Virus genome (UHGV): UHGV-0307316 | Reading direction: 5' to 3' (one strand) | From: a virus | DNA length: 64,000 nucleotides | In this document: one piece after another, positions 1 to 64,000 of the stretch | Numbering within the stretch: the stretch's first letter is position 1 | Layout: every line of letters begins with the position of its first letter | Made by a program: the position numbers and the translations under genes | The notes under the pieces: model-generated | Databases searched by the model: none | The model's input: the letters and a program-made list of their open reading frames with translations, nothing else | What the model was told of the DNA's origin: nothing

Positions 1-150
1 CCTCTCCCCCTCTTACTCCCCCTCTCCCCAAAAGTCAAGAGAAAAATTTGTAGCGGATTGAAAAATAATTCTTGATTTGCGTTCTGTTTTGTGGTAGTCG
101 TGCGCACCCGTTTCATTACAGTTTTGCCAAAAATATTTTTAAAATTTTTA

Positions 151-210
151 TTGACTCTTTGAACGTGGTTATCTAATATTTACATCAACGGGGAGGGAAT
201 GACCTTCCCC
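151..210 (+). promoter_or_regulatory. class-B early promoter (TTGACT-N17-TAATAT) with transcribed 5' hairpin
   Basis: -35 at 151-156, -10 at 174-179, AT-rich UP region; hairpin GGGGAGGG-AATGA-CCTTCCCC at 190-210. Confidence 0.6.
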
Positions 211-242
211 ACTAAATAAAATCCTAAACTGGAGATTCAAAA

Positions 243-431
243 ATGGCATCAAGAAAAATTAAAGTTGGCGATGAGGTTAACATTAAGCACGAATACTCTT
301 ACAAAATGCTAACTATACGCTCTTATAAGGTTTATCAGGTGGAAGCTATCCACAAAGATAATACTTTTTCCTTAAAAGGGTATAGCGAACGTTTCCCTGC
401 TGAACTCTTTGAGAAATGGAGCGTGAAATAA
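243..431 (+). CDS. hypothetical early protein (62 aa)
   Basis: ORF with ATG start, GGAG RBS upstream; directly downstream of promoter plus 5' hairpin cassette. Confidence 0.6.
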   Translation: MASRKIKVGDEVNIKHEYSYKMLTIRSYKVYQVEAIHKDNTFSLKGYSERFPAELFEKWSVK

Positions 432-637
432 TGCTTTACAGTCGTGAATTGATGGTTACAACTAACGTTAACACAAATGCAAAACGTTTTTACATGCAAA
501 TTTGTGGCGTATGGTCTAGAATATCAGAAGCTGACTATTGCAACTATGTAGAAACAGCTATAAACTCTAATTGCTACCTTACAAGAAATACTAAAAAATT
601 TACGAGACAGACAGCAATTTACTACTACGATAAATAA
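431..637 (+). CDS. hypothetical early protein
   Basis: ORF; ATG at 431 overlaps upstream stop (TAATG); ORF track alternative start 416. Confidence 0.5.
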   Translation: MLYSRELMVTTNVNTNAKRFYMQICGVWSRISEADYCNYVETAINSNCYLTRNTKKFTRQTAIYYYDK

Positions 638-644
638 AAAGTAC

Positions 645-680
645 TTTACAAGGGGCTTATAGTTCGATAAAGTAAGCCCC
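645..680 (+). promoter_or_regulatory. class-A promoter cassette (TTTACA-N17-TAAAGT) with embedded inverted repeat
   Basis: Consensus hexamers with 17-bp spacer; IR GGGGCTTA/TAAGCCCC spans spacer and -10. Confidence 0.5.
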
Positions 681-727
681 AGATAAAGAGCTTTACCAAA
701 TTAACCCTTAAACTAGGAGATTCAAAA

Positions 728-1111
728 ATGGCATATCGTGCACCTAAATTCATCAACAAAGACAACTTTCGCAACACACTGGAGAAGTCACTTGATGAAA
801 ATTTTAAAGGTAACATTATCGTTGTTCACGCATTCAATTTTAAGTATGATGTAAACGGGAATAGAATCAACCATTACACGGCAACCATGTTAGATGGTAC
901 ACTTTCAAGTGAAAAAGCCGTACTAAATGCACTGGCAGGACGTGGAAAGGTATTAGTAAGATGTGATAAGAGACGTTATCAGGGCGGTGCATATGGTTAT
1001 GATGATGCTGTTTACCATCTTGAAAATATGGGCTATCAAGTAGAAAAAGCTGGAGCATCACAAATCATCGGCAGTGATGGTTATGTAACTATCTTCAAAA
1101 TTAACAAATAA
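728..1111 (+). CDS. hypothetical early protein (127 aa)
   Basis: ORF with AGGAG RBS 8 nt upstream; preceded by class-A promoter cassette. Confidence 0.65.
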   Translation: MAYRAPKFINKDNFRNTLEKSLDENFKGNIIVVHAFNFKYDVNGNRINHYTATMLDGTLSSEKAVLNALAGRGKVLVRCDKRRYQGGAYGYDDAVYHLENMGYQVEKAGASQIIGSDGYVTIFKINK

Positions 1112-1116
1112 AGTAC

Positions 1117-1152
1117 TTTACAAGGGGCTTATAGTTCGATAAAGTAAGCCCC
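1117..1152 (+). promoter_or_regulatory. class-A promoter cassette
   Basis: Near-identical copy of 645-680 cassette. Confidence 0.5.
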
Positions 1153-1197
1153 AGATAAAAAGCTTTACTACTCAATCCTAAATTGGAGAACTTAAAA

Positions 1198-1491
1198 ATG
1201 GCTATTATCAAAAACGTTGTAATTACTGCAAAGACTCGTGATGACGCTCGCGTTATGGCTAAAAAGTTATGCGGTAAAGTGGTTGACAACGGAAAACAAT
1301 CTGCTGTAAGGTGGGGTGTGAAGGTTGATAAACAGTTGAAGTTAAAAAATTCACCGATAAACCTTTTTACATGTGTAAACACTATCGGGAAGACAAATGT
1401 ATACACGAAAAAGGCATACATTAGACGCGTAGCATTAACATCCCCCATTCGTACAATGAGAAGTTATGCAAAGCTGAAAATTAACAAATAA
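1198..1491 (+). CDS. hypothetical early protein, basic
   Basis: ORF track starts at TTG 1183; first ATG at 1198 has GGAG RBS. Confidence 0.6.
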   Translation: MAIIKNVVITAKTRDDARVMAKKLCGKVVDNGKQSAVRWGVKVDKQLKLKNSPINLFTCVNTIGKTNVYTKKAYIRRVALTSPIRTMRSYAKLKINK

Positions 1492-1496
1492 AGTAC

Positions 1497-1532
1497 TTTA
1501 CAGGGGGCTTAAAAGCTGATACCTTAAGCCCC
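1497..1532 (+). promoter_or_regulatory. class-A promoter cassette (variant)
   Basis: TTTACA plus IR GGGGCTTAA/TTAAGCCCC; -10 degenerate. Confidence 0.4.
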
Positions 1533-1576
1533 AGATAAAGAGCTTTACCACTAAATCCTAAACTGGAGATTCAAAA

Positions 1577-2089
1577 ATGAAAACTGTAGACGCTACCTTT
1601 GAAGTTGTAAAAGAAAAATTCACTATTATTTATGAAGCTGTCAATTGCTTTGAAGCAAGCCATAATCTTGATAATTGGGAATTTACAGATGACCATCAAG
1701 GCGGTGTGACGATTAAAAATCCTAACTGTCAGCGTAATGAATTTAAATATGCAATCCCTTTACATTACAGCCTTAAACAGCTTTCAAGTGACTATGCAAA
1801 ACAAGGCCGGGCAAATCCATCAAAAGAGGCTTACATCAGCTTACAGAAAGAACTAGAAAGAGATTTAGAGGCTTCAGAATATAACATTGCCGCGAAAGTT
1901 GTAGATGCAAATGGCAGCACTGTTTTAGAAAGTTTTTATATTGGTTACGCTTTCGATTGGTGCTACAGTGACGGCGATGATTTAGAGGATAGACTAAAAG
2001 AAGAGGTGAACAACGCAGACGCAGAATCTGAAGTATTAGAACGTTTGGAATCGTTGAAAGACTCAGTGATGAATATCTTTAAGAACTAA
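1577..2089 (+). CDS. hypothetical early protein, strongly acidic (170 aa)
   Basis: ORF with RBS; acidic C-terminal half (D/E-rich). Confidence 0.65.
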   Translation: MKTVDATFEVVKEKFTIIYEAVNCFEASHNLDNWEFTDDHQGGVTIKNPNCQRNEFKYAIPLHYSLKQLSSDYAKQGRANPSKEAYISLQKELERDLEASEYNIAAKVVDANGSTVLESFYIGYAFDWCYSDGDDLEDRLKEEVNNADAESEVLERLESLKDSVMNIFKN

Positions 2090-2098
2090 ATAGATTCC

Positions 2099-2134
2099 TT
2101 TACACGGGGTTATCAAGCTGGTAGGATAGCCCCA
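2099..2134 (+). promoter_or_regulatory. class-A promoter cassette (variant)
   Basis: TTTACA plus IR GGGGTTATC/GATAGCCCC. Confidence 0.4.
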
Positions 2135-2181
2135 GATAAAGAGATTTATCAAATAAAGCCCTTAAACTAGGAGATTCTAAA

Positions 2182-2478
2182 ATGAAATTATCAAATAAAG
2201 TCCGTGAAAATTTAAGCAAGTTACTTAATAAAATTGATTTCATTGAAACATCAAGAAATAGTCATGATGTTATGGAATGGTTACACGGAAAAATCAAAGG
2301 CCGTCGTGTAGTGATTTGCTTATGGAACAGTTGCAGGGAGTATAAAAAACCTGTATTGCAAGTCAATATTTATGATGATACTTTTAAAAGTCCTGTAAAA
2401 TCTAAAAGCGATTTATTAGAATCCTATGAGATAACTGTAAATGGCAAAGTATCACGTAAAGAGGAAACACCATGTTAA
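2182..2478 (+). CDS. hypothetical early protein
   Basis: ORF with AGGAG RBS. Confidence 0.6.
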   Translation: MKLSNKVRENLSKLLNKIDFIETSRNSHDVMEWLHGKIKGRRVVICLWNSCREYKKPVLQVNIYDDTFKSPVKSKSDLLESYEITVNGKVSRKEETPC

Positions 2479-2804
2479 TGACTGGTATCACTGCAATCAT
2501 TGCCATTTTCGCTCTATATAAGGCATATAAAGCCTATAATCTAGCAAATAAGGCAACCACCCAGCAGGTTAGCAATAGCCTTGTAGAAAGCTTTCTAGGG
2601 CGTTTAAGTGATGAGCAAATAAAGCGGCTAGAGATGAGCTTCAGATATAAAGCGAAAACCTATCAGATAAGTGACATCTTCAAAGATAATTTTCAGTTAG
2701 TGGATGATTATAATTCTCTGATAAATGCTTTAAATGTCAGTGACTTAAAAGACTACTACGCTGTAATTGTTCAAGAATTGAGCAAACGAAAACAAAACTG
2801 TTGA
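2472..2804 (+). CDS. hypothetical protein with N-terminal transmembrane helix
   Basis: ORF; N-terminus MLMTGITAIIAIFALYKAY is hydrophobic. Confidence 0.55.
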   Translation: MLMTGITAIIAIFALYKAYKAYNLANKATTQQVSNSLVESFLGRLSDEQIKRLEMSFRYKAKTYQISDIFKDNFQLVDDYNSLINALNVSDLKDYYAVIVQELSKRKQNC

Positions 2805-2860
2805 CACTGGTTTTTAGATAGATTAAATTACACATCAACGGGGAGGGAATGACCTTCCCC
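2801..2860 (+). promoter_or_regulatory. class-B promoter (TTGACA-N17-TAAATT) with 5' hairpin
   Basis: -35 2801-2806, -10 2824-2829, hairpin 2840-2860. Confidence 0.55.
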
Positions 2861-2894
2861 ACTAAATAAAGCCCTTAAACTAGGAGATTCAAAA

Positions 2895-3053
2895 ATGTTT
2901 TGTGCAGGTGATAAAGTTGTCTGGAATGATATAGATGACGGTTTATGTACGAAAGTTGTTGTTATCTTAGAAATTGATTATATCACTGGTGTTGCAACTG
3001 TAGCAGATAATGATATAATCTTTGATGTCTTAATTAGTGAACTGTCAAAATAA
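2895..3053 (+). CDS. small hypothetical protein (52 aa)
   Basis: Below ORF-track cutoff; open frame read by hand, ATG 7 nt after AGGAG, behind class-B cassette. Confidence 0.45.
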   Translation: MFCAGDKVVWNDIDDGLCTKVVVILEIDYITGVATVADNDIIFDVLISELSK

Positions 3054-3079
3054 AATCCTTAAACTAGGAGATTCTGAAA

Positions 3080-3352
3080 ATGTATACTACTAACAACGGT
3101 CGCACTTTAAACGTAACCCTGCGTCACTATGTGAATGGTGTGATGCACTTTGATGATTTACAAGCTGAGCAACACATCTTAAATTGGCAAGTTGCAGGAC
3201 TCCAAAAAACTGCTACAGGATACGGGAAAAAGATTCCAACCAGTTGGAAAGTATACTACGCAGGACGTTTACGCAGAATTTATCAAGATGTGCAAAGCAA
3301 TAGCGCATCGAGTTACATTATAGTAAAAGGCAAAAAACTGCATTTAATGTAA
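3080..3352 (+). CDS. hypothetical early protein
   Basis: ORF with AGGAG RBS. Confidence 0.6.
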   Translation: MYTTNNGRTLNVTLRHYVNGVMHFDDLQAEQHILNWQVAGLQKTATGYGKKIPTSWKVYYAGRLRRIYQDVQSNSASSYIIVKGKKLHLM

Positions 3353-3357
3353 AGTAC

Positions 3358-3393
3358 TTTACAAGGGGCTTATAGTTCGATAAAGTAAGCCCC
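3358..3393 (+). promoter_or_regulatory. class-A promoter cassette
   Basis: Identical to 645-680 cassette. Confidence 0.5.
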
Positions 3394-3438
3394 AGATAAA
3401 GAGCTTTACTACTCAATCCTAAATTGGAGAACTTAAAA

Positions 3439-3843
3439 ATGGCTATTAATAACCGTGAATTATCAATTTTAAAAGCACGTTTGACCGTTAACCGGATTAA
3501 TGTTATCACGTCATCAGCACCAGATGAAACACTACAAAACATTATTGGGAAGATTCAAAGTGTTATCTTAGACGTTGAAAGCGTAAAAAACTCATTGACT
3601 GACGTTGCAGCAGGTATCACGCTAGATGGTGCACAACATGAAATGGCCGACATGTTAGGCAAATCTAAGGTAATGAATAAAGAGTTAGATTTGAAAATGT
3701 TCCGATTTGCTGTTAAAGTGTGGTTATCTGTCGAGTATGATGCTAACTTTGCAATCGCTGACTTTTTCGCCACTTGGTTGCAGCGTAATTTGGCAAATCA
3801 CGATTTCCGTAATATCTGCGATGCAATTTATGCAGAACTATAA
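3439..3843 (+). CDS. hypothetical early protein
   Basis: ORF track starts at TTG 3424; ATG 3439 with GGAG RBS; N-terminus paralogous to 1198 gene (MAI..N). Confidence 0.6.
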   Translation: MAINNRELSILKARLTVNRINVITSSAPDETLQNIIGKIQSVILDVESVKNSLTDVAAGITLDGAQHEMADMLGKSKVMNKELDLKMFRFAVKVWLSVEYDANFAIADFFATWLQRNLANHDFRNICDAIYAEL

Positions 3844-3853
3844 AAAATTTTTG

Positions 3854-3912
3854 TTGACACTGGTTTTTAGATAGATTAAATTACACATCAACGGGGAGGG
3901 AATGACCTTCCC
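3854..3912 (+). promoter_or_regulatory. class-B promoter with 5' hairpin
   Basis: TTGACA 3854-3859, TAAATT 3877-3882, hairpin 3892-3912. Confidence 0.55.
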
Positions 3913-3946
3913 CACTAAATAAAGTCCTAAACTGGAGATTCAAAAA

Positions 3947-4150
3947 ATGGCTATTATTAATGGTTTAACCATTGAAACTACACACATCAAAGATATCAAA
4001 GTTGGTGATATAGTCCTTTCCCACGGCGTAGAAAAAACTGTCACTGCAAAGGATATCAAAGAGGATTCTTTCATGGGTAGGACTCTCTTCGGTGATTCTT
4101 ATTGCTTAGGCTATCTTGCAGTTTTAAAAGTTGTCAAAAATAACAAATAA
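3947..4150 (+). CDS. hypothetical early protein
   Basis: ORF behind class-B cassette. Confidence 0.55.
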   Translation: MAIINGLTIETTHIKDIKVGDIVLSHGVEKTVTAKDIKEDSFMGRTLFGDSYCLGYLAVLKVVKNNK

Positions 4151-4155
4151 AGTAC

Positions 4156-4191
4156 TTTACAAGGGGCTTAAAAGTTGATAACTTAAGCCCC
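4156..4191 (+). promoter_or_regulatory. class-A promoter cassette (variant)
   Basis: TTTACA plus IR GGGGCTTAA/TTAAGCCCC. Confidence 0.4.
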
Positions 4192-4236
4192 AGATAAAGA
4201 ACTTTACCACTAAATCCTAAACTGGAGATTCTAAAA

Positions 4237-4413
4237 ATGATGAACTACTTTAACATTCCCGATACCTGTAGATTATTGACACAAGAAGAAAATTTGGGTA
4301 AACCTTTCATTTACCACATGCCAGATAACACGGCAAAAACTTATAGTTACAATGTTAACCGTTTCACCGCATACGCTGCAAAGAACGGCTATAGGTTGGT
4401 TACTCAAAAGTAA
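4237..4413 (+). CDS. small hypothetical protein (58 aa)
   Basis: Below ORF-track cutoff; read by hand, ATG after GGAG, behind class-A cassette. Confidence 0.45.
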   Translation: MMNYFNIPDTCRLLTQEENLGKPFIYHMPDNTAKTYSYNVNRFTAYAAKNGYRLVTQK

Positions 4414-4489
4414 TGCTGGTTACAACTGCTGGCGAGATTCCTACAGTTGCAGTCAAACTAGTTTTCTCAAAGAAAGTTAAATAAAGCAC

Positions 4490-4525
4490 TTTACAAGGGG
4501 TTTATAGTTCGATAAAGTAAGCCCC
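4490..4525 (+). promoter_or_regulatory. class-A promoter cassette
   Basis: TTTACA-N17-TAAAGT, IR GGGGTTTA/TAAGCCCC. Confidence 0.5.
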
Positions 4526-4571
4526 AGATAAAGAGCTTTACCACTCAATCCTTAAACTAGGAGATTCAAAA

Positions 4572-5114
4572 ATGAAATGTTATCACGGAACTACTCAAGA
4601 AAATTTCCTCAACCTGATTAATAACGGTGATAAACCATCAGGCGCATGGAATTGTTCGGATATGGACGGCAATTTTTACGTGTATCCAGAAAATAAAATC
4701 TATGGCGACGATGATGAAGAGATAACATCGGAGGGCATTCAGCAAGCTCTAGGGAACGCCACTATTACGGCGGCCTTCCAGATGAAAACCCAAAATATTG
4801 TTATCTTAGAACTCGATATTCCAGATGATGAGCTAAATGATGATTATTCTTGTGATAATATGTCGAGTGTAGCAAGTTTTACAGAGTACTTTGATGTAAA
4901 CTGGATTAAAAAGGTCTATACAACAGAGTTTAACGCTATGTATTCGCCTTTTTGTCTTCCTTCACTGGATAACCCAAATATGAACTATCTTGATGAGACA
5001 TTAGAACTACTTGCTAAAAGTGTTCAACAGTCGGACAGTATTCAGGTTTTTTGTGACATCATAGATACACTGACAGGAAACATTGCAGAAGAGGATTTAA
5101 AGAGCTTTTTCTAA
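4572..5114 (+). CDS. hypothetical early protein, acidic (180 aa)
   Basis: ORF with AGGAG RBS; D/E-rich. Confidence 0.65.
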   Translation: MKCYHGTTQENFLNLINNGDKPSGAWNCSDMDGNFYVYPENKIYGDDDEEITSEGIQQALGNATITAAFQMKTQNIVILELDIPDDELNDDYSCDNMSSVASFTEYFDVNWIKKVYTTEFNAMYSPFCLPSLDNPNMNYLDETLELLAKSVQQSDSIQVFCDIIDTLTGNIAEEDLKSFF

Positions 5115-5146
5115 AAACCTATGCAATCACCTTATAAACACTAATC

Positions 5147-5167
5147 AGCCCCTTGTAGGGGCTTTTA
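5147..5167 (+). terminator. rho-independent terminator
   Basis: AGCCCC-TTGTA-GGGGCT followed by TTTT. Confidence 0.55.
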
Positions 5168-5180
5168 GAGGGCTTAAATC

Positions 5181-5414
5181 ATGCTTACAACCATTTATCT
5201 CATCCTCTCAATTTGTAATGGCCATTCATGTGACTTTAAAGGGCTTGAAGAGTTTACAGGAAGTAAAGAAAATGCTATTCAAGTTTGCCAGATAGCAAGG
5301 CAAGACTATCCCGCCAGTGATGATATACAATGTTACTTTAAGACAGAAGATGACGACGGAATCTATTTCGACAGTGTTGACGGTCAATATGAAATTATCA
5401 TTGAAAAAGACTAG
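5181..5414 (+). CDS. hypothetical protein with hydrophobic N-terminus
   Basis: ORF downstream of hairpin/T-run terminator at 5147-5167. Confidence 0.5.
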   Translation: MLTTIYLILSICNGHSCDFKGLEEFTGSKENAIQVCQIARQDYPASDDIQCYFKTEDDDGIYFDSVDGQYEIIIEKD

Positions 5415-5471
5415 ACAAGCCTGATAAAAGTCTGTAAATTGTCAATCAACGGGGAGGGAATGACCTTCCCC
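5411..5471 (+). promoter_or_regulatory. class-B promoter with 5' hairpin
   Basis: TAGACA-N17-TAAATT, hairpin 5451-5471. Confidence 0.5.
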
Positions 5472-5505
5472 ACTAAATAAAACCCTTAAACTAGGAGATT
5501 CAAAA

Positions 5506-5847
5506 ATGGCTTATGTAACCGTAATTACCGATAAAGCTGGCGCATCTTGGTCAACTCAAGTAAGTGATAAGATGTCACCTATGCAGTGCCTAAAATACTT
5601 TGAACAGTGGAACAAAGGCGAGGACACAAGCCCCTTTCAAGTGATGCAGATTATCCATGTAGATAACGAAGGGAATAAAACGGTTTTAAATAGTGAATAC
5701 TACGCAAGCCGTTTTGAAACGAGAAGTAAAACAATGAAGCTTTTACGTGAATCCGGTTATGCCCATATCGCCGCGTTAATCTGGGATGACCTGCTAAAAA
5801 GTCAGCGTATCAGCTATGTAAAGCCTGAAAAAATATTCATCAGTTAA
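5506..5847 (+). CDS. hypothetical early protein
   Basis: ORF behind class-B cassette. Confidence 0.6.
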   Translation: MAYVTVITDKAGASWSTQVSDKMSPMQCLKYFEQWNKGEDTSPFQVMQIIHVDNEGNKTVLNSEYYASRFETRSKTMKLLRESGYAHIAALIWDDLLKSQRISYVKPEKIFIS

Positions 5848-5976
5848 TCAATAACTTACAAAAAACTTTTAAAAAAGTGTTGACAATACCCCTTGACATT
5901 GGTAACTTTGTTCGAGGGGGCTTATCTAAAAGGGATTCACTTAAAAGATTCTTTATAGATAAGCTCAAAAAATTAC

Positions 5977-6035
5977 TTGCAATCAACTATCAAAACAAGT
6001 AAATTACTAATCAACGGGAAGGCAATAACCTCCCC
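5977..6035 (+). promoter_or_regulatory. class-B promoter with variant 5' hairpin
   Basis: TTGCAA-N17-TAAATT; hairpin GGGAAGG...CCTCCCC with compensatory changes. Confidence 0.5.
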
Positions 6036-6067
6036 ACTAAATAAAGTCCTAAACTGGAGATTCTAAA

Positions 6068-6598
6068 ATGAACAAATTTCAAGCTATCAACTTCATTCGT
6101 TCAAATGCTGTAATGTCTAAGCCTGTAAAAGATACATACGAATTCCGTTGTAATGGGGTACATTTCGCAACAATCACCAAATCAGAAAACGGGGCTTATT
6201 ACGTTCATCGTCGTAATGTTTCCACTGTTGTAGTCTCTCACTTTATGCAAGCTGTAGCGGAATTATTACCGTTATTCTTAGAGATTTACTTAGATGAGTG
6301 TAAAAACGTTCACAACCACGTTAAAAACCTTTTAAACGGTTATAAAATGGCTTATGAACGTTCTATCAAGTCCTTAAACAAGTTCTATAAAGCCCCTGAA
6401 AACTCTGTTGCTTCAGCCTATGGCGTAGGCGGTTGGACTGTTAGTCTCTTCGAAGTGGAAGAAATCGAGCTTTACGACCATCGACCTAACGGTTACTCTA
6501 AGACTCTCGGTGAAGGTTTAACGTTCAATATCAAGAACTTAGAAAAAACTTTAAAAGATATTGAAAAAGATATTGACGAGACAATAAAAAGTCTGTAA
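6068..6598 (+). CDS. hypothetical early protein (176 aa)
   Basis: ORF behind class-B cassette. Confidence 0.65.
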   Translation: MNKFQAINFIRSNAVMSKPVKDTYEFRCNGVHFATITKSENGAYYVHRRNVSTVVVSHFMQAVAELLPLFLEIYLDECKNVHNHVKNLLNGYKMAYERSIKSLNKFYKAPENSVASAYGVGGWTVSLFEVEEIELYDHRPNGYSKTLGEGLTFNIKNLEKTLKDIEKDIDETIKSL

Positions 6599-6632
6599 AT
6601 TGTCAATCAACGGGGAGGGAATGACCTTCCCC
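6573..6632 (+). promoter_or_regulatory. class-B promoter with 5' hairpin
   Basis: TTGACG-N17-TAAATT, hairpin 6612-6632. Confidence 0.5.
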
Positions 6633-6664
6633 ACTAAATAAAGTCCTAAACTGGAGTTATCAAG

Positions 6665-6928
6665 ATGGAAAACGTAGAATTAACCACACTTTTACAAATT
6701 GCAACTGACAAAGAAGATGTAGCACTGTTTCACCGTATCGAAAGCGATTTATTCAATGGTGAAATCATCAAAGAGTCTTACGAAGTTGTCGGATTCAAAG
6801 ATGGTAAAGCGTTTGGCTTTTTTGACCTCGACAAAGGCAACGCTGTCACAAAGTATGATGTCGTATCTTGTGAGATTCTTACAAAATACAACGAAAAAAG
6901 GCTTGCAACATACGCCAATATGCAGTAA
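6665..6928 (+). CDS. hypothetical early protein
   Basis: ORF behind class-B cassette. Confidence 0.6.
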   Translation: MENVELTTLLQIATDKEDVALFHRIESDLFNGEIIKESYEVVGFKDGKAFGFFDLDKGNAVTKYDVVSCEILTKYNEKRLATYANMQ

Positions 6929-6960
6929 ATTACTAATCAACGGGAGGCGATAACCTCCCT
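6903..6960 (+). promoter_or_regulatory. class-B promoter with variant 5' hairpin
   Basis: TTGCAA-N17-TAAATT; hairpin GGGAGG...CCTCCC. Confidence 0.5.
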
Positions 6961-6994
6961 ACTAAATAAAACCCTTAAACTAGGAGATTCAAAA

Positions 6995-7243
6995 ATGGCA
7001 ACTATCCGCGCTACTGTCAATGCCTATGGCTGTTATACTCTGGACGTTAAATTCGATATTGGTGGAACTGATGAGTGTTTTTCATTAGTGAAGACAGTTA
7101 TCAAACAAGTTATTCCAGATTATAACCCTACTGATGACTTCTGGAAAGATGCTGTAAAAGAGGCATTAAACGACGAGCATCACTATCATTACTGGGGTGA
7201 CTTGATTGTTTCCCTGTACTACAATAAACAAGGTTACAACTAA
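6995..7243 (+). CDS. hypothetical early protein
   Basis: ORF behind class-B cassette; followed by terminators. Confidence 0.6.
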   Translation: MATIRATVNAYGCYTLDVKFDIGGTDECFSLVKTVIKQVIPDYNPTDDFWKDAVKEALNDEHHYHYWGDLIVSLYYNKQGYN

Positions 7244-7283
7244 TCGACGCAACGGGGCTAAATAGCCCCAGATACCTGAACAG

Positions 7284-7331
7284 CCCCTATTTAGTATGGA
7301 TTCGATAGAATCTATCTCATAGGGGCTTTTT
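7284..7331 (+). terminator. rho-independent terminator ending early (+) block
   Basis: Stem CCCCTAT/ATAGGGG followed by TTTTTT; preceded by hairpin GGGGCTAAATAGCCCC at 7251-7268. Confidence 0.6.
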
Positions 7332-7339
7332 TACGTCTA

Positions 7340-8880
7340 TCGAATCCTTATACAATCTCTTTCCATCACCTTTCCAGAATCTATCTCATACCTTAAAAGC
7401 AATAACTCTATAGTCTACTCTATAACCTCTTATCAAATCAACTTAAATAAAAGCCCATAACCCGAAAGGGAAGGGCAACCGTTTAAACGCTCTATAAAGC
7501 TCTATAACAGCCTTATCAACCTAACTTAAGGGATTGCATTAACTCACCCTTAAAAGCTCTTTACAGGGCTTTATAGAGGCTTAAAAGAATCTTATAAGGG
7601 TGTAAGCTTTATTACCTCGTTAGCTATCTTGTGAACTACTAAAAAGGGCTTGTTAGTGTCTTAAAAGTATGTTATAGGGGCTTAAAAGTTACGTAAAAGA
7701 GGCTATAAAGTTACGTAAATACTAGCCCCCTTAACATTTTCTTAACATTTTCTTAACAATTTCTTAACAATCCCTACATAGTTATTCTTTTAAGGCACTT
7801 GTTAGCAACTTGTTAGCACCTTGTTAAATCTCTGTTAATACCACGTAAAAGCCTTGTAAGAGTCTTTGACATAGCCTTAAAAGCTCCTGTAAAGCCCTAT
7901 AAAGAGTTATCTGTACAGTTGGGGTGTAACTACTAGGAAGAGACTTAAAAGAGCTTATAAAGAGCTATAGAGAGCTTTTAAGAGGTATGTTTAGAGAATC
8001 ACTAAGAAAGGAAAGGAACGATAAGGAAGAAGTAGTGACCATGTTAACAGCTTGTTAAAAAGATTAAATACTTGTTAGAAACTTGTTAATTATCTTAACA
8101 AGATAACTCTTAAAAATTAACTTGTTAGCTCTTGTTAGTCATCTGTTAAGATTCTGTAAAGCCTATGTATCAACTGTTAAGAAACTGTTAAGCCCTTGTT
8201 AGTTCTGTTAAGAATCTGTTAAGACCTTTGAAGAGTTGTTAAGAGCTTGAGAGAGCTGTTAAGAGATTGTTAAGGATATTTTAAAATTTTGCAAAGTACT
8301 TGTAAGGGAGCTGTTAAGGGCTACCAAGCAGATATACATCTTCTACAGATATTTTTCAGTTCCTTCAAAGACCCTAAAAAATGACTTGATAGTCCTATTT
8401 TATAAAAATTTTAAAATTCTGAATAATTACCTAGACAGTCTTTTAAAAATACAGGTAATAACAGGCTTATAAGATACCTTGTTAGTACCGTGTTAGACCT
8501 TGTGAGATAAGGTCTGTAAAGATATTCCTGTTAAGTTTGTTAAAACAGTCTATATAGAGGCTTAGTAATACCTAGTGAACACCTATAGAGGGTATCATAG
8601 GTAACATAGGGATTAAGAGGTGTATAGGAGCTTCTAAGAGGGTATAGAGAGATGGTTAAGGTGATTGTATAGGTTGTTTAGAAGGCTTGTTAGAAGAGTG
8701 TTTAGAAGGGCTATTTAGAAGGGTTATACAGAGGGCTATTAAGACCACTAGATAGTTACTAAGATACTATATAGTACTATATAACTATATAGAGAGTAAG
8801 ATTAAGAAGGTTGTTAAGAAGGATAGATATTTTATTCACATATGATGGTGACCAAGAGGTTGGGACAACCGATAAAATTT
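7340..8880. repeat. non-coding iteron-rich region (candidate replication origin)
   Basis: No ORF over 60 aa; about 30 copies of YTGTTAR and related motifs, many at 10-11 bp phasing; tandem TTTTCTTAACA x4 at 7738-7780. Confidence 0.6.
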
Positions 8881-8885
8881 TATAA

Positions 8886-8913
8886 AAATTAAAAAGCCCC
8901 CAATTAAGGAGGC
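8886..8913 (-). terminator. rho-independent terminator ending minus block
   Basis: Minus-strand hairpin GCCTCC..GGGGGC followed by T-run. Confidence 0.55.
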
Positions 8914-8925
8914 TCTTAAGATATT

Positions 8926-9549
8926 TTAAATCAGTGTTTCCAGAACTGTCTTCAGTGATGACTTGGTTGTCTGATAAAAATGAGTAAATCCATTGTTGTT
9001 ATCGAATATCTGCATCATGATATCATCACCCTTGATTGGGTAAACTCGGATATCATAGTGAAAACCATTAAAGACACAAGAGCCATTACAGAATGCACTA
9101 AAGTCATCAACTGAGATATACTCTTCATGTCCTGTGATTTTTATACAAACGCCTTTACTCGGTCTCTTAGGGTTGATATCTTCCATCACAGACATACTCT
9201 GTCCACCAAGAGATACCATAGTGACCACTTTACGGTTCTTCTGTTTAAAGTACATCTTAACTTTCTGCAAAGTGTCTTCATAGAATGGATAAGACTTCTC
9301 TACAAAGATTCCTTCAAGTGGCTCTTTACCATTTTCAACTTCTCGGTTATGCCGTACTGCAAAGATAATTTGTTCGAACCAGTCAAGATTTTCTTCGGAG
9401 AGTGCTTCCCGAACATCCTTCCAGTCAAGTACTAAGTAGTTACCTTCAACTTCTTTTAAGTTATCTTTTTCCATATCTATCACACCATTATCGTAAAACT
9501 TGATATTCTGGTACTGCGAATTTATTACTATTATTCTTGATGAGGTCAT
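8926..9549 (-). CDS. hypothetical protein (207 aa)
   Basis: Long ORF, last gene of minus block before terminator at 8886-8913. Confidence 0.55.
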   Translation of the reverse strand: MTSSRIIVINSQYQNIKFYDNGVIDMEKDNLKEVEGNYLVLDWKDVREALSEENLDWFEQIIFAVRHNREVENGKEPLEGIFVEKSYPFYEDTLQKVKMYFKQKNRKVVTMVSLGGQSMSVMEDINPKRPSKGVCIKITGHEEYISVDDFSAFCNGSCVFNGFHYDIRVYPIKGDDIMMQIFDNNNGFTHFYQTTKSSLKTVLETLI

Positions 9550-9952
9550 CCTCTGAAACTAAAAATGTAATACCACATAAGTGTCTGTAACGACTATCAT
9601 ACTCGAATATCTTAAACAGATATTTACCATCATGATAAACCTGTTGCACTTCACCTTCTGCAACAATCTCGCCTGTAATAAAATTTTTTAGTTTATACAC
9701 ATTACCAACCTTAGGTACTGTTTTCATCTCAGGCTCTTTTAGTGCTACACCTATTTTTACATCACCGAGTAAATGAGAACTCTCAAAAGCTACGTGTTTC
9801 ATATAGGCTTCTGAGCATTCCCAAATAAAACAATGTACAAGAACCTTAGCAGCATGTCTTGAGCAGTTCAACTTATCACAAATTTCTGTGTACATCTCAT
9901 CTTTAGTAGAATTGTCAAGCATTGCTCTTTGCACTACTTCTTTAATTTTCAT
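9488..9952 (-). CDS. hypothetical protein
   Basis: ORF in co-directional tightly packed block. Confidence 0.55.
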   Translation of the reverse strand: MKIKEVVQRAMLDNSTKDEMYTEICDKLNCSRHAAKVLVHCFIWECSEAYMKHVAFESSHLLGDVKIGVALKEPEMKTVPKVGNVYKLKNFITGEIVAEGEVQQVYHDGKYLFKIFEYDSRYRHLCGITFLVSEDDLIKNNSNKFAVPEYQVLR

Positions 9953-10370
9953 AAGCTCTCCGAATAACCCTATTAAGCATCTCTAAAGTCAGCTTTCCAG
10001 ATTCTAAATGTGGCATAACAAGCTTTAAAGCTTTTTCAACATCATGCACAACATCTATTATACCTTCCGCGTAGGCTTCTACAAGGATATCTTTTACATT
10101 TTGTGATTTACCTTTTTGTGGTATCACTAGACGCATATCAAACTCATTTGCTTGAGGATGGTTCTTACCACGCCAGAAACCGTCCTTATCAAAGCTTATA
10201 AAGTTATCCTCATTAAAATTAATACCACAAACCTTAAACTTATCTAAAACTATGCAGTTGAGAGGGTAATCATCACTTGCATCATTCATTCCAAGAAACT
10301 TAACAGTAGTTATATACCTCTGTGTCTTTGCATCTACAACGTCAAGCTCTTTACCTATAAGTTCTTTCAT
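9942..10370 (-). CDS. hypothetical protein
   Basis: ORF in co-directional block. Confidence 0.55.
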   Translation of the reverse strand: MKELIGKELDVVDAKTQRYITTVKFLGMNDASDDYPLNCIVLDKFKVCGINFNEDNFISFDKDGFWRGKNHPQANEFDMRLVIPQKGKSQNVKDILVEAYAEGIIDVVHDVEKALKLVMPHLESGKLTLEMLNRVIRRAYEN

Positions 10371-10423
10371 TTCGCTACCTTCTAAGTTCCTACAAAGGGG
10401 CTATCAAGTAACCCCTCAAGTTA

Positions 10424-10648
10424 TTACTCAGATTTTTCAGTCTTCTTATCAGATTTCTTACTAGTCTTCTTCTCAGCTTTCTGTTCAGGCTCCTTCTCAG
10501 AAGTTGCCTTAATAACCATATCAAGAAGCTCTGATAAGTCACTCTTCAGAAGTGTTACAGGCTGCTCGTTGTAGAAGTTTTTGTCAAGATAAACTTTGAA
10601 TTCTTCTATAGAAGGAAATCCAAAAATTGGTACAGGTGTCTTAATCAT
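10424..10648 (-). CDS. hypothetical protein, Lys/Glu-rich C-terminus
   Basis: ORF. Confidence 0.5.
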   Translation of the reverse strand: MIKTPVPIFGFPSIEEFKVYLDKNFYNEQPVTLLKSDLSELLDMVIKATSEKEPEQKAEKKTSKKSDKKTEKSE

Positions 10649-10724
10649 TACTTAGTCTCTCCATAGGCATCTTTTAAGATTGCCTTGTTAATCATTTCAG
10701 CGATTGCAAAACGAACACATACAG

Positions 10725-11258
10725 CTATAATTGTAGGTTGCATTCTTTACTTACCTCTTCAAGTTTAACCTCAGAATCCTTAAGTCGTTTCTTATGAACT
10801 CTGAACCTCATTAGTGAAATGATGATACCAGCTAAAGGAACAGCATACAAGTACCAAACATCATGTACCTTTGCAGTAATCTGTGTAATGGTCAAGTCTT
10901 GAGCTATACAACTGATTGCTGATACTGTCAGTAACATTGCTAAGAAGAACGCCAGTACCATAACAATACTTAGGCAGCCTCTGGCATGGTGTTCATGCTT
11001 AATACACTTGTTCTTTTCGTCAACAACCCTGTTGTAGTCGTTTGTAAAGTCTCTGTAGAAAGCTTTCAAGTACTCTTGACTGTAGCCCTCAAAGCAACCT
11101 GTACCGTACCAATAATCACCACCAAAATGTGCTATGATACCGGTATCTCCATTCGGTTTGGTTACTCTTAGTGAAGTATGATGACCAGTCTTCTGATAAT
11201 CTATCTTGTATCTTTCTTCGTAAATCATTTCCCAACCCCTCTCAATCGTTTGTTCCAC
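10725..11258 (-). CDS. hypothetical membrane protein
   Basis: ORF; two hydrophobic helices in C-terminal half. Confidence 0.55.
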   Translation of the reverse strand: MEQTIERGWEMIYEERYKIDYQKTGHHTSLRVTKPNGDTGIIAHFGGDYWYGTGCFEGYSQEYLKAFYRDFTNDYNRVVDEKNKCIKHEHHARGCLSIVMVLAFFLAMLLTVSAISCIAQDLTITQITAKVHDVWYLYAVPLAGIIISLMRFRVHKKRLKDSEVKLEEVSKECNLQL

Positions 11259-11443
11259 TCAAGGTCAACAAGCCTTTGCAGGACTTTACCTCTAGGTGTT
11301 ACACCTTTTAAATCTGCATCGTAGCAACGGTAAAAGTCACCTTCAGCGTGTTTACCGTAGCATTTTCTGATATTCTGGCTCCTACGATACTGCTCTAACA
11401 GGGACAGTTTGTAGTAGTCTTCAACTGTAGTTAGTTTTTTCAT
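11225..11443 (-). CDS. hypothetical protein
   Basis: ORF. Confidence 0.45.
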   Translation of the reverse strand: MKKLTTVEDYYKLSLLEQYRRSQNIRKCYGKHAEGDFYRCYDADLKGVTPRGKVLQRLVDLEWNKRLRGVGK

Positions 11444-11526
11444 TCTTTTACCATGTCTCTTATCTAGAAACTAAAAAGGGAACTACCTCTCGATAGCTCC
11501 CATCATAATCAGTGTTGTATACTCGG

Positions 11527-12108
11527 TCAAGAGTATTTTTTAGGCAGCAATGCACTGCGCTTGTTACTCTCTTCACTCAATAGTGCAATGAAATCATCAC
11601 TTTTACCTTTCCACGGGCTGAATGAAGGGATATGTTCGCGGATAGCCTCAATCACTGTTTTAAGTGCTGTGTTCTTCATCCACCAATCAGAATCTGCTGA
11701 TGCTACCACGTAGTATCCACCGTCATCAGTTAAAATTGGCTCTGAAATACATGGTGAAATCAAAGTGGTGATGATTGAACCGTTGTTCATGTAGTATGTG
11801 CGCTTCATAACCTTTTCAAGAAGCTTGTGAAGGTCACCAAACAGTGTTACAAGTTCTTTGTGGTCGATGTCTTTTTCGAGGCTTGCTCGGTACTTCAATA
11901 GTGCGGCATCAACCTCTCTGTCATTGAACTTGAAATATTGAACTTCTTCAACAAGGCAAACACTGATGTTGTTAACATTCATAGTCAACTTACAAACTTT
12001 TACAGGAGAGTTGATATTTGGTTGAAAAAGTGCAATACACCCTTCAATATTTCCAAAATGCTGTACCAGTGTTACTTGTGGAGTGATATTCTGTTGCTCT
12101 TCGGACAT
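11527..12108 (-). CDS. hypothetical protein
   Basis: ORF. Confidence 0.55.
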   Translation of the reverse strand: MSEEQQNITPQVTLVQHFGNIEGCIALFQPNINSPVKVCKLTMNVNNISVCLVEEVQYFKFNDREVDAALLKYRASLEKDIDHKELVTLFGDLHKLLEKVMKRTYYMNNGSIITTLISPCISEPILTDDGGYYVVASADSDWWMKNTALKTVIEAIREHIPSFSPWKGKSDDFIALLSEESNKRSALLPKKYS

Positions 12109-12452
12109 TACAGGTTCCTCATTAAATACTTTTTAAGTTGTGTGTTTGGTTTCTCAAAAACTTCTATAGAAGATATCTTTACAGATTCACCACGCATACC
12201 AGTATGTTTGAATATATAGTACTCTAACATCCCTATGTACTTTGCTGGCAAGTCATACTTGACATACACCGTTACAGAATCTTCAAACTCAACAACCTTT
12301 GTACCATCTTTGTAGTTAAACTCTTTAGGATGGTTGTAGTTGTCTATATCGTACATTAAAAAGAGTCTTTTCCGTTGCATATCAAGCTTATTGGTTAAAG
12401 ACTCTTTGATATCTGAGAAGTTTTTGTACACTGTGACATGGAGCTTACTCAT
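12108..12452 (-). CDS. hypothetical protein
   Basis: ORF, start/stop coupled with neighbours. Confidence 0.55.
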   Translation of the reverse strand: MSKLHVTVYKNFSDIKESLTNKLDMQRKRLFLMYDIDNYNHPKEFNYKDGTKVVEFEDSVTVYVKYDLPAKYIGMLEYYIFKHTGMRGESVKISSIEVFEKPNTQLKKYLMRNL

Positions 12453-12738
12453 CGTTAAACTCTCTGACGAAGAAATAGTTGACTTTATTATTACCTACCA
12501 TAAGGTCAAAGCAGGTGTTCTCAAAAGGCTTGTTGTAGGCATCATATGAAGTGTACGTATCAGCTACTTGCTTAGTAGTGAGCTTTTTACTTGATGGATT
12601 TAAGAGGCCACCATACAGTTTCTTGATAGCCTCTTCTACAACAGACCAGATGATTTCGTCAGTAATTTCTTCGTACAGGTCAAGTTCACGCTCTAGTGAG
12701 AAGTCACAAATTGGGAAAATAACCTGTACTTTACTCAT
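12445..12738 (-). CDS. hypothetical protein
   Basis: ORF. Confidence 0.5.
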   Translation of the reverse strand: MSKVQVIFPICDFSLERELDLYEEITDEIIWSVVEEAIKKLYGGLLNPSSKKLTTKQVADTYTSYDAYNKPFENTCFDLMVGNNKVNYFFVREFNDE

Positions 12739-13133
12739 TAACGAATAACCTGTGAGACTTGAATTGCTTCAGTTACTGATAAGTCACCCACTTTCTCTTC
12801 TTTGATAAAAGTGAAGGTGAGTTCAACAGGCTCTTGCTCTTCTTGCTCAACAGGAACACCATTAAGCTCATCAAAGATTGATTGAGTTGTCCAGTCTTCT
12901 CCACCATCTGGGTAGTGGATGGCATAAAGAGGAAACTCTAAATTATACCAAGCAAAAACAGGGCAACCATCTACATCATCTCGGCATCTGTGGAGATATG
13001 TGTTTGTACCTTCAAAATGCAAATGTAGATTACCATTCTTCTCAAAGAGAATAGCATCTTGCAGGTCTAATTCCTCATTTTCGCTGTAACGGCTGACATC
13101 AACTTTAACGTGAATATGACTGTTATTATTCAT
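12738..13133 (-). CDS. hypothetical protein
   Basis: ORF. Confidence 0.55.
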   Translation of the reverse strand: MNNNSHIHVKVDVSRYSENEELDLQDAILFEKNGNLHLHFEGTNTYLHRCRDDVDGCPVFAWYNLEFPLYAIHYPDGGEDWTTQSIFDELNGVPVEQEEQEPVELTFTFIKEEKVGDLSVTEAIQVSQVIR

Positions 13134-13524
13134 AAAAACCTCTCTCTGCTTGTTCGATTTTCGCTTTTAGAACTTCACACCGTTCAATGTGATATCTGGC
13201 TTCATTCTCATGTGTCGCCAAAGTTCTTTCAAGAATGGTTTTATAGTAACCTGCAAGCTGCTCTCTTGTCAATGGGTTCTCTGAAATAATATCGAGACCA
13301 CTTTCACCCAGAGTATTAAACTGCCCATGTTCATTTACATGATAAGTCTCAAACTTGAATAAACCGTTATTAGCAGCCTCAATAGGTGAGAGTTCAACCA
13401 ACTCAACGGTGAACATTGTATGCACCCTATCACCAACTGTAACAATGTTACTTCCAATGATGCGTACAAGCGAACCATTACGAGTGTACTTAAAAGTCCC
13501 AAAGTCACTAGCCCAAAGCTTCAT
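13126..13524 (-). CDS. hypothetical protein
   Basis: ORF. Confidence 0.55.
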   Translation of the reverse strand: MKLWASDFGTFKYTRNGSLVRIIGSNIVTVGDRVHTMFTVELVELSPIEAANNGLFKFETYHVNEHGQFNTLGESGLDIISENPLTREQLAGYYKTILERTLATHENEARYHIERCEVLKAKIEQAERGFYE

Positions 13525-13538
13525 AGTTTTCTCCTTAG

Positions 13539-13565
13539 AAAATAAAAAAGGCTCCCGAAGGAGCC
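13539..13565 (-). terminator. rho-independent terminator downstream of endolysin gene
   Basis: GGCTCC-CGAA-GGAGCC hairpin with T-run on minus strand. Confidence 0.6.
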
Positions 13566-13575
13566 TATGAAGATA

Positions 13576-14040
13576 TTACTTTGGATATACGCTGTCAAGA
13601 TAAATATCAGCTTCCATTCTACGTCTGTTTTTCAGACCGTTTGAAGTGACCTTCTTACCTTTGACTGTAACCTTGTTCCACCACTGCATAGCTTCTGCAC
13701 AACCTACCTTATTACCAGCATTGTGGCGCTTGATAAATGTAGAATCCTGCATAGCTGTGATACCGATGTTGTATGTTTCACTTACAAGTGCATCGAACTC
13801 ATTCTGAGAAGTTGGAACCTTGATAGATTTGTTCACTGCTGCGACAAACTTTTCAACATCTGCAAGAAGATACTGTTCAGCCTGTTCAGCAGTAATTTTC
13901 ATACCCATCTTAACAGGTTTTCCGTCAATACGGATTGTACCATACCCGATTGTTGGGATTCCGGCAGAGTCTTCGTAAGCCTCTAACTTCAGACCTTCAA
14001 AGAACTTAATAGCTTCTAAACCTTTTCTTGAGAGTTGCAT
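13576..14040 (-). CDS. endolysin, GH24 lysozyme family
   Basis: N-terminal EGLKLEAYEDSAGIPTIGYG catalytic motif and FDALVSETYNIG motif typical of T4/lambda-type lysozymes. Confidence 0.85.
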   Translation of the reverse strand: MQLSRKGLEAIKFFEGLKLEAYEDSAGIPTIGYGTIRIDGKPVKMGMKITAEQAEQYLLADVEKFVAAVNKSIKVPTSQNEFDALVSETYNIGITAMQDSTFIKRHNAGNKVGCAEAMQWWNKVTVKGKKVTSNGLKNRRRMEADIYLDSVYPK

Positions 14041-15173
14041 TATGCCTCCCCTGCTGGGTTAACTGTAACTGTTGCCGCATTAGATGTTACAGAGCCACCT
14101 GCACCAGTAACTACACAAGTGTAGCTTCCTGCATCAGCAGCAGTTGCACCTTCTTTGGTGTAAGTTGCAGTAGTTGCGTCTAGGATGTTTTCCTCACCCT
14201 TCTTCCACTGATAACCTGTTGCACCAGTAGCCACAACATTCAGCGTTAAGGTCTCACCTTCGGTGATTTCTTGATTGGTTGGCTGCTGAGTGATAACTGG
14301 CAAAGCATTTACCGTGATTGTTGCAGGGTTAGAAGTAACAGAACCTCCAGCACCAGTTACAACACAAGTATATGAGCCTGCATCTGCTGGCAGTGCACCA
14401 GACTTGCTATAGGTAGCGTTTGTAGCTGAAGGGATGTCAGAGCCATCTTTCTTCCACTGGTAACCTGTTGCACCTGTTGCAGTCACTGATAGACTGATGT
14501 TTCCACCTTCATTAATGGTCTGGCTAGAAGGTTGCTGTGTAATCACAGGCAGTGCGTTAACAGTAACCGTTGCTGCATCTGAGGTGACACTTGTTCCACC
14601 CTCTCCAGATACAACACAAGTGTATGAACCAGCATCAGAAGGTGCTACGGATTGTTTTGTGTAAGTTGCAGAAGTGGCACTGGAGATGTCCTCACCATCC
14701 TTCTTCCACTGATATCCAGTGGCGTTAGTTGCTAGAACACTTAAAGTAAGTGTGCCACCCTCATTGACTGTTTGGCCTGTTGGTTGCTGAGTAATTACTG
14801 GTGGCTTAATAGCATCCTTCAGCTTAGCATTCAACATTGAGAACGGCTTAACTCTTGCCAGCCATTCACAATACACTGTGTCAACGTCTTTACCATTGAT
14901 GATTGCATACTGTAAATCCATGAAGAAATCAGCAGTCCTCATCTGTGCACCAACACTGTAAAGGAGTTCATCACTAAAAGGAACTTTGTAGTCTGGTTTG
15001 TAGTCAAACTTCGCAACCTCTGCAATATCAGCTTCAGGCCAATATGAGCTATAGGTGAGTGGTAAAATAGCTTCTTGATATGTTCTAAAATCATATCTCT
15101 TACCAGCCTTTACATTTGCAACGAAGCCCTTTACAAATTCTTTGAAGTCTGGGTAAGTCTTTGCTTTAATCAT
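14040..15173 (-). CDS. protein with three tandem Ig-like domains
   Basis: Three about 88-aa repeats (PVITQQP..NEGG..ATGATGYQWKKDG..AGSYTCVV..TVN); N-terminal 120 aa paralogous to upstream gene. Confidence 0.7.
   Translation of the reverse strand: MIKAKTYPDFKEFVKGFVANVKAGKRYDFRTYQEAILPLTYSSYWPEADIAEVAKFDYKPDYKVPFSDELLYSVGAQMRTADFFMDLQYAIINGKDVDTVYCEWLARVKPFSMLNAKLKDAIKPPVITQQPTGQTVNEGGTLTLSVLATNATGYQWKKDGEDISSATSATYTKQSVAPSDAGSYTCVVSGEGGTSVTSDAATVTVNALPVITQQPSSQTINEGGNISLSVTATGATGYQWKKDGSDIPSATNATYSKSGALPADAGSYTCVVTGAGGSVTSNPATITVNALPVITQQPTNQEITEGETLTLNVVATGATGYQWKKGEENILDATTATYTKEGATAADAGSYTCVVTGAGGSVTSNAATVTVNPAGEA
14062..14830 (-). repeat. three tandem about 265-bp coding repeats (Ig-like domains)
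   Basis: Repeated protein units in 14040-15173 product; boundaries approximate. Confidence 0.6.
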
Positions 15174-15541
15174 TTCTTTTTAGCCTCTAAACGTGCGTTT
15201 AATCTAAAATAGCCTTTGTGTTGTGGAGACACATCACCAACAACGATACCTTCAACCTTATAACCTTTACCGATTACATACTGGATATCCATAAGAAATG
15301 TACCAAGTCCGACAATGTGGAACATTGGGTACAATAACTTATCTGAATCTGGGAGATTAATATCTGGGATGTAGGTAGGTTGTTTACTAGTGGGTGTGAT
15401 ATCTTCTTCAGGCCATTTGCTAAGTCTCCATGTTAAAGGTGATGCAATAACATCATTAAGATTATATCTCTCACCTTTCTCCACAGAATTAATATAGGAT
15501 TGTAGGAAGCAATAAAAGTCTTTTGCACTCTTAGCCTTCAT
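15170..15541 (-). CDS. hypothetical protein, paralog of N-terminal domain of Ig-like protein
   Basis: Clear sequence similarity to residues 1-120 of the 14040-15173 product. Confidence 0.6.
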   Translation of the reverse strand: MKAKSAKDFYCFLQSYINSVEKGERYNLNDVIASPLTWRLSKWPEEDITPTSKQPTYIPDINLPDSDKLLYPMFHIVGLGTFLMDIQYVIGKGYKVEGIVVGDVSPQHKGYFRLNARLEAKKK

Positions 15542-15588
15542 TAAATATCCTTATAAATAGATAAAGGGGCATTAGCCCCTGTTTATAC

Positions 15589-16179
15589 TTAAGCTTTGGT
15601 CTTAAGTAGGTTTTTAAGCTTTTTGAGATTCATGCTCTCGTCAAACTTAAAACCAAATCCATTGACATAATCAATGAACTCGGATTTCTTGCTAAGTGAT
15701 AATGCGTAACTCATATCAAAGTTATTACTTGTTTCTGCGTCTGGACTAGAGTTCACATCAAATGAAATCTCTGTAGGCTCTTGCTTGCTACTTCTCATAT
15801 TGTCAATCAATAGACAGGTATAGTTCGCTGGATAGAAGTTAACACTCCCATCAACATACCCATACTTATTATTATGAATAAGGTTTGAAAATACCTTAAG
15901 AAATGTTTCTGAGTCGTGGCATACAAGTTTGAATTGACTGCATTCCCCAAGAGCCACTAAAGAGTAAGGGCTTTCACTATCAATGTCATAGTTTGGATTT
16001 GATGTTGTAACCGTCACACGCATCAAGTTATTAGCGATAGTCTTCTGCTTGAAAGAATTTGGGACATAGTGAAGACCTCTATCACACTGATTAACTAACT
16101 CTTTAAGTAGGTCGTTTGCATATGGTGAATTAATTGATACAGAGCCATCACTATTATAATTAAAACTTACTGTTAACAT
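15589..16179 (-). CDS. hypothetical protein
   Basis: ORF. Confidence 0.55.
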   Translation of the reverse strand: MLTVSFNYNSDGSVSINSPYANDLLKELVNQCDRGLHYVPNSFKQKTIANNLMRVTVTTSNPNYDIDSESPYSLVALGECSQFKLVCHDSETFLKVFSNLIHNNKYGYVDGSVNFYPANYTCLLIDNMRSSKQEPTEISFDVNSSPDAETSNNFDMSYALSLSKKSEFIDYVNGFGFKFDESMNLKKLKNLLKTKA

Positions 16180-16406
16180 TTTTCAGTTCTCCTGCGATTT
16201 ATGATTTTGCTGCAATAGAGAAACGAAGTAAACTCACTGGAAGAAACCATTAAGTGTTGTTCACTAGATTGAGCCATTGCCCTGAAATACATTCCAGTCA
16301 AAGCATCGTAGTGACTATTCTTTCCAATTGAGGTTATATAGCCATGACTCTTTGCAGTTTTATATAAATCTATAATATCTGCGATTTCTAATTGGGAACT
16401 ACACAT
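16173..16406 (-). CDS. hypothetical protein
   Basis: ORF. Confidence 0.45.
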   Translation of the reverse strand: MCSSQLEIADIIDLYKTAKSHGYITSIGKNSHYDALTGMYFRAMAQSSEQHLMVSSSEFTSFLYCSKIINRRRTEKC

Positions 16407-16570
16407 AGATAATCCTCTTGTCTTCTGTAATTTTGAAAGAACAGGTACAGACCAATTTCAGAGGATGAATAGTAGAGTAACTCTACCCTTTTTGATTCCT
16501 TACAGTGATTGGTATTTTTACCTTTCTTCGGGTTGTTTGATTTTCTCATTAAGTCTCCTTTGTAGAACAA
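16388..16570 (-). CDS. hypothetical small basic protein
   Basis: ORF at cutoff length, first gene of minus block. Confidence 0.35.
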   Translation of the reverse strand: MFYKGDLMRKSNNPKKGKNTNHCKESKRVELLYYSSSEIGLYLFFQNYRRQEDYLCVVPN

Positions 16571-16798
16571 GGCAGACCTACAGCTTTAAGTAAGATGGTA
16601 CAGTAATCCATACAACAAGTCAAGAACTATTGCAAGTTAAAAAAGTTGTTGACAAAGTACTTGACAAGGTGTAGGCTTATAAATACTTAGAAGATAACTT
16701 AAAAGGTTCCTCTAAAAAGGCTATTTAAACAGATATCTTTCTGGATATCTATCTTTTATCTTAAAAGCCTTTTAAGAGGTCTTATAAGAGGCATACCA

Positions 16799-17170
16799 AT
16801 GAAAAACAGAACAAACAAAGGCCAGTTTAAAAAAGGCCAGTCTGGAAACCCATCTGGAAGACCAAAAGGCTCTCGTAACAAAAGCTCACTTGTAAAAGCT
16901 CAACTGACCATTGATAATTCTGCTGAGTTTGCTGCAAAGTTGTTTGAGGCGGTTGTTACAAGGGATGCTGCTAAGCTTGCAGAGTTCGGTTTGACGACTG
17001 ACGATGTAAACCTGAAGTCGATGATGGAGGCTGGTAAAACCATCATGACTCACTCAGCAGGTGAGATGAAAGCGATTGCAGCAGACACTAAGAAGACCCC
17101 TGATAATGGTGGTCAGTCTCAGACAGATAACAAACCAACGTTCTCTGCTGTAGCGACTCTCAAAAAATAA
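16799..17170 (+). CDS. hypothetical protein with basic Gly/Pro/Lys-rich N-terminus
   Basis: ORF; N-terminal KGQSGNPSGRPKG motif suggests nucleic-acid binding. Confidence 0.5.
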   Translation: MKNRTNKGQFKKGQSGNPSGRPKGSRNKSSLVKAQLTIDNSAEFAAKLFEAVVTRDAAKLAEFGLTTDDVNLKSMMEAGKTIMTHSAGEMKAIAADTKKTPDNGGQSQTDNKPTFSAVATLKK

Positions 17171-17251
17171 TTTTAAAAGGTGTTGACAGACTCTACAAAG
17201 TTGCTCTAAAGTCTGTCACATCAACAAACAAATGAGAGAAGAGAGTAAAAT

Positions 17252-18667
17252 ATGAGCGAATTATTTAAACATGCGCACCTTCATGCAGGTCGAACTGAAA
17301 ATGGTGCTGTAAACCATACTTCATCAATGTCTGCTCTTGTAGACTTTTACAAAGCTGCTGGTTCAAGCCGTAGCAACGTAGAAATCTTACCAGACCTGTT
17401 CTACAAAGCTTTGCGTGAGGATGTTGATGTTGCAGTTCGTATTTTGCTTCATATGCGAGATGTACGAGAAGGTATGGGTGAGCGTAAAGCCTTCAGAACT
17501 GTTTTACTTCAAGCGATTGAAGACAAAGTTTTAGAGCCTACGCAGGTTCTTCGCATTATGGATAAGATTGCAGAACTTGGTCGTTTTGATGACTTCAAAA
17601 TCTTCGTAGGTACTCGTTTCGAGACAGATGCCTTCAAACATCTAGAAGCAGCATTACTAGACCCTGCAACAGCAGGTTTGGCGGCTAAGTGGTTACCACG
17701 AGTCAAACCACGTCATAAGCAGTTTGTAAAACGTTTCTGCAAGTTTGCCAACTTGAGTGAGAAAGAGTACCGCACACTGTTGTCTGCACTATCTGATACA
17801 GTTGAGCAAAAAATCTCTGCTAATGAGTTTGGTAAGATTGACTACAGTAAGATTCCTTCACTTGCTGCTGCACGTTACCAAAAACTGTTTAACCGCAAAG
17901 ATGGAGAACGCTACAAAGCTTACATCGAGTCCTTATCAAAGGGTGAGACTAAGATTAATGCTGGTGCTGTTTACCCATACGATGTAATTAAATCTGTTAA
18001 GCATGGTAATGCAGATGTTGCTAATGAGCAGTGGAAAGCACTACCAAACTGGATGGCAGAGGGTGAAAACATCTTGTGTATGTCTGATGTTTCAAGCTCA
18101 ATGTCTTGGGTGAATTTTGGTTCAATTACTGCTCTTGATATTGGTGTTTCACTTGCATTGTATGTAGCAGAACGTAATACAGGTTGCTTTAAGAATGAGT
18201 TGATGGTTTATTCAACAAACCCTCACTTCATCGAACTGAGTGGTGATTTACGAAACCGTCATCGTCAGGTGATGCGACACGTTGAATATGGCTCAACTAA
18301 CTTACAAGCAGCTTTTGACCGCATTCTTGAGATAGGTAAGAGAAACAACTTGACTCAGAAAGATATGCCAAGTAAGCTTATCATCTTCTCCGATATGGAG
18401 TTCAATCAGGTTGATGGGGCTAACGGTCGTACAAACTTTGAAGCAATTCAGAGTAAGTACAAAAAAGCTGGATACGAAATGCCTCAACTGGTATTCTGGT
18501 ACTTAGCAAACCGTAATGGTACTTGCGAAGTGTCTGTTAAGGATAACGGTGTAGCAATTGTATCTGGTTTTTCTCCAGCTACTTTAAAAGCTCTGCTTGG
18601 TGGTGAGAAGTTTGACCCAATCAGCGTAATGCTCAAAGCAGTAATGATTGACCGTTATATCTGGTAA
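17252..18667 (+). CDS. vWA/MIDAS-domain protein with N-terminal helical domain (candidate Ro60/Rsr-like RNA-binding protein)
   Basis: C-terminal 190 aa has a MIDAS-like DVSSSMS motif; N-terminal 270 aa predicted helical; GAGAG RBS; lies directly upstream of tRNA array. Confidence 0.65.
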   Translation: MSELFKHAHLHAGRTENGAVNHTSSMSALVDFYKAAGSSRSNVEILPDLFYKALREDVDVAVRILLHMRDVREGMGERKAFRTVLLQAIEDKVLEPTQVLRIMDKIAELGRFDDFKIFVGTRFETDAFKHLEAALLDPATAGLAAKWLPRVKPRHKQFVKRFCKFANLSEKEYRTLLSALSDTVEQKISANEFGKIDYSKIPSLAAARYQKLFNRKDGERYKAYIESLSKGETKINAGAVYPYDVIKSVKHGNADVANEQWKALPNWMAEGENILCMSDVSSSMSWVNFGSITALDIGVSLALYVAERNTGCFKNELMVYSTNPHFIELSGDLRNRHRQVMRHVEYGSTNLQAAFDRILEIGKRNNLTQKDMPSKLIIFSDMEFNQVDGANGRTNFEAIQSKYKKAGYEMPQLVFWYLANRNGTCEVSVKDNGVAIVSGFSPATLKALLGGEKFDPISVMLKAVMIDRYIW

Positions 18668-18685
18668 AAAGTTTTAAAAAGGGTA

Positions 18686-18714
18686 TTGACAATGTGTTTG
18701 ATACCCTTTAATAT
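18686..18714 (+). promoter_or_regulatory. sigma70-like promoter upstream of tRNA array
   Basis: TTGACA-N17-TAATAT; overlaps IR GGGTAT/ATACCC. Confidence 0.55.
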
Positions 18715-24840: not shown

Positions 24841-26442
24841 ATGGACTTAAATGCTGTTAAGCAGAAGCGAGTGGAAGATGTTAGGAAAGTCCTAGCTGGA
24901 GAGTTGGGGCTTTCTGATGAAGTAAAAGAAATTATTAAATCATTCGGTAAAGACCCCTCTAAATTCCTTCCAACTCAAATTCTGACTTTATTAAGATACA
25001 CACCAGACCAAGTTCGCCTTATCTTTAAATTGATGACTGATAAGAACTATGTAGCCCCTCAGCCGGGTTCTCAAGAGGTCTTTTTAAATACTAATGCTGA
25101 CTTGGTACTCTATGGTGGTGCTGCTGGTGCTGGTAAGACTGCCGCATTGTTAATGGACTCTTTAAGATTTATTGAAGACCCTAACTATAATGCTGTATAT
25201 TTCCGTCGAAATACAACACAGTTACAAGGTGGTTTATGGCCTGCTGCAAAGAAACTATTTGGTAAGTTTGGTGGAATTCCTCACGAGCAGAAGATGACTA
25301 TCACATTCCCTTCTGGGGCAACTATCAAGTTTACCTATCTAGAACTTGAAAAGCACGCTGAAGGTCATCAGGGTATTGAATACTCAGCTATTTACTTTGA
25401 CGAAGGCACACACTTCTCTGCTTCACAGATTTCATACCTACAAACCCGTCTACGTTCTGGTGCTGAAGGCGATTCATACATGAAGATTTCCATGAACCCA
25501 GACAGAGACCACTTTATTTACGATTGGGTAGAGCCATTCTTAGATGAAGAAGGCTACCCAGACCCTGAAAAATGTGGTCGTATTCGTTGGTATGTGATGA
25601 ACGATGGTGTGATGGTTTCTGATTGGGAGAGAGACAAGATTCTTGAAATGTTCCCCCTTGAGATTCCTCAAACATACACCTTTATTTCTGGTACGATTGA
25701 TGATAACCCAATCCTTGACTTCTTAGAGCCTAAGTACCGTGGTAAGTTGGAAAACAACACTCCTGTAAACGTTGCAAGACTTCGTTTCGGTAACTGGAAG
25801 GCTCGTGCAGAAGGTTCAAACTATTGGCAAAGACAATGGTGTGAAATTGTTGATTCACTCCCAGAAGATGTATTTGATGTTAGAGCATGGGACTTAGCAG
25901 CAACTTTACCATCTGAGATTAACCCTAATCCAGACTGGACAGCAGGTGTTAAGATGGGTAAATCTAAAAAAGACGGTTGCTATTATATCATTGATGTAGT
26001 AAGATTTAGAGATAGACCCTCTGGAGTCGAAACACAAATTAATTTGACTGCTGAAAGTGACGGTAAGCGAACTGGTATTTTTATCCCTCAAGACCCAGGC
26101 GCTGCTGGTAAATCCTACGCAACATCCCTCATCAGGAAACTTGCCGAGAAAGGTTATCGAGCAAGAGCCAAACCAACAAATAAAGATAAAGTTACCCGCT
26201 TTGCGGGATTTTCTGCTGCTTCTGAAGCTGGACTTGTAAAAGTCTTGAGAGGTAGTTGGAATGAAGCTTACTTTCAAGAACTTGAAGGCTTTTGTGGTGA
26301 CGGTAAAACTAAAGATGACCAAGTGGATGCTACCAGTGATGCTTTCAACAGTCTTAACGAAGTTAAATTATTCAAGCCACCATCAATGGGTGCTCACACA
26401 GATTTAGTGAGAGGAAACCCATATGAGGGGCTTAGACGTTGA
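24841..26442 (+). CDS. terminase large subunit
   Basis: Walker A-like LYGGAAGAGKTAALL near N-terminus, C-terminal nuclease-like acidic residues; GGAGGTG RBS before ATG 24841. Confidence 0.8.
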   Translation: MDLNAVKQKRVEDVRKVLAGELGLSDEVKEIIKSFGKDPSKFLPTQILTLLRYTPDQVRLIFKLMTDKNYVAPQPGSQEVFLNTNADLVLYGGAAGAGKTAALLMDSLRFIEDPNYNAVYFRRNTTQLQGGLWPAAKKLFGKFGGIPHEQKMTITFPSGATIKFTYLELEKHAEGHQGIEYSAIYFDEGTHFSASQISYLQTRLRSGAEGDSYMKISMNPDRDHFIYDWVEPFLDEEGYPDPEKCGRIRWYVMNDGVMVSDWERDKILEMFPLEIPQTYTFISGTIDDNPILDFLEPKYRGKLENNTPVNVARLRFGNWKARAEGSNYWQRQWCEIVDSLPEDVFDVRAWDLAATLPSEINPNPDWTAGVKMGKSKKDGCYYIIDVVRFRDRPSGVETQINLTAESDGKRTGIFIPQDPGAAGKSYATSLIRKLAEKGYRARAKPTNKDKVTRFAGFSAASEAGLVKVLRGSWNEAYFQELEGFCGDGKTKDDQVDATSDAFNSLNEVKLFKPPSMGAHTDLVRGNPYEGLRR

Positions 26443-26458
26443 TAGCTAGGTGAGAAGA

Positions 26459-27925
26459 ATGGCAGATATTACAGAAACACAAGAAAGCTTACCACCATTT
26501 AGAATGGGTGAAGTAGGTTCTTTGGGTCTGAAGGTTAAGAATGGAAGAATCTATGAAGAACCTCGTCAGGCACTAAGGTTCCCTGAAAGTATTAAAACTT
26601 TCCAATTAATGATGCGTGACCCTGCTGTAGCAGCATCTGTAAATATTATTAAGATGTTTGTCAGAAAAGTCAACTGGAGATTCGTACCTCCAAAGGGAAA
26701 AGAGCAAGACCCTAAAATGCTTGAAAGAGCAGACTTCTTTAATTCTTTAATGGATGACATGGAGCATGATTGGGCAGATTTTATTAATTCTGTAATGTCA
26801 TTCTGCACTTATGGGTTCTGTGTTAACGAGAAAGTTTATAAGAAGCGACAGGGTAAAAAAGGAAAGTACCAGTCAAAATTTGATGATGGTCTAATTGGAT
26901 GGGCTAAATTACCAATCAGAAACCAATCAACACTTGATAAGTGGTATTTTGACGAAGACTTTAGAAAAGTTACTGGTGTTAGACAGAATCTGAGAAATGT
27001 TTCACATATTGCTGGAGCAATTAATCTCGGAGAAAGGCCACTAACAAGAAAACTTCCACGAGCTAAATTCATGCTGTTTAAGTATGATGATGAATATGGA
27101 AACCCAGAAGGTCGTTCACCATTACTTAATGCCTATGTACCGTGGAAGTATAAAGTTCAGATTGAAGAGTACGAAGCCGTTGGTGTTTCAAGAGACTTGG
27201 TAGGTATGCCAAAGATTGGTTTACCACCAGATTATCTGGATGAAAATGCAGAACCTGAAAAGAAAGCTTTCGTACAATACTGCAAAACTGTTGTTAACGA
27301 TATGATTGCTAATGATAGAGCAGGTTTAATCTGGCCTAGATATATCGACCCAGATACTAAAGAGGATATTTTCGAGTTCTCATTAGTTTCTAGACAGGGT
27401 GCTAAAGCATACGATACAGGTTCTATTATTGACAGATATTCCAAGCAGATTATGATGGCATTTATGTCAGATGTTCTTGCTATGGGTCAGTCAAAATATG
27501 GTTCATTCTCTCTTGCAGATTCTAAGACAAGCTTACTAGCAATGTCAGTGGATATTCTGCTGAAGCAAATTAAGAACGTAATTAACCGTGATTTAGTTGC
27601 ACAGACTTATGCTCTTAATATGTGGGACGATGAAGAACATGTACAAATCACTTATGATGATATCGAAACTCCAGACCTTGAAGCAATTGGTTCTTATATC
27701 CAGAAGACTGTTGCAGTAGGTGCTTTGGAAGTTGACAAAGAGCTATCTAACAAGCTTAGAGAGCATATTGGTCTTCCTCCTGCTGATGAGTCTCAACCAG
27801 TATCTGAAAAGCTTTCTCCAAATAGTCAAAGCCGTTCAGGAGATGGTTATAAGACCGCTGGAGAAGGTACTGCAAAGACACCTTCAGCGAAAGACCCAAG
27901 CACAGCAAATAAGGCAAATAAATAA
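26459..27925 (+). CDS. portal protein (putative)
   Basis: About 490-aa ORF immediately after terminase, acidic C-terminus; assignment by size and position. Confidence 0.6.
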   Translation: MADITETQESLPPFRMGEVGSLGLKVKNGRIYEEPRQALRFPESIKTFQLMMRDPAVAASVNIIKMFVRKVNWRFVPPKGKEQDPKMLERADFFNSLMDDMEHDWADFINSVMSFCTYGFCVNEKVYKKRQGKKGKYQSKFDDGLIGWAKLPIRNQSTLDKWYFDEDFRKVTGVRQNLRNVSHIAGAINLGERPLTRKLPRAKFMLFKYDDEYGNPEGRSPLLNAYVPWKYKVQIEEYEAVGVSRDLVGMPKIGLPPDYLDENAEPEKKAFVQYCKTVVNDMIANDRAGLIWPRYIDPDTKEDIFEFSLVSRQGAKAYDTGSIIDRYSKQIMMAFMSDVLAMGQSKYGSFSLADSKTSLLAMSVDILLKQIKNVINRDLVAQTYALNMWDDEEHVQITYDDIETPDLEAIGSYIQKTVAVGALEVDKELSNKLREHIGLPPADESQPVSEKLSPNSQSRSGDGYKTAGEGTAKTPSAKDPSTANKANK

Positions 27926-28425
27926 TGGCTGAAGTTATCTCTATTTCAAATGCTACACGAGTGCATTCGTATAGAGGTGTTCTTATTATCACTGACAAAT
28001 TATCTGTAGGGGCTGGCTCAAGGGTCAGCCTTTCAGGTTATGTAAGTGATGGTGGAACCTCTGACGTTTTCACTATTTGTAGGTTACTTGATTCTCCAAT
28101 GAGTGGAAAACCGTTTATTTCAGGAAATTGTAGTGAAATTGTTAAAATTCCATTTGACAGTTCATGCCTTTTGGGTGTAAAGTTATATAACTGCGAGAAT
28201 AAACGTATCAATGTTAATAGCATTGAAGCCGCTTTCATTACCCTCGACACTGCATTTCAATCTCCAATGACAGTTAATAAAGAAACAAACAGACTTGAAT
28301 ACATTTTTTCACAAAATGATTACAAAGTACTTGTCAAAGGCAAAGTATATGATATGATTGTAAATGTGGTAGATGAATCTGGTAACCATTCAACAGTCCT
28401 TAAACAAAAAGTAAGGTTTAATTAA
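27925..28425 (+). CDS. hypothetical head-module protein
   Basis: ORF, coupled start/stop. Confidence 0.5.
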   Translation: MAEVISISNATRVHSYRGVLIITDKLSVGAGSRVSLSGYVSDGGTSDVFTICRLLDSPMSGKPFISGNCSEIVKIPFDSSCLLGVKLYNCENKRINVNSIEAAFITLDTAFQSPMTVNKETNRLEYIFSQNDYKVLVKGKVYDMIVNVVDESGNHSTVLKQKVRFN

Positions 28426-28757
28426 TGGGAACATTAACTATTGATGGTAAGAATAAAATCCTCGCCACGCTAACCCCAACGACTATTATTTTACACAATG
28501 TAGACCCAACGGCAGACCCTACAGCAAATAAGGTTACTCAGCCAGTGGCTATTTATTTTTCTGAACCGGATAATGGCTTAATTGCCTCAGAAGATACAGT
28601 TAATATTACTGTTCCAGCTTCTGCAACGGTCTCACACTATAGCTTGTGGGATGCTAACGATAAATGCGTGGCAACTGGTGCTCTTAGCAAACCTCAATTC
28701 TTTGCTGAAGAAGGTATCTATGTTATCTCTTCAGTCTCTGTAGATTTAAACAAATAG
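28425..28757 (+). CDS. hypothetical head-module protein
   Basis: ORF, coupled start/stop. Confidence 0.5.
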   Translation: MGTLTIDGKNKILATLTPTTIILHNVDPTADPTANKVTQPVAIYFSEPDNGLIASEDTVNITVPASATVSHYSLWDANDKCVATGALSKPQFFAEEGIYVISSVSVDLNK

Positions 28758-28768
28758 GGTGAGTAAAA

Positions 28769-30115
28769 ATGAGTTCGAATATCTTCAGACTTGCTGATAG
28801 ATTATTCAACCAACCTTTACTAGCCACTGAATCATTAGCTCACTCAGCAGCAACTTATGTGAATAACAGATTGCTGGGTGATGTCCAAGCAGCAGTAAAC
28901 TTTGATAAACCCAAAGGTGAAGCAAGAAGTCTTTTAAAAGTAAAAGATGACATTGCTATTATTCCTATTATGGGTGGTTTAACCCATCGTATGACATTCA
29001 TTGATGCAATGTGTACAGGTGGATTAAGCTCTTATGAAGGTTTGCGTAGAGGCTTTGACGAAGCTTTAGCAGATGAGTCAATCAAGACTATTGTTCTGCA
29101 CATCGATTCTGGTGGTGGTGAAGCTTCAGGTTGCTTTGAATTAGCACGTCACATTATGGCTTCAAGAGGCCAAAAGAAAATTATTGCTTATGTAGATGAG
29201 TTCGCTTGTTCCGCTGCATACGCTCTTGCATCTTCTGCTGAAGAAATTATTGCATCACCAGATGCAGATGTTGGTTCTATTGGTGTAATTATGGTTCATC
29301 AGGAATTAACTAAGGCATTTGAAAAGAATGGCGTAACAATTAACGTCATCAAAGCTGGTGAGTTTAAAGGTATGGGTTCACCATTCCAAGCACTCTCAGA
29401 AGAAAGCAAAGAAAGACTTCAAAAGAGAATTAATGATACCTACGCAACCTTTACAGGTTTTGTAGCCGAATCTCGTAATCTCTCTGAAGAAGCTGTAAAG
29501 AATACTGAGGCGAATGTTTATTCTGCTCAGGAAGCTCTTGAACTTGGTTTAATTAACTCAATCATGTCTCAAGATGATTTCTTAAATTACTTACAAGGTT
29601 CTGAAGAGGCTCCTGTAAGTTTAAACGTTAACAATTCAGGTGAAGAAATGACTGAACAAGAAAAGCAAGAACTAGAAGCTTTGCGTCTTCAGGTTGCTCA
29701 AATGAAAGCTAAAGAACAGGAAGCTGCTTTGTCAGATTTGACTAATAAGATTTCTGCTTCTGCTGAAGCTTTTGGATTTGATGCAAAAGAAGCTGCAACG
29801 ACTATTTTAGGTGCTGGTCTTGACAACCCTCTGAGTGTTCTGTTTATGAATGCTATGGAAGGTGCTAACCAGAAACTTAATGAAACTATCGCGTCCCATG
29901 CTTCTGCAATGGAAGAAAAAGAATCAGAAATTACCAAGCTGAAAGAAACTGCTGGTGCTGTTCTTGAACATTCCAATGCTATGGAAGAAATGGGTAATGA
30001 CGGCGAAGCTGATTTGGTTGAAGAAGAAAAAGAACCAGCTAAGAATGCTTCCGAAGACACCGCTGAACAACGCAAACTGGCTCTCCAGAATGCTCTAAAA
30101 TCTCTTATTAAATAA
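28769..30115 (+). CDS. prohead protease (S49/ClpP-like) fused to scaffold-like C-terminus
   Basis: Ser-protease core (HIDSGGGEASG, AYVDEFACSAAYALA); C-terminal 150 aa Ala/Glu-rich coiled-coil-like. Confidence 0.7.
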   Translation: MSSNIFRLADRLFNQPLLATESLAHSAATYVNNRLLGDVQAAVNFDKPKGEARSLLKVKDDIAIIPIMGGLTHRMTFIDAMCTGGLSSYEGLRRGFDEALADESIKTIVLHIDSGGGEASGCFELARHIMASRGQKKIIAYVDEFACSAAYALASSAEEIIASPDADVGSIGVIMVHQELTKAFEKNGVTINVIKAGEFKGMGSPFQALSEESKERLQKRINDTYATFTGFVAESRNLSEEAVKNTEANVYSAQEALELGLINSIMSQDDFLNYLQGSEEAPVSLNVNNSGEEMTEQEKQELEALRLQVAQMKAKEQEAALSDLTNKISASAEAFGFDAKEAATTILGAGLDNPLSVLFMNAMEGANQKLNETIASHASAMEEKESEITKLKETAGAVLEHSNAMEEMGNDGEADLVEEEKEPAKNASEDTAEQRKLALQNALKSLIK

Positions 30116-30126
30116 GGAACACAATA

Positions 30127-30504
30127 ATGGCATATCAAGGTTTTACTAAGTTAGGTAACAGAGAACCTCTGAATGATATCATTCTTTGGGAACAGGTTAC
30201 CCCAACAGGCCACTCTCGTAAAGAGTATACTCCAAAAGCTTCTACAGAATACCGTGTAGGTGAAGTTCTGAAAGCAGATGGCTCTAAAGTTGCAGCAGGA
30301 GAAGAAGCTCAGGCTGATTCTGTATGTATCGTTAACTTTTATGCAGACCTGCAACTGTCTTACCACGGTCAGTTGAAAGTGGTTGGTATTTACCGCGACG
30401 CAGAACTGAAAGACATGCTTACTCTTGAGTCAGATGTTGATGCTGATGAAGTCAAGAAAGCACTGGCTGCTAAAGGTATTGATTTCGTACCAACTGGCCT
30501 GTAA
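30127..30504 (+). CDS. head decoration-like protein (putative)
   Basis: 125-aa ORF between protease and capsid gene, as in lambda C-D-E order. Confidence 0.4.
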   Translation: MAYQGFTKLGNREPLNDIILWEQVTPTGHSRKEYTPKASTEYRVGEVLKADGSKVAAGEEAQADSVCIVNFYADLQLSYHGQLKVVGIYRDAELKDMLTLESDVDADEVKKALAAKGIDFVPTGL

Positions 30505-30537
30505 TAACAATAATAAGACATTCTGGAGAATTTTACA

Positions 30538-31644
30538 ATGTTGACTAATTCTGAAAAAAGCAGATTTTTCCTTGCTGACCTGACTGGTGAAGTCCAGTCT
30601 ATCCCAAATACTTATGGGTATATTTCCAACTTAGGTCTGTTCCGTTCAGCACCAATCACCCAAACTACTTTCCTTATGGACTTGACTGATTGGGATGTTA
30701 GCTTGCTTGATGCGGTAGACCGTGATAGCCGTAAAGCAGAGACTAGCGCACCTGAGCGTGTTCGTCAAATCAGCTTCCCAATGATGTACTTCAAAGAAGT
30801 TGAAAGCATCACTCCTGATGAAATTCAGGGTGTACGTCAGCCAGGCACTGCAAACGAACTGACTACTGAAGCTGTAGTACGTGCTAAGAAGCTGATGAAG
30901 ATTCGTACCAAGTTCGATATTACTCGTGAGTTCCTGTTTATGCAAGCTCTGAAGGGTAAAGTTGTTGATGCTCGTGGTACGCTGTATGCTGACCTGTACA
31001 AGCAGTTCAACGTTGAGAAGAAGACTGTTCACTTCGACCTTGACAACCCTAATGCTGACATCGACGCTTCTATTGAAGAACTGCGTATGCACATGGAAGA
31101 CGAAGCGAAGACTGGCACTGTAATCAACGGTGAAGAAATTCACGTAGTTGTTGACCGTGTGTTCTTCAGCAAACTGACTAAACACCCTAAGATTCGTGAC
31201 GCTTATCTTGCACAGCAGACTCCGCTGGCTTGGCAACAGATTACTGGTTCTCTGAGAACTGGTGGTACTGACGGCGTTCAGGCTCATATGAACACTTTCT
31301 ACTACGGTGGTGTTAAGTTTGTCCAGTACAACGGTAAGTTCAAAGACAAGCGTGGCAAGGTTCACACTCTGGTGAGCATTGATAGCGTAGCAGACACTGT
31401 TGGTGTTGGTCATGCTTTCCCTAACGTTTCTATGCTGGGTGAAGCAAACAACATCTTCGAAGTGGCTTATGGCCCATGTCCTAAGATGGGTTATGCAAAT
31501 ACACTTGGTCAGGAACTGTACGTATTCGAATACGAAAAAGACCGTGACGAAGGTATTGACTTTGAAGCTCACTCTTACATGCTGCCATACTGTACTCGTC
31601 CTCAGTTGCTGGTAGATGTTCGCGCTGACGCCAAAGGTGGCTGA
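30538..31644 (+). CDS. major capsid protein (putative)
   Basis: 368-aa ORF after protease/decoration genes; highly biased codon usage; strong RBS. Confidence 0.65.
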   Translation: MLTNSEKSRFFLADLTGEVQSIPNTYGYISNLGLFRSAPITQTTFLMDLTDWDVSLLDAVDRDSRKAETSAPERVRQISFPMMYFKEVESITPDEIQGVRQPGTANELTTEAVVRAKKLMKIRTKFDITREFLFMQALKGKVVDARGTLYADLYKQFNVEKKTVHFDLDNPNADIDASIEELRMHMEDEAKTGTVINGEEIHVVVDRVFFSKLTKHPKIRDAYLAQQTPLAWQQITGSLRTGGTDGVQAHMNTFYYGGVKFVQYNGKFKDKRGKVHTLVSIDSVADTVGVGHAFPNVSMLGEANNIFEVAYGPCPKMGYANTLGQELYVFEYEKDRDEGIDFEAHSYMLPYCTRPQLLVDVRADAKGG

Positions 31645-31664
31645 TAAATTTAGGAGGGTTATGA

Positions 31665-32114
31665 ATGTGTTATACAGGCGACCCAGCCAATAACCCTCTT
31701 GATAGAGTAAGAATCCTCTGCACAGACACTAATAATGATGAAATCCTTATTGAGCAGTCTGTGCTAGAGTGGTTCTATCTAGAATCTGGAAAGGATGAAA
31801 AGAAAGCAGCCATCAAAGCTCTTAAATATTTACTCTTTCAAGTAGCCAAGATGGGAGATGAGAAGGTTGGTGGTGTTTATTTACGTAACTCTTCCAGATT
31901 CAAATCTCTGAAAGCTGTTTATGACGACCTTGTTAAAAGCTCTGTTTCAGGACTACCCTATGCAGGTGGTATTAATCAGTGTGATATTGACATGCGTCGT
32001 CAGAATCCTTGCTCTGTCAAGAAATACACAGAATATGGTGATGCTGCCAGATACGAAGGCAGAGATTACTGCAACCGTGTTAATGGCGTATTTATTATCG
32101 AGCGAGATGAATAA
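31665..32114 (+). CDS. hypothetical head-tail joining protein
   Basis: ORF in structural module. Confidence 0.45.
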   Translation: MCYTGDPANNPLDRVRILCTDTNNDEILIEQSVLEWFYLESGKDEKKAAIKALKYLLFQVAKMGDEKVGGVYLRNSSRFKSLKAVYDDLVKSSVSGLPYAGGINQCDIDMRRQNPCSVKKYTEYGDAARYEGRDYCNRVNGVFIIERDE

Positions 32115-32596
32115 TGGTTAAAAGGGTTATTCACCCCGCGAGAGCAAAATTAGTCGGGGCTATGAAGAACTTGCAAACGGCTAATGCTCAAGTTGGGTAT
32201 TTTCAAGAACAAGGTCAACATAGCTCTGGTTTTTCTTATCCTGCTTTAATGTATTTACAAGAAGTTATTGGGGTTCCTTCAGCTTCTGGTAAAGTATATC
32301 GTAGGTTGTTTGAAATCACTATGATGCTAAACAAACAGACCTTGTTAGAGCAGACTAAGAAGAATCTATATAAGCAACTTAGCAGTCTCAACACAGACCC
32401 TTCAAATACCTTAGAAGCATTTGCAAAGAATACTCAAAAGGTAATTAAAAGGGGTTTTGGTAATTCTGCTATCCTCCCTCCTAACGCACCTTCCACAGTC
32501 AAGAAAAAAGGCTTTAACGCACCTCTTGTTGAGACAGGTGACTTAAGAGATAACCTTGCTTATAAAATTTCTACTAAGAAGGGTATTAAAAAATGA
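32114..32596 (+). CDS. hypothetical head-tail joining protein
   Basis: ORF in structural module. Confidence 0.45.
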   Translation: MVKRVIHPARAKLVGAMKNLQTANAQVGYFQEQGQHSSGFSYPALMYLQEVIGVPSASGKVYRRLFEITMMLNKQTLLEQTKKNLYKQLSSLNTDPSNTLEAFAKNTQKVIKRGFGNSAILPPNAPSTVKKKGFNAPLVETGDLRDNLAYKISTKKGIKK

Positions 32597-32994
32597 GACT
32601 CTTAAACAGACACAGCTTTGTAGTAAAGCGTAAAGTCTCTGAAGATGGTTATTATAATGATGATGGTGATTGGGTAGCTTCACAAGATATTGTAGAGGTT
32701 AACTGTAAAGGTAATATTCAGCCATATATCAAAGGTTCTGTAAAGAATGGTACACAGATTGCTTTACCGGAAGGTATTAGGCTTACCGATACAAGAATCC
32801 TGTATACCACATATAAGCTTAGAACTTCAGATGATGTAGAGTGGAATGAGTCTGACATTGTTATGATTGATGGTCATGAGTATGAAGTATTTATGACTAT
32901 GGATTGGTCACAGCAATTAGCCCATACATCCCATTATGAATATATCATTATTAGAAGGGATAAAATGAATGCAGTTAGAAACAGCAGAACTTGA
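32593..32994 (+). CDS. hypothetical head-tail joining protein
   Basis: ORF in structural module. Confidence 0.45.
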   Translation: MRLLNRHSFVVKRKVSEDGYYNDDGDWVASQDIVEVNCKGNIQPYIKGSVKNGTQIALPEGIRLTDTRILYTTYKLRTSDDVEWNESDIVMIDGHEYEVFMTMDWSQQLAHTSHYEYIIIRRDKMNAVRNSRT

Positions 32995-33568
32995 AAAAGG
33001 TCTAGTTAGAACCTTAGTGGATGTTATTGGTCACAGATTAGCTCGTGATAAAAATAATAGACCAAACGTAATTAGAGCTTACCCTTCTGATAACTCAAAT
33101 GACAAAGGTTTAAAACCTGACCAGCCATTTATTACCGTATATTGTCAAGATGCTGCAACACCTTATGGTTGGGTTCTTGATAAGTTTGTTGAAGATGATG
33201 TAGCTTGTTACAGAATCGCTTTTCAGATTCCTGTATTGATTACGGTAAATGGTAAAGGTGCTCACAGTATTATGCTTGAGCTTAAACAAAGATTAGAGAT
33301 GAGTTCAGTCAGAGATTTAATCCTTGAAGAAACAGGAGCTACAGTATTAGACACTGGAGCAATCCCTAACGATTACACTTATCTCAATACAGATTTCGAA
33401 AATTCTGCGCCTCTTGTTGTAACTCTTGTAAAAAACTCAGTCCTGAAAGATGAACGTGGAAGTATTATTGAGCGTGTCATTGTTGATGGTGAGTTGGTTT
33501 ATGAAGAAGGGCAAGAGCCACCAGAATATACTATCCATCTAGATGTAGACTCCAAAGGGGTAAAATAA
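32969..33568 (+). CDS. hypothetical tail completion protein
   Basis: ORF in structural module. Confidence 0.45.
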   Translation: MQLETAELEKGLVRTLVDVIGHRLARDKNNRPNVIRAYPSDNSNDKGLKPDQPFITVYCQDAATPYGWVLDKFVEDDVACYRIAFQIPVLITVNGKGAHSIMLELKQRLEMSSVRDLILEETGATVLDTGAIPNDYTYLNTDFENSAPLVVTLVKNSVLKDERGSIIERVIVDGELVYEEGQEPPEYTIHLDVDSKGVK

Positions 33569-34921
33569 ATGTGGAATCCAATTGTTAATGTAGATATTAC
33601 ATTGAACACCGCAGGAACTACAAGAGAAGGTTTTGGTTTGCCACTATTCTTAGCTTCAACAGATAACTTTGAAGAAAGAGTGCGTGGTTATACTTCCTTA
33701 ACTGAAGTTGCTGAAGATTTCGATGAGAATACTGCTGCATATAAGGCTGCTAAACAACTTTGGAGTCAGACTCCTAAAGTAACTCAGCTTTATATTGGTA
33801 GACGCGCTATGCAGTACACTGTATCAATTCCTGATGAGGTTACTGAGAGCACGGACTACTCAATTACTGTAGCTGTCGGTGGGGGAATGTCACAACCATT
33901 CCAGTACACCTCACAAGGTGAAGATACTGCCGAGAATGTATTACAACAGTTTAAAACACAGATTGAAGCTGACCAATCAATTAAAGATAAAGTTTCAGTC
34001 AATGTTACTGGTAGCAACGGTTCTGCCACAATGGTCATCTCCAAAGCTGGTGACAATGATTTCGTGAAGGTAACCACTACAGCACAAACTGTGTCTATTG
34101 CAAGCACAACTGCTGATACAGCGTCAACTGCTCTGGCAGCTATTGAAGCTTATTCTACCGACTGGTATTTCATTGCAGCAGAAGACAGAACTCAACAGTT
34201 TGTTTTGGCAATGGCTTCTGAGATTCAGGCTCGTAAGAAAATCTTCTTCACAGCTAACTCTGATGTAGCAGCACTGCAAGGTACAGAATTAAATAGTGCA
34301 AATGATGTTCCAGCACAGCTTGCTAAGAGTATGTATACTCGCACAGTTTGCTTGTGGCATCACACAGCGGCAGAAGATTATCCAGAGATGGCATATATTG
34401 CTTATGGCGCTCCATACGATGCAGGGTCAATTGCTTGGGGTAATGCTCAGTTGACTGGTGTAGCTGCTTCTTTACAGCCAGCTAATAAGAGACCTCTGAC
34501 AAGCATTCAGAAGTCAGCTTTAGATGTACGTCACTGTAACTTTATCGACCTTGATGGTGGTGTTCCAGTGGTTCGTAGAGGGATTACTTCTGGTGGGGAA
34601 TGGATTGATATCGTCCGTGGTGTTGACTGGTTAGAATCAGACCTGAAAACTTCTCTGAGAGACTTGCTAATTAACCAGAAGGGTGGTAAGATTACTTATG
34701 ATGATACTGGTATTACCCGTATTCGTCAAGTCATTGAAACCTCTCTACAAAGAGCAGTCAACAGAAACTTCCTGTCATCTTACACAGTTAATGTTCCTAA
34801 AGCCTCTCAAGTTGCTTTGGCAGACAAGAAAGCTCGTATCCTGAAAGATGTTACCTTCGCAGGTATCTTAGCAGGGGCTATCTTGGATGTTGACTTGAAA
34901 GGTACAGTGGCTTACGAATAA
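33569..34921 (+). CDS. tail sheath protein (putative)
   Basis: 450-aa ORF followed by a 148-aa ORF and a strong terminator, the usual sheath-tube pair. Confidence 0.5.
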   Translation: MWNPIVNVDITLNTAGTTREGFGLPLFLASTDNFEERVRGYTSLTEVAEDFDENTAAYKAAKQLWSQTPKVTQLYIGRRAMQYTVSIPDEVTESTDYSITVAVGGGMSQPFQYTSQGEDTAENVLQQFKTQIEADQSIKDKVSVNVTGSNGSATMVISKAGDNDFVKVTTTAQTVSIASTTADTASTALAAIEAYSTDWYFIAAEDRTQQFVLAMASEIQARKKIFFTANSDVAALQGTELNSANDVPAQLAKSMYTRTVCLWHHTAAEDYPEMAYIAYGAPYDAGSIAWGNAQLTGVAASLQPANKRPLTSIQKSALDVRHCNFIDLDGGVPVVRRGITSGGEWIDIVRGVDWLESDLKTSLRDLLINQKGGKITYDDTGITRIRQVIETSLQRAVNRNFLSSYTVNVPKASQVALADKKARILKDVTFAGILAGAILDVDLKGTVAYE

Positions 34922-34936
34922 TAGAGGTAAATTGGA

Positions 34937-35383
34937 ATGGCTATGTATCAGCAATATTCCCCTAAAGACGTTGTATGTAGCTGGAATGGTATTGCCATTG
35001 AAGGCTTTGCCCCAGACTCATTTTTACGTCTACAGAGAACATCACCACTTATCACACCAGTTGTAGGTGCAGGTGGTCAGGTTGCTCTGACAAGAAATGC
35101 AGACAAGACAGGTACTATTGAGATTGAGCTAATGCAGACTTCTCTCTCTAACCAGATGCTTTCTGCAATTCAAGCTAAACAAGACAACATGGAACTTGAA
35201 GAAGATATCTCTTCTAACTTCGTAATCTACGACCCATCAGGCTCTGTTCTGGCAACTGGTATTAATGCTTGGTTGCAGGAATTACCACAGATTGAACTTG
35301 GGCGTGACCAGAACTCTAAAACTTGGATTTTTGGTTGTGAGAAGCTAGACTACACTTCTACAATTCCAGCGTCAAGTGTTTAA
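34937..35383 (+). CDS. tail tube protein (putative)
   Basis: 148-aa ORF after sheath, followed by terminator 35396-35427. Confidence 0.5.
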   Translation: MAMYQQYSPKDVVCSWNGIAIEGFAPDSFLRLQRTSPLITPVVGAGGQVALTRNADKTGTIEIELMQTSLSNQMLSAIQAKQDNMELEEDISSNFVIYDPSGSVLATGINAWLQELPQIELGRDQNSKTWIFGCEKLDYTSTIPASSV

Positions 35384-35395
35384 TAAATCCTATAA

Positions 35396-35427
35396 GGGGG
35401 AGACTTTAAAAGGTCTTCCCCTTTTTT
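35396..35427 (+). terminator. rho-independent terminator after tail tube gene
   Basis: GGGGGAGACTTTAAAAGGTCTTCCCC followed by TTTTTT. Confidence 0.7.
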
Positions 35428-35456
35428 GTTTCTTTTAAAAGTATTAAGGAATCACA

Positions 35457-35855
35457 ATGAAAACAGAATCTAAAGTAATTAATGGTAAGAAAGTAAATAT
35501 CGTTCTGCTTGGGGCAAGAGATGGGATTAAGATGTCTATGAAGCTGGGTAAAATTGTTGTTCCAACATTTGCACAGATGCTATCAAGTCTGACTGATAAA
35601 GATAAGAAAGAAGCTCCAATGGTTCCATTTAAAGACCTTGTTGAAGCTTGTTTTGACAGAATTGAAGAAATTAACCTTGAAGAAATGGCTACCCTGTTAT
35701 TTCAAGGGGCAACTGTTGATGACTTCCCACTCAATATTGATACATACTTCCAAGCAAACTACGGTGAGTTTATTGATTACTTAGCATTTGCGCTGGAGGC
35801 AAACTTCGGAAGTTTTTTCGAAGCAAGCATTTTCAAAAGCCTAACTTCTCAGTAA
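35457..35855 (+). CDS. tail assembly chaperone (putative)
   Basis: Small acidic ORF directly upstream of tape measure gene. Confidence 0.45.
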   Translation: MKTESKVINGKKVNIVLLGARDGIKMSMKLGKIVVPTFAQMLSSLTDKDKKEAPMVPFKDLVEACFDRIEEINLEEMATLLFQGATVDDFPLNIDTYFQANYGEFIDYLAFALEANFGSFFEASIFKSLTSQ

Positions 35856-35857
35856 AC

Positions 35858-36096
35858 ATGGGTAATACTCTACAGACACCACTAACTGATGCTGCTGTAG
35901 AGGCAACCTATGAAGAAGCAGACGAGATGAAATTTGTGCTTGCTATTTATGGTATGGAAGGGTGTAAAGAAACACTTGACCAACTCTTTGCTATGACATT
36001 CTCTGATTTATTATCATTGAGACAATTTCTTGAAATTCAGAGGTCGTATAAAGAGGAAATTGCTTACAACGAACTTAGAAGAGCAGGAAAAATGTA

Positions 36097-36097
<1 letters not shown>
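35858..36097 (+). CDS. tail assembly chaperone, second ORF (putative)
   Basis: 79-aa ORF between chaperone and tape measure. Confidence 0.4.
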
Positions 36098-44206
<8,109 letters not shown>

Positions 44207-44208
44207 TA

Positions 44209-45381
44209 ATGGCAGTAGGTGAAATTCAAATTAGTGCCTTGCCTCAAGCATCCTTACCAATTGACCTTAGTGATATCTTCCATCTTAAGCAGGGTATTGA
44301 GGATAAGAGGTGTACTCTTGAGCAATTACTTGCTCCACACGCAAGCCTAAGAAATAACCCTCATGGTGTTACTAAAACACAAATTGGTTTAGATAATGTT
44401 ATTAATGCTCTTCAGTTAGTCGCTGCAAATAACTTATCAGATATTGTTAATGTAGCTGAGGCAAGAGCAAATCTACAGATTATGTCTTCAGAAGAGGTTA
44501 ATAACCTTGTCCAGCAACATATCAAGGACAAGAGTAACCCACACAATACAACTAAGGCACAGGTTGGTTTAAGTAATGTTCAGAACTGGACAACATCTAA
44601 TCTGTATAACGAAGATGCAGATAAGTATGCTACAGCAAGAGCATTAAATAACTTGTACAAGGCTGTTCAGGCTTCTTATCCAGTAGGTACTATCCATCTT
44701 TCTATGAACTCTGCAAACCCTTCCACATACTTAATTTGTGGAGGTACTTGGGAGTTAGTTTCAAAAGGCAGGGCATTGGTTGGCTATGACTCTGATACAA
44801 GACCAGCAGGTTCTATATTTGGCGCTTCAACTGTCACTTTGTCAGTTAATAACATACCTCAGCACTCCCACTCTGTGTCTCTTAGCGGTGGTGGTCACAC
44901 TCATAATGCAACTGTGTCAATTTCAGCTTTTGATTATGGGACTAAGACTACAAACTCTTTTGACTATGGGACAAAAGCTACTAACACAACTGGTAACCAT
45001 ACACACAGTGTGTCAGGTAACACTAGCACCAATGGTACTCACAACCATGATGTGTATCCTAGAGCAAATGATGGCTCTGGTAATGCTGTGGCTGACTCTG
45101 ATGGTGGTGGTCCAAGAAGGACATCAAGGACTTCTAGTGATGGTGCGCACTCACACAGCTTTAACGTCACATCTGGTGCATCAGGTGACCACAGCCACAC
45201 GGTTGGTATTGGTGCTCACAGTCATACAGTTGGTATTGGTTCACATACGCATAGTGGCACTGTAACAGTTTCTTCTTCTGAACATACACATAGTGGCAAT
45301 ACAAATAGTGTTGGTGGAGGTCAGGCAGTTAATATTGAACAGCCATCCTTCGTACTGTATGTATGGCAGAGAACAGCTTAA
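44209..45381 (+). CDS. tail fiber protein with His-rich HxH repeats
   Basis: C-terminal Gly/Ser/Thr-rich region with repeated HTHS/HSHT motifs and FDYGTK repeats; ends ...VWQRTA; terminator follows. Confidence 0.65.
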   Translation: MAVGEIQISALPQASLPIDLSDIFHLKQGIEDKRCTLEQLLAPHASLRNNPHGVTKTQIGLDNVINALQLVAANNLSDIVNVAEARANLQIMSSEEVNNLVQQHIKDKSNPHNTTKAQVGLSNVQNWTTSNLYNEDADKYATARALNNLYKAVQASYPVGTIHLSMNSANPSTYLICGGTWELVSKGRALVGYDSDTRPAGSIFGASTVTLSVNNIPQHSHSVSLSGGGHTHNATVSISAFDYGTKTTNSFDYGTKATNTTGNHTHSVSGNTSTNGTHNHDVYPRANDGSGNAVADSDGGGPRRTSRTSSDGAHSHSFNVTSGASGDHSHTVGIGAHSHTVGIGSHTHSGTVTVSSSEHTHSGNTNSVGGGQAVNIEQPSFVLYVWQRTA

Positions 45382-45391
45382 TTTCTTTACA

Positions 45392-45411
45392 GGGGCTTTA
45401 TAGCCCCTTTT
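45392..45411 (+). terminator. rho-independent terminator after first tail fiber gene
   Basis: GGGGCTTTATAGCCCC followed by TTTT. Confidence 0.6.
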
Positions 45412-45427
45412 AAGAGGAAAATTTATA

Positions 45428-47776
45428 ATGGCAGATTACAAATTGAGTGAGCTAAACTCAATCGACACAATCCGTTCAGATGACCTTCTTCATGTCAGAG
45501 TTAAAAAGAGACCTAAAATGCTGGGTGATGAAGACCGTCGAATGACCTATCAAGATTTCTTAGCATCTTTTAAGCTTGAAAGATTTGTTCAGATTGCTGG
45601 TAGCACTATGACGGGTGACTTAGGAATTGTTAAGCTACTTTACGGTGGCAAGGCTGTATTCGACCCCACAGGCTCTTCTGAGATTACTGTTGGTGATATT
45701 TTAAAGACTTTTAAAATCAACGCAAACGACCTTAAACTAACTATTGCAGACGCTTCAAGGTCGGCAACTGTTTATCATACTTTGAATAAGCCAAGCCCTA
45801 ATGAACTTGGGATGAGAACTAATGAAGAGAATGACGCAAGGTATGCAAGACTAGCCGTGAATAATACCTTTAGAGGTACTCAAGCTATCCTCTCTGACAA
45901 TGGAGCGCTCATTATTAAAAATATCACTCAAGGTGCTCCACTCTATCTTCGTGGTCAAGATGCAGATGGTACTAACAGATGGTATCTAGGTAATGATAAT
46001 AGGGGTACAAATAATCTTGTATTGAAGAATGTAAAGTCTGACGTTTCAATTGCTATTTTAGAGAATTTGGTGAAAGTCAACAGAACTCTTCAAATTGCTG
46101 GCCAAGTTCAGCCTTCAAGTTTTGCTAACTTAGATGCTAGGTATTTTACCCAGACAGCAGCTAATCAGAGATTTGCGCAGTTAGCTGGTAATAACACTTT
46201 TACTGGTACTAACACTTTCTCTAATTTTGTTGCTAAGAAGAATGCTGAAGCCATCACTCTGCGAAATGTGGACACTGCTCCCTCTTTATATATCCGAGCA
46301 AGAAAGTCAGATGGGAATTATAAGTGGTATATTGGTAATGACGGTGATGAGAACATTTTAAAAATCTATAACTATCTAACAGAAACACAAGTCTCACTAG
46401 GTAACACTATTGCCATGAGCAAAACAGTTCGAATTGATGGTCAAGTACAACCTTCTGATTGGACTAACATTGATTCTAGATATATTCCGGCAGCCACTTT
46501 GAGTAATCTCCCTAAACTTAATGTTGCTAATACTTTCACAAATGTGCAGACTATTGTATCAGATAATGAAGGTTTAGTATTAAGGAGCTTAACACAGGGA
46601 CAGCCACAATATATCCGTGGTGTTGATACTGCGAATGTATCTAGGTGGTGGCTGGGCGTAGGAACTGCTAATTCTAACGTGGTAACCTTGAGCAACAGCT
46701 TTTCAGGCACTCAAATTTCCCTAGAGCCAACATTGGTTAGTATGAATAAGAATCTGTATATTAATGGGCAGGTTCAACCAAAAAATTGGTCTAACTTAGA
46801 TGCTAGATACTTTGTTAAGACTCAGTTATTAAATCAATCTTTGATGACTGCATCTGTAGATAATCTTGAAAACCCTTCAGCATTTAATCTTGGGTATTCA
46901 GGTTTTGTCAGAAACAACAATGTGACTAGTGGTCTGAAAGAGTTGGCAATTCATGTTGCTCACTCTAGTAAGACTGCTGCACACGCAAGGGGTATCTCTT
47001 TTGTATACGGTTCAAACGGTTTGGCAACATTCACCTATGCCTATGACAAAAATGGTGACTATGCCGGAGAGGCACAGATTTACACAACTGATTTTAAACC
47101 AACCCCTTCAGAGATTGGTGCATATACTAAAGCAGAAACTGACCAGAAATTTGCAACAGCAATTAGTGACTCTACAGACCTTAATAAAATCTATCCAGTA
47201 GGTATTGTAACTTGGTTTAACAGTGATGTTGACCCTAATACAGCACTACCTGGGTTAACTTGGACGTATCTTAACAATGGTGTTGGTAGGACTATCAGGA
47301 TTGCAGCAGCAGATGGTTCAGATGTTGCTACAACAGGTGGTTCAGACTCTGTGGTGTTATCTGTTGGTAACTTACCGTCACACACCCATAGTTTCTCTGC
47401 TACCACTTCATCTTTTGATTATGGTACGAAGAACACTAATAGTACTGGTGCTCACACCCACTCAGTTAGTGGTACTGCTGCATCTGCTGGGCAACACGCA
47501 CACAGAATTTCACAGGGTGACAACGCTAACGTTCCATCAGGTAGAGTTGCATCTTCGAACTCTGCTCAGACCCATGTTGGTTGGACTGAAAATGATGGTG
47601 CTCACACCCACTCAGTTAGTGGTACTGCTGCATCTGCTGGTGGACATGCTCACTCTGTAGGTATTGGTGCTCACAGCCACACAGTTAGTGGTAACACTGG
47701 TGGTACAGGCTCTGGTTCAGCATTTAGTGTTACTAACCAGTTCTACAAGTTAATGGCTTGGGTAAGAACTGCTTAA
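45428..47776 (+). CDS. long tail fiber protein with His-rich HxH repeats
   Basis: 782-aa protein; C-terminal 120 aa homologous to 44209-45381 product; ends ...AWVRTA. Confidence 0.7.
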   Translation: MADYKLSELNSIDTIRSDDLLHVRVKKRPKMLGDEDRRMTYQDFLASFKLERFVQIAGSTMTGDLGIVKLLYGGKAVFDPTGSSEITVGDILKTFKINANDLKLTIADASRSATVYHTLNKPSPNELGMRTNEENDARYARLAVNNTFRGTQAILSDNGALIIKNITQGAPLYLRGQDADGTNRWYLGNDNRGTNNLVLKNVKSDVSIAILENLVKVNRTLQIAGQVQPSSFANLDARYFTQTAANQRFAQLAGNNTFTGTNTFSNFVAKKNAEAITLRNVDTAPSLYIRARKSDGNYKWYIGNDGDENILKIYNYLTETQVSLGNTIAMSKTVRIDGQVQPSDWTNIDSRYIPAATLSNLPKLNVANTFTNVQTIVSDNEGLVLRSLTQGQPQYIRGVDTANVSRWWLGVGTANSNVVTLSNSFSGTQISLEPTLVSMNKNLYINGQVQPKNWSNLDARYFVKTQLLNQSLMTASVDNLENPSAFNLGYSGFVRNNNVTSGLKELAIHVAHSSKTAAHARGISFVYGSNGLATFTYAYDKNGDYAGEAQIYTTDFKPTPSEIGAYTKAETDQKFATAISDSTDLNKIYPVGIVTWFNSDVDPNTALPGLTWTYLNNGVGRTIRIAAADGSDVATTGGSDSVVLSVGNLPSHTHSFSATTSSFDYGTKNTNSTGAHTHSVSGTAASAGQHAHRISQGDNANVPSGRVASSNSAQTHVGWTENDGAHTHSVSGTAASAGGHAHSVGIGAHSHTVSGNTGGTGSGSAFSVTNQFYKLMAWVRTA

Positions 47777-47855
47777 TCCCTTGTTAACTGATTGTTAAGA
47801 TGGTGTTAATATTCTTTATGGGTATTCTCACCATCTTGGCTGATGAGGTGATTAA

Positions 47856-48050
47856 ATGCCTACAATCCTAGCAATTCTTCTAAAAAATCTAGGTAGCTTC
47901 TTCTGGAAACTCATTTTATCCCTTCTAAGTGAATACATGATTGAGAAAGTGTTCTTTAAGCTTGCAAGATATCTTGCGAGTAAAACAGACACACCTATTG
48001 ATGATGAGTTCGTAGATAACTTAGAAAAAGCTTTTAAGGGGGAGAAATAA
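47856..48050 (+). CDS. small membrane protein (holin-like candidate)
   Basis: 64-aa ORF with hydrophobic N-terminal helix. Confidence 0.35.
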   Translation: MPTILAILLKNLGSFFWKLILSLLSEYMIEKVFFKLARYLASKTDTPIDDEFVDNLEKAFKGEK

Positions 48051-48422
48051 ATGAAGTGGCTAGAGGAAGCTTTTAAAAATAATATTGGTGCAATTGTAGT
48101 TGGTATTTTTAGTGTTATTGGGATGTATACCACCATGCAAGTTTCAAGTGGTAAACAAGAAGTGTCTGTCACAACAAAGTTACAGCAGCTAGATAATTAT
48201 TCAAAAAGTAACTATTCAGCTATTCATGATTTACAGTCTGACATGAGATTGATTCAGCTAGGGATGGAGAACCAGAAAGTTCAGTTAGAGAATGTTAAGG
48301 GCGAAAACGCAAAACTTACCAAAACTCTTGATAAATTCTCTGACAGTGTAAATAATCTGGCTCAATCAGTATCAGCCCTCCAAGCTATTACTGAGAAGAA
48401 CACAAAGAATACTGAAAAATAA
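48051..48422 (+). CDS. membrane-anchored coiled-coil protein (spanin-like candidate)
   Basis: N-terminal TM helix then coiled-coil-like region; followed by terminator. Confidence 0.4.
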   Translation: MKWLEEAFKNNIGAIVVGIFSVIGMYTTMQVSSGKQEVSVTTKLQQLDNYSKSNYSAIHDLQSDMRLIQLGMENQKVQLENVKGENAKLTKTLDKFSDSVNNLAQSVSALQAITEKNTKNTEK

Positions 48423-48429
48423 AATTTAA

Positions 48430-48455
48430 GGCTCCCGTAAAAAGGAGCCTTTTTT
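48430..48455. terminator. bidirectional rho-independent terminator between convergent blocks
   Basis: GGCTCC-CGTAAAAA-GGAGCC flanked by A-run upstream and TTTTTT downstream. Confidence 0.65.
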
Positions 48456-48458
48456 GTT

Positions 48459-49358
48459 TTACTTACCTACTGACAGAGGTGCTTCAATCTTCCCTGCATG
48501 TTGGTAGTTGTTAATGCCACCAATAAAATCACTTGCAGTGAGATGTTTTAGGTCACTTAAAGTGTTAAGTGGGATACCAATCTCAAAAGTTGGTGCATGG
48601 AACTCTTCATTGTTCATCAGTTCATAAACCTGCTTCATATGGTTCTGATAAATCTGAGTATCTCCAAAGACACCTATCAAATATCGTGGAGTGTATCCAG
48701 TCATCTTACAAAGGACTTCCAGAATAAAACCATAAGATGCAATGTTAAACGGAAGCCCTAAAAAGGTGTCTACAGAACGCTGATACCATTGTAAGTCAAC
48801 TTCACCCTCGTTGGTGATATAAATCTGAAACAGAACATGACAAGGTGCTAAAGCCATTGAGTTTGCTGCAATATCTGCTGCATTCCAAGCGTTAACAAGC
48901 ATGTAACGGTCTGTGATATCACCCTTCATCTTCGCTACTAAGGTCTCTAACTGGTCTACAACACAACCATCATGACCCTCAAAGTTTCTCCACTGAACCC
49001 CGTAGATTCTACCACCTGCATCCTCTAACCAGTCTTGTTCAGAGGAATAATTAGAGCTTAACCAGCGTTTAAAATCATCTGACCAGATAGTCCAGCGTTC
49101 CCCATCATTTTCACCCCAAGTACGGTAACGAAGTTCACCAAGTTTATTCTCACCATTCAGGAACCATAAAGCTTCCCCAATAACTTGCCGTGTAAACACC
49201 TGTTTAGATGTTAAGAGTGGGAAACCAGTTCGCATATCAAAACGAAACTGTGGTGGAGCAAATGCAGAGATAACCTCTCCAGTTCGTGTAGTACGCAGTT
49301 CACCAACGGATAAAACATGGTTCAGGATATTTTTGTAACTCAAATCAGCTTGTGACAT
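48459..49358 (-). CDS. thyA: thymidylate synthase
   Basis: ThyA motifs RIYGVQWRNF, active-site LAPCHVLFQIYI, QRSVDTFLGLPFNIASYG. Confidence 0.9.
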   Translation of the reverse strand: MSQADLSYKNILNHVLSVGELRTTRTGEVISAFAPPQFRFDMRTGFPLLTSKQVFTRQVIGEALWFLNGENKLGELRYRTWGENDGERWTIWSDDFKRWLSSNYSSEQDWLEDAGGRIYGVQWRNFEGHDGCVVDQLETLVAKMKGDITDRYMLVNAWNAADIAANSMALAPCHVLFQIYITNEGEVDLQWYQRSVDTFLGLPFNIASYGFILEVLCKMTGYTPRYLIGVFGDTQIYQNHMKQVYELMNNEEFHAPTFEIGIPLNTLSDLKHLTASDFIGGINNYQHAGKIEAPLSVGK

Positions 49359-49359
49359 A

Positions 49360-49905
49360 TCAAAAGTGTCCTTTTACTTGTGGAACATAAATTTCAAAGG
49401 TTGCTTTACCATCATCCGATGGCCTTGACTGTACCTTTGCAAATACACGGCTATCATACAGCTTCTCAAAGAAGTTTTCAAAAGGTAAATGCACAGTGGC
49501 CTCTTCAGTAACTTTATGGAAGACTGTATGGAACACCACACCAGCATACGGTAAAGCATTGACAAGGACACCTGCACCACCAATTACAAAGACATCTTCA
49601 TCAATAGAGCTATCAAGATACTTCAAAAATGCTCCAAATGACTCTTTACTGGCTTTAGCATACATTACATCATCTTTGCCAAAGTCTATGCCTAAGTATG
49701 GTACAGAATTTGTTAAGATTAGGTTTGCACGTTCTGGTAGAGGTTTACTACCCAGAGTCTTAAAAGTCTCATTACCCATCACTACTAAGTTATTTTTAGT
49801 GAGTCTCTTAAACTCTTGCATGTCCTGTTTATGTCGAGGCCACGGCATACCAGTTGGAGTACCAAACTCACCATTTTCACCACTTGCAAAGATTAATTTA
49901 ATCAT
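49360..49905 (-). CDS. folA: dihydrofolate reductase
   Basis: N-terminal IFASGENGEFG..MPW and VVMGNETFKTLG..PLPER resemble DHFR; adjacent to thyA. Confidence 0.8.
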   Translation of the reverse strand: MIKLIFASGENGEFGTPTGMPWPRHKQDMQEFKRLTKNNLVVMGNETFKTLGSKPLPERANLILTNSVPYLGIDFGKDDVMYAKASKESFGAFLKYLDSSIDEDVFVIGGAGVLVNALPYAGVVFHTVFHKVTEEATVHLPFENFFEKLYDSRVFAKVQSRPSDDGKATFEIYVPQVKGHF

Positions 49906-50162
49906 TTTGTAAATCCTTTCTTAATGAACCAGTTGATAACACTCTTCACAACTTTACTACGATGGTAGATAAAATGTGGAGAGGGTTGGTATGAACCATA
50001 AGCCCAGAAAGCGATAATTTCATTACACACTGTGCATCGGGTACTTTCTTCAGCAATATGACCGTTAACTATTTCACTTACCTCACCTTGTAAGTCTGTA
50101 CACCCACAATGTGGACAACGGATAGGTGTTCCATCAGACTCATAGCAGTGTTCAATTTTCAT
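49902..50162 (-). CDS. zinc-ribbon protein
   Basis: CPHCGC ... CTVC four-Cys motif. Confidence 0.5.
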   Translation of the reverse strand: MKIEHCYESDGTPIRCPHCGCTDLQGEVSEIVNGHIAEESTRCTVCNEIIAFWAYGSYQPSPHFIYHRSKVVKSVINWFIKKGFTK

Positions 50163-50678
50163 CTATTTAACCTCAAAAACTGGTTCAAGAACCAATATAA
50201 AGTCTACACAGTCATCTTCTTCATCCAGAATACCATCAAAGTTCTTAGGTACAAAGTCGAAGAGACTCATAGAATATCGGTCAGAAGTAACCCTGATAGT
50301 GTTCCCTAGATTCTCTACAGTTAATATTGTACGGCTTTCTGTTACCTCACTTAGAAGATTACTCACAAAGTCATCTAAGAAGTGTTTCATCAGTGACTTG
50401 AAGCCTTTAGGGTAATCTGTACCAGAGTATGTTTCAATCTGAGGAACAAGCTTAACATTTATACTAGTCTTTGTTAAGAACGTTTTAGAGAACATGCTAT
50501 CAGGTAGCTTACAAACAGTCTTTCCAGTACCTTCATGTTCAATCTCAACAAAACCAGCTTCGTCGCCACATGTAACTATTTTAAAAGATGCTTCATTCTC
50601 ATACTGTGAAGCCATAAACTTTTTAAGCATCTCTTTAAGGAAATCTGCATGAGCATCTTGTAAGTAGACATCAATCAT
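50163..50678 (-). CDS. hypothetical protein
   Basis: ORF. Confidence 0.55.
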   Translation of the reverse strand: MIDVYLQDAHADFLKEMLKKFMASQYENEASFKIVTCGDEAGFVEIEHEGTGKTVCKLPDSMFSKTFLTKTSINVKLVPQIETYSGTDYPKGFKSLMKHFLDDFVSNLLSEVTESRTILTVENLGNTIRVTSDRYSMSLFDFVPKNFDGILDEEDDCVDFILVLEPVFEVK

Positions 50679-50691
50679 AGTTAATCACCTA

Positions 50692-51051
50692 TTATGGGAA
50701 CAGACACTTAATGTCATCGTTTTTGAAAACGAAACTTGTGTAGTTGTGACCATCAACATCCAACCAAACAGCCTGAACATCTACACCATCAATATTCTGG
50801 TAAAGCTCTTTAATGAAGTGGTCTTTCACAAACTGACTGCTAGTGGTTTCCAGCTTGATGTTTGAGATTGCTGAACCTACAGCCATATAACCCATGACAC
50901 GTTTCTTCTCAGTATGCTTAATCTTACCATCTTTGTAAGCCATAATGAGATTGGAGAGAATCTTCACACCATAATACTTTTCAAGGTGAGTAGGTACACC
51001 GTAAAAGCCTAATGCGAAGTTTTCAGAGTGGATAATGTTTTCACGTTTCAT
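50692..51051 (-). CDS. hypothetical protein
   Basis: ORF. Confidence 0.55.
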   Translation of the reverse strand: MKRENIIHSENFALGFYGVPTHLEKYYGVKILSNLIMAYKDGKIKHTEKKRVMGYMAVGSAISNIKLETTSSQFVKDHFIKELYQNIDGVDVQAVWLDVDGHNYTSFVFKNDDIKCLFP

Positions 51052-51052
51052 A

Positions 51053-51382
51053 TTAATCTGCCAACCTTAAATTAAAATTAACACCAAATTTTTCACATAC
51101 TTCCAACATATACTCAAGGGAGACATTACCAGTGAGATGAATTATGTTGGACACACGAGCCTGAGAGATACCACAAATTTTAGCAACTTGCTCTTGAGAA
51201 AGACCTCTGGATTTAATCTCTCTCTTAAAACGATGTGCAACGAAGTCTCTCATTTCGTCTACATCCATTGGACAAATATAACTCTCCATTTCAGCCTCTC
51301 TATCAGCCTCCCAATCATCTTGTGGGGCATAAGGGTCAAAAACCTCATTCATCTTTCTTCTTCCGTTTGCGTGAAGTATCAA
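51053..51382 (-). CDS. HTH XRE-family transcriptional regulator
   Basis: LSQEQVAKICGISQARVSNI helix-turn-helix motif. Confidence 0.6.
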   Translation of the reverse strand: MILHANGRRKMNEVFDPYAPQDDWEADREAEMESYICPMDVDEMRDFVAHRFKREIKSRGLSQEQVAKICGISQARVSNIIHLTGNVSLEYMLEVCEKFGVNFNLRLAD

Positions 51383-51557
51383 TTAATGAGTCTATGTTAG
51401 TAGCCCTGACCTTTTCACGTTCATCGTTAAGATAATCATCAAGAGCCTTTTCAATCTGTGAATCATCTTGACAGATAACTGTAAAGACTGTAAAGCCGTC
51501 TGTATCGTCAATTATCTTACCATAACCGCTTCTGGGATGTAACTTTTTAAGAGCCAT
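51345..51557 (-). CDS. hypothetical protein
   Basis: ORF. Confidence 0.4.
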   Translation of the reverse strand: MALKKLHPRSGYGKIIDDTDGFTVFTVICQDDSQIEKALDDYLNDEREKVRATNIDSLIDTSRKRKKKDE

Positions 51558-51558
51558 A

Positions 51559-51942
51559 TCAAATACCTGTGCAGCTTCTGTTTTCTAAGAAATACTCAAC
51601 ACCATACATAGCTTTTTGCATCAAATCTTCTTTAAACTGAATACGATGATTAAGCATAGCCTGTACATCAATATCATCATGGTGCTTCTCTTTAATATTT
51701 GCAGATTGCAGGAAATACTCTGCAAGAACACGATACTGATAGTCAGTTACCTTGTCAGTCATCTCTGTTAAAGACTCTTCAGAGATTGGTTTAAGTAACT
51801 CACCATTAGCCAAAGCAACACCTTTAACAATCTGACAAGTGTCTTCTGGAACACCTGATAAGTCCACATTTGGAAGTTCTGTTGCATTGACTGGTAAATT
51901 CATTGCCATAACCATTGCAGCAGCTAATAAAATCTTTTTCAT
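51559..51942 (-). CDS. secreted/periplasmic protein
   Basis: N-terminal signal peptide MKKILLAAAMVMAMNLPVNA. Confidence 0.55.
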   Translation of the reverse strand: MKKILLAAAMVMAMNLPVNATELPNVDLSGVPEDTCQIVKGVALANGELLKPISEESLTEMTDKVTDYQYRVLAEYFLQSANIKEKHHDDIDVQAMLNHRIQFKEDLMQKAMYGVEYFLENRSCTGI

Positions 51943-52423
51943 AATGACCTCAAAGTTATATTGAATTTTGTATTACATTGAGTATAAAAATAAGCTATAA
52001 CACCTGACTTGTCAACAGACTTTATAGCTTATTTGGCAGATTTTTTATAAGGCTACTGCCATCCTTCCATACCACACCTCACCCAACCATACCATGCCTT
52101 ACCAGACCGCACCTTGCCTCATTAAAAGACCCTCTTAAAAGACCTTTTAAAAAGGTAAGTCTCATTTTAATGTAGCTGAGACTAACTACCCGCACCGAAC
52201 CTCACCTGACCTGACCGCGCCATACCTAACCGCGCCTTACCACACCTCACTTAAAAACCCTATGAGATACTCTATCGAATATAATTTAAAGACTCTTAAG
52301 TGATGTAATCGAATTTTTATGTAGCTCCGATTAACTACCCGCACTTTACCAAACCTCACCCTACCCTACCAGACCTTACCTAACCGCGCCGTACCTCATT
52401 AAAAGACCCTCTTAAAGACCTTT

Positions 52424-52447
52424 TAAAAAGGAGCCTCCGAAGAGGCT
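52424..52447 (-). terminator. rho-independent terminator
   Basis: Minus-strand hairpin GCCTC-TTCGG-GAGGC followed by T-run. Confidence 0.5.
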
Positions 52448-52458
52448 ACCTAGTCAAC

Positions 52459-52899
52459 TTAGAAAGGTTTTCTACGTTGCTTGTTAATGTTAGCTTTCAT
52501 AGCAGCTAAATGGTTTTGCTGTTCAATTAGTCGTGAACGTTCTTGATGGCTAAGTACCATAGTGTTCACATTCTCAATCGCTTGAGTGGCTTGCTTTAAA
52601 GCACGACCAATCTTACCAGACATTTTACGTTTTGCAATAGTTGCTTGATGCTTAGGTTCAACCACACGATAACCAACACCCATTGAAGCAACCAGATAAA
52701 TCTTCTCTTCTTTAAGAAGCTTCTCAATAAACTTCTCAAGTCGATTTAAGCGTGTAAGTGCGTAAGCTTTCATTTCATCTTCGTACTTAACAATGTCACC
52801 TTGATAAGTTGGCTTCACAATACCTAAGAAGGTATCCATCTCAGAGTGTGATACAGTGTCACCGTAACTAAACTTTGCTGCTAATGCTTTTGTATTCAT
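52459..52899 (-). CDS. hypothetical protein
   Basis: ORF; terminator downstream at 52424-52447. Confidence 0.55.
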   Translation of the reverse strand: MNTKALAAKFSYGDTVSHSEMDTFLGIVKPTYQGDIVKYEDEMKAYALTRLNRLEKFIEKLLKEEKIYLVASMGVGYRVVEPKHQATIAKRKMSGKIGRALKQATQAIENVNTMVLSHQERSRLIEQQNHLAAMKANINKQRRKPF

Positions 52900-52901
52900 A
52901 A

Positions 52902-53507
<606 letters not shown>

Positions 53508-53893
53508 TTAGTTGATTGTTAAGTTGTTTGTAAAGAACCCTCAACAGAAGACTCTTTAGAAACTTGGTAGATTTTTAACGTGGATACTACCATCCACCCA
53601 TACCGTGCCACACCACACCGGACCGTACCATGCCCAACCCTACTACACCAGACCTTATTAAAAGACCCTCTCCAAAGACCTTTTAAAAAGGTAAGTCTCA
53701 TTTTAATGTAGCTGAGACTAACTACCCATACATTACCGCACCATATTATACCCTACCCCACCATACTTCACTGCACCGAGCCACGCATTACATCACTTAA
53801 AAAACCTTTTCAAAGACTCTTAAGTGATGCTGGTGAGTACCCGTTGGTTTATGCTGCTCAGTATACTCACCAAATTTTCTATGTCAACAACTT

Positions 53894-54994
53894 TTATTCG
53901 TAGTCTCGAATAACGAGACCAACAGGGAACTGTAAAGAACCCTTACGAGTCATCTTCTGGAACTGAACCGTTAAAGGTTTCCCGATAAACTCTTCAGGAT
54001 GCTCAGCAAGATACTGTTTCTTCTCGTGTGTAGTTTTCCATGAAACATCTACAAAGACGTTAGGAAGAGTCTCTACAACGAACTTACCATGACCACGCTT
54101 ATCAGTCTTTACACCAGTCACTTTAAACTCTTCAGTGTGCATCTTCTTGTGCTTAATCAAGAAGTATGAACGGTGACCACACTCATAGAAAGATTCTTCA
54201 GAGATTGAACGGTACATTGCACCTTCAAACTTAGCTTCAACCCACTTATCATGAGCTTCATCAAACTCTTCCCAAGAATTTACACGGATAGTCTGTACAG
54301 GAACAACTCTACAGGTATCCCCAAGCTCAACAATAGGTGAGTTATCAATAACTTCACGACGCTCAGGCCAAGATTTTGAATTGTCACAGATATCATACCA
54401 GTAGAATTTAAGAAGGTGACGGTCTGGATTGTCAGCATTCTTAATCATAGATACAATATCTTCTAAGTCCCAACCATGAGCATAAATCTCTCCGTCAAAG
54501 TCTTCAACTTGCGGATGTAATTTAAGCAACAAAAGCAAATCTGGGATTAGTTCTGTTGGAACGTTGTAAACAGTATTCTCACGAGAATAAGCTGTGAAAC
54601 TGACTGAATCAGCATCTCTTGAGATTCTACAACGTACACCATCAAGTTTTGGTTGAGCATCAGCAGGGAACTTCAGATACTTTGCATGACTAACCTTTGC
54701 AGCATCATGAGCAAGCTGTACACCTACCTTCTCAGTATTCTGTGCAGACTCTTTTGTGTAAGCATAACCTTTACGGTCAACTTGCTTTTTATACTTAGCA
54801 GCAACTTCAAAGAGAGCTTGCTGTTCAGCGTTACGCTCATTCTTTTTACCGATGTTCTTAGGCTCTGCTGTATACTCTTCAAACATCATCTTGCCATTCT
54901 CTTTACCATAGGTTGTAATAACTTTGTCACCTACAGCAACACATGACCAGACGTTGAAGGAACCATCTTTATTTTGTTTGTACAGAATTGTCAT
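53894..54994 (-). CDS. ATP-dependent DNA ligase
   Basis: Adenylation motif I KLDGVR, motif IV FEGAMYR, motif V LIKHKK; start moved to ATG 54994 with AGAGG RBS. Confidence 0.8.
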   Translation of the reverse strand: MTILYKQNKDGSFNVWSCVAVGDKVITTYGKENGKMMFEEYTAEPKNIGKKNERNAEQQALFEVAAKYKKQVDRKGYAYTKESAQNTEKVGVQLAHDAAKVSHAKYLKFPADAQPKLDGVRCRISRDADSVSFTAYSRENTVYNVPTELIPDLLLLLKLHPQVEDFDGEIYAHGWDLEDIVSMIKNADNPDRHLLKFYWYDICDNSKSWPERREVIDNSPIVELGDTCRVVPVQTIRVNSWEEFDEAHDKWVEAKFEGAMYRSISEESFYECGHRSYFLIKHKKMHTEEFKVTGVKTDKRGHGKFVVETLPNVFVDVSWKTTHEKKQYLAEHPEEFIGKPLTVQFQKMTRKGSLQFPVGLVIRDYE

Positions 54995-55187
54995 TTTTAA
55001 CCTCTGAGTGATACCAAGTATTGCAAGCATTACATGCGTAAAGCTCTAAGTCATTTTTATCTGGTTTGTGGAAACAGTTTGACCCACAACGACACCGGAA
55101 TAGCTTACCATCAACACGAAGAATGAATGTTTCAAGCTCACCATCTTCTGTAAGAACTGCGTTCTTAAATTTATCTTCTACAGTCAT
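54969..55187 (-). CDS. zinc-ribbon protein
   Basis: CRCGSNC ... CNAC motif. Confidence 0.45.
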   Translation of the reverse strand: MTVEDKFKNAVLTEDGELETFILRVDGKLFRCRCGSNCFHKPDKNDLELYACNACNTWYHSEVKNDNSVQTK

Positions 55188-55390
55188 TTTCTCTTACCAC
55201 CAATCTCTACGTCGATAACTTGAACATCGCCAGCAACATCAAACTTATGAATGATGCTTTCCACAGTGTAAGTCCAACCCTCAATGCGAACCAACTCACC
55301 TTCTCGTGGGACGATTGGATTACGTTGAGCTACGGTTGTAGTGGAGTGAACAACATCATAACAATAGATGTAGTTTACTAAGACTTCCAT
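55184..55390 (-). CDS. hypothetical protein
   Basis: ORF track 55184-55489; internal ATG at 55390 with GTGAGG RBS avoids overlap with lipoprotein gene. Confidence 0.4.
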   Translation of the reverse strand: MEVLVNYIYCYDVVHSTTTVAQRNPIVPREGELVRIEGWTYTVESIIHKFDVAGDVQVIDVEIGGKRK

Positions 55391-55400
55391 CGTGAAAACC

Positions 55401-55670
55401 TCACTCAATAACCGTAGTGTGTGATTGACCATTTTTGCCATAGCTATAAGATGTTGTTGTTTGGGAGTTTGGACATCTGACAACAACAATATCTCTGCTT
55501 ATAGCATCACCATGTAACTTGTATACTCTGCAATCTTGCATCTCTGGTGGGAGACTGTAAGAAGCATTTTTATCTTCATAAGAAGGGTTGCAGCCAGATA
55601 GAAAAACAACACCAAGCGCAATTACTGCTTTCCACATAATACTTCCCCAGAGACTGTACATTTTCTTCAT
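55401..55670 (-). CDS. lipoprotein
   Basis: Signal peptide ending in lipobox LSGC. Confidence 0.5.
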   Translation of the reverse strand: MKKMYSLWGSIMWKAVIALGVVFLSGCNPSYEDKNASYSLPPEMQDCRVYKLHGDAISRDIVVVRCPNSQTTTSYSYGKNGQSHTTVIE

Positions 55671-55900
55671 AGCAACTCCAGAATATCAATACGTTCACCT
55701 TTGAGTACTCCAGTACGGTCTTTTGCAATCTTACCGTCAACAATAAGAATGTGTGCAGACCTTAAAGTGTCGCTGTTAAAGGCTTTTACGAACTTGCTAG
55801 GCATCACTACAATACACATCTCCTGAATCAACTCTGGAGTATAGCAATTGTCGTGAAGTTGCTGAATAACGTCTGCAAGTGTCATTTTTGATGTCTCCAA
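55667..55900 (-). CDS. hypothetical protein
   Basis: ORF. Confidence 0.45.
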   Translation of the reverse strand: METSKMTLADVIQQLHDNCYTPELIQEMCIVVMPSKFVKAFNSDTLRSAHILIVDGKIAKDRTGVLKGERIDILELL

Positions 55901-56091
55901 TATTCAATATCTACAAGTTCTTGTGCAATGCTTTTAAGGTTACTTTTGAGGAAAACTTTCTCACCACCAGACAGGGAAGTGTTATCAATGAGTCTATTCA
56001 TTCTCTCAAACAACTTCTGCTTACGGTTCTTGATAGTTTCCTTTGAAGCACCTTTCATCATCGCTGCATGGGTTCTTCCACGGTGACTCAT
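55882..56091 (-). CDS. hypothetical protein
   Basis: ORF. Confidence 0.45.
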   Translation of the reverse strand: MSHRGRTHAAMMKGASKETIKNRKQKLFERMNRLIDNTSLSGGEKVFLKSNLKSIAQELVDIEYWRHQK

Positions 56092-56142
56092 AAGCCCTCC
56101 TATATAAGATATAGTATAAGGTACTCTTCCATGAGCACCTTG

Positions 56143-56658
56143 TCAACTTAGTTTTGCAAACTCTCCGTGGAGTTTTACAGCAGCTTCACAGTAAGCTTTA
56201 TGGGCTTCTTCTTCCGTTGTGTATGTTCCTATATGTATAGTCTTACCATTATGGTTAATCTGGGCTACCCACTTACCAGACTTGCTTCTACTTGTGCCTT
56301 TTAAGTTTTTTGATGTTCTAGGTTGTCTCCTATTAGACATGTTCTGTTCTTTTGTGGCCTCTCTTAAATTGTTCCAAGCGTTATTCAAGCCATCTCCATC
56401 TTTGTGGTCAATGTGTTTATCAGGCCACTTGCCTGTCATCCAGAACCAAGCAATTCGGTGATTACCTGTCCTGTATCCTAAAATCTGTGTGTGCATATAC
56501 ACACCAGACCTTGTGCGCTTAATTGCTCCGGCTTGGCTTCCAATAACCACCCTACTACTATGTGGAGGTCTACCAATCCATGTTAAGACCCCTGTTTCGG
56601 GGTCATAATCTAACCAAGACTTTAACTGTTCATGTGTGAATCCACAATCTCTCATCAA
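56143..56658 (-). CDS. HNH homing endonuclease with AP2-like DNA-binding domain
   Basis: HIDHKDGDGLNNAWNNLR HNH motif; C-terminal GKWVAQINHNGKTIHIGTYTTEEEAHKAY AP2-like motif. Confidence 0.75.
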   Translation of the reverse strand: MMRDCGFTHEQLKSWLDYDPETGVLTWIGRPPHSSRVVIGSQAGAIKRTRSGVYMHTQILGYRTGNHRIAWFWMTGKWPDKHIDHKDGDGLNNAWNNLREATKEQNMSNRRQPRTSKNLKGTSRSKSGKWVAQINHNGKTIHIGTYTTEEEAHKAYCEAAVKLHGEFAKLS

Positions 56659-59354
56659 TGTACCTCATACCAGCTCTTACCAACCTTACCTGTGCCAGTT
56701 ACAAGCGTCTCACTCTTCAAACCTAAATTCTTAGATGCCTGACCATACATCCAGTCAGTTATGGCTTTAACTTCTTGAGTCATACTTTCTGGGCATTCCC
56801 AACTGTTTTCATCGTGGTATGCCAGCAAAAGCCTAGCACCGATTGCTGGTTTTCGTCCATTTAATTTTGTCAATCCTTCTTCACATGCTCTTCTACAAGC
56901 AAGATTAATTGCCTCATTTTGAATCTGAGCCTCTGAACCCATGAGCAAATAATTCAATAACTTATGTGGAGATTTACACCACAACCAAGCTCCAGCAACC
57001 TTTACAAAACCACCTTTAGAGATTGCAGCAGTCTTACCAAATACCTCTTCAAGTGCCTTTTTAGTTGCTTTGTAGTCAGCTTCCAAGTCATCTAGCAGCT
57101 TTTTAATTTTAGGCAAACGAATAAAGTAAGTCTGTTTAGTCAGCGCACCTTCCTGAGTAGTTGCAGCTTTAATCGTCTTAGCAAACTTCTCATCACCTGC
57201 ACCGAACAGCAGTGCATAGATACCATTCTTAGCTTTCTTACGACCCTTGCTAATCTCATGAAGAAGATTCTCATCCTGAGTAGCTCGACAAGTCAAGATG
57301 TCCTGCTCATCGTTCAAGTTAAAGTAAATACTGTTCAGTGTATGTGCATCAGTCCCTGAATAGACAACGTACAGGTCATTCTCAGAGTCATAGCGAAGGT
57401 ACTTATCAATCTCTGGGTTGAGGTACTCATCAAAGTGTTTACAGTAATAGCGTCCATCTTCTTGACGAATGAACTCAATTTCTTCTTTACCTTGCGTTAC
57501 CGCTTTGGTGAAGTCTTTATCACCCATAAAGTTACAAAGAAGAACTAGCTGGGCTGAGTTCATGTCTACAGAGACAACGTTAGTACCTTCCTCACAAATC
57601 CACACTGCCCTCATTGGTTCCCCATAGACAGCAGCACCAGACGGTACGTTTACAATACCATACTGTGTCATACGTCCAGTTGAAGTACCAAACACCATTG
57701 CACCAGCACTAAGGCGACCATCAGGACGAATCTGGTTCAACCAACCTTTTTCATCATCCTTTGAGTTCTCAATAGTTCTGCGTCGGTGCATCAAAGTGTA
57801 GTATTTAGCAATCTTCTGTCCAAGCTCACCTTCAATCGTATCGTAAGATGATTCAGTAAGTTTTGGTGAAGTACGGATTAAGCAAGGCTCAAGCAAATCT
57901 GTGTACTTCTTCACAGACCAGTTATGCTCAATGTACTGGACGCCTTCGTGTTCAACATAACTCAAACCACACCGCTCAACCATTTCCTGCCACTTAGGAT
58001 GCTTTGTAATCATCTTTTTATTGTCTTTGAAACGACAAACTTTGACAGGGCGACCATCAGAGTCTTTCTTGTAGTTCCAGTCATCTGGAATCCAACCAAC
58101 TGATTTCAAGTAGTCTTTAACAACTGCTACCTGAGTCATACGAGAAACTTCAAACTCAATTGGTGTATATGGTGCATCAATCAAACCTGTGTAGCGACTT
58201 GACTCAAGTTCAAAGTGGTTAACAACGTGGCTGTTATAGTACTTCACAGTTTTGACTGTTTTTACTGGCTTCCAGTCTTTGCATTTCTTACCAATCTTTG
58301 CGTTCAACTCATTGCAAATTGCACGAGCATCCTTCATTGCTACAAAGCCTTCCTTGTACTCTTCACCAGTTACAGAGTTGGTTGGTGTATAGCAATTCCT
58401 TTTTTCAATGTTAAAAATCTTTGTAGTTGGCTTACCAAATGGTTTGATTTCGTATGTCTGCATCTCGCCATTACGTACCTGCTGACGATACTTTGTCTTA
58501 GGGTACTTGGTAATTCTTTTCAGTCCATCTGCATGACCAAATGTTTCAACATACTCATTCCAAGCTTTTGCAAACTCTTCTCCAGTGACTTTACCTTTGG
58601 TCTTAATAGTTGGAGGTAGATGTGGTTCAACCTCTGAAGCAAGCTCATTAGTCAACTTGTCAAGTTCCTTTACATGGAACTCCATAAGCTCTTTATCAGC
58701 TTTCCAACCATTGATAGCTTGTTGACTCATCCAGAAAGATGTTTCTTTAGCTCGCATGTAGGTTTCATAAGTGTCTATGCCACACTTCTTAAGCTTGAGA
58801 TACTCATTATCAAGTGCCCGTTTAGTTTTGGCGTTAATACGGATATCTTCTACAACACGAGTGAAGATTTCTGCATTCCACACACCCCAATGTTCAATCT
58901 CTGGTTTACGAACACCAACACGAGCACCCCATGCAGCCAAGCCATGAGCACCTTTATAACCCTTTGGAGTTGGTCTATCCATCCACTGAACACGAGACTG
59001 GATAAGAGAATCCTGAAAGAAATTACTCCACGGCTTACACTTTGGATTATCAAAGTTCCATAAATCCGGTGCAATGTGATTGAAAACCCACCAGTCATAA
59101 CCTAGACCATTATGAATGCAAAGACGTTTTGCCTTTAACGCAAACTCAATACCTTCACGTAAGCCACCCTTAATGTACTTGGTATACTTGTGACCGAGGA
59201 TAGGCTCATCTGTAAAGACCCATACAGGTGGCTCTTCATCGTCAGATTTATAGTCTGCGAAAGCCATTACGTGCACTTTAGTGAACTCAAGGAGTAAACC
59301 ATCAGTTTCTGTATCACCAACTAAATGTAAGTTTTTAAAATCTACGTTTTCCAT
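56655..59354 (-). CDS. DNA polymerase, family A, with 3'-5' exonuclease domain
   Basis: Exo I VGDTETDGL; polymerase motif B-like KNGIYALLFGAG and motif C YHDE; start moved to ATG 59354 with GAGGGAG RBS. Confidence 0.8.
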   Translation of the reverse strand: MENVDFKNLHLVGDTETDGLLLEFTKVHVMAFADYKSDDEEPPVWVFTDEPILGHKYTKYIKGGLREGIEFALKAKRLCIHNGLGYDWWVFNHIAPDLWNFDNPKCKPWSNFFQDSLIQSRVQWMDRPTPKGYKGAHGLAAWGARVGVRKPEIEHWGVWNAEIFTRVVEDIRINAKTKRALDNEYLKLKKCGIDTYETYMRAKETSFWMSQQAINGWKADKELMEFHVKELDKLTNELASEVEPHLPPTIKTKGKVTGEEFAKAWNEYVETFGHADGLKRITKYPKTKYRQQVRNGEMQTYEIKPFGKPTTKIFNIEKRNCYTPTNSVTGEEYKEGFVAMKDARAICNELNAKIGKKCKDWKPVKTVKTVKYYNSHVVNHFELESSRYTGLIDAPYTPIEFEVSRMTQVAVVKDYLKSVGWIPDDWNYKKDSDGRPVKVCRFKDNKKMITKHPKWQEMVERCGLSYVEHEGVQYIEHNWSVKKYTDLLEPCLIRTSPKLTESSYDTIEGELGQKIAKYYTLMHRRRTIENSKDDEKGWLNQIRPDGRLSAGAMVFGTSTGRMTQYGIVNVPSGAAVYGEPMRAVWICEEGTNVVSVDMNSAQLVLLCNFMGDKDFTKAVTQGKEEIEFIRQEDGRYYCKHFDEYLNPEIDKYLRYDSENDLYVVYSGTDAHTLNSIYFNLNDEQDILTCRATQDENLLHEISKGRKKAKNGIYALLFGAGDEKFAKTIKAATTQEGALTKQTYFIRLPKIKKLLDDLEADYKATKKALEEVFGKTAAISKGGFVKVAGAWLWCKSPHKLLNYLLMGSEAQIQNEAINLACRRACEEGLTKLNGRKPAIGARLLLAYHDENSWECPESMTQEVKAITDWMYGQASKNLGLKSETLVTGTGKVGKSWYEVH

Positions 59355-59611
59355 TTTTACTCCCTCTAAAATCATTAACCTCATACATTACTGCAAAAAA
59401 TTATAAAAAGCAAGTTGACAATGCACTTGACAAGGTGTTAATCTTTGCGAAGTGGGTTTTTACTTAAAAGGTTACTTAACAGTTTAACTATACAGATACT
59501 TTAAATCTCTTAAAAGATTATTTAATAGCTTTTAAAAAGCTTTAAAGTATAACGTATAGAATACGTTAAGATAAAAGATTAAAACTTAATAGTTACTTAA
59601 AAGAGGCTTAC

Positions 59612-60034
59612 ATGCAGAAAATGTTTGTTCACCCAGACATAGCTGACTTTGTTAGAGCTTTGCAGAAGTTGGAAGAACTTGACATTGCTGCTCAACGGGA
59701 ATATGCTCACCATCACAGGAGAATGGTTGATATACAACATGAAATAGAGTTGTCTGAAAACTATGAAGATGACTTAAAATGCTCTGTATTTGAGCATATG
59801 AAAGATGTTGCTACAGCAAGACGTAAAGCTAAAGACACAGTTGCTTTACTGGATTCTCTTAAAAAGAGGTTGCAAAGTGGTACAGACCTGTGTAATCTAG
59901 CGTCACTGATTAACGATGTTGAAACTTCTTGGGATAGGCACTATTATCCACGTTCTGAAAAGACACTTGACTTTTCTTCATCAGAAAACTTAAAATGTTC
60001 TAGAAAGAAACTTAACCAACTGAGAGAGAAATAA
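59612..60034 (+). CDS. hypothetical protein
   Basis: ORF after AT-rich promoter region. Confidence 0.5.
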   Translation: MQKMFVHPDIADFVRALQKLEELDIAAQREYAHHHRRMVDIQHEIELSENYEDDLKCSVFEHMKDVATARRKAKDTVALLDSLKKRLQSGTDLCNLASLINDVETSWDRHYYPRSEKTLDFSSSENLKCSRKKLNQLREK

Positions 60035-60035
60035 T

Positions 60036-60848
60036 ATGAATATCAATGTGGAACAGATGCTTGAAGAGAAAGGTGTTGATGAAGCATTCTTAATCAATGC
60101 CGTAGAAAGCATGGCTATGATTCTTCGTGGAAATAACTACACAGAACAGTTTATGCCTGCAAGCTACAACTTACCTGAAGACAAGTCTGATAGTAGTGCT
60201 TTTGCAGAGCAGGTTAATATGATGCTGTGTGACAAAACGCTTGCTTTAGCATCTATCGTTGTAGGTGTCGATGCTCTTGCAGAGTTCATTTTTTATGAGA
60301 TGCAGAAAAATGACTATATTGCCATGACATCTGAAGAAAAAGACTCGCTGCTGCTCTTAGATAATGATGAGCTAGTTGGCCTGTTAATTTCTTCAACGAG
60401 TGCTGTTATGGCTGCTCTTGAGAAGCGTATGAATGAGAAGTTGTCACGGTATGAAAAACTTGATTGGGGCGTAGAAGAATTAAACCCACGAATCAAAGAG
60501 ATTATCCAGCAAACCAAAGCTTCTTTGGAAGAAGCTGTGAAAGATGATTATGTAGCTGGCATAGAACCACTACAGGTGAAAGTTGCATTGATGATGCCAG
60601 CTATCTCTACGATGATGAATATCGTTGCATTAATCCAGCTTTCACAGATGATGGGTACAACCATCGAGTTCATTGAGAGTATGACTGGTGGTGTCAGTAT
60701 GCAAGCAATCAATGATGTTTTGGTGAGCATTGGAGCTTCAATCATTGAAGAGAAACTGCGCATTAACTTTGGTGACGATTTTGTGAAGCAAATCGCAGCT
60801 ATGGCTGAAAAAGAACACTCACAGATTACCACTGAACAACTGCACTGA
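60036..60848 (+). CDS. hypothetical protein
   Basis: ORF; terminator at 60868-60890. Confidence 0.55.
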   Translation: MNINVEQMLEEKGVDEAFLINAVESMAMILRGNNYTEQFMPASYNLPEDKSDSSAFAEQVNMMLCDKTLALASIVVGVDALAEFIFYEMQKNDYIAMTSEEKDSLLLLDNDELVGLLISSTSAVMAALEKRMNEKLSRYEKLDWGVEELNPRIKEIIQQTKASLEEAVKDDYVAGIEPLQVKVALMMPAISTMMNIVALIQLSQMMGTTIEFIESMTGGVSMQAINDVLVSIGASIIEEKLRINFGDDFVKQIAAMAEKEHSQITTEQLH

Positions 60849-60867
60849 GTTTTTATAAATATTACAA

Positions 60868-60890
60868 GCCTCCTTAGTTGGGGGCTTTTT
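60868..60890 (+). terminator. rho-independent terminator
   Basis: GCCTCC-TTAGTT-GGGGGC followed by TTTTT. Confidence 0.6.
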
Positions 60891-60909
60891 AGTAATTAAG
60901 GGAGATAGA

Positions 60910-61653
60910 ATGAGTAATATTATCGCATTTACTGGAAAGGCACGCTCTGGAAAAGACACCTCATGTTCTATTGTGAAGAACATCTTAGAGGATGAGTACG
61001 GCTACAATGTTGCTGTAATGGCCTTTGCAGACAACCTTAAAATGTCTGCATCAAAGATATTTGACCTGACTTGGAATGACCTGTATGGTGAAACTAAAGA
61101 GACTCCACAGGTATTTGACTTATCATATCCTGAACTGATGTTTAAAGTTACGGAAGCTATGGAGTTCACCTTCAGAGATGAACGTTACCATATGGACTTC
61201 AAGCTTATGTCAGAGTTAACCGGACGATTAATCATGGAGCTTAAGAAGGTTGCTAAACCTACCCTATTAACACGTCTGGGATTTAGTAAAAAGTATAAAT
61301 TCTCATCAAGACAAATTCAACAGATTTGGGGTACTGAAGTTGTCCGTAAAGTAATGGGCGACAAGTTCTGGTCTAAAGACCTTGAAAAAAGAATGGTTAG
61401 ATTCCATGAAATGTGCTCACTTAGAAATCAATATGGTTTTGTCTTAATCAGTGATTTAAGATTTGACTCTGAAGCTGAATGGCTGAGTAGATTTGCACAC
61501 CAAACTATTGAAGTAAAAAGAGACAATGTGGACAAAGTTTCATCACATGTTTCAGAAAATGGGATTTCTACAAAATATGAGCGTGACATTATTCATAATA
61601 ATGGTACTCTTGCAGACCTTGAGAACAAGCTAAGAGCCATCATTAAAGTTTAA
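60910..61653 (+). CDS. deoxynucleoside monophosphate kinase-like P-loop kinase
   Basis: N-terminal IIAFTGKARSGKDT P-loop resembling T4 gp1 dNMP kinase. Confidence 0.55.
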   Translation: MSNIIAFTGKARSGKDTSCSIVKNILEDEYGYNVAVMAFADNLKMSASKIFDLTWNDLYGETKETPQVFDLSYPELMFKVTEAMEFTFRDERYHMDFKLMSELTGRLIMELKKVAKPTLLTRLGFSKKYKFSSRQIQQIWGTEVVRKVMGDKFWSKDLEKRMVRFHEMCSLRNQYGFVLISDLRFDSEAEWLSRFAHQTIEVKRDNVDKVSSHVSENGISTKYERDIIHNNGTLADLENKLRAIIKV

Positions 61654-61661
61654 AAGAGAGA

Positions 61662-61862
61662 ATGAAGATGAGAGTAAAAGACAATTTTAAAGTTATTGAC
61701 CACCGTTTAGTGGAACTCTCATCTCTTTCCAATGAGGTAATGATTGAACGTCTTAAGAGAGTTGAATCACGAAGGAAAGAGATTGCAGATGAAATTCATG
61801 AACTGGACAAGATTGAAAATGGATTGAAGGCAGAACTACAACGAAGAGGTGCTAATGTCTAA
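61662..61862 (+). CDS. hypothetical small protein
   Basis: ORF. Confidence 0.4.
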   Translation: MKMRVKDNFKVIDHRLVELSSLSNEVMIERLKRVESRRKEIADEIHELDKIENGLKAELQRRGANV

Positions 61863-63840
61863 AGGTCGTAAATTGAAAGAGGCTGGTCAGTTTGTTGGTC
61901 ATTGCGCATGTCCACGTTGTGGTTCATCAGATGCTGGTTCAATCTATCATCATGACGATGATTCTTATTCAATGACTTGCTTTAGTTGTAACAAAGGTTT
62001 CCCAGAGTGGGATTTTGATAAAGGACAAATTGTGAGCACTTATTCTACTGGTTCAGACAATAAAAACCGTACTTTCCGTGGAATGGATTTAGACGATGTA
62101 AAAGAAAACCTAGAAGCAATGGACTTGAAAGATAGGAAGATTCCTGCAAAAGTCCTTGAACGCTTAGGTATCAAGGTTGACATTGACAGTGATGGTGAAA
62201 TTGACGCGCATTTCTATCCAACTTACAAACGTAATGAAGATGGTAAGCTAGAGCACGTTGGCTACCGTGTTCGTCACCGTTACCCAGAAGACCATCCAAA
62301 AGAACACCTACGAGGTAAGTTAAAAGACTTTTCTGGTGGTGTTGGAGACATTAAAGGTGAACTGGCAATGTTCGGTTCATGGATTGCTCCAGAAGGTGGT
62401 AACCGTCTATTCATCTGGGAAGGTGAGATGGAATGTGCGACAGCAATCTATATGACTTCTCTTGCGATTAAGGATAAATCTCGTCGTAAGAATTACTGTC
62501 ACGTATCTGTTCCATCAGGTGCAAACATCAAGTCTATCAAAGATAACTATCAGTACATTACATCATTTGATGAGATTTACTTGTGCTTTGATAACGATGA
62601 AGCAGGTGCTAAAGCCACTAAAGATGCTGCTGGTATCCTACCTATTGAGAAGGTTCGTTTATTCCAGTATCCAGAAGGCGTAAAAGACCTTAACGAGTGG
62701 TGGACAAAGTTCTATAAAGAGAAAGACACAGTTCTGGAAGGATTTAAGCAGCGTATCTACAATGCACCTCGTTACTGTCCTGCTGGTATCAAGAACTTTG
62801 CAGATGGTTTTGAGGCAATGAAGAATCGTGGTCAGATTCCATTGATTCCTTTCCCAGAATCTTTCGGAGATTTGAACAGGCTGACTTATGGTGGTTACGG
62901 TTTAGGTGAGATTACAACTATTGCAGCACCATCTTCAGTAGGTAAGTCAGCTTACACTCGTGAGATGATTTATTCAGCTTGGAAAGAAACTGATTATAAT
63001 ATCGGTGTAATTCCTGTAGAAGATACTTACGAAGAACTTATGGAAATGCTCTGTGCAATCCACCTGAGCAAGCAGATTTCTGAGATTCCTTATGATGAAC
63101 GGGATTGGGATGAATTAAAAGGAGCACACGCAGAACTATCTAAAGGCCGTCGTATCCATATCGTTGACCATCAAGGGGCAATTGACCAAGATAACCTGCT
63201 AGAGTTTGTTGACTATCTTGTTAACAGTTTAGACTGTAAGATTATCATTCTTGACCCTATCACGTTAGCCCTGTCACGTTCTGATACGGATGAAGAAGAA
63301 GTTTTGTCTGAGCTATTGCGTCGTTGCAAACGCTACCAGTATGCGCAGGTAAACGTATGTCACGTTCGTAAGAGTGCAGGTGGTCAGAAAGCTAACTCTG
63401 AAGGTGGAGATATCTCTGAAGAGGATATTAAAGGTTCTGGTGCGTATTTCCAGATTTCTATGAACAACATTCTGTTAATGCGTAACAAGGTTGACCCAGA
63501 CCCTGTTAAGAAAAACTTGACAAAAATCAAGTTAACTAAGTGTCGTCGTCATGGTAAGTCAACAGGTATTGCTGGTCATACTTGGTACAATCCAGATACA
63601 GGACGTCTTATCAAAGCTTCTGGATGTGGTGTTGATATTGATGGTGCAGCAGAAAATATTCGCCAGCAGTTTGGTATTGGTGAAGCTGAAGACCATTACG
63701 ATGACTCTTTGCCACATTATGAGGACGAAGTGTTTGACCGTGAGACTGGTGAAGTCTATACTGAAGAGCAGCGTCAAAGCTCAACGATTCCACCTGTATT
63801 AAGTGAGGATGCAGATGACTGCCCGTTCGAAACTGAGTGA
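61849..63840 (+). CDS. DNA primase/helicase (zinc finger + TOPRIM + SF4 helicase)
   Basis: CPRCGS...CFSC zinc motif; TOPRIM EGEME and DNDEAG; Walker A AAPSSVGKSA; Walker B IIILDP. Confidence 0.8.
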   Translation: MLMSKGRKLKEAGQFVGHCACPRCGSSDAGSIYHHDDDSYSMTCFSCNKGFPEWDFDKGQIVSTYSTGSDNKNRTFRGMDLDDVKENLEAMDLKDRKIPAKVLERLGIKVDIDSDGEIDAHFYPTYKRNEDGKLEHVGYRVRHRYPEDHPKEHLRGKLKDFSGGVGDIKGELAMFGSWIAPEGGNRLFIWEGEMECATAIYMTSLAIKDKSRRKNYCHVSVPSGANIKSIKDNYQYITSFDEIYLCFDNDEAGAKATKDAAGILPIEKVRLFQYPEGVKDLNEWWTKFYKEKDTVLEGFKQRIYNAPRYCPAGIKNFADGFEAMKNRGQIPLIPFPESFGDLNRLTYGGYGLGEITTIAAPSSVGKSAYTREMIYSAWKETDYNIGVIPVEDTYEELMEMLCAIHLSKQISEIPYDERDWDELKGAHAELSKGRRIHIVDHQGAIDQDNLLEFVDYLVNSLDCKIIILDPITLALSRSDTDEEEVLSELLRRCKRYQYAQVNVCHVRKSAGGQKANSEGGDISEEDIKGSGAYFQISMNNILLMRNKVDPDPVKKNLTKIKLTKCRRHGKSTGIAGHTWYNPDTGRLIKASGCGVDIDGAAENIRQQFGIGEAEDHYDDSLPHYEDEVFDRETGEVYTEEQRQSSTIPPVLSEDADDCPFETE

Positions 63841-64000
63841 TAGTTATAAAAGAGAGGGGTTCACACCATTCTTTGAAGAAAAAAGTTTAAATAAATTTCA
63901 GGAAGAGTGTTTGACAAAGATTGATAGGTTCTATAGAATGCTCCACATGAAATGCGATGGAGAAGTTGAAATAGAACAACAGTTCCATCAAAGTATGATT

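Follow-up and report, generated by a model that had tools for sequence, protein, structure and literature searches.

A block of 18 small genes on the + strand (150..7335) of the virus genome UHGV-0307316 carries 14 promoter-hairpin cassettes, which are probably expression cassettes of the PeSL type (promoter-early stem-loop), including the expression roles proposed for them below. The 64,000 nucleotides analysed, here called the window, are from a Felixounavirus, a Felix O1-like myovirus, and homologous blocks also occur in Felixounavirus, Mooglevirus and Kolesnikvirus. Each cassette is taken to fill the interval between two successive small accessory genes, stop codon to ATG, and would comprise an A/T-rich lead-in, a promoter, a G/C-rich stem-loop and a 5'UTR that is common to the cassettes and carries a strong ribosome-binding site. 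The promoter is of a near-consensus sigma-70 type with 17-nt spacing, which the host RNA polymerase would read. An initial annotation of the DNA had proposed such a modular block with two sigma-70-type classes of seven copies each, and this is borne out: seven class A and seven class B cassettes lie on the + strand between 150 and 7000, and the core motifs of both classes have no further match on either strand of the 64-kb window. The annotation also gave every gene its own cassette, which holds for 14 of the 18 ORFs with ribosome-binding sites; the genes at 431, 2472, 3080 and 5181 are without one. Its consensus strings are exact in four of seven class A and two of seven class B copies, and the remaining copies deviate. 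Weighing against the promoter reading, a generic promoter scan of the A/T-rich DNA gives many consensus-like sites, 45 against 27.6 expected.

The -35 hexamers of class A begin at 645, 1117, 1497, 2099, 3358, 4156 and 4490, and the exact string TTTACA-N17-TAAAGT occurs four times against 0.07 expected by chance. In the first cassette (635..695), a three-helix hairpin encloses the -35 TTTACA (645-650) and the -10 TAAAGT (668-673), followed by a predicted start at A681, a Shine-Dalgarno sequence (SD) at 716 and the ATG at 728. The second (1107..1167) has its -35 at 1117-1122, TAAAGT at 1140-1145, a predicted start at 1153 and its ATG at 1198, while the fifth (3348..3408) has its -35 at 3358-3363, TAAAGT at 3381-3386 and its ATG at 3439. 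The seventh (4480..4540, ATG 4572) contains a U·G pair in its upper stem GGGGUUUA/UAAGCCCC. The three non-exact copies keep the 17-nt spacing: the third (1487..1547, ATG 1577) has TACCTT at 1520-1525 and a 9-bp upper stem GGGGCUUAA/UUAAGCCCC; the sixth (4146..4206, ATG 4237) has TAACTT at 4179-4184; and the fourth (2089..2148, -10 TAGGAT, ATG 2182) is a variant with compensatory changes in its upper GGGGUUAUC/GAUAGCCCC and lower AUAGAUU/GAUUUAU stems. More broadly, 71 of 72 distinct class A copies have a TAnnnT -10 exactly 17 nt from TTTACA, despite 30 different loop sequences.

The class A inverted repeat GGGGCTTA/TAAGCCCC, which the annotation placed across the spacer and -10, is present, but it is only the upper stem of an interrupted three-helix hairpin of about 60 nt that encloses the whole promoter. 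In the further helices, CUUUA of the -35 pairs with UAAAG (+4 to +8), and the stop-codon region pairs with GCUUUA. As the hairpin wraps the promoter, it can form only in read-through RNA from upstream. Folding energies of the class A cassettes are -21 to -25 kcal/mol, with z-scores of -2.3 to -5.1. In an alignment of 71 distinct copies from 15 Ounavirinae genomes, 96.4% of cells are paired compared with 31-56% with slid partners, these being counts over related and recombining copies rather than independent events. Both-sided changes occur at four pairs, including pair 8-59 in a flanking helix, which is G-C to U-A in Kolesnikvirus, and the CCCC to CCUC variants of ASO1A are still G·U-compatible. 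Cells pair in 97.8% of cases when read as + strand RNA and in 89.2% as - strand RNA, and many G·U pairs exist on the + strand only. Additionally, the arm-to-arm distance varies by 1-2 nt. The middle stem CUUUA/UAAAG says little for or against pairing because it hardly varies (4 of 360 cells depart, each by a one-sided change).

Class B -35 hexamers begin at 151, 2801, 3854, 5412, 5977, 6573 and 6903, and exact TTGACA-N17-TAAATT occurs twice against 0.03 expected, in the second cassette (2801..2860, hairpin 2840-2860, ATG 2895), where the TGA stop of the upstream gene lies within the -35, and in the third (3854..3913, hairpin 3893-3913, ATG 3947). The non-exact -35s are TTGACT, TAGACA, TTGCAA (twice) and TTGACG. 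The first cassette (151..210) has TTGACT at 151-156, TAATAT at 174-179, ATCAAC at 184-189, a hairpin at 190-210 and its ATG at 243. In the fourth (5412..5471, hairpin 5451-5471, ATG 5506), TAGACA includes the upstream TAG stop, and in the sixth (6573..6632, -35 TTGACG, hairpin 6612-6632, ATG 6665) the -10 TAAATT includes the upstream TAA stop. The two TTGCAA cassettes, the fifth (5977..6035, ATG 6068) and the seventh (6903..6960, ATG 6995), have the variant hairpins GGGAAGGCAAUAACCUCCCC (6016-6035) and GGGAGG-CGAUAA-CCUCCC (6942-6960), and both altered stems still fold, as the annotation had claimed. Class B stems are 6-8 bp long with stabilities of -7 to -15 kcal/mol; all 32 distinct hairpins fold although their stems differ in sequence, and the -35, 17-nt spacer and -10 are kept across the variants. 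The annotation was right to put a hairpin downstream of the promoter, but it starts at about +3/+4 from the likely start and not at about +10, a fixed 10 nt past the -10 hexamer. A stem-loop close to the mRNA 5' end, its stem kept through compensatory change, is supported.

Both classes share a 5'UTR/ribosome-binding segment, CCT(T)AAACT(A)GGAGATTCAAAAATG (for example 706..730, + strand), which also precedes the gene at 3080 without a cassette and is itself a recombination site. The block closes on the + strand with a promoter-less hairpin GGGGCUAAAUAGCCCC followed by AGAUAC (7254..7275) at the end of the last gene, found in 11 of 11 Felixounavirus sequences, and then with a terminator-like hairpin, GCCCCUAU...AUAGGGGC followed by UUUUUU (7283..7335), which corresponds to Felix O1 t23.

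Class A was found at 1560 places in 288 phage records and class B at 1407 places in 248. Among the matches listed, all are genomes of 83-91 kb except two short records (22 and 38 kb), and the records with taxonomy read are all Ounavirinae. The best-documented property of the cassettes is that they form the breakpoints of gene gain and loss: in all 11 gene presence/absence events among 10 relatives, both breakpoints lie in cassettes or within 6 nt of them, and the matched segments share 30-100 bp of subject sequence with one another. Furthermore, the cassette variant, and even the class, ahead of one given gene differs among genomes.

In the proposed explanation, the class A hairpin would separate cistrons in read-through RNA and would most likely serve as a processing signal of the RNase III type, with cleavage in its 3x3 internal loop, a suggestion drawn from hairpin shape alone. 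After such a cut, the upstream message would end in a protective 3' hairpin, and the downstream one would begin near the promoter's own start. The class B hairpin, about 3 nt from the predicted start, may act as a 5'-terminal stabiliser against 5'-end-dependent decay. Being near-identical repeats, the cassettes would recombine homologously with one another, and single genes would thereby be inserted, deleted and re-promoted while expression stays intact. Cassette anatomy, conserved structure and the breakpoints are demonstrated by the sequences. The searchable literature yielded no transcript data for Felix O1-like phages, so promoter use, start sites, cleavage and, with them, stabilisation are inferred here. 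The label "early" in the annotation has behind it weak and mixed end-point RT-PCR of Felix O1 homologues, in which the signal is highest at 5 min for four block genes and at 25 min for four others.

A different role for the class A stem-loop, possible though less probable, is that of an attenuator or terminator acting on read-through RNA without endonucleolytic processing, a role proposed, and tested with reporters, for the PeSLs of RB49/phi1. The architecture matches phi1, a hairpin at the cistron end would insulate the cassettes from one another, and one stem-loop in the PeSL work reportedly lowered lacZ expression to about the extent seen with the rrnB T1 terminators. However, such a drop cannot separate termination from cleavage and decay. 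Moreover, none of the cassette hairpins is followed by a U-tract or scores as terminator-like, which makes classical intrinsic termination unlikely, and termination does not call for a long, interrupted helix whose 3x3 internal loop is conserved, a form that resembles the T7 early intergenic folds.

It is improbable that GGGGCTTA/TAAGCCCC is a DNA operator, where a dimeric phage or host protein would bind across the spacer and -10 for joint shut-off of the early promoters. The repeat does overlap the -10 and start site, where repressors commonly bind; the outer 4 bp of each arm (GGGG/CCCC) are constant throughout Felixounavirus and Mooglevirus and change symmetrically to GGTG/CACC in Kolesnikvirus, and symmetric two-arm changes also suit a palindromic operator. 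Nevertheless, the arms differ within one genome (GGGGCTTA, GGGGCTTAA, GGGGTTATC), and T stands opposite G at one position in 33 of 72 copies and at other positions too, which breaks DNA symmetry and keeps RNA pairing. The variable arm-to-arm distance and the compensatory change in the flanking helix point the same way, and none of the 18 block proteins showed a DNA-binding domain. Of the two roles the annotation had considered, operator or RNA element, the latter fits better. We give equally little credence to hairpins without any expression role, where the cassettes would persist as substrates for recombination, or as selfish repeats that gene conversion keeps alike, and the stems would be targeted by the recombination machinery or arise as its by-products. 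Every breakpoint falls in cassettes, cassette variants move between genes, an identical C-to-T change is found in two cassettes of one genome, and the PeSL authors speculated that GGGG...CCCC is perhaps a recombinase target. Against this, compensatory and wobble changes keep pairing across three genera while loops drift, which implies that the structure as such is under selection; the strand asymmetry indicates the transcribed strand, and the distance from the -10 to the class B hairpin is fixed.

Two products noted as acidic are indeed so, with pI 4.54 (net -15) and pI 4.05 (net -24). The 180-aa protein (4572..5114, + strand) had been suggested as a DNA mimic; its predicted fold instead matches ADP-ribosyltransferases, with H5-G-T, Y36/Y38 and E80 conserved, and it has no sequence-level match to Pfam or PDB sequences. 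Compared with T4 Alt/ModA/ModB, DarT, Tpt1/KptA and cholera and pertussis-type toxins, it is small and acidic, it conserves an N-terminal HGT and Tyr-x-Tyr, and its catalytic residues are only guessed. The 170-aa protein (1577..2089, + strand) is found in every relative examined and gave no informative match in predicted-fold comparison. In relatives, a macro-domain gene lies directly upstream of the block, a further point in common between the 180-aa protein and the ADP-ribosyltransferase systems.

Known RNA elements offer parallels for both hairpins. In T7, RNA is cut at the 3' side of the internal loop, and the upstream mRNA keeps a hairpin at its 3' end. The T7 early intergenic regions, which we take to hold the RNase III sites R0.3, R0.5, R1, R1.1 and R1.3 of Dunn and Studier (1983), fold with the class A layout of upper stem (9-13 bp), internal loop and lower stem (4-8 bp) at -17 to -24 kcal/mol, and likewise lie between small early genes, adjoining minor promoters. 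However, they have no sequence similarity to class A, their internal loops are asymmetric and larger, T7 early RNA starts from three promoters at one end rather than one per gene, and cleavage of class A is putative. For class B, 5'-terminal stem-loops of the E. coli ompA 5'UTR type reportedly stabilise mRNA (Emory, Bouvet and Belasco 1992). Similarly, the class B hairpin is stable, lies a few nucleotides from the predicted 5' end and precedes an unstructured leader with a ribosome-binding site, but it is a repeated, portable module and a putative stabiliser, not a single-gene feature.

The closest relatives are the PeSL cassettes of the T4-type phages RB49/phi1, PST/T4 and nt-1/KVP40 (Arbiol et al. 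2010, PMC2839356; Comeau et al. 2014, PMC4122927), compared here through the published definition and re-derived phi1 sequences. Both systems have a stop codon, an A/T-rich lead-in, a sigma-70-like -35/N17/-10, a GGGG...CCCC stem-loop with G·T pairs, a ribosome-binding site and an ATG, present in many near-identical copies ahead of small genes of unknown function in a variable region, with indel or replacement junctions inside cassettes. The ribosome-binding segments are alike (phi1 ACTAGGAGAATCAAAATG, window ACTAGGAGATTCAAAAATG), and the commonest PeSL subclass, with a stem-loop "between -35 and -10 or overlapping the -10", equals class A. The differences are that PeSLs belong to Straboviridae and the present cassettes to Ounavirinae; that class A is a three-helix hairpin pairing the -35 with +4 to +8; that the class B hairpin is part of the transcript, whereas the stem-loop of the closest PeSL subclass ends before the start; and that experiments have demonstrated mini-circles and both promoter and terminator activity for PeSLs, while the Felix O1-like cassettes are known from sequence alone. 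No earlier report of PeSL-type elements in the Felix O1-like lineage was found, and the Felix O1 genome paper lists them only as direct repeats. The cassettes are of the same kind as those of the T4-type phages, a known element type in another lineage.

A similarity search places bases 1-8000 with the genus Felixounavirus, Felix O1-like myoviruses of E. coli and Salmonella, the best matches being phage ASO1A (98% identity over 87% of the query) and phage EcoM2 (92% over 94%). In these relatives, a macro-domain gene and its terminator precede the small-gene block of the + strand. By reading and fuzzy searches, seven class A cassettes (TTTACA-N17-TAAAGT type) and seven class B cassettes (TTGACA-N17-TAAATT type) were located, all on the + strand within 150-7000 and none elsewhere in the 64 kb. 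The -35 and -10 boxes are 17 nt apart in all 14, and the copies that depart from the exact strings are variants at the same spacing. The exact class A string occurs four times against a chance expectation of 0.07 and the exact class B string twice against 0.03; thus, the two classes of seven copies that the initial annotation had placed here are correct and well beyond chance. The block holds 18 open reading frames with ribosome-binding sites compared to 14 cassettes, and the genes with start codons at 431, 2472, 3080, and 5181 have no cassette of their own and ride behind a neighbour. Class A is found in 288 phage records and class B in 248. Nearly all carriers are genomes of 83-91 kb, with two short exceptions, and every record whose taxonomy was checked belongs to Ounavirinae. 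In IMG/VR, a degenerate class A pattern matched one contig. An Rfam scan of 1-9000 with E up to 1 returned two chance-level matches only and no curated RNA family. Additionally, a polypyrimidine tract, CCTCTCCCCCTCTTACTCCCCCTCTCCCC, lies at 1-30, upstream of the first class B promoter, and is conserved in Mooglevirus.

The class A repeat GGGGCTTA/TAAGCCCC is merely the top of a larger fold of about 60 nt, which consists of helices of 6, 5, and 9 bp separated by a 1x1 and a 3x3 loop. In the lower stem, UAAAGU of the upstream stop-codon region pairs with GCUUUA. Beyond the 1x1 mismatch follows the middle stem, formed by CUUUA (part of the -35 hexamer) and UAAAG, and then the 3x3 internal loop, with CAA over AGA. 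The upper stem of 8-9 bp carries a loop of 11-13 nt containing the first bases of the -10 box. Folding energies of six copies range from -21.5 to -24.6 kcal/mol, with z-scores of -2.3 to -5.1. The likeliest transcription start is predicted at the A after CCCC, on the 3' side of the internal loop. RNA initiated at a class A promoter would therefore miss the 5' half of the hairpin, so the complete structure could form only in RNA that reads through from upstream.

Conservation of this fold was assessed in the block from ten Felixounavirus, two Mooglevirus, and two Kolesnikvirus genomes, which yielded 72 distinct class A copies, 71 of them taken into the alignment. The 20 base pairs of the structure are formed in 96.4% of cells, compared to 31-56% when the partners are slid by 1-3 columns, where the copies are related and recombining and the paired cells are thus non-independent events. 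Both sides have changed at four pairs; among these changes, every Kolesnikvirus copy has U-A in place of G-C in the upper stem, and the variant before the gene at 2182 shows the same replacement in its lower stem. The middle stem almost never varies. MAFFT had placed the 1-nt gap of the 66-nt variants inside a stem, and the pairs were recounted by script in anchored coordinates. Counted in this way, 97.8% of cells are paired as + strand RNA, 88.8% by Watson-Crick pairs only, and 89.2% as - strand RNA, the strand difference being due to frequent U·G and G·U pairs. The -10 box remains TAnnnT in 71 of the 72 distinct copies while the loop occurs in 30 versions, which argues that promoter and hairpin are both under constraint. 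As a separate observation, two class A cassettes of ASO1A (2150-2185 and 5190-5225 of its locus, L001) share a change of CCCC to CCTC that keeps a G·U pair, which suggests gene conversion between cassettes.

Class B is built differently, in the order -35, 17 nt, -10 (mostly TAAATT), 10 nt ending in ATCAAC, a hairpin of 6-8 bp, ACTAAATAAA, and the shared ribosome-binding segment. Assuming the usual distance of the start from the -10 box, the hairpin would begin about 3 nt into the RNA. The 32 distinct class B hairpins differ in their stems (GGGGAGGG/CCUUCCCC, GGGAGG/CCUCCC, GGGGC/GCCCC, and GGGA/UCCC among them) and all of them fold. The upstream stop codon, which lies in the lower stem in class A, sits inside a promoter hexamer in several class B copies, as TGA in TTGACA, TAG in TAGACA, or TAA in TAAATT (2801-2806, 5412-5417, 6596-6601, and 6926-6931). 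Consequently, promoter and coding sequence overlap at these sites. A promoter-enclosing stem, formed by the -35 box with ATCAAC or the end of the spacer, was also seen by eye in several class B copies; it is not claimed because folds of the whole cassette reach z-scores of only -1.5 to -2.0.

The simplest account of the conserved boxes would be that host RNA polymerase reads each cassette. Concerning the hairpins, some database records annotate class B with a promoter and, on the basis of predictors, a terminator. Intrinsic termination was considered for the cassette hairpins in general and rejected, as no T run follows any of them and a terminator scan detected none. The only hairpin bearing a U-tract is that at 7283-7335, and class A is unlikely to terminate transcription intrinsically because it has no U-tract. 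The terminator labels of class B in database annotations are corrected accordingly. For class B, the standard reading would be that the 5'-proximal hairpin protects the mRNA against decay that depends on the 5' end. With its length of about two helical turns and its conserved internal loop, class A resembles RNase III signals of the T7 early type, which comprise about two helical turns of double-stranded RNA, frequently interrupted by an internal loop where the enzyme cuts. The T7 early intergenic regions, in which RNase III cuts, were folded here and share the class A layout; the comparison is one of intergenic folds, as the T7 record carries no annotation of its RNase III sites. By analogy, after a cut in the class A internal loop the upstream RNA would keep the hairpin at its 3' end, and the downstream 5' end would adjoin the promoter's own start.

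Processing of this kind is ranked slightly above pure attenuation. The authors of the work on promoter-early stem-loop (PeSL) cassettes of T4-type phages observed a strong drop in downstream reporter expression with one stem-loop and termed it termination, but such a drop does not separate termination from cleavage. An operator acting at the DNA level is ranked low, as is a purely recombinational role, though symmetric changes of the two arms would also suit a palindromic operator. Taking processing further, it is possible, if on balance doubtful, that class A is dual-coded: the same 60 bp would act as a host-type promoter in DNA and as an RNase III-type hairpin in read-through RNA, with the cleaved 5' end close to the transcription start at CCCC/AGAUAAAG, a design kept in three genera of Ounavirinae as a portable, insulated plug for gene expression. 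If so, each gene would receive the same mature leader, whether its mRNA is locally initiated or cut from a longer transcript. The promoter-in-hairpin design could also serve as a compact insulated expression part. No transcriptome or start-site map of a Felix O1-like phage was found in the searched literature, and the present analysis offers predictions for transcript mapping, namely 14 start sites and RNA ends defined by hairpins.

The cassettes are also the places where genes come and go. In a gene map of eleven Felixounavirus sequences, single genes or small groups of adjacent genes are present in some and absent from others, and in pairwise alignments all 11 such events have both ends in a cassette or within 6 nt of one. 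Junctions join class A to class A at 732/1106, 730/1490, and 4236/4478, and class B to class B at 3952/5445, 6656/6925, 6074/6595, and 6067/6924. The four remaining events, 2898/3048, 245/695, 243/414, and an insertion at 5508, use the ribosome-binding segment that the cassettes share. Junctions between genes would in any case be favoured by selection for viability; more telling is the overlap of the matched segments, 30-100 bp in the subject, which homologous exchange between repeats would be expected to produce. Moreover, genomes differ in which cassette variant precedes a given gene; the genes at 3439 and 4572 have five such variants each, and even the class switches, for example before the gene at 728. 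Cassette junctions thus explain the whole-gene differences in the accessory block from isolate to isolate.

The 18 products of the block matched no Pfam family, and their PHROGs matches were to families of unknown function only. Two of them had been singled out as strongly acidic and as candidate DNA mimics. Both are indeed acidic (pI 4.54 and pI 4.05), with a moderate Asp plus Glu content of 18-19%; the mimicry (Ocr or ArdA type) found no support in the fold searches. The predicted model of the 180-aa protein (4572-5114), whose relatives occur only in this phage group with H5-G-T, Y36/Y38, and E80 conserved, matches ADP-ribosyltransferases. A sequence-profile search of its family against PDB sequences gave no match, so the predicted ADP-ribosyltransferase fold is held with moderate confidence only. 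Together with the macro-domain gene that immediately precedes the block in relatives, a possible early ADP-ribosyltransferase is a lead towards host take-over or counter-defence. All relatives, and some unrelated phages, have the 170-aa protein (1577-2089); its model (pLDDT 78.8) gave weak and mixed fold matches, none informative, with no DNA mimic in the top 60. Its homologues at 34-47% identity occur in unrelated Salmonella and Citrobacter myoviruses of about 140-160 kb and in Providencia siphoviruses; the gene at 1577 travels beyond the Felix O1 group. Separately, the gene at 4237 encodes 58 aa here and 82 aa in relatives, and its end is overlapped by a second reading frame of 42 aa (4352-4480), a pattern suggestive of a frameshift in this genome or an error in sequencing.

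The designation of the block as early is plausible but weakly supported, because the end-point RT-PCR of Felix O1 is mixed: it assigned four block genes to 5 min, another four to 25 min, and structural genes likewise to 5 min (PMC3185647). Further elements lie in and beside the block. Between the genes at 5506 and 6068, a third element (5870-5976) has tandem -35 boxes, TTGACAATACCCCTTGACA, a -10 box TAACTT, and then a near-perfect hairpin of about 19 bp, GGGCUUAUCUAAAAGGGAUUC...AGAUUCUUUAUAGAUAAGCUC, with no reading frame bearing a ribosome-binding site behind it. It is conserved throughout the Felixounavirus and Mooglevirus loci, phage finno showing one compensatory change of A-U to U-A, and may represent a small RNA or a long double-stranded RNA signal. 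A promoter-less hairpin, AGCCCCUUGUAGGGGCU, followed by UUUUAG, is found at 5147-5170 between the genes at 4572 and 5181; the latter has a different ribosome-binding site, GAGGGCTTAAATCATG, and the arrangement recurs in Mooglevirus. Between the block and the genes of the - strand, a non-coding stretch of 1.6 kb (7340-8900) is rich in short repeats, including four copies of CTTAACA(T/A)TTT at 7731-7780, GGGGCTTAAAAG, and CTCTATAAAGC. The record of phage finno has two annotated repeat_region features in the corresponding stretch. The 1.6-kb stretch might be an origin or a packaging-related region.

In the Felix O1 genome paper, a 57-bp repeat (class A) and a 39-bp repeat (class B) are given merely as direct repeats, and both are left out of its predicted promoters (PMC3185647). 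The closest described system is the PeSL of T4-type phages, a strong sigma-70-like early promoter with a GGGG...CCCC stem-loop and a ribosome-binding site. PeSLs are repeated in hyperplastic regions before ORFans, where they mediate indels and form mini-circles, and they are backed by reporter data on promoter and terminator or attenuator activity and by mini-circle data (PMC2839356). The initial annotation, part of whose interpretation stands, missed this kinship. As in PeSLs, the intergenic repeats of the window hold a sigma-70-like promoter, as judged from its boxes, with a spacing of about 17 nt. An A/T-rich lead-in connects this promoter with the stop codon upstream, and the 3' end carries a Shine-Dalgarno sequence and ATG. 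They also have a stable G/C-rich stem-loop in or beside the promoter. PeSL stem-loops can be located upstream, between the boxes, on either of them, or directly behind the -10 box, and the positions seen here agree with these published subclasses and with phi1 examples. The intergenic regions of phage phi1, extracted here, have exactly the same layout and a similar ribosome-binding segment. The setting is alike as well, a variable region of small genes of unknown function with junctions in cassettes (11 of 11 events) and variants exchanged between genes. A further cassette type was noted in Erwinia and Hafnia phages (Kolesnikvirus loci L013 and L014, at 5508-5576, 7994-8071, and 8399-8473), with TTGCAA or CTTTACA, then GGGGTTA..TAACCCC and GTCGAAAC; the tail of this type is similar to the ACCGAAACGA leader of phi1 PeSLs. 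The carrier lineage differs, being T4-type (Straboviridae) for PeSLs and Ounavirinae for the window and the carriers with taxonomy checked. PeSL reports in the searched literature concern T4-type and a few other phages only, with none for Felix O1 relatives. The cassettes are a PeSL-type system in a lineage for which no report was found, with a more elaborate, promoter-enclosing hairpin, and not a new kind of system. PeSL-type portable expression cassettes are thereby extended from T4-type phages to the unrelated Felix O1 relatives, which are in wide use as therapeutic and typing phages.

Follow-up and report, generated by a model that had tools for sequence, protein, structure and literature searches.

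A repeat-rich, gene-free region in a Felix O1-like myovirus genome as the probable site of its chromosome ends

Results

A gene-free stretch between two convergent terminators

The window analyzed here, a 64,000-nucleotide stretch of phage DNA, is from a Felixounavirus (Felix O1-like myovirus); it matched 257 records in BLAST, the best of them at approximately 92% identity. Within it lies a stretch of about 1.55 kb (7333-8885), bounded by two convergent terminators, in which no ORF exceeds 31 aa. The ORF scan ran from the stop of a plus-strand gene at 7243 to a minus-strand gene at 8926-9549, and the longest ORFs in between were 31 and 30 aa. This agrees with an earlier sequence-only reading, which had called the region non-coding and whose bounds (7340-8880) were essentially right. 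Some Felixounavirus records call tiny spurious ORFs in the homologous stretch.

The terminators that had been proposed on each side were both found, as a hairpin followed by a T-run (Table 1). The sequence between 7245 and 7340 folds with a minimum free energy of -39.4 kcal/mol (z = -5.5); the stem of the plus-strand terminator is formed by AGCCCCTAT and ATAGGGGCT and is followed by TTTTTT, with a smaller hairpin just 5' of it at 7254-7269. For the minus-strand terminator, the folding energy was -15.2 kcal/mol (z = -2.9). Terminators are annotated at both homologous sites in ASO1A and wV8, and at the minus-strand site in Michonne as well. None of the ten flanking ORFs had a Pfam hit, and all belonged to PHROGs of unknown function. 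An Rfam scan of 7000-9200 returned nothing relevant (one sub-threshold match to a Phe leader, located on a terminator), and the matches from a promoter scan were all weak (9/12), most of them TTAACA sequences belonging to the repeats.

Table 1. Features of the gene-free region and the large terminase gene (window coordinates; chromosome ends placed by homology)
Feature	Position	Strand	Description
Intrinsic terminator	7282-7332	+	Two-tier hairpin, then T-run; ends the plus-strand block, predicted right arm of the virion chromosome
Left-flank array	7333-7724	+	Unique sequence, predicted to lie just inside the right end of virion DNA
Left boundary box	7723-7736	+	TAGCCCCCTTAACA
DTR	7725-8325		601 bp, by homology; begins GCCCCCTTAACA, ends TGTTAAGGGCTACC
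Reverse cluster	7730-7770	-	Four 11-bp CTTAACAnnnn units (TGTTAAG on the minus strand), at the extreme left edge of the DTR
Forward heptamer array	7797-8318	+	CTTGTTAG / CTGTTAAG; densest at 8040-8320
Perfect dyad	8082-8102		CTTGTTAA-TTAT-CTTAACAAG; a head-to-head pair of heptamers within the DTR
Right boundary box	8313-8324		TGTTAAGGGCTA; near-inverse of the left boundary box
Conserved box	8326-8338	+	AAGCAGATATACA; directly outside the right DTR boundary
Repeat-poor AT-rich spacer	8339-8475		8376-8475 is 78% A+T
Right-flank arrays	8476-8885	+	Unique sequence, predicted to lie just inside the left end of virion DNA
Intrinsic terminator	8892-8917	-	10-bp stem and T-run, read from 8917 to 8892; ends the minus-strand block, predicted left arm of the virion chromosome
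Large terminase subunit	24826-26442	+	PHROG 979 "terminase large subunit", E = 1e-233; enzyme expected to cut the DTR boundaries

Short phased repeats fill the stretch

The heptamer YTGTTAR occurs 29 times in 7333-8885, close to the 30 or so copies claimed previously, and 25 of these lie on the plus strand and 4 on the minus strand (binomial p = 1e-4). Its density is 18.7 per kb, against 1.1 per kb in the rest of the window; 1000 dinucleotide-preserving shuffles gave a mean of 1.9 copies and a maximum of 9. The phasing of 10-11 bp that had been noted was borne out as well: the gap between one TGTTA start and the next is 11 bp in 11 cases, other gaps being 9, 10, 20, and 31 bp, and self-matching of 4-mers at a lag of 11 bp was strong both in 7725-8325 (z = 32.7) and in the region as a whole (z = 26), with |z| < 3 in two coding controls. 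The segment 7725-8325, the direct terminal repeat (DTR) by homology, holds 23 of the 29 heptamers, 19 of them on the plus strand. In addition, octamers of the form CT[A/T/G]4AG tile the whole stretch (51 copies; 32.8 per kb versus 3.8 per kb outside).

These motifs are laid out in distinct blocks. The left flank contains 11 CT[ATG]4AG sites and a single YTGTTAR, with the octamers CTTAAAAG, CTATAAAG, CTCTATAA, and GTTACGTAAA at a pitch of 10-11 and 21-22 bp (lag-11 z = 7.3; lag-22 z = 8.1). GTTACGTAAA is present twice, and the left flank ends in a conserved GTTACGTAAA-N-GCTA that directly precedes the DTR in the boundary alignment. The adjoining cluster at the left edge of the DTR is the only one in reverse orientation, and pairs as an inverted repeat with 8163-8201 and 8257-8284 (77-86% complementary). 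Here, TRF detected the 11-bp tandem repeat CTTAACATTTT (period 11, 3.6 copies, 96% matches); the sequence-only reading had seen this repeat but set it slightly too far right, at 7738-7780, the TRF call running from 7730 to 7769. Two interruptions break the forward array: CTTAAAAG, CTATAAAG, and CTATAGAG units at 7870-7990, and purine-rich sequence at 7999-8035. In the right flank, a few TGTTAG and TGTTAAG units are followed by TATAGAGG, TTTAGAAGG, and ACTATATAG at a pitch of approximately 12-13 bp (lag-12 z = 7.1; lag-25 z = 5.0), and TRF reported repeats at 8475-8503, 8675-8744 (period 12 and 25), and 8765-8793, where ACTATATAG stands in about three copies.

The repeats are conserved across genera

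Column identity was computed across 10 relatives belonging to three genera. The region is 80-93% conserved among them, above the level of the flanking terminators. Identity is 63-66% over 7324-7403, 76-93% over the rest of the left flank (7404-7723), approximately 86% in the spacer at 8339-8475, and 82-95% over most of 8484-8843, with a single 40-bp bin at 72% (8724-8763); the perfect dyad sits in a block with 92% identity. Within the arrays, TGTTAR core columns are better conserved than spacer columns (85-92% versus 75-82%), and this holds for the distant genera as well (79-88% versus 64-70%). Indels between phages come in units of 11 bp: at 7730-7770, the window has four units where its relatives have three, an exact 11-bp indel in comparison with 10 out of 10 relatives. 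Erwinia phages keep the TGTTAAG motif even though the rest of their non-coding DNA cannot be aligned. With cores exceeding spacers in conservation and the motif retained across genera, the earlier suggestion that these are arrays bound by a phage DNA-binding protein is plausible.

Homology places the chromosome ends in the repeat region

Several relatives have a DTR at the homologous position. For UAB_Phi87, Bal31 digestion combined with run-off sequencing located a DTR of 608 bp (PMC4837284). The record of UAB_69 annotates a 618-bp DTR in the homologous non-coding stretch, extending 2 bp further on each side than the boundaries used here, which is 100% identical to the UAB_Phi87 sequence. Exact repeats at both record ends, starting with GCCCCCTTAACA and ending with TGTTAAGGGCTACC, were found in E9 (580 bp), whose record was opened by PhageTerm (PMC11737134), and in NBEco005 (651 bp); the record of Ro111lw, of which only the start was read, begins at the same left boundary, GCCCCCTTAACA. 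A DTR of 581 bp was also determined for Pr103Blw by PhageTerm (PMC8303462). The 601-bp sequence itself was found at 261 places in 235 records, meaning that approximately 26 records carry it twice. Identity over the DTR is 88-93% for UAB_Phi87, Ro111lw, nataliec, and ASO1B, and identity over the wider region is 87-90% for E9, NBEco005, and UAB_69. These Felixounavirus relatives share the boundary sequences and the position between the same genes, and differ from the window in lacking the one extra 11-bp unit at the left edge. Outside the genus, the Erwinia phage vEam_PM_21, a Kolesnikvirus, repeats the layout and the TGTTAAG motif: an exact DTR of 438 bp sits at the homologous place, at its record ends, and contains 17 TGTTAR, and the reverse-oriented copies that were mapped fall in its left quarter. 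Its left flank holds a different array.

The boundaries themselves are among the conserved elements. Both boundary boxes are invariant or nearly so in the 10 relatives, and both virion ends read G..CCC..TTAACA going inward. As the heptamers are reversed at the left edge and point forward towards the right, the two DNA ends resemble each other when read inward. The box directly outside the right boundary is invariant in the 10 relatives of three genera, and vEam_PM_21 has a recognizable counterpart, TAAGTAGATATACA, just past its 438-bp DTR. The same sequence is expected at both virion ends by homology with E9, NBEco005, vEam_PM_21, and UAB_69, and the ends appear to be fixed and sequence-defined, as judged from the shared record starts and ends, the invariant boundary boxes, and the Bal31-sensitive fragments and run-off sequencing reported for UAB_Phi87.

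Restriction data count in favor of this placement. From the DTR position, SpeI end fragments of 2749 and 4437 bp are predicted for UAB_Phi87, and 2819 and 4322 bp were published (PMC4837284), a difference of 70-115 bp; the published sizes imply 573 bp, versus the 608 bp given in the same paper. The identical 542-bp ends of the UAB_Phi87 record, which lie in a tRNA cluster, were considered as alternative termini and rejected as an assembly artefact: 87,603 - 542 + 608 = 87,669, which is the published genome size; ends at the record termini would give a 1.1-kb SpeI fragment rather than the published 2.8 and 4.3 kb; and the same laboratory annotated the UAB_69 DTR. Counting against fixed ends, "pac headful" packaging was reported for another Felixounavirus from PhageTerm (PMC13431587).

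Taken together, we put at roughly 80% the probability that this region is the concatemer junction, and hence contains the chromosome ends, of a Felix O1-like myovirus. The virion DNA would be linear, with a DTR of approximately 600 bp corresponding to 7725-8325. The ends were placed by homology, and the DTR is present only once in the window because the sequence runs through the junction, in a collapsed or concatemer-like representation. The "convergent transcription blocks" of the sequence-only reading, correct as to their terminators, would therefore be the two chromosome ends: in the particle, the minus-strand block (8926 onwards) would form one arm and the plus-strand block (up to 7243) the other, each transcribed towards its own end and stopping at its own terminator. 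As a feature, the chromosome end is already known, as it is recorded for close relatives. Literature searches for these repeats or for a Felix O1 origin found no paper, and the main text of the PhageMaP paper on Bas63 carries no report on this intergenic region.

Discussion

A candidate array for concatemer cutting and packaging

The repeats would most likely act as an array of protein-binding sites through which concatemers are cut and packaged, a role that has also been proposed for the CCTAAAG arrays at the terminal repeat of T7. The phased heptamers and flanking octamer arrays would together be bound cooperatively by a phage protein, of which the likeliest candidate is a DNA-recognition (small terminase-like) component. 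By marking the junction in replicated concatemers, this protein may position the large terminase, whose predicted cut sites are the conserved boundary boxes (left, TA^GCCCCC; right, GGGCTACC^AAGCAGATATACA). Since there is one repeat copy per junction and two are needed, the repeat would have to be duplicated, possibly as has been suggested for T7, where strand-displacement synthesis would copy the interval that separates the cuts. The TerL of UAB_Phi87 was reported to cluster in a clade of DTR-type terminases (PMC4837284). A small terminase subunit was not recognizable in this phage in Pfam and PHROG scans that included the ORFs around TerL, and the annotation of Bas63 likewise lists TerL and no TerS; no candidate binder or initiator was found by the same scans among the ten flanking ORFs and the ORFs around TerL.

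The closest analogy is with T7, in which terminase generates the ends by cutting concatemers at specific sequences. The CCTAAAG heptamer arrays of T7 are called SRL and SRR, and are not known to have a firmly established function. Read directly from the T7 sequence (V01146), three CCTAAAG lie inside the terminal repeat (1-160) and about nine at 175-345, all on one strand. Both systems have an exact short terminal repeat at both virion ends, a gene-free region, one-stranded A/T-rich heptamer arrays inside and beside the repeat, and a similar motif shape (CCTAAAG versus CTTAAAAG, CTGTAAAG, and CTGTTAAG here). However, the T7 region has no sequence homology to this one, its repeat is 160 bp rather than 600 bp, and its pitch is mostly 13 bp rather than 11 bp, whereas here the heptamers are concentrated inside the repeat and flip their orientation at its left edge. 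Moreover, the phage studied here is a myovirus without a phage RNA polymerase, so that the link between transcription pausing and packaging in T7 cannot apply as such.

Other DNA-recognition sites offer partial parallels. The pac and cos sites (SPP1 pacL/pacR, lambda cosB R) also have a set of short repeated boxes beside the position of cleavage, and these boxes are believed to align an oligomeric recognition protein or to be wrapped around it, but the sets comprise 2-4 boxes instead of dozens, and no small terminase gene is recognizable in the present phage. The centromere parC of plasmid R1 consists of ten 11-bp repeats, on which a protein filament forms along one helix face. It shares the 11-bp pitch and differs in its adjacent par genes: no parA/parM or parB/parR families were present among the neighboring ORFs here, and a strictly lytic phage such as this virulent myovirus has no need for partition. 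More tentatively, the array may be a platform for an unrecognized kind of packaging-initiation or end-binding protein, and this array might also double as a replication entry, either origin-like or recombination-primed; such a protein might form a filament or wrap on approximately 250-500 bp of DNA. The 11-bp-phased TGTTAAG array is conserved across Ounavirinae genera, lies largely within the DTR, and is mirrored at the edges of the DTR, and a small terminase is not detectable in these phages.

Alternative explanations for the arrays

The sequence-only reading had interpreted the region as an iteron-type replication origin. On such a model, an initiator bound to the phased repeats would open the AT-rich 8376-8475 and recruit the T7-like primase-helicase. 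The many phased direct repeats, shared with the origins of lambda (ori), P1 (oriR), and RepA-type plasmids, the adjoining AT-rich, repeat-poor stretch, and the strong conservation of non-coding DNA would all suit such an origin. Recombination-dependent replication can also readily enter at terminal repeats, and the secondary origins of T7 (phiOL, phiOR) lie right beside its terminal-repeat arrays, the phiOL promoter being annotated at nt 405 of V01146. Specific support is missing, however. Instead of the 17-22-bp iterons of lambda, P1, and plasmid origins, the cores are 7-8 bp at an 11-bp pitch, and even the longest repeat families are built up from such cores; the number of repeats differs as well. 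Neither a recognizable Rep- or O-like initiator gene nor a rep gene was found among the ten flanking ORFs by Pfam and PHROG, and DnaA boxes are not enriched (one 8/9 match, compared with 19 in the whole window). The stretch 8376-8475 ranks in the top four 100-mers of the window for A+T content but is tied for second with two others, and is hence not unique; the divergent region at 59385-59611, by the polymerase and primase-helicase genes, reaches 82% A+T. GC skew, which had been put forward as a check, merely mirrors gene orientation. Finally, the coincidence of the heptamer array with the DTR is predicted by the terminus reading, but not by an origin. We regard an iteron-type origin as unlikely; replication initiation might alternatively be an additional role of the chromosome ends.

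Still less probable is that the CT-N4-AG octamers bind a regulator or nucleoid protein (a phage XRE-type protein, or a host protein like H-NS, Fis, or IHF) without involvement in packaging, silencing or insulating the chromosome ends or shielding them from exonucleases. An XRE-type HTH protein is encoded at 51053-51382, and small clusters of CTTAAAAG/CTTATAAG octamers occur at divergent promoters around 16.7 kb and 59.5 kb. The perfect dyad and the 11-bp head-to-tail pitch, typical of winged-helix regulators such as PhoB/OmpR, point in the same direction. Yet the octamers are approximately 9-fold denser in the terminal region than elsewhere in the genome, those of the TGTTAAG subtype occur almost exclusively in the DTR, and no transcription unit starts here, there being only weak promoter-like matches, and terminators on both sides. 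That the repeats are satellite DNA with no function, produced by slippage during replication of a gene-free end, or that they encode a non-coding RNA, appears highly improbable. Copy number does change in exact 11-bp units between phages, and the region is without an ORF; but its conservation across three genera exceeds that of the adjacent terminators, motif cores outlast spacers, the motif survives in Erwinia phages with otherwise unalignable non-coding DNA, and there was neither an Rfam match nor a convincing promoter.

A T5-like injection-stop signal, guessed from the look of the sequence, was rejected, as BLAST identified a Felixounavirus. In T5-type phages, this signal is a repeat-rich non-coding stretch in the roughly 10-kb terminal repeat, which ends the first-step-transfer DNA; the terminal repeat here is 0.6 kb and free of genes, and the phage is not T5-like.

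Implications for Felix O1-like phages

The stretch would be better annotated as the physical genome ends, with a DTR at 7725-8325, than as an origin; most Felixounavirus records run straight through the DTR without marking it. Where the ends lie bears on the correct orientation of genomes, on the engineering and rebooting of these phages, which are in wide use for therapy and typing, and on assessments of transduction risk. The arrays, as a clean and strongly conserved candidate recognition site, may provide a handle for finding the DNA-recognition subunit of the packaging machinery, and would allow a general function of T7-style terminal heptamer arrays to be tested.

Repeat content of the gene-free stretch

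Between the stop of a + strand gene (7243) and a − strand gene (8926-9549), the longest open reading frame (ORF) was 31 aa, and the stretch is bounded on both sides by hairpins with T-runs (see table). The heptamer YTGTTAR was found 29 times in 7333-8885, with 25 copies on the + strand and 4 on the − strand (p = 1e-4 for the strand bias). This corresponds to 18.7 copies per kb, against 1.1 per kb in the rest of the window; in 1000 dinucleotide-preserving shuffles of 7333-8885, the mean was 1.9 and the maximum 9. Successive TGTTA starts were separated by exactly 11 bp 11 times, with other gaps of 9, 10, 20, and 31 bp, and 4-mer self-matches at lag 11 reached z-scores of 32.7, compared to |z| < 3 in coding controls. 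In addition, CT[A/T/G]4AG octamers tile the entire stretch (51 copies, approximately 9x background density). The ORF, hairpin, heptamer, and spacing results thus confirm the sequence-only reading's description of a gene-free, terminator-bounded stretch with phased YTGTTAR copies and an 11-bp tandem repeat.

Features of the terminal region and of other parts of the window discussed here
Feature	Position	Strand	Details
Two-tier hairpin with T-run	7282-7332	+	edge of gene-free stretch
Left flank	7333-7724		CTTAAAAG/CTATAAAG/GTTACGTAAA units; closes with conserved GTTACGTAAA-N-GCTA
Direct terminal repeat (DTR), placed by homology	7725-8325		601 bp
11-bp tandem repeat	7730-7769
Reverse-oriented CTTAACAnnnn units	7730-7770		n = 4; at DTR opening
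Forward CTTGTTAG/CTGTTAAG units	after reverse units		within DTR; densest at 8040-8320
Perfect dyad	8082-8102		among forward DTR units
Hairpin with T-run	8917-8892	−	other edge of gene-free stretch
Intergenic hairpin repeat, two copies	1480-1545, 4140-4205		ACTTTACA(g/a)GGGGCTTAAAAG...TTAAGCCCCAGATAAAGA
Divergent intergenic region	16650-16850		between − strand early block and + strand tRNA/structural block
tRNA cluster	18833-24396	+	26 genes, including Met x2, Gln x2, Lys x2, Ser x2, Leu x3
Uncharacterised ORF	24619-24819		66 aa; directly upstream of TerL
Large terminase subunit (TerL)	24826-26442		PHROG 979
XRE/Cro-type helix-turn-helix protein	51053-51382	−	109 aa; Pfam HTH_3, E = 6e-10
Divergent intergenic region	59385-59611		228 bp; between DNA polymerase gene (56655-59384, −) and + strand replication-gene block

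Two other intergenic areas of the window carry repeats. The octamers CTTAAAAG, CTTATAAG, and CTTTTAAG are common to the left flank and to the divergent region at 16650-16850, where 500 bp contain 7 CT[ATG]4AG sites. The two places may thus share a binding protein, or the motif may be promoter-associated. For the two-copy hairpin repeat, the counterparts in Felix O1 are the 57-bp direct repeats reported from between its early genes (PMC3185647).

Homology to the genome ends of Felix O1-like phages

The region matched 257 phage records, nearly all of Felix O1-like myoviruses (Felixounavirus, Mooglevirus, Suspvirus), with best matches of approximately 92% identity and 73-81% for Mooglevirus and Suspvirus. 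Several of these records have their ends inside the homologous region, and that of UAB_69 carries a 618-bp repeat_region labelled as DTR within the homologous non-coding stretch. Other depositors annotated no more than a repeat_region, terminators, or hypothetical ORFs of tiny size. The papers on the genomes of Felix O1 and wV8 do not discuss the region, and no descriptions of the repeat arrays were found in the literature searched.

The UAB_69 DTR sequence is 100% identical in UAB_Phi87, whose DTR of 608 bp was established by Bal31 digestion and run-off sequencing (PMC4837284). Terminal SpeI fragments predicted from the position of this DTR (2749 and 4437 bp) agree within approximately 100 bp with those published for UAB_Phi87 (2819 and 4322 bp). 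The UAB_Phi87 record (JN225449) itself has identical 542-bp ends, corresponding to window positions 22704-23245 in the tRNA cluster, which at face value would speak against a terminus in our region. This reading was rejected, as ends at the record termini would yield a 1.1-kb SpeI fragment, and 87,603 - 542 + 608 gives 87,669, the published genome size; the identical ends are therefore an assembly overlap rather than a DTR.

Exact repeats were also present at both record ends of vB_EcoM_E9 (580 bp), whose genome was opened using PhageTerm (PMC11737134), and of NBEco005 (651 bp). Both start at the same nucleotide as Ro111lw, GCCCCCTTAACA, and end in TGTTAAGGGCTACC; the comparison of Ro111lw covers its start. 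The 601-bp DTR query was found at 261 places in 235 records, so that approximately 26 records carry it twice, and terminal repeats of 581 bp have been reported for Pr103Blw (PMC8303462). A PhageTerm-based report of pac-type headful packaging in Felixounavirus SEP1 (PMC13431587) conflicts with 3 reports of fixed terminal repeats of approximately 580-610 bp in this genus (PMC4837284, PMC8303462, PMC11737134), and was treated as an outlier. Homology thus identifies the region as the DTR and genome ends, an identity recorded before for close relatives; the feature is of a known kind.

Layout and conservation of the repeats

Inside the DTR lie 23 of the 29 YTGTTAR copies. The box at one of its boundaries, TAGCCCCCTTAACA, is nearly the inverse of that at the other, TGTTAAGGGCTA, so that both DNA ends are alike when read inward. 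Beyond the right boundary, the invariant AAGCAGATATACA follows without a gap, and after it come an AT-rich, repeat-poor stretch and TATAGAGG/TTTAGAAGG/ACTATATAG arrays with a pitch of approximately 12-13 bp. All ten aligned relatives have 3 CTTAACAnnnn copies versus 4 in the window, the difference being an exact 11-bp indel, and a second such indel is found at approximately 7787-7797. The terminal-region arrays evolve by unit slippage.

Across the ten relatives, which represent three genera, column identity was 80-93% in the non-coding region, compared to 27-63% in the adjacent terminators. TGTTAR core columns were 85-92% conserved versus 75-82% for neighbouring spacer columns (79-88% versus 64-70% in the distant genera only). 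Erwinia phage vEam_PM_21 (Kolesnikvirus) could be aligned over only approximately 120 nt. Even so, its record ends, at the homologous position and next to the same boundary box, are formed by an exact DTR of 438 bp, and the homologous box TAAGTAGATATACA lies just beyond the right boundary. This DTR contains 17 TGTTAR copies, with the mapped reverse-oriented copies in the left quarter, and is flanked by a distinct TTCTAA array on the left (11 copies) and by GTTAAG on the right (8 copies). The core/spacer conservation and this layout indicate that the repeats are recognised sequence-specifically by a putative conserved protein, rather than being slippage debris.

Origin of replication or protein-bound array

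The sequence-only reading had interpreted the stretch as either an array bound by a phage protein, which stands as a plausible candidate, or an iteron-type replication origin, which nothing specific supports. The repeats are not of iteron size, no initiator gene adjoins the stretch, and DnaA boxes are not enriched in it. Ranked by A+T content, its AT-rich patch is in the top four of all 100-mers of the window but not first, and GC skew, proposed as a check, simply tracks gene orientation. Origin activity may nevertheless be a secondary function of the terminal region: secondary origins adjoin the terminal arrays of T7, and terminal repeats are natural sites of recombination-primed replication. 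The T7 record (V01146) gives nt 405 as the site of the phiOL promoter. The divergent region at 59385-59611 would be a more conventional place for an origin primed by transcription, or for an early promoter hub. It adjoins the polymerase and primase-helicase genes and reaches the highest A+T content of any 100-mer in the window (82%); two TTGACA boxes next to each other and three copies of the CTTAAAAG octamer are also present.

Proposed role in packaging

The region's identity as the genome ends is shown by homology, and the arrangement of the repeats and their conservation are also shown; a role of the arrays in packaging is our inference. As a platform for cooperative binding, they would mark the concatemer junction and place TerL at the boxes of the two boundaries. 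Each junction holds the repeat once, and this copy would be doubled when strands are displaced between two staggered cuts, a mechanism proposed for T7. The closest analogue of the arrays is likewise found in T7 (V01146), where CCTAAAG occurs 3x inside the 160-bp terminal repeat and approximately 9x just to its right, on one strand only and mostly 13 bp apart.

The match of TerL to its PHROG profile, which has 642 positions, begins at position 82. Neither a small terminase (TerS) nor another binder was recognisable in the flanking ORFs or around TerL; the ORFs flanking the gene-free stretch had no Pfam match and belong to PHROGs of unknown function, and TerS is absent from the listing for Bas63. 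The 66-aa ORF occupies the position upstream of the large terminase gene, a frequent site of the small terminase gene. The only recognisable sequence-specific DNA binder encountered was the XRE-type protein, whose gene sits in the nucleotide-metabolism/replication block. The search for the missing packaging component that recognises DNA in these phages could reasonably start from the repeat arrays, a target of modest interest.

What the first reader, a model, noticed from the sequence alone, without database searches (positions are those of the whole stretch)
17252..18667. vWA/MIDAS protein directly upstream of the tRNA array: candidate Ro60/Rsr-like RNA-binding protein
The 471-aa product has an N-terminal helical region of about 270 aa followed by a C-terminal domain with a MIDAS-like DVSSSMS motif. 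This matches the overall TROVE-plus-vWA layout of Ro60-family proteins, which bind tRNA-like Y RNAs. The gene has its own RBS and is followed by a promoter feeding into the tRNA/ncRNA array. Assignment to Ro60 rather than another vWA family is not established from sequence alone.
Basis: inference. Interest (0 to 1): 0.6.

Follow-up and report, generated by a model that had tools for sequence, protein, structure and literature searches.

The report
Phage Ro60-like protein with partner RNAs
This FelixO1-type phage gene encodes a protein with the fold of the RNA-binding Ro60 autoantigen, and four small RNAs that look like its partners, one with a rearranged tRNA shape, sit just downstream inside the tRNA gene cluster; the same protein-RNA pairing recurs across many phages and bacteria, and a near-identical protein is reported to defeat a bacterial anti-phage defence.

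Summary
Window 17252-18667 (+) encodes a 471-aa protein with a helical N-terminal part and a vWA domain with a complete MIDAS motif, directly upstream of 26 tRNA genes in a Felixounavirus genome.

It is 98% identical to Bas63 gp130. A 2024 preprint already described gp130 as Ro60-like and as a counter to the Ppl defence, so the protein call is not new.

What appears new is four candidate partner RNAs in the tRNA array (18999-19778). Each is closed by a terminal helix followed by UWCAGCAA. The fourth holds a permuted tRNA-like domain laid out as in YrlA. The same module lies beside this protein family on the same strand in 55/75 viral and 68/80 bacterial loci, and no Rfam family covers it.

RNA binding is inferred, not shown. 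The motif also resembles Dictyostelium Class I RNAs; that lead is untested.

The parts
17183..17212 (+). sigma-70-like promoter site upstream of the gene (TTGACA-18-TAAAGT)
   Evidence: a consensus match only, function not shown
17252..18667 (+). Ro60-like protein gene (471 aa; DUF2828 helical domain about residues 1-265, DUF7788 vWA/MIDAS domain about residues 274-455); orthologue of Bas63 gp130
18678..18709 (+). 12-bp inverted repeat just after the stop codon, overlapping a promoter-like site (18686-18714); possible terminator/operator
   Evidence: also conserved in Moogle; function not tested
18777..18806 (+). second promoter-like site (TTGACA-18-TAAAGT with TG) feeding the tRNA/RNA array
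18999..19076 (+). yA: short candidate partner RNA between tRNA-Glu and tRNA-Met. Outer helix UGAC/GUCA, internal loop AGA/G, inner helix AGACCAA/UUGGUCU, then UUACAGCAA
   Evidence: split-PWM score 23.0, rank 1 in the window
19165..19230 (+). yB: short candidate partner RNA between tRNA-Met and tRNA-Asn. Outer helix UUGC/GCAA, inner helix AGACCGU/ACGGUCU, then AUUCAGCAA
   Evidence: score 19.3, rank 3; weak Rfam Dicty_Class_I hit 19173-19226 at 24 bits
19554..19633 (+). yC: short candidate partner RNA. Outer helix GAGC/GCUC, inner helix AGACCAA/UUGGUCU, then AUACAGCAA
   Evidence: fold z -2.4; score 17.3, rank 5
19641..19778 (+). yD: long YrlA-like candidate partner RNA. Same closing module enclosing V hairpin (19675-19698), T arm GAAGG-UUCGAUU-CCUUC (19700-19716), closed 7-bp acceptor-like hairpin (19717-19734) and D arm (19736-19752)
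   Evidence: score 20.8, rank 2
18833..24396 (+). array of 26 tRNA genes in which yA-yD are embedded; flanking tRNAs would provide RNase P/3'-processing sites that release the small RNAs (inferred)
   Evidence: processing is inference

Best explanation
The gene encodes a Ro60-like RNA-binding protein: a helical-repeat domain packed against a vWA/MIDAS domain. It belongs to the DUF2828/DUF7788 family, a sister of canonical TROVE Ro60. Its likely ligands are the four small RNAs yA-yD encoded 0.3-1.1 kb downstream on the same strand. Each has its 5' and 3' ends paired in a terminal helix, with an AGA/G internal loop in this phage lineage, followed at once by a single-stranded UWCAGCAA tract. This tract plays the role that the CGAA-containing stem plays for canonical Y RNAs. 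The RNAs would be transcribed with the tRNA array from the promoters after the gene and cut out by the enzymes that process the flanking tRNAs. yD carries a circularly permuted tRNA-like module (V, T, closed acceptor, D) like bacterial YrlA. By analogy with Rsr/Y RNA/PNPase, it would present a tRNA-shaped handle that tethers or decoys a tRNA-recognising host factor. The RNP serves the phage during infection: the 98%-identical Bas63 gp130 is needed for normal plaques on a host carrying the Ppl defence system. Shown: the fold, the homology of the C-terminal half, the existence, conservation and structure of the RNAs, their co-occurrence with the protein family, and (from the literature) the anti-Ppl phenotype. 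Inferred: that the protein binds these RNAs, how they are processed, and what the tRNA-like module recruits.
Against: No Pfam TROVE hit. The N-terminal halves alone give no profile signal (E 0.34), so the helical-domain relationship rests on predicted structure only. I could not inspect coordinates, so ring closure and a central cavity are unverified. The RNAs lack the canonical GNCGAA/CGAA Ro-binding motif. yD does not reach any Rfam threshold. No binding or expression data exist for the RNAs. gp130 alone, from a plasmid or inserted in T7, restores T7 growth on the Ppl strain, so at least that activity does not need the phage RNAs. 20 of 75 viral and 12 of 80 bacterial loci showed no proximal module with my pattern.
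Confidence: 0.62

Rival explanations
1. The protein acts purely as a protein-level inhibitor. Its vWA/MIDAS domain binds and blocks a host defence protein such as Ppl. The Ro60-like fold is only ancestry, and the neighbouring RNAs are not its ligands.
For: gp130 alone rescues T7, which lacks these RNAs, on the Ppl strain and even improves plating beyond the no-defence control. MIDAS residues are invariant, and vWA/MIDAS domains are classic protein-binding modules (generic vWA hits).
Against: It does not explain why a specific RNA module sits on the same strand beside this gene family in 55/75 viral and 68/80 bacterial loci and in mycobacteriophages. Canonical Ro60 also has a conserved MIDAS and is an RNA binder. 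Host RNAs could substitute in the T7 experiment.
Confidence: 0.2
2. The CAGCAA elements are cis-acting features, such as leaders, autoregulatory operators on the gene's mRNA, or processing/termination signals, rather than free trans-acting partner RNAs.
For: In bacterial genomes they lie overwhelmingly upstream of the gene (118 upstream against 14 downstream hits), as a 5' leader would. No expression data show discrete small RNAs.
Against: In this window they lie downstream of the gene, beyond two promoter-like sites, each framed by tRNA genes. They occur as tandem arrays of up to five copies. Many carry tRNA-like domains with T, acceptor and D arms, which is the design of stable RNAs rather than leaders. 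Even as operators they would still be bound by the protein.
Confidence: 0.1
3. The elements are decayed tRNA genes or selfish repeats that accumulate in tRNA arrays, and their nearness to the gene is incidental.
For: yD contains tRNA-derived arms. Rfam's tRNA model aligns half of it at 22 bits. Pseudo-tRNAs are annotated in related arrays.
Against: The short forms have no tRNA similarity. The closing helix covaries while CAGCAA stays invariant across Proteobacteria, Actinobacteria and Firmicutes phages and hosts. Only 21 of 60 environmental loci have tRNAs nearby, whereas most have the module.
Confidence: 0.04

Closest known systems
Bas63 (JohannRWettstein) gp130, a Felixounavirus anti-Ppl factor (PhageMaP preprint, PMC11482910)
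   Same: 98% identical protein in the same genomic position, directly upstream of tRNA-Pro. The authors noted high structural similarity to Ro60 and guessed that some neighbouring 'tRNA genes' might be Y RNAs.
   Different: This is essentially the same gene. The preprint did not identify any RNA. The elements found here lie in the spacers, not among the annotated tRNAs, and in the Bas63 record yD is overlain by a minus-strand 'hypothetical protein' (bas63_0137).
Bacterial Rsr (Ro60) with YrlA/YrlB Y RNAs (Chen et al. 2014, PMC4201824; Rfam RF02553)
   Same: Helical repeats plus vWA/MIDAS. Partner RNAs are encoded within a few kb on the same strand. One long RNA has a permuted tRNA-like domain in V-T-AS-D order, alongside short RNA(s) without it. 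The 5' and 3' ends pair to form the protein-binding stem.
   Different: Different Pfam families (TROVE + vWA_Ro60 against DUF2828 + DUF7788). About 70-90 residues shorter. RNA signature UWCAGCAA instead of GNCGAA(N)G. Rfam YrlA scores of 21-39 bits against a cut-off of 69. Here the RNAs are embedded in a phage tRNA array. No conserved RtcB/RtcA neighbour.
Thermus phage phiLo phiRo60 with Yrl1/Yrl2 (PMC12135203; PDB 9l5y, 9kop)
   Different: phiRo60 is a canonical TROVE protein whose RNAs carry CGAA. It has been shown to bind its RNAs and host PNPase, whereas nothing has been shown biochemically for this family.
Dictyostelid Class I RNAs (Rfam RF01414; PMC7919456)
   Same: About 60-nt RNAs with a 6-bp terminal stem joining the 5' and 3' ends, a conserved 11-nt CCUUACAGCAA directly after the 5' stem strand, a CUG(U) 3' end, a variable interior and clustered multi-copy genes. 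This is the same design as yA-yC and the short elements elsewhere.
   Different: They are eukaryotic, with a DUSE promoter, and were reported as unique to Dictyostelia. The known direct binder is the RRM protein Rnp1A. The Rfam model scores phage elements at only 19-24 bits (cut-off 41.5). Whether Dictyostelium has a DUF2828 protein could not be checked.

Membership tests
Ro60/Rsr (TROVE family) | Match to the Pfam TROVE domain (PF05731) | tested here: not met
   hmmscan at E<=10 gives DUF7788, DUF2828 and weak VWA_2 only. Genuine phage Ro60 proteins hit TROVE at 1e-47 to 1e-50. hhalign of the N-terminal halves gives probability 0.2%, E 0.34.
Ro60/Rsr (TROVE family) | C-terminal vWA domain with MIDAS motif (DxSxS...T...D) of the Ro60 type | tested here: met
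   D279, S281, S283, T349 and D381 are invariant. hhalign to the Ro60 alignment gives E 7e-6 over residues 221-447 against Ro60 298-528, including the RIHP helix. The best sub-threshold PDB sequence hits are Ro60 itself.
Ro60/Rsr (TROVE family) | Overall fold: helical-repeat domain packed against the vWA domain as in Ro60 crystal structures | tested here: met
Ro60/Rsr (TROVE family) | Closed ring with a central cavity that admits single-stranded RNA ends | not testable with these tools
   The model's coordinates cannot be inspected here. The protein is about 70 residues shorter than vertebrate Ro60 but the same size as ring-shaped phiLo phiRo60.
Ro60/Rsr (TROVE family) | Y RNA partner encoded nearby on the same strand | tested here: met
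   yA-yD lie 0.3-1.1 kb downstream on the same strand. Family-wide co-occurrence is shown. These are candidates by sequence, structure and position only.
Ro60/Rsr (TROVE family) | Ro-binding RNA motif GNCGAA(N)G / CGAA in the terminal stem | tested here: not met
   The conserved tract is UWCAGCAA. GCAGAAG in Felixounavirus is one mismatch from the motif but is not conserved in P778 or other lineages.
Ro60/Rsr (TROVE family) | Demonstrated binding of Y RNA or misfolded RNA | not testable with these tools
   Needs RIP/CLIP or EMSA.
DUF2828 + DUF7788 (PHROG 850) | Matches to both Pfam domains above the curated cut-offs, and a full-length match to PHROG 850 | tested here: met
   DUF7788 148 bits (cut-off 27.1) and DUF2828 103.5 bits (cut-off 29). 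phrog_850 at 1e-182 over residues 1-471.
YrlA Y RNA (Rfam RF02553), for yD | Score at or above the Rfam gathering cut-off (69 bits) | tested here: not met
   No YrlA hit on the window at E<=10. Related elements score 21.7 (LilDestine), 38.9, 39.2 and 28.7 bits.
YrlA Y RNA (Rfam RF02553), for yD | Four stem-loops in the order V, T, AS (closed acceptor), D, enclosed by paired 5'/3' ends, with tRNA-like T and D loops | tested here: met
   MFE fold. A fully compensatory AS hairpin in Moogle. 13 of 14 diverse relatives have the AS hairpin at offset 0 after the T stem, p 2.5e-8. The T-loop GTTC-A--C is invariant.
Dictyostelium Class I RNA (Rfam RF01414), for yA-yC | Rfam gathering score (41.5 bits); DUSE promoter about 60 nt upstream | tested here: not met
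   Best scores are 24 bits (yB), 18.9 and 24.3. A eukaryotic promoter element does not apply to a phage.
Dictyostelium Class I RNA (Rfam RF01414), for yA-yC | Short terminal stem plus an 11-nt motif (positions 3, 6, 9, 10, 11 = U, C, C, A, A) adjacent to the 5' stem strand | tested here: inconclusive
   The C, C, A, A positions are matched in all elements and the U in most (against PMC7919456). Seven shared bases plus a stem could be convergence.

The most novel reading that the evidence does not exclude
DUF2828/DUF7788 proteins with their terminal-helix + UWCAGCAA RNAs form a second, so far undescribed Ro60/Y-RNA-like ribonucleoprotein system. It is spread through phages and bacteria and reaches eukaryotes. 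On this reading the abundant Class I RNAs of dictyostelid amoebae (terminal stem + CCUUACAGCAA, function unknown, thought unique to Dictyostelia) are members of the same RNA family, and their missing partner is a DUF2828-type Ro60-like protein, possibly DDB_G0281243, the uncharacterised protein pulled down with Class I RNA DdR-21.
Probability: 0.2. Interest if true: 0.85.

Novelty: new variant of a known kind. Interest (0 to 1): 0.7.

Why it matters
Ro60 and its Y RNAs are a conserved but still poorly understood RNA-surveillance module. This work indicates a second, sequence-distinct Ro60-like family. In the phage collection it is about twice as common as canonical Ro60 (710 against 358 records), and it comes with its own RNA partners and its own recognition motif. 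One member already has a genetic phenotype: it counters the Ppl defence. Naming the candidate RNAs makes the mechanism directly testable. Do yA-yD bind the protein? Does the tRNA-like RNA recruit or decoy a host tRNA enzyme or nuclease? Is the RNP what protects the phage? It also corrects annotation, because spurious ORFs overlie yC/yD in public records. Finally, it offers an unexpected lead on the unexplained Class I RNAs of Dictyostelium.

Tried and rejected
1. A covariance model of the closing module with the loop trimmed to 12 nt recovered none of the four window elements and returned only generic hairpins (<=13.8 bits, E about 1). This was a design flaw, because real loops are 31-102 nt, so the test says nothing either way. 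A split PWM plus pairing scan replaced it.

2. I thought the N-terminal motifs RDxRxGxGER and GRWDDLL resembled the TROVE signatures RGWGR and GWxHRDLLRL. hhalign of the N-terminal halves did not support this (E 0.34), so I dropped it.

3. MAFFT alignment of 14 long elements (A3) scrambled the AS/D region and was unfit for pair counting. I used a direct hairpin-against-shuffle test instead.

4. A search for a conserved protein partner (RtcB, ligase, PNPase) next to the gene across 79 loci found only clade-specific neighbours.

5. PADLOC and NCBIfam gave nothing. A single-sequence PDB search gave nothing significant.

6. Literature searches for the ACAGCAA motif were swamped by primer sequences. 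Searches for FelixO1 ncRNAs and DDB_G0281243 were uninformative. No supplements were held for the two key papers.

7. A guessed Bas63 accession from memory was wrong (it was Bas51) and was corrected from the paper.

8. The AFDB fold search, intended to check Dictyostelium and other eukaryotes, was unavailable.

9. The Rfam Dicty_Class_I model gave only three weak hits (19-24 bits), so the Class I link is not established.

Full report
**Context.** The window is a FelixO1-type phage genome (Felixounavirus, Ounavirinae). The 1,416-bp query matches 251 phage records, the best at 99.4% identity. ORF 17252..18667 (+) encodes 471 aa and is followed by 26 tRNA genes on the same strand, from 18833 to 24396. 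It covers the helical N-terminal part of about 265 residues, the C-terminal alpha/beta domain with DVSSSMS at 279-285, a purine-rich SD-like tract, and promoter-like sites before and after the gene.

**What family the protein belongs to.**
- Pfam assigns DUF2828 (E 1.5e-29) and DUF7788 (E 2.8e-43), with a weak VWA_2 match and no TROVE match.
- PHROG 850, named 'RNA-binding protein', matches end to end at 1e-182. PADLOC and NCBIfam give nothing.
- The family is large: 2,436 hits, and every listed one has the same two-domain architecture.
- By tblastn it is present in 710 phage records, including Escherichia, Salmonella, Vibrio, Listeria, Staphylococcus, Campylobacter, Enterococcus and Bacillus phages. 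It is also in a group of about 75-kb mycobacteriophages such as LilDestine, where it is annotated 'Ro-like RNA binding protein'.
- In 46 homologues down to 40% identity, the full MIDAS set (D279, S281, S283, T349, D381) and many basic residues in the helical part are invariant.

**Is it Ro60-like?**
- An AlphaFold2 model built on that alignment is confident (pLDDT 87.4, pTM 0.87).
- Foldseek against the PDB returns Ro60/Rsr/TROVE structures as the top 11 hits. All are full-length alignments, with E 1e-7 to 5e-6 and TMq up to 0.66. Generic vWA domains follow only from E 2.7e-3 at TMq about 0.2.
- For a sequence-level test I used a human Ro60 sequence recalled from memory only as bait. I verified it against PDB 9nen_A (1,224 bits over residues 1-538).
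- With that bait I retrieved genuine phage Ro60 genes: 358 phage records, none of them Felixounavirus. I confirmed that they hit Pfam TROVE and vWA_Ro60.
- hhalign of the DUF2828 family alignment against this Ro60 alignment gives probability 84.5% and E 7e-6 over 206 columns. These cover the last helices of the helical domain and the whole vWA domain.
- The N-terminal halves alone give no signal (E 0.34).

In summary, the fold is Ro60-like over the full length, and homology is supported for the C-terminal half. The protein is a member of a sister family, not of Pfam TROVE.

**Prior knowledge.** Bas63 (JohannRWettstein, MZ501086) gene bas63_0130 lies in the same position and its product is 98% identical. 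The PhageMaP preprint (PMC11482910) reports four relevant points:
- gp130 has 'high structural similarity to Ro60'.
- Its deletion gives small plaques on a strain carrying the Ppl defence system, and complementation restores them.
- gp130 alone improves T7 growth on that strain.
- The authors guess that some neighbouring tRNA genes might be Y RNAs.

**Candidate partner RNAs in the window.** Reading the spacers of the tRNA array, I found four exact copies of CAGAAGACC-N5-CAGCAA at 19002, 19168, 19557 and 19644, all on the + strand. Each is followed 40-110 nt later by GGUCUGG.
- All four fold alike. There is a 4-bp outer helix, an asymmetric internal loop (AGA on the 5' side, G on the 3' side), an inner helix AGACCnn/nnGGUCU, and then a single-stranded UWCAGCAA tract.
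- The outer helix differs among the copies in a compensatory way: UGAC/GUCA, UUGC/GCAA, GAGC/GCUC and UUAC/GUAA.
- yA and yB exactly fill tRNA-tRNA spacers. yC and yD lie between tRNA-Asp and tRNA-Lys.
- yD (19641-19778) encloses four stem-loops: a V hairpin, a T arm (GAAGG-UUCGAUU-CCUUC), a closed 7-bp hairpin that starts at the nucleotide after the T stem, and a D arm.
- That V-T-AS-D order, enclosed by paired ends, is the layout Chen et al. 2014 describe for YrlA, the tRNA-like Y RNA of bacterial Rsr.
- Rfam does not claim yD. Its tRNA model aligns only half of it, at 22 bits.

**Conservation in relatives.**
- The 796-nt region is present at >=80% coverage in 237 phage records.
- Citrobacter phage Moogle has all four elements. 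Its inner-helix changes keep pairing through G.U wobbles, and its AS hairpin has a completely different sequence that still pairs: CCCUUC/GAAGGG against ACUCGGC/GUCGAGU in the window.
- Yersinia phage P778 (53% protein identity) has GCACAGGACUGU-UUACAGCAA...ACAGUCC-A-GC and related copies. These carry double compensatory changes in the inner helix while YAGCAA is unchanged.

**Generality.**
- In mycobacteriophage LilDestine (33% protein identity) three elements of the same design follow the gene directly. The middle one has T, AS and D arms and a weak full-length Rfam YrlA match of 21.7 bits.
- I fetched 75 diverse IMG/VR loci and scanned for '>=6-bp helix, 1-5 nt, CAGCAA, 10-220 nt, pairing strand'.
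- On the gene's strand the density is 0.91/kb in the 600 nt upstream and 1.17/kb in the 600 nt downstream. It is about 0.2/kb far away and 0.02-0.14/kb on the opposite strand. 55 of 75 loci are positive.
- In 80 bacterial-genome loci (of at least 453; many Clostridia, some on Mb-scale contigs) the upstream density is 2.68/kb against 0.05/kb on the opposite strand. 68 of 80 are positive, often with tandem arrays of 2-5 copies.
- The consensus is AGR-NNNN / nUW-CAGCAA / variable / NNNN-YCU-G.

**The long form.**
- Fourteen long elements from unrelated loci share the invariant T..CAGCAA and GTTC.A..C positions.
- These elements were selected only on the closing helix, the motif and a T-loop. Even so, 13 of 14 have a 5-8-bp hairpin starting exactly after the T stem. 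All 14 hairpin sequences differ (Fisher combined p 2.5e-8 against shuffles), and the hairpin is usually followed by U/UA and a D arm.
- The Rfam YrlA model gives sub-threshold hits on three of them: 38.9 bits (E 5e-5), 39.2 bits (E 4e-5) and 28.7 bits (E 0.05).
- In Clostridial loci some elements carry an unpermuted tRNA cloverleaf in the loop.
- No curated Rfam family covers the short form.

**Independent check on the window.**
- A covariance model with a trimmed loop failed for design reasons.
- A split PWM plus pairing scan, trained only on 68 non-Ounavirinae elements, ranks yA (23.0), yD (20.8) and yB (19.3) first to third over both strands of the 64-kb window. yC (17.3) ranks fifth.
- Shuffled windows give 0.33 hits >=18 per window.
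- Elsewhere in the window the loose pattern hits only coding sequence, without the full signature.

**Context clues.**
- No protein neighbour is conserved across lineages.
- tRNAs lie within 5 kb in 21 of 60 environmental loci, always on the gene's strand. The tRNA-array setting is therefore frequent but not obligatory, whereas the RNA module is the constant companion.

**Mechanism.** The best-supported reading is a Ro60-like RNP. The protein binds small RNAs through their terminal helix and the adjacent UWCAGCAA tract, and the tRNA-like RNA offers a tRNA-shaped handle for a host factor. This parallels the way Y RNA tethers Rsr to PNPase (PMC4201824) and phiLo phiRo60/Yrl binds host PNPase (PMC12135203). 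The Ppl phenotype places the system in counter-defence. gp130 alone works in T7, so the RNAs are not strictly required for that activity, and a purely protein-level MIDAS-mediated inhibition remains a live rival. Binding, processing and the recruited factor are all inferences.

**Side lead.** Rfam's Dictyostelium Class I RNA model weakly hits yB (24 bits), a LilDestine element (18.9) and an environmental element (24.3).
- Class I RNAs are about 60-nt RNAs with a 6-bp terminal stem. They have a conserved CCUUACAGCAA right after the 5' stem strand, a CUGU 3' end and a variable interior. Their function is unknown and they are reported as unique to Dictyostelia (PMC7919456).
- One of the four proteins pulled down with a Class I RNA, DDB_G0281243, is uncharacterised.
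- Full-text hits for DUF2828 come from plant papers. From memory, not tested here, Pfam also lists the family in eukaryotes.
- I could not check Dictyostelium because AFDB was unavailable. The resemblance may be convergence.

**Verdict.** The protein call is already in the literature for a 98%-identical orthologue. The associated RNA family and its tight, cross-phylum linkage to DUF2828/DUF7788 proteins appear undescribed. Together they make this a new variant of the Ro60/Y-RNA theme with an experimentally accessible phenotype.

Noticed in passing
window 19173-19226; L006 6511-6557; L080 6937-6991: Rfam's Dictyostelium Class I RNA model weakly hits three of the CAGCAA elements (19-24 bits). 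Class I RNAs share the design: a terminal stem, CCUUACAGCAA and a CUG(U) 3' end. DDB_G0281243, an uncharacterised Class I RNA pull-down protein, could not be checked for DUF2828.
   Followed up: partly
window 20175-20407: A near-consensus promoter (TTGACA-17-TATAGT, 11/12) is followed by a 200-nt non-coding stretch that folds unusually well (-58.8 kcal/mol, z -3.6, 0/200 shuffles). Only weak tmRNA-like Rfam hits fall here. It may be another structured RNA in the array.
   Followed up: partly
window 20408-20486: A tRNA-like sequence (Rfam tRNA 31.7 bits, just above the cut-off) that ARAGORN does not call. The equivalent is annotated as tRNA-Arg in Bas63 and Moogle. It may be a pseudo-tRNA or an atypical tRNA.
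   Followed up: no
window 19579-19755 (+) and 19615-19872 (-); L005 12749-12901: Mechanical ORFs overlie yC/yD. In the Bas63 GenBank record a minus-strand 'hypothetical protein' (bas63_0137) is annotated over yD. This is probably a mis-annotation of an RNA gene.
   Followed up: partly
window 20724-21128: A Cys-rich 134-aa ORF inside the tRNA array with weak, sub-threshold HNH endonuclease matches (E about 0.006). It may be a homing endonuclease.
   Followed up: partly
window 16799-17170: The co-oriented upstream gene encodes a DUF5681 protein with a basic Gly/Pro/Lys-rich N-terminus. It is conserved in the same position in Si3, Moogle, Bas63 and P778. Any link to the Ro60-like gene is unknown.
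   Followed up: partly
L025 4633, L027 6867, L028 6472, L032 6472, L071 6089: The CAGCAA closing helix GGAUCG/CGAUCC encloses an insert of about 215 nt with no T-loop. This is a larger structured RNA of unknown kind using the same closing module.
   Followed up: no
L157 2689-2761; L138 2844-2906; L167 472-541: In Clostridial genomes some CAGCAA elements hold a complete, unpermuted tRNA-like cloverleaf in their loop (Rfam tRNA 41-46 bits). The tRNA-like cargo therefore occurs in at least two topologies.
   Followed up: partly
window 18678-18709: A 12-bp perfect inverted repeat lies immediately after the gene's stop codon and overlaps the -35 hexamer of a promoter-like site. It is conserved in Moogle and may be a terminator or an operator.
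   Followed up: no
L030 10696-10922; L036 1257-1707; L037 10822-11176: Environmental phage contigs that carry the gene also hold a group I intron (71.5 bits) and phage-encoded tmRNAs.
   Followed up: no

Follow-up and report, generated by a model that had tools for sequence, protein, structure and literature searches.

Two tail fibre genes of a Felixounavirus coliphage with putative T4 gp37-type tips and variable heads

Two adjoining genes in a 64,000-nucleotide stretch of viral DNA (UHGV virus genome UHGV-0307316; 'the window') very probably encode the short and long tail fibres (STF and LTF) of a Felixounavirus, each ending in a gp37-type needle tip stapled by HxH motifs and carrying a variable head, with host range shifted by substitutions in the head and by the exchange of head cassettes. 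Gene identity, homology to the T4 gp37 tip (PDB 2XGF), collinear HxH spacing, the conservation pattern, mosaicism and skewed substitutions were established directly. Paired fibres with gp37-like di-histidine needle tips have already been published for Felix O1 (2010), VpaE1 (2015) and, by cryo-EM, Bas63 (2025); with the architecture thus described for Felix O1-like phages, its occurrence here carries little weight as a discovery. Comparison among relatives gives added evidence for histidine pairs that act as all-or-none, buried units and for positive selection acting on the fibres; in practical terms, the region pinpoints a few dozen residues for retargeting (STF aa 281-313 and LTF aa 693-725) together with the conserved flanks to exchange.

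Identity of the phage and its fibre locus

The window was matched by 234 phage records, the best of which were Felixounavirus ULIM9, ULIM3 and VpaE1 at 92-96% nucleotide identity; on this similarity the source is assigned as a Felixounavirus (Felix O1-like) coliphage, a myophage. Two tail fibre genes had been proposed at this locus in an earlier reading of the sequence alone, and two open reading frames were indeed present at 44209-45381 (+, 390 aa) and 45428-47776 (+, 782 aa). Both products fall into tail fibre families, as residues 1-389 of the shorter cover positions 205-600 of PHROG 2097 'tail fiber', a profile of 644 positions, and the longer matches PHROG 4277 'tail fiber' over its full length (1232 bits); 'tail fiber' is likewise annotated twice in the best-matching Felixounavirus records. 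The locus is organized as follows.

43904-44206, + strand: LTF-platform protein, 100 aa, putative attachment point of the long fibre (full-length phmmer match to the Bas63 'LTF platform protein (gp025)', PDB 9NDY chain S, E = 3.1e-64)
44209-45381, + strand: STF gene, 390 aa, homologue of Bas63 gp26, VpaE1 gp74 and Felix O1 gp76 (ORF; PHROG 2097 tail fiber, E = 4.5e-135)
45392-45411, + strand: intergenic hairpin GGGGCT-TTAT-AGCCCC followed by TTTT, between STF and LTF (read from the sequence)
45428-47776, + strand: LTF gene, 782 aa, homologue of Bas63 gp27, VpaE1 gp75 and Felix O1 gp77 (ORF; PHROG 4277)

The product of window positions 43041-43904 matched Bas63 gp24 (wedge 1; PDB 9NDY gp024) with E = 1e-181, and the two fibre genes lie directly downstream, on the same strand, of this gene and of the gp25 (LTF platform) homologue. 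The two genes were named as the short (Bas63 gp26) and long (Bas63 gp27) tail fibres by this synteny, gp24 and gp25 being baseplate proteins solved in Bas63. Bas63 (Escherichia phage JohannRWettstein) is of the same genus and has the same order of wedge 2, wedge 1, LTF platform, STF and LTF, and the gene order at the fibre locus was identical in four annotated relatives (VpaE1, ULIM9, ULIM3 and NBEco005). VpaE1 gp74/gp75 and Felix O1 gp76/gp77 are orthologous gene pairs, and the STF/LTF pair was found throughout Ounavirinae, Erwinia and Shigella phages included. A protein 100% identical to the LTF (P0121) is present in metagenomes. The hairpin between the two genes lay outside the criteria of the terminator scan, which did not flag it.

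Tip architecture and HxH motifs

STF aa 146-362 aligned to residues 18-228 of the T4 gp37 tip (PDB 2XGF) with E = 1.5e-28 and LTF aa 647-761 aligned to the same structure with E = 2e-14, which marks both C-termini as sequence homologues of the receptor-binding tip of T4 gp37. Homology to gp37 has been reported for the C-termini of both fibre proteins in the Felix O1 paper, and for gp74 aa 146-362 and gp75 aa 584-780 in the VpaE1 paper. The likeness to the T4 tip (PDB 2XGF; Bartual et al. 2010) extends over the collar, the needle and the head position, with FDYGTK/DLGTK repeats on the predicted descending strand, GxHxHxVGIG on the ascending strand and a short C-terminal strand leading back to the collar. 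On this basis the tips were divided into the following segments.

44644-44862, + strand: STF collar domain, aa 146-218, of Gp10_C / T4 collar type
44863-45048, + strand: STF descending needle strand, aa 219-280, four HxH and two FDYGTK (motif positions; 2XGF alignment)
45049-45147, + strand: STF head, aa 281-313, hypervariable, putative receptor-binding loop (position equivalent to the T4 gp37 head)
45148-45300, + strand: STF ascending needle strand, aa 314-364, five HxH, GxHxHxVGIG repeats (motifs; 2XGF alignment; AF2 strand pairing)
45301-45378, + strand: STF C-terminal return to the collar, aa 365-390, W-x-RTA end
47183-47380, + strand: LTF collar domain, aa 586-651 (Gp10_C 22.1 bits, under the cutoff of 27; BLASTP alignment to the STF collar)
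47381-47503, + strand: LTF descending needle strand, aa 652-692, three HxH and one FDYGTK
47504-47602, + strand: LTF head cassette, aa 693-725, type 'RISQGDNANVPSGRV...' (discrete head types among homologues)
47603-47686, + strand: LTF ascending needle strand, aa 726-753, three HxH (motifs; 2XGF alignment; PF03335 on the tip)
47687-47773, + strand: LTF C-terminal return to the collar, aa 754-782, W-x-RTA end

The composition described in the sequence-only reading was recovered by counting: Gly, Ser and Thr make up 44% of the last 190 STF residues versus 19% elsewhere in the protein (41 versus 23% in the LTF), nine HxH motifs start at STF aa 219, 230, 264, 278, 314, 328, 337, 346 and 359 and six at LTF aa 652, 676, 690, 726, 740 and 749, FDYGTK occurs twice in the former (aa 241 and 251) and once in the latter (aa 663), and the two chains end in YVWQRTA and MAWVRTA, respectively. 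Such pairing of histidines is far beyond chance, because the observed counts were never reached in 20,000 whole-protein shuffles (means of 1.4 for STF and 0.39 for LTF) and were reached 0 and 6 times, respectively, in 20,000 tip-only shuffles. The spacing between successive motifs is 11-34-14-36-14-9-9-13 in the STF, 24-14-36-14-9 in the LTF and 32-14-37-14-9-9 in T4 (the last counted by hand from the STF-2XGF alignment). Seven STF motifs and five LTF motifs line up in order with the Fe-binding motifs of T4 gp37; STF H278/H280 fall on T4 H929/H931, an essential iron-binding pair (PMC6957217). The HxH motifs of the T4 tip are essential and hold seven coordinated Fe ions (PMC6957217, PMC12609058), and the last 17 residues of gp37 (1010-1026) complete collar domain D10 (PMC6957217). 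Through this direct homology, which goes beyond the analogy with other fibre tips first drawn for the motifs, we infer that the tip HxH motifs bind metal (Fe2+ in T4). STF pairs 219/221 and 359/361 are without a T4 gp37 counterpart, so metal occupancy there would be a further extrapolation.

Across 75 STF and 119 LTF homologues, the histidine pairs were retained or lost as pairs. STF pairs 219/221 and 230/232 were invariant among the 75, STF 278/280 was nearly so, and the pairs of the LTF descending strand were kept in at least 117 of the 119. In 15 homologues L.M or V.I stands in place of the histidines at STF 359/361, and V.V, D.V or S.M does so in three more; hydrophobic pairs in place of HxH fit inward-facing core positions, in indirect support of metal coordination on the trimer axis. 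Conservation was also high at the C-terminal ends, where STF R388 is invariant and W386 nearly so (74 aligned homologues), and the last 22 LTF residues are 100% conserved (120 homologues).

Profile searches separated the domains around the needle. The STF collar matched Pfam PF21939 Gp10_C at 64 bits (gathering threshold 27 bits), and, in a difference from T4 gp37, the collar is nearer to this profile than to the gp37/gp12 'Collar' profile; collar-type domains are shared by T4 gp10, gp11 and gp12 (PF21939, PDB 2FKK), of which gp10, a baseplate wedge protein, has no HxH needle inserted. PF03335 Phage_fiber matched the LTF in three stretches (32.5 bits for the whole protein and 36.6 for the tip alone; threshold 20 bits), whereas the STF tip stayed below the gathering threshold (15.1 versus 20 bits). 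The gp37_trimer family matched the LTF in three stretches (E = 1.8e-54) and was absent from the Pfam matches of the STF, which parallels Bas63, where beta-helix-type repeats precede the tip in the LTF and there are none in the STF. In an AF2 model of a single STF chain, a long beta-hairpin pairs 222-272 with 316-364, and the head is of low confidence.

In Bas63, both fibres have a gp37-like collar, an HxH needle and a head tip (cryo-EM, Sci Adv 2025, PMC12609058), and the LTF carries six di-His motifs together with beta-helix repeats resembling those of T4 gp34, five by the authors' count (PMC12609058). The STF of the window differs in having nine HxH in its sequence against the seven di-His counted by the Bas63 authors, a comparison made by published description (PMC12609058). 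Relative to T4 gp37, with seven HxH, there are nine in the STF and six in the LTF, the heads are unrelated in this phage, and the tip is borne by a single-protein fibre, in contrast to the four-protein fibre of T4 (gp34-37).

The trimer state, metal binding, metal identity and receptor of the two fibres are proposed by homology to these structures. Each fibre would most likely be a homotrimer anchored on the baseplate by its N-termini, the STF on a wedge protein and the LTF on the 100-aa platform protein whose gene directly precedes the pair, and would present a T4 gp37-type receptor-binding tip at its C-terminus. Each chain would exit the collar, descend as one strand of a six-stranded needle, form the head at the far end and ascend again, and the short final strand (W-x-RTA) would complete the collar. 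The HxH motifs are predicted to face the trimer axis, such that three chains give six histidines per metal ion (Fe2+ in T4); the stacked sites, up to nine in the STF and six in the LTF, may staple a needle otherwise poor in hydrophobic core. The head, which lies between the third (LTF) or fourth (STF) HxH and the next, would touch the receptor (LPS or porin in relatives). Host range could then shift in two ways. Point substitutions may alter the head itself, and recombination within the conserved flanks that encode HxH may carry whole head cassettes from one fibre, or one phage family, to another.

Head variability and a direct repeat around the LTF head

The head is the least conserved segment of the STF, with a residue common to only 15-23% of homologues, and aa 693-725 are the least conserved segment in the LTF family too. 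More than 50 STF head types were found among 75 proteins, and the LTF heads of 120 homologues fall into discrete types, that of the window being 'RISQGDNANV...' and the commonest of the family, 'NHAHHLGLLL...', having an extra His. A T4-like head (YIEAWNGTG...) is carried by the LTFs of VpaE1 and NBEco005 and by some STFs, and nucleotide identity of the window to these two phages falls to about 45% only across 47449-47630, with flanks at 90-95%. The heads are thus hypervariable, swappable cassettes, some of them T4-like. Host-range modulation, which had been suggested together with a comparison of tips among relatives, is supported by that comparison, as the head was hypervariable and came in swappable cassettes among the 75 STF and 119 LTF homologues; hypervariable fibre tips have also been described across the Felixounavirus genus (PMC12609058). 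VpaE1, with its T4-like LTF head (YIEAWNGTGRGG...), infects E. coli B, in which the LPS core is truncated; the LTF head of the window differs, and a different receptor specificity is therefore expected.

Differences from ULIM3 were strongly skewed: 11 nonsynonymous and 1 synonymous in the fibres versus 28 and 196 in other late genes (Fisher p = 7e-9), which is comparative evidence for positive selection on the fibres. The STF head holds three of six nonsynonymous differences from ULIM3.

The near-identical '44-bp' segments that had been noted within the longer gene proved to be an exact direct repeat of 45 nt.

47446-47490, + strand: 45-nt exact direct repeat, copy 1, encoding GAHTHSVSGTAASAG (descending strand)
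47596-47640, + strand: 45-nt exact direct repeat, copy 2 (ascending strand)

The copies bracket the head in frame, with 150-nt spacing, and sit inside a 69-nt pair that is 86% identical; in close relatives the exact repeat is shorter (29 nt in ULIM3 and 15 nt in ULIM9). One database LTF (L007, Logan contig SRR6743845) is without exactly 150 nt between the repeat copies, a deletion that a repeat longer than the assembler k-mer could equally yield as an assembly artefact. It is a long shot that the repeats act as a built-in recombination device which deletes or duplicates the LTF head at appreciable frequency. In that event, a phage population would hold headless or double-headed long fibres, allowing a rapid host-range switch. 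A parallel would be the duplications of His boxes reported in T4 gene 37.

Roles of the HxH motifs and ancestry of the two tips

A gp37 needle fold might also hold a metal other than iron (for example, Zn2+ or Ni/Co), or might have its HxH sites only partly occupied. Zn2+ has been reported for T4 gp12, the first HxH of each fibre (N-I-P-Q-H-S-H in the STF and N-L-P-S-H-T-H in the LTF) lies at the end of the collar-type domain and outside the gp37-like needle, and 18 of 75 homologues do without the STF 359/361 site. Yet the seven STF and five LTF motifs are collinear with those of T4 gp37, which binds Fe at all seven (PMC6957217), and this variant is given a real but clearly smaller chance. Quite unlikely is a further reading, that the motifs are kept chiefly as hydrogen-bond ladders or, at the DNA level, as 'His box' handles for recombination, rather than as metal ligands. 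Tetart and co-workers are said to have proposed in 1996 and 1998 that His boxes are recombination sites in T-even gene 37 (the literature search found no paper containing the phrase 'His box'), recombination breakpoints around the head coincide with the HxH-coding flanks, and the LTF head is bracketed by the exact repeat, which encodes an HxH motif. However, serving as recombination handle and as metal ligand are not mutually exclusive, HxH is conserved at the amino-acid level in homologues that share 35-45% identity and no longer any DNA similarity, its replacements are hydrophobic pairs that indicate buried positions, and the homologous T4 histidines bind Fe and are essential (PMC6957217). 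Scarcely any probability attaches to the His-rich C-terminus being an intramolecular chaperone, cleaved after trimerisation and absent from the mature fibre. C-terminal chaperone domains are common in phage fibres, with T5 pb1 and K1F endosialidase as examples of cleaved ones. No separate fibre chaperone gene was recognised adjoining the STF and LTF genes (two small ORFs downstream, tried as candidates, gave no informative family match), and according to the Sf14 paper no Mu-type chaperones are encoded. This reading was nevertheless rejected, as neither fibre had a peptidase S74 or chaperone-domain Pfam match (E <= 0.1 to 1), the homologous T4 tip belongs to the mature fibre and binds the receptor, and cryo-EM of Bas63 shows the tip on both fibres in virions (PMC12609058).

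The homology claimed for the two tips was confirmed by BLASTP (STF 157-341 versus LTF 589-753, 37% identity, E = 5e-27), by which the tips are judged homologous, while their N-terminal parts had no significant similarity. An origin by recent tandem duplication of one fibre gene in this phage lineage would agree with the genes adjoining on the same strand, with the shared W-x-RTA end and with a Gp10_C-type collar that is 38.7% identical between the two, above the 22-34% that each shares with the collar of T4 gp37. The needle segments, however, are 59-69% identical between STF and LTF and 63-70% between each and T4 gp37, the heads of the two are unrelated, and the gene pair is already spread across Ounavirinae. 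With tips no closer to each other than to T4, a recent in-genome event is unsupported by the domain-wise identities; it was rejected as improbable. The duplication suggested in the sequence-only reading therefore stands as an old paralogy and falls as a recent event, and old paralogy followed by modular exchange fits better.

Two tail fibre genes of a Felixounavirus tail module

The region matched 234 phage records, the best of which were Felixounavirus genomes (ULIM9, ULIM3 and VpaE1 derivatives; 92-96% nucleotide identity) where both genes carry a tail fibre annotation, and the gene order is kept in VpaE1, ULIM9, ULIM3 and NBEco005. As the two upstream genes match gp024 and gp025 of the Felixounavirus Bas63, P1 is by synteny the short tail fibre (STF; counterpart of Bas63 gp26, VpaE1 gp74 and Felix O1 gp76), and P2 the long tail fibre (LTF; counterpart of Bas63 gp27, VpaE1 gp75 and Felix O1 gp77). 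P2 is a full-length match to PHROG 4277 ('tail fiber'), and the whole of P1 aligns to PHROG 2097 ('tail fiber') over the C-terminal two-thirds of that profile; in Pfam, P1 harbours Gp10_C, and P2 three gp37_trimer units and three Phage_fiber repeats. A protein 100% identical to P2 is encoded on JGI/ENA metagenome contigs (~89 kb).

Features of the fibre region
43041-43904: wedge protein 1 homologue (full-length match to Bas63 gp024, PDB 9NDY; E = 1e-181)
43904-44206: LTF platform protein homologue (full-length match to Bas63 gp025, PDB 9NDY; E = 3e-64)
44209-45381, + strand: P1, STF, 390 aa
45428-47776, + strand: P2, LTF, 782 aa
47446-47490 and 47596-47640: 45-nt exact direct repeat, copies 150 nt apart, bracketing the LTF head in frame
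47856-48050: 64-aa small ORF (PHROG 402), immediately 3' of the LTF, same operon
48051-48422: second small ORF downstream of the LTF, same operon, 123 aa, PHROG 4038

The two fibre ORFs lie exactly where the sequence-only reading had placed them. P1 harbours nine HxH motifs (first His at aa 219, 230, 264, 278, 314, 328, 337, 346 and 359), two FDYGTK motifs (aa 241 and 251) and the C-terminus YVWQRTA, and P2 harbours six HxH (first His at aa 652, 676, 690, 726, 740 and 749), one FDYGTK (aa 663) and the C-terminus MAWVRTA. With Gly, Ser and Thr making up 44% (P1) and 41% (P2) of the last 190 residues, the counts agree with the His-rich Gly/Ser/Thr tips, FDYGTK and W-x-RTA that had been noted in both products. 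The His pairing is not explained by composition, because the observed HxH count was matched by none of 20,000 whole-protein shuffles for either protein, and by 0 (P1) and 6 (P2) of 20,000 tip-only shuffles. The proposed homology between the two tips was likewise borne out (37% identity over ~187 residues; E = 5e-27).

Relation of the tips to T4 gp37

In a search of all PDB sequences, aa 146-362 of P1 (E = 1.5e-28) and aa 647-761 of P2 (E = 2e-14) matched the receptor-binding tip of T4 gp37 (PDB 2XGF). In T4, the collar domain D10 (residues 811-881 and 1010-1026) is interrupted by the needle D11 (882-1009), which holds seven iron atoms with His ligands from the three chains, and alanine replacement of H929 and H931 was not possible (PMC6957217); P1 H278/H280 are aligned with this pair. 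Based on spacings, which for T4 were counted from the P1-2XGF alignment, P1 thus has the T4 pattern plus two motifs, one at either collar-proximal end, whereas P2 falls short of it by one FDYGTK-type unit and by the final motif of the ascending strand. In both proteins, W-x-RTA is the counterpart of the strand with which the T4 chain runs back at its C-terminus and completes the collar; among 74 aligned STF homologues, R388 never varies and W386 almost never, and the last 22 LTF residues are 100% conserved among 120 homologues.

HxH-to-HxH spacing in the three tips
T4 gp37: 32-14-37-14-9-9
P1: (11)-34-14-36-14-9-9-(13)
P2: 24-14-36-14-9

Conservation was determined in alignments of proteins from a large collection, 75 of the STF family and 119-120 of the LTF family, and in both the HxH histidines rank among the most conserved residues. 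Both His of a motif are either kept or absent, with few single-His exceptions, confined to a single site of poor alignment. In proteins that lack a motif, the module is deleted or another residue pair stands in its place: STF 359/361 reads L.M or V.I in 15 of 75 sequences and V.V, D.V or S.M in 3 more. Hydrophobic substitutes would be expected of two inward-facing beta-strand positions lining the trimer axis. STF homologues harbour 6, 7, 9, 10 or 11 HxH motifs (nine in 54 of the 75), and this variation by module is noted around P1 aa 359/361 and 328-339; needle length therefore evolves as HxH units of 9-14 residues are gained and lost. The P1 and P2 tips are homologous in sequence to the T4 gp37 tip, and their HxH motifs are collinear with those of T4 and strongly constrained as pairs.

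Going by the T4 and Bas63 structures, STF and LTF would each be a trimer in which every HxH level places six His on one axial metal ion, so that the STF would have up to nine metal levels and the LTF up to six. Such a metal ladder would replace the hydrophobic core of the Gly/Ser/Thr-rich needle, and the head would be the receptor binder.

The finding of paired fibres with gp37-like tips is correct and already known, as the Felix O1, VpaE1 and Bas63 papers precede it. The Felix O1 genome paper (2010) described the similarity of the gp76 and gp77 C-termini to T4 gp37, and the VpaE1 paper (2015) located gp37 homology at gp74 aa 146-362 and gp75 aa 584-780, the ranges found for the fibres of the window. 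The Bas63 cryo-EM paper (2025) described this tip architecture for both fibres, counted six di-His motifs in the LTF and seven in the STF, compared with nine in the STF here, and found the tips to be the most variable parts across the genus (PMC12609058). For a related ounavirus, the Sf14 paper described two fibres, assigning a gp37-like distal tip to the longer one (gp53) and C24-like and gp10 C-terminus-like domains to the shorter one (gp52).

Variable heads, cassette exchange and selection

Needle-strand identity is 59-69% between P1 and P2 and 63-70% between either of them and T4 gp37, and the two heads are not related; the collars alone show somewhat higher identity between P1 and P2 (38.7%) than with the T4 gp37 collar (22-34%). 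Judged by these identities, both tips belong to a single old family of modules. The duplication suggested by the sequence-only reading therefore holds as old common descent but is not supported as a recent in-genome event, the needles being no closer to each other than to T4; for recent duplication within this genome, the domain-by-domain identities gave no indication.

By far the least conserved segment is that between the descending and ascending strands (P1 aa 281-313; 15-23% agreement). Over 50 STF head types, from ~30 to 67 residues in length, were found among 75 proteins. The heads of the 120 LTF homologues are a few discrete cassettes, among them the commonest type (HLGLLLVNGG...; 60), that of the window (RISQGDNANVPSGRV...; 43) and a near copy of the T4 gp37 head (YIEAWNGTGVGGNK...; about a dozen, VpaE1 and NBEco005 included), and T4-like heads are present in a few STFs also. 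Such near-identical heads in Felixounavirus fibres imply, from sequence, that the head module has been exchanged between Straboviridae and Ounavirinae, and between STF and LTF positions. The T4-type head reads YIEAWNGTG[VR]GG[ND]KMSSYA[IV]SYR... in VpaE1 gp75 (L001), NBEco005 (L004), the fibre P0209 and a few STF homologues.

At the DNA level, identity of the window to ULIM3 is 99.6% between 42709 and ~46190, drops to 35-86% over 46190-47090 and is back at 95-98% beyond 47090. The divergent stretch covers the mid-LTF (third beta-helix repeat and Mu S-like region; aa ~255-555) and is mosaic, with 98-100% identity to ULIM9 over 46670-47030. Relative to VpaE1 and NBEco005, identity is ~45% only across 47449-47630 (head and adjoining HxH), against 90-95% in the flanks; a drop so confined is the signature of cassette exchange via conserved needle-coding flanks. 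Together, these comparisons establish the fibre heads as hypervariable and exchangeable.

Of the 13 differences from ULIM3 in the 42709-46190 block, 12 are nonsynonymous: six in the STF (three of them inside the head, at aa 286, 290 and 302), five in the LTF (first 254 codons) and one in wedge 1. The fibres thus carry 11 nonsynonymous and one synonymous difference, compared with 28 and 196 codon changes, respectively, in the other late genes against ULIM3 (Fisher p = 7e-9), which strongly points to positive selection on the fibres, heads included.

VpaE1, whose LTF bears the T4-like head, shares with T4 a specificity for E. coli B-type truncated LPS (VpaE1 paper, 2015), which agrees with the head as the specificity determinant; the LTF head of the window differs from that of VpaE1. 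The host-range modulation raised from the sequence alone gains support from hypervariable, swappable heads. Added here to the published record are the nine-motif count for this STF lineage (54/75 homologues), the all-or-none His pairs, replaced mostly by hydrophobic residues, the T4-type head cassettes at both fibre positions and the strong nonsynonymous excess.

The direct repeat and neighbouring elements

The near-identical 44-bp segments reported within the longer gene are actually the 45-nt exact direct repeat around the LTF head. One LTF, on a Logan contig from SRR6743845 (P0222; L007 1501-3705), is without exactly the 150 nt between the repeats (50 aa, head included), and the junction falls inside the 45-nt repeat. 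The gap could be a genuine repeat-mediated deletion, leaving a headless needle with four HxH levels, or a short-k-mer assembler may have collapsed the sequence. Close relatives have a shorter exact repeat (29 nt in ULIM3, 15 nt in ULIM9), so that it is not a conserved device.

In the 46-nt gap between STF stop and LTF start, a conserved hairpin (GGGGCT-TTAT-AGCCCC, then TTTT) is located at 45392-45411, too weak to be called in a terminator scan; it might be an attenuator or an RNA stabiliser. A terminator-like bidirectional hairpin at 48428-48451 (AAGGCTCC...GGAGCCTT, T runs on either strand) lies as a divide between the late/fibre operon, which runs rightward, and the thymidylate synthase and DHFR genes, which run leftward. 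For phages KhF2 (H13) and KhF3 (H30), the records annotate 'cos site' and 'terminator' in or beside the matched tail fibre region.

The two small ORFs downstream of the LTF have hydrophobic N-terminal stretches suggestive of membrane segments; the 123-aa product has weak matches to coiled-coil families and an Rz-like spanin, and the L007 homologue of the 64-aa product bears a Pfam Phage_PM2_GpI tag. They could encode lysis proteins or fibre-assembly factors.

The gpV-like baseplate spike protein (40533-41156; 207 aa) has the C-terminal end ...NEHTHHYYW..., of which His188/His190 correspond to the HxH given an iron site in the puncturing apparatus by the Bas63 paper (PMC12609058); by this analogy it is a putative second, independent HxH metal motif of the same tail module.

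What the first reader, a model, noticed from the sequence alone, without database searches (positions are those of the whole stretch)
51950..52458. Intergenic region with C/A-rich tracts and a repeated hairpin unit (copies 1 and 2)
Between minus-strand genes lie about 60-bp tracts rich in ACC-type pentamers (G/T-rich on the coding strand), flanking a conserved unit CATTAAAAGACCCTCTTAAAAGACCTTTTAAAAAGG plus hairpin AGTCTCA...TGAGACT plus CTAACTACCCGCAC at 52120-52198. A partial second copy is at 52298-52430. The unit recurs at 53650-53733. No ORFs are present. They could be promoter/terminator modules for the minus block, a miniature mobile element, or binding-site arrays.
Basis: seen in the sequence. 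Interest (0 to 1): 0.45.

Follow-up and report, generated by a model that had tools for sequence, protein, structure and literature searches.

The report
Phage VIPR guide-RNA array (vrRNAs)
The odd C/A-rich pentamer tracts and hairpins are, read on the gene strand, guide-RNA genes of a VIPR system, a recently described CRISPR-like phage weapon, so the finding is real but already explained.

Summary
On the minus (gene) strand the window has five tracts of 10-13 GGYNN pentamers, each followed by a conserved pseudoknotted tail. They flank two genes at 52459-53489.

Two 2026 bioRxiv preprints (10.64898/2026.04.26.720920 and .720927) describe this system as VIPR. Vipr protomers polymerise on about 100-nt vrRNAs made of GGY/NN repeats. 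They hide the GGY and use the NN dinucleotides to read double-stranded DNA with a one-base skip, which silences competing mobile elements.

I reached the protein-tract association independently, in both directions:
- A DNA-pattern search for the tracts recovered Vipr homologues in at least 30 unrelated viral contigs.
- A protein search found 115 same-strand tracts against 1 opposite-strand tract.

Applying the published skip rule, three of the five guides match an ~11-kb satellite-like island found in hundreds of E. coli genomes, and none match the phage itself.

Verdict: already known. This locus belongs to the experimentally characterised SUSP1 clade. Interest is low to moderate.

The parts
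52033..52123 (-). vrRNA dn3, the last of the downstream array. It has 10-11 GGYNN repeats (52123-52069) with NN code (GA) AA GC CT AA AT AT TG GA GT AT, then a terminal-type pseudoknot tail GGAAGGATGGCAGTAGCCTTATAAAAAATCTGCCAA (52068-52033).
   Evidence: Repeat register; tail coordinates; pseudoknot covariation. The 1-nt-skip scan gives 18/22 matches in satellite loci L231 and L237.
52158..52251 (-). vrRNA dn2. It has 11-12 repeats (52251-52192) with NN code (GA) GT AA GC TA AT GC CA CA GA TC GC, then the internal type-I tail GGGTAGTTAGTCTCAGCTACATTAAAATGAGACT (52191-52158).
   Evidence: No target at or above 80% NN match in the eight satellites sampled.
52307..52400 (-). vrRNA dn1. It has 11-12 repeats (52400-52341) with NN code (GA) AC GC TA AA CT AG AG GA TT AA GC, then the internal type-II tail GGGTAGTTAATCGGAGCTACATAAAAATTCGATT (52340-52307). 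Its stem 2 carries compensatory changes relative to type I.
   Evidence: The scan gives 20/24 in the large serine recombinase gene of satellite L230, with 0/300 shuffled guides reaching that score.
52118..52157 (-). Inter-vrRNA hairpin (U)ACCUUUUUAAAAGGUCUUUUAAGAGGGUCUUUUAAUGAGG. Copies lie at 52394-52431 and 53655-53693.
   Evidence: RNA folds. The equivalent linker hairpins in unrelated VIPR loci covary strongly. Its role (leader, processing or spacing) is not established.
52245..52305 (-). Long leader hairpin CAUCACUUAAGAG...UUAAGUGAGG that precedes vrRNA dn2. A shorter copy at 53791-53829 precedes vrRNA up1.
52425..52450 (-). Intrinsic-terminator-like hairpin GGUAGCCUCUUCGGAGGCUCC followed by a run of U, directly after the vap1 stop codon.
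52459..52899 (-). vap1, the VIPR accessory protein (146 aa, phrog_5926). It is mostly helical with one beta-hairpin.
52902..53489 (-). vipr, a ~20-kDa ancestral RAMP (195 aa from the ATG at 53489; phrog_4652).
53564..53659 (-). vrRNA up2. It has 11-12 repeats (53659-53600) with NN code AA CT GT AG TG AT AC CC GT GT AC AT, then the terminal-type tail GGGTGGATGGTAGTATCCACGTTAAAAATCTACCAA (53599-53564).
   Evidence: No target at or above 80% in the sampled satellites.
53694..53792 (-). vrRNA up1. It has 13 repeats (53792-53728); six of them depart from GGY (five carry T or A at G1, and one, AAT, lacks both G). NN code AA GT TC GC GA AT GG AG AT AT GC AA AT. The type-I tail follows at 53727-53694.
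   Evidence: The scan gives 23/26, with ten consecutive perfect NN, in the tape-measure gene of 4 of 8 satellites; 0/300 shuffled guides reach that score and the skipped base falls on codon position 3.
53860..53887 (-). Sigma-70-type promoter-like site TTGACA-N16-TATACT (11 of 12 matches), directly after the DNA ligase stop. It is the likely start of the upstream vrRNA/vipr transcript.
   Evidence: Also present in Felix O1, wV8 and SUSP1.

Best explanation
The region is the downstream guide-RNA array of a type II VIPR (Viral Interference Programmable Repeat) system of the phage SUSP1 clade. It holds three vrRNA genes. Two more vrRNA genes lie upstream of the vipr-vap1 gene pair at 53564-53792.

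Each vrRNA is about 91-99 nt, transcribed from the minus strand. It consists of 10-13 GGYNN repeats and a 3' pseudoknot tail.

The mechanism comes from the two preprints and was not tested here. One Vipr (RAMP) protomer binds each repeat. It flips out and hides the GGY and presents the two variable bases. The filament then reads double-stranded DNA as NNxNNxNN (one base skipped per repeat), forms an R-loop triplex, and silences transcription with no PAM requirement.

Shown here by computation:
- the anatomy of the five vrRNAs;
- the RAMP fold and near-identity of the two proteins to SUSP1 Vipr and Vap1;
- covariation supporting the tail pseudoknot;
- hypervariable NN against conserved GGY;
- guide matches for three of the five vrRNAs in an ~11-kb satellite-like island of E. 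coli that carries tape-measure and baseplate genes about 90% identical to the phage's own.

Inferred, not shown: the phage uses these guides to repress a satellite that parasitises it.
For: - **Phage identity.** The window is a Felixounavirus.
- **Tract anatomy.** There are five same-strand (GGYNN)n tracts, and nothing like them elsewhere in the 64 kb.
- **DNA pattern to protein.** The pattern (GGTNN)6GGT, scanned in IMG/VR, gave more than 120 loci. In at least 30 unrelated ones a homologue of the 200-aa ORF lies in the same few-kb locus as the tracts.
- **Protein to DNA pattern.** Of 80 loci chosen by protein homology alone, 57 carry tracts within about 870 nt of the gene. There are 115 same-strand tracts and 1 opposite-strand tract. 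Median tract length is 11 units, with composition G 0.98, G 0.93, Y 0.98, N, N.
- **Identity to SUSP1.** 97% for Vipr and 99% for Vap1. SUSP1 is the phage used for the sRNA-seq, pull-down, GFP-silencing and cryo-EM experiments.
- **Tail pseudoknot.** 92.6% of cells pair against 71% in shuffles and at most 39% when slid; 9 of 11 pairs show changes on both sides.
- **Linker hairpins in other clades.** 95.4% paired, 104 double-sided changes, 0/500 shuffles, and many G-U pairs.
- **Hypervariable NN.** Across 76 distinct tracts of the clade, NN entropy is 1.9 bits against 0.3-0.9 bits for GGT.
- **Targets by the 1-nt skip rule.** vr_up1 scores 23/26, vr_dn1 20/24 and vr_dn3 18/22 in satellite islands. 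Shuffled guides reach these scores 0/300, 0/300 and 5/300 times.
- **No self-target.** The best score in the window itself is 18 or less, which is chance level.
Against: - Nothing here shows that the RNAs are made or bound in this phage. Expression and binding are known only for SUSP1 and the P. fulva prophage.
- Two guides (vr_up2, vr_dn2) have no match at or above 80% in the eight satellites sampled.
- Exact 10-NN patterns found nothing in IMG/VR. The genome-contig scan gave one hit, in a Chloroflexota MAG, which I put at about the number expected by chance (my estimate, ~1).
- The vr_dn1 and vr_dn3 matches (83% and 82%) are only just above the preprint's 80% threshold.
- vr_up1 has six non-canonical repeats, and the preprint reports that perturbing GGY abolishes silencing.
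- A terminator-like hairpin sits between vap1 and the downstream array. How that array is transcribed is therefore unresolved.
- Both source papers are preprints.
Confidence: 0.95

Rival explanations
1. The units are ordinary transcription punctuation: intrinsic terminators and promoters reused between minus-strand genes, like the promoter/stem-loop cassettes of T4-type phages.
For: A terminator-like hairpin lies at 52450-52425. Promoter-like sites lie at 53887-53860 and 52015-51987. The early region of the same window does carry repeated promoter/hairpin modules (families D1-D3).
Against: - The repeated hairpins are not followed by T-runs, and the scan found only two terminator-like sites, which is the number expected by chance.
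- This idea does not explain the 5-nt periodicity, the conserved GGY with random NN, or the exclusive linkage to a RAMP gene across unrelated phages.
Confidence: 0.02
2. The units are a miniature mobile element, or a recombination cassette, that carried the two genes into the phage.
For: Felix O1 lacks both genes and keeps one hybrid tract where they would sit. wV8 annotates the flanking copies as direct repeat DR_4. The number of tracts differs between close relatives.
Against: - There are no terminal inverted repeats or target-site duplications.
- The unit is found only at this locus, in contigs of 51-94 kb, most of them 87-90 kb as expected for Felix O1-like genomes.
- Strand specificity and G-U pairing argue for an RNA.
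- Gain or loss by recombination between repeats is compatible with VIPR and is not an alternative to it.
Confidence: 0.02
3. The G-rich sense-strand tracts act at the DNA level, as a replication origin (iterons or R-loop priming), as G-quadruplexes, or, on the C-rich antisense strand, as Rho loading sites.
For: The locus lies in the replication module, between the DNA ligase and the dihydrofolate reductase/thymidylate synthase genes. GG-N3-GG spacing could in principle form two-tetrad quadruplexes. These were my own early hypotheses.
Against: - The association is with the RAMP gene, not with replication genes: the ligase is not conserved next to the tracts outside Felix O1-like phages.
- The conserved pyrimidine at position 3 and the tight 9-12-unit length fit a protein-per-repeat filament.
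- The preprints show direct RNA binding and structures.
Confidence: 0.01

Closest known systems
Type II VIPR system of Escherichia phage SUSP1 (bioRxiv 10.64898/2026.04.26.720920; structures in 10.64898/2026.04.26.720927)
   Same: - Same locus order: ligase, vrRNA(s), vipr, vap1, then three vrRNAs.
- Vipr is 97% and Vap1 99% identical.
- Same GGY/NN repeats, same pseudoknot tail sequences, and the same upstream promoter.
- Guides point at an E. coli satellite.
   Different: - All NN codes differ from SUSP1's.
- This phage has two upstream vrRNAs instead of one. The extra one has six non-canonical repeats, yet it has the best natural target match.
- The host phage is a Felixounavirus rather than a Suspvirus.
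Class 1 CRISPR-Cas backbone (Cas7/Csm3/Cmr4 on crRNA)
   Same: - RAMP fold with a glycine-rich loop and a thumb.
- One protomer per fixed RNA step.
- A variable guide capped by a conserved structured handle.
- Arrays of guide units.
   Different: - 5-nt rather than 6-nt periodicity.
- Three of every five guide bases are sequestered.
- The target is read with a gap.
- No cas1/cas2, no spacers of foreign origin and no other Cas subunits.
- It is phage-encoded.
TRAP-type RNA binding (11 G/UAG triplets with 2-3-nt spacers wrapped on an 11-mer ring)
   Same: A conserved triplet plus two free bases, repeated about 11 times, with one protein subunit per repeat. This is a resemblance I recalled from memory before the fold result came in.
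   Different: The protein has an unrelated fold. It forms an open helical filament, not a closed ring. The spacer bases carry the information, and the function is DNA targeting rather than attenuation.

Membership tests
VIPR system | A small (~20 kDa) Vipr protein with RAMP architecture: RRM core, glycine-rich loop and thumb. | tested here: met
VIPR system | An adjacent accessory gene (vap; vap1 in type II). | tested here: met
   The 146-aa ORF starts 2 nt after vipr ends and is 99% identical to the SUSP1 protein. Homologues follow vipr in about 70 of 80 unrelated loci.
VIPR system | vrRNAs made of 9-16 tandem YNNGG repeats, with conserved GGY and hypervariable NN. | tested here: met
   There are five tracts of 10-13 units. 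Clade-wide entropy is 0.3-0.9 bits for GGT against 1.9 bits for NN. In unrelated loci the composition is G 0.98, G 0.93, Y 0.98.
VIPR system | A conserved structured 3' tail (a pseudoknot in the SUSP1 clade). | tested here: met
   The H-type pseudoknot is S1 cols 3-6/17-20 and S2 cols 9-15/28-34. Pairing is 92.6%, and 9 of 11 pairs show compensatory changes across four tail classes.
VIPR system | vrRNAs lie in the intergenic regions flanking vipr, on the gene strand. | tested here: met
   Two lie upstream and three downstream, all on the minus strand. Across other loci there are 115 same-strand tracts against 1 opposite-strand tract.
VIPR system | Natural targets in competing mobile elements under the 1-nt skip rule (at least 80% NN match), with no self-targeting. 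| tested here: met
   Three of five guides reach 82-88% in satellite islands, against shuffled-guide maxima of 19-20. The best score in the phage's own window is 18 or less. Two guides have no target in the sample.
VIPR system | vrRNAs are expressed as ~100-nt RNAs, co-purify with Vipr, and silence the target. | not testable with these tools
   This was shown for SUSP1 and the P. fulva prophage in the preprints. Here there is only a promoter-like site at 53887-53860.
CRISPR-Cas | A CRISPR array of identical repeats with foreign-derived spacers, plus cas1/cas2 or a multi-subunit effector. | tested here: not met
   No such repeat-spacer array turned up. Only two proteins are encoded, and Pfam gives no Cas family hit. 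Periodicity is 5 nt.
Rfam RNA families | A match to any curated covariance model. | tested here: not met
   Only sub-threshold chance hits appeared in 51000-55000.

The most novel reading that the evidence does not exclude
Two details go beyond what the preprints report, as far as I read them.

(1) The extra upstream vrRNA has T or A at the first G in five of its 13 repeats and lacks both G in a sixth. Even so, it has the best natural target match: 23/26, ten consecutive perfect NN, in the satellite tape-measure gene. Across the clade, the first G is only about 80% conserved. This suggests that the first G of GGY is dispensable in vivo, which would relax the code to xGY.

(2) Felix O1 itself has lost vipr-vap1 and keeps one decaying hybrid tract, and identical guides appear with different tail types in different phages. 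This suggests that the vrRNA repeats themselves act as recombination substrates that shuffle guides and gain or lose the whole cassette.
Probability: 0.3. Interest if true: 0.4.

Novelty: already known. Interest (0 to 1): 0.3.

Why it matters
VIPR is a newly described, minimal RNA-guided DNA-recognition system, proposed to be older than CRISPR. This window adds a natural instance in a Felix O1-like therapeutic or typing-type coliphage. It comes with five decoded guides, predicted targets for three of them, and the satellite island those three point at. That makes the phage-versus-satellite conflict directly testable in E. coli.

For the genome scan, it shows that 5-nt-phased GGY tracts next to a ~190-aa unannotated gene are a reliable signature of VIPR. 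Current annotation misses them: records list them as 'repeat_region', 'DR_4' or 'terminator'.

Tried and rejected
- **Rfam** at a permissive threshold gave nothing relevant.
- **First literature searches** (Felixounavirus repeats, Felix O1 origin, pentanucleotide repeats, Cas7-like phage proteins) found nothing. The VIPR preprints surfaced only after the fold result suggested the search terms.
- **Early hypotheses dropped once the RAMP linkage appeared:** a TRAP-like ring site, an R-loop or origin element, Rho loading sites on the antisense strand, G-quadruplexes, Chi-like or primase-site clusters, and a packaging site. UAB_Phi87, a Felix O1-like phage, has 608-bp terminal repeats; I did not map where they lie relative to this locus.
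- **DNA ligase as a conserved third partner:** it is not conserved outside Felix O1-like phages.
- **Exact-pattern target scans:** the four scans in IMG/VR were negative, and the genome-contig scan gave a single hit at about the chance expectation.
- **BLAST of the vrRNA tail against E. coli genomes:** no match. The sampled satellites carry no vrRNAs of this tail type, and no GGYNN tracts were detected in the three satellites scanned for them.

Full report
**Observation.** The informative strand is the minus strand, on which all neighbouring genes lie. Read that way, the 'ACC-type' tracts are runs of GGYNN pentamers. Runs of 5-nt-phased CC occur at only five places in the 64 kb, and all five are on the same strand: about 52060-52120, 52190-52250, 52339-52395, 53598-53650 and 53726-53790. 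The motif that follows the internal tracts, GGGTAGTTARTCNNAGCTACAT, occurs three times against 0.02 expected. The feature is real and non-random.

**Context.** The window is a Felix O1-like myophage, 92-94% identical over 3 kb to Escherichia phages dune, heid and REP5. The tracts occupy two intergenic regions that bracket two unannotated genes downstream of the DNA ligase. Existing records label pieces of them 'repeat_region', 'DR_4' or 'terminator'. Felix O1 itself lacks both genes. It has a single intergenic region with one tract, whose left flank matches the upstream region and whose right flank matches the downstream one. Rfam has no match.

**Linking the tracts to a protein.** I scanned IMG/VR for (GGTNN)6GGT. 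Besides simple tandem repeats, this returned many unrelated contigs with non-simple tracts of 10-18 units. These were often arranged in arrays and mostly lay on the sense strand of the flanking genes. BLASTP of the window's 200-aa ORF against all ORFs of those loci found homologues in at least 30 of them, in the same few-kb loci as the tracts.

The reverse test used 80 loci chosen only by homology to that protein:
- 57 of the 80 carried tracts within about 870 nt of the gene.
- There were 115 same-strand tracts against 1 opposite-strand tract.
- Median tract length was 11 units, with composition G 0.98, G 0.93, Y 0.98, N, N.
- A homologue of the 146-aa ORF followed the gene directly in about 70 of the 80 loci.

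**RNA structure.** In unrelated loci, each tract is followed by GGGCUG-N4-5-CAGC, and then in most loci by a long hairpin and a short third hairpin. On 36 linkers, 95.4% of cells pair, there are 104 double-sided changes, no shuffle out of 500 reaches the observed value, and G-U pairs are frequent. G-U pairs place the structure on the sense strand.

In the Felix O1-like clade the tail is an H-type pseudoknot. Four tail classes keep it through compensatory changes: 92.6% of cells pair, against at most 39% when the partners are slid, and 9 of 11 pairs covary.

**Identification.** With the fold in hand, a literature search found two 2026 bioRxiv preprints. They describe exactly this system as VIPR:
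- Vipr is an ancestral RAMP and vap is an accessory gene. The vrRNAs are about 100 nt, with 9-16 YNNGG repeats and a conserved tail that is a pseudoknot in the SUSP1 clade.
- One protomer binds each repeat, GGY is sequestered, and the NN bases read DNA with a one-base skip.
- Binding silences transcription.
- The natural targets of the SUSP1 clade lie in a satellite phage.

The window's proteins are 97% (Vipr) and 99% (Vap1) identical to those of SUSP1. All residues the structure paper names as contacting RNA or DNA are present (one search read). The SUSP1 intergenic regions carry the same promoter, hairpins and tails, but different NN codes. Across 76 distinct tracts of the clade, the NN positions are near maximal entropy while GGT is conserved.

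**Targets.** Exact 10-NN patterns found nothing in IMG/VR. The genome-contig scan gave one hit, in a Chloroflexota MAG, which I put at about the chance expectation. Megablast of the structural region showed that 412 of 5,426 complete E. coli genomes carry a chromosomal element with 86-94% identity to the window's tape-measure and baseplate genes.

This element is an ~11-kb island. It is inserted at several sites and carries two serine recombinases, in most copies an HNH endonuclease and in some a methyltransferase. Relatives occur in 570 genomes.

Scanning eight such islands with the published rule gave:

| Guide | Best NN match | Where | Shuffled guides reaching it |
|---|---|---|---|
| vr_up1 | 23/26 | tape-measure gene of four islands; skip on codon position 3 | 0/300 |
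| vr_dn1 | 20/24 | a large serine recombinase gene | 0/300 |
| vr_dn3 | 18/22 | intergenic, in two islands | 5/300 |
| vr_up2 | 19/24 | none at or above 80% | 144/300 (for 17/24 in the first three loci) |
| vr_dn2 | 17/24 | none at or above 80% | 152/300 |

No guide matches the phage's own window above chance.

**Verdict.** Its 'binding-site array' option is right at the RNA level; the terminator and MITE options are not supported. The feature is a VIPR guide-RNA array of the already characterised SUSP1 clade, so it is already known.

**Residual points of interest:**
- the extra upstream vrRNA with non-canonical repeats and the best target match;
- the loss of the cassette in Felix O1, which left a decaying tract;
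- the unresolved role of the G-U-rich hairpins between vrRNAs and the unresolved transcription of the downstream array;
- two guides still without a target.

Noticed in passing
L005:2440-2525 (Felix O1, NC_005282.1): Felix O1 lacks vipr and vap1. It keeps one hybrid tract with several decayed GG units (GGTAA GGTGA TGTGA AGTCT GGTCT GGCAT GGCGT AGTCT GGTAT), sitting between the upstream promoter/leader and the terminal-type tail. It looks like a deletion remnant left by recombination between flanking vrRNAs.
   Followed up: partly
window 37140-38980; L230-L237: An ~11-kb chromosomal island occurs in 412-570 of 5,426 complete E. coli genomes. It is inserted at mdtG, yciI/tonB, a DUF72 gene or near wrbA. 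It carries tape-measure and baseplate genes 86-94% identical to the phage's, plus two serine recombinases, in most copies an HNH endonuclease and in some a methyltransferase. It is probably the satellite that the vrRNAs target.
   Followed up: partly
window 52069-52118 compared with a tract in L008: Nearly the same guide (AA GC CT AA AT AT TG GA GT/GA AT) appears in another Felix O1-like phage, but attached to an internal-type tail instead of the terminal one. This suggests that guides are shuffled between array positions.
   Followed up: no
window 149-7000: The early region contains families of repeated modules in front of short genes: TTGACA-containing promoter-like sequences, a GC-rich hairpin (GGGGAGGGAATGACCTTCCCC or AAGGGGCTTA...TAAGCCCC), and a shared ribosome-binding leader. 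Some of these correspond to direct repeats listed in the Felix O1 genome paper (PMC3185647).
   Followed up: no
window 37704-37889: A perfect-register tandem duplication of 93 nt (98% identical) lies inside the tape-measure gene region.
   Followed up: no
window 18880-24400: A cluster of tRNA-like repeats (shared T-arm/acceptor sequences) is present, consistent with the 22-23 tRNAs reported for Felix O1-like phages. I did not run the tRNA finder.
   Followed up: no
window 44896-47693: Repeated His-rich coding motifs (GGTGCTCACACCCACTCAGTTAGTGGT and relatives) are shared between two adjacent genes. They match the intragenic repeats the Felix O1 paper reports for gp76 and gp77; the window ORFs themselves were not examined.
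   Followed up: no
L125:3233-4394, L049:2217-3406, L039:4600-5047: Unrelated IMG/VR contigs carry very long head-to-tail vrRNA-like arrays (7 to about 18 tracts) with short fixed end motifs (GGCAG, GGAAT GGTTT, GGCTA) and almost no linker. These are probably the other array architectures mentioned in the preprint.
   Followed up: no
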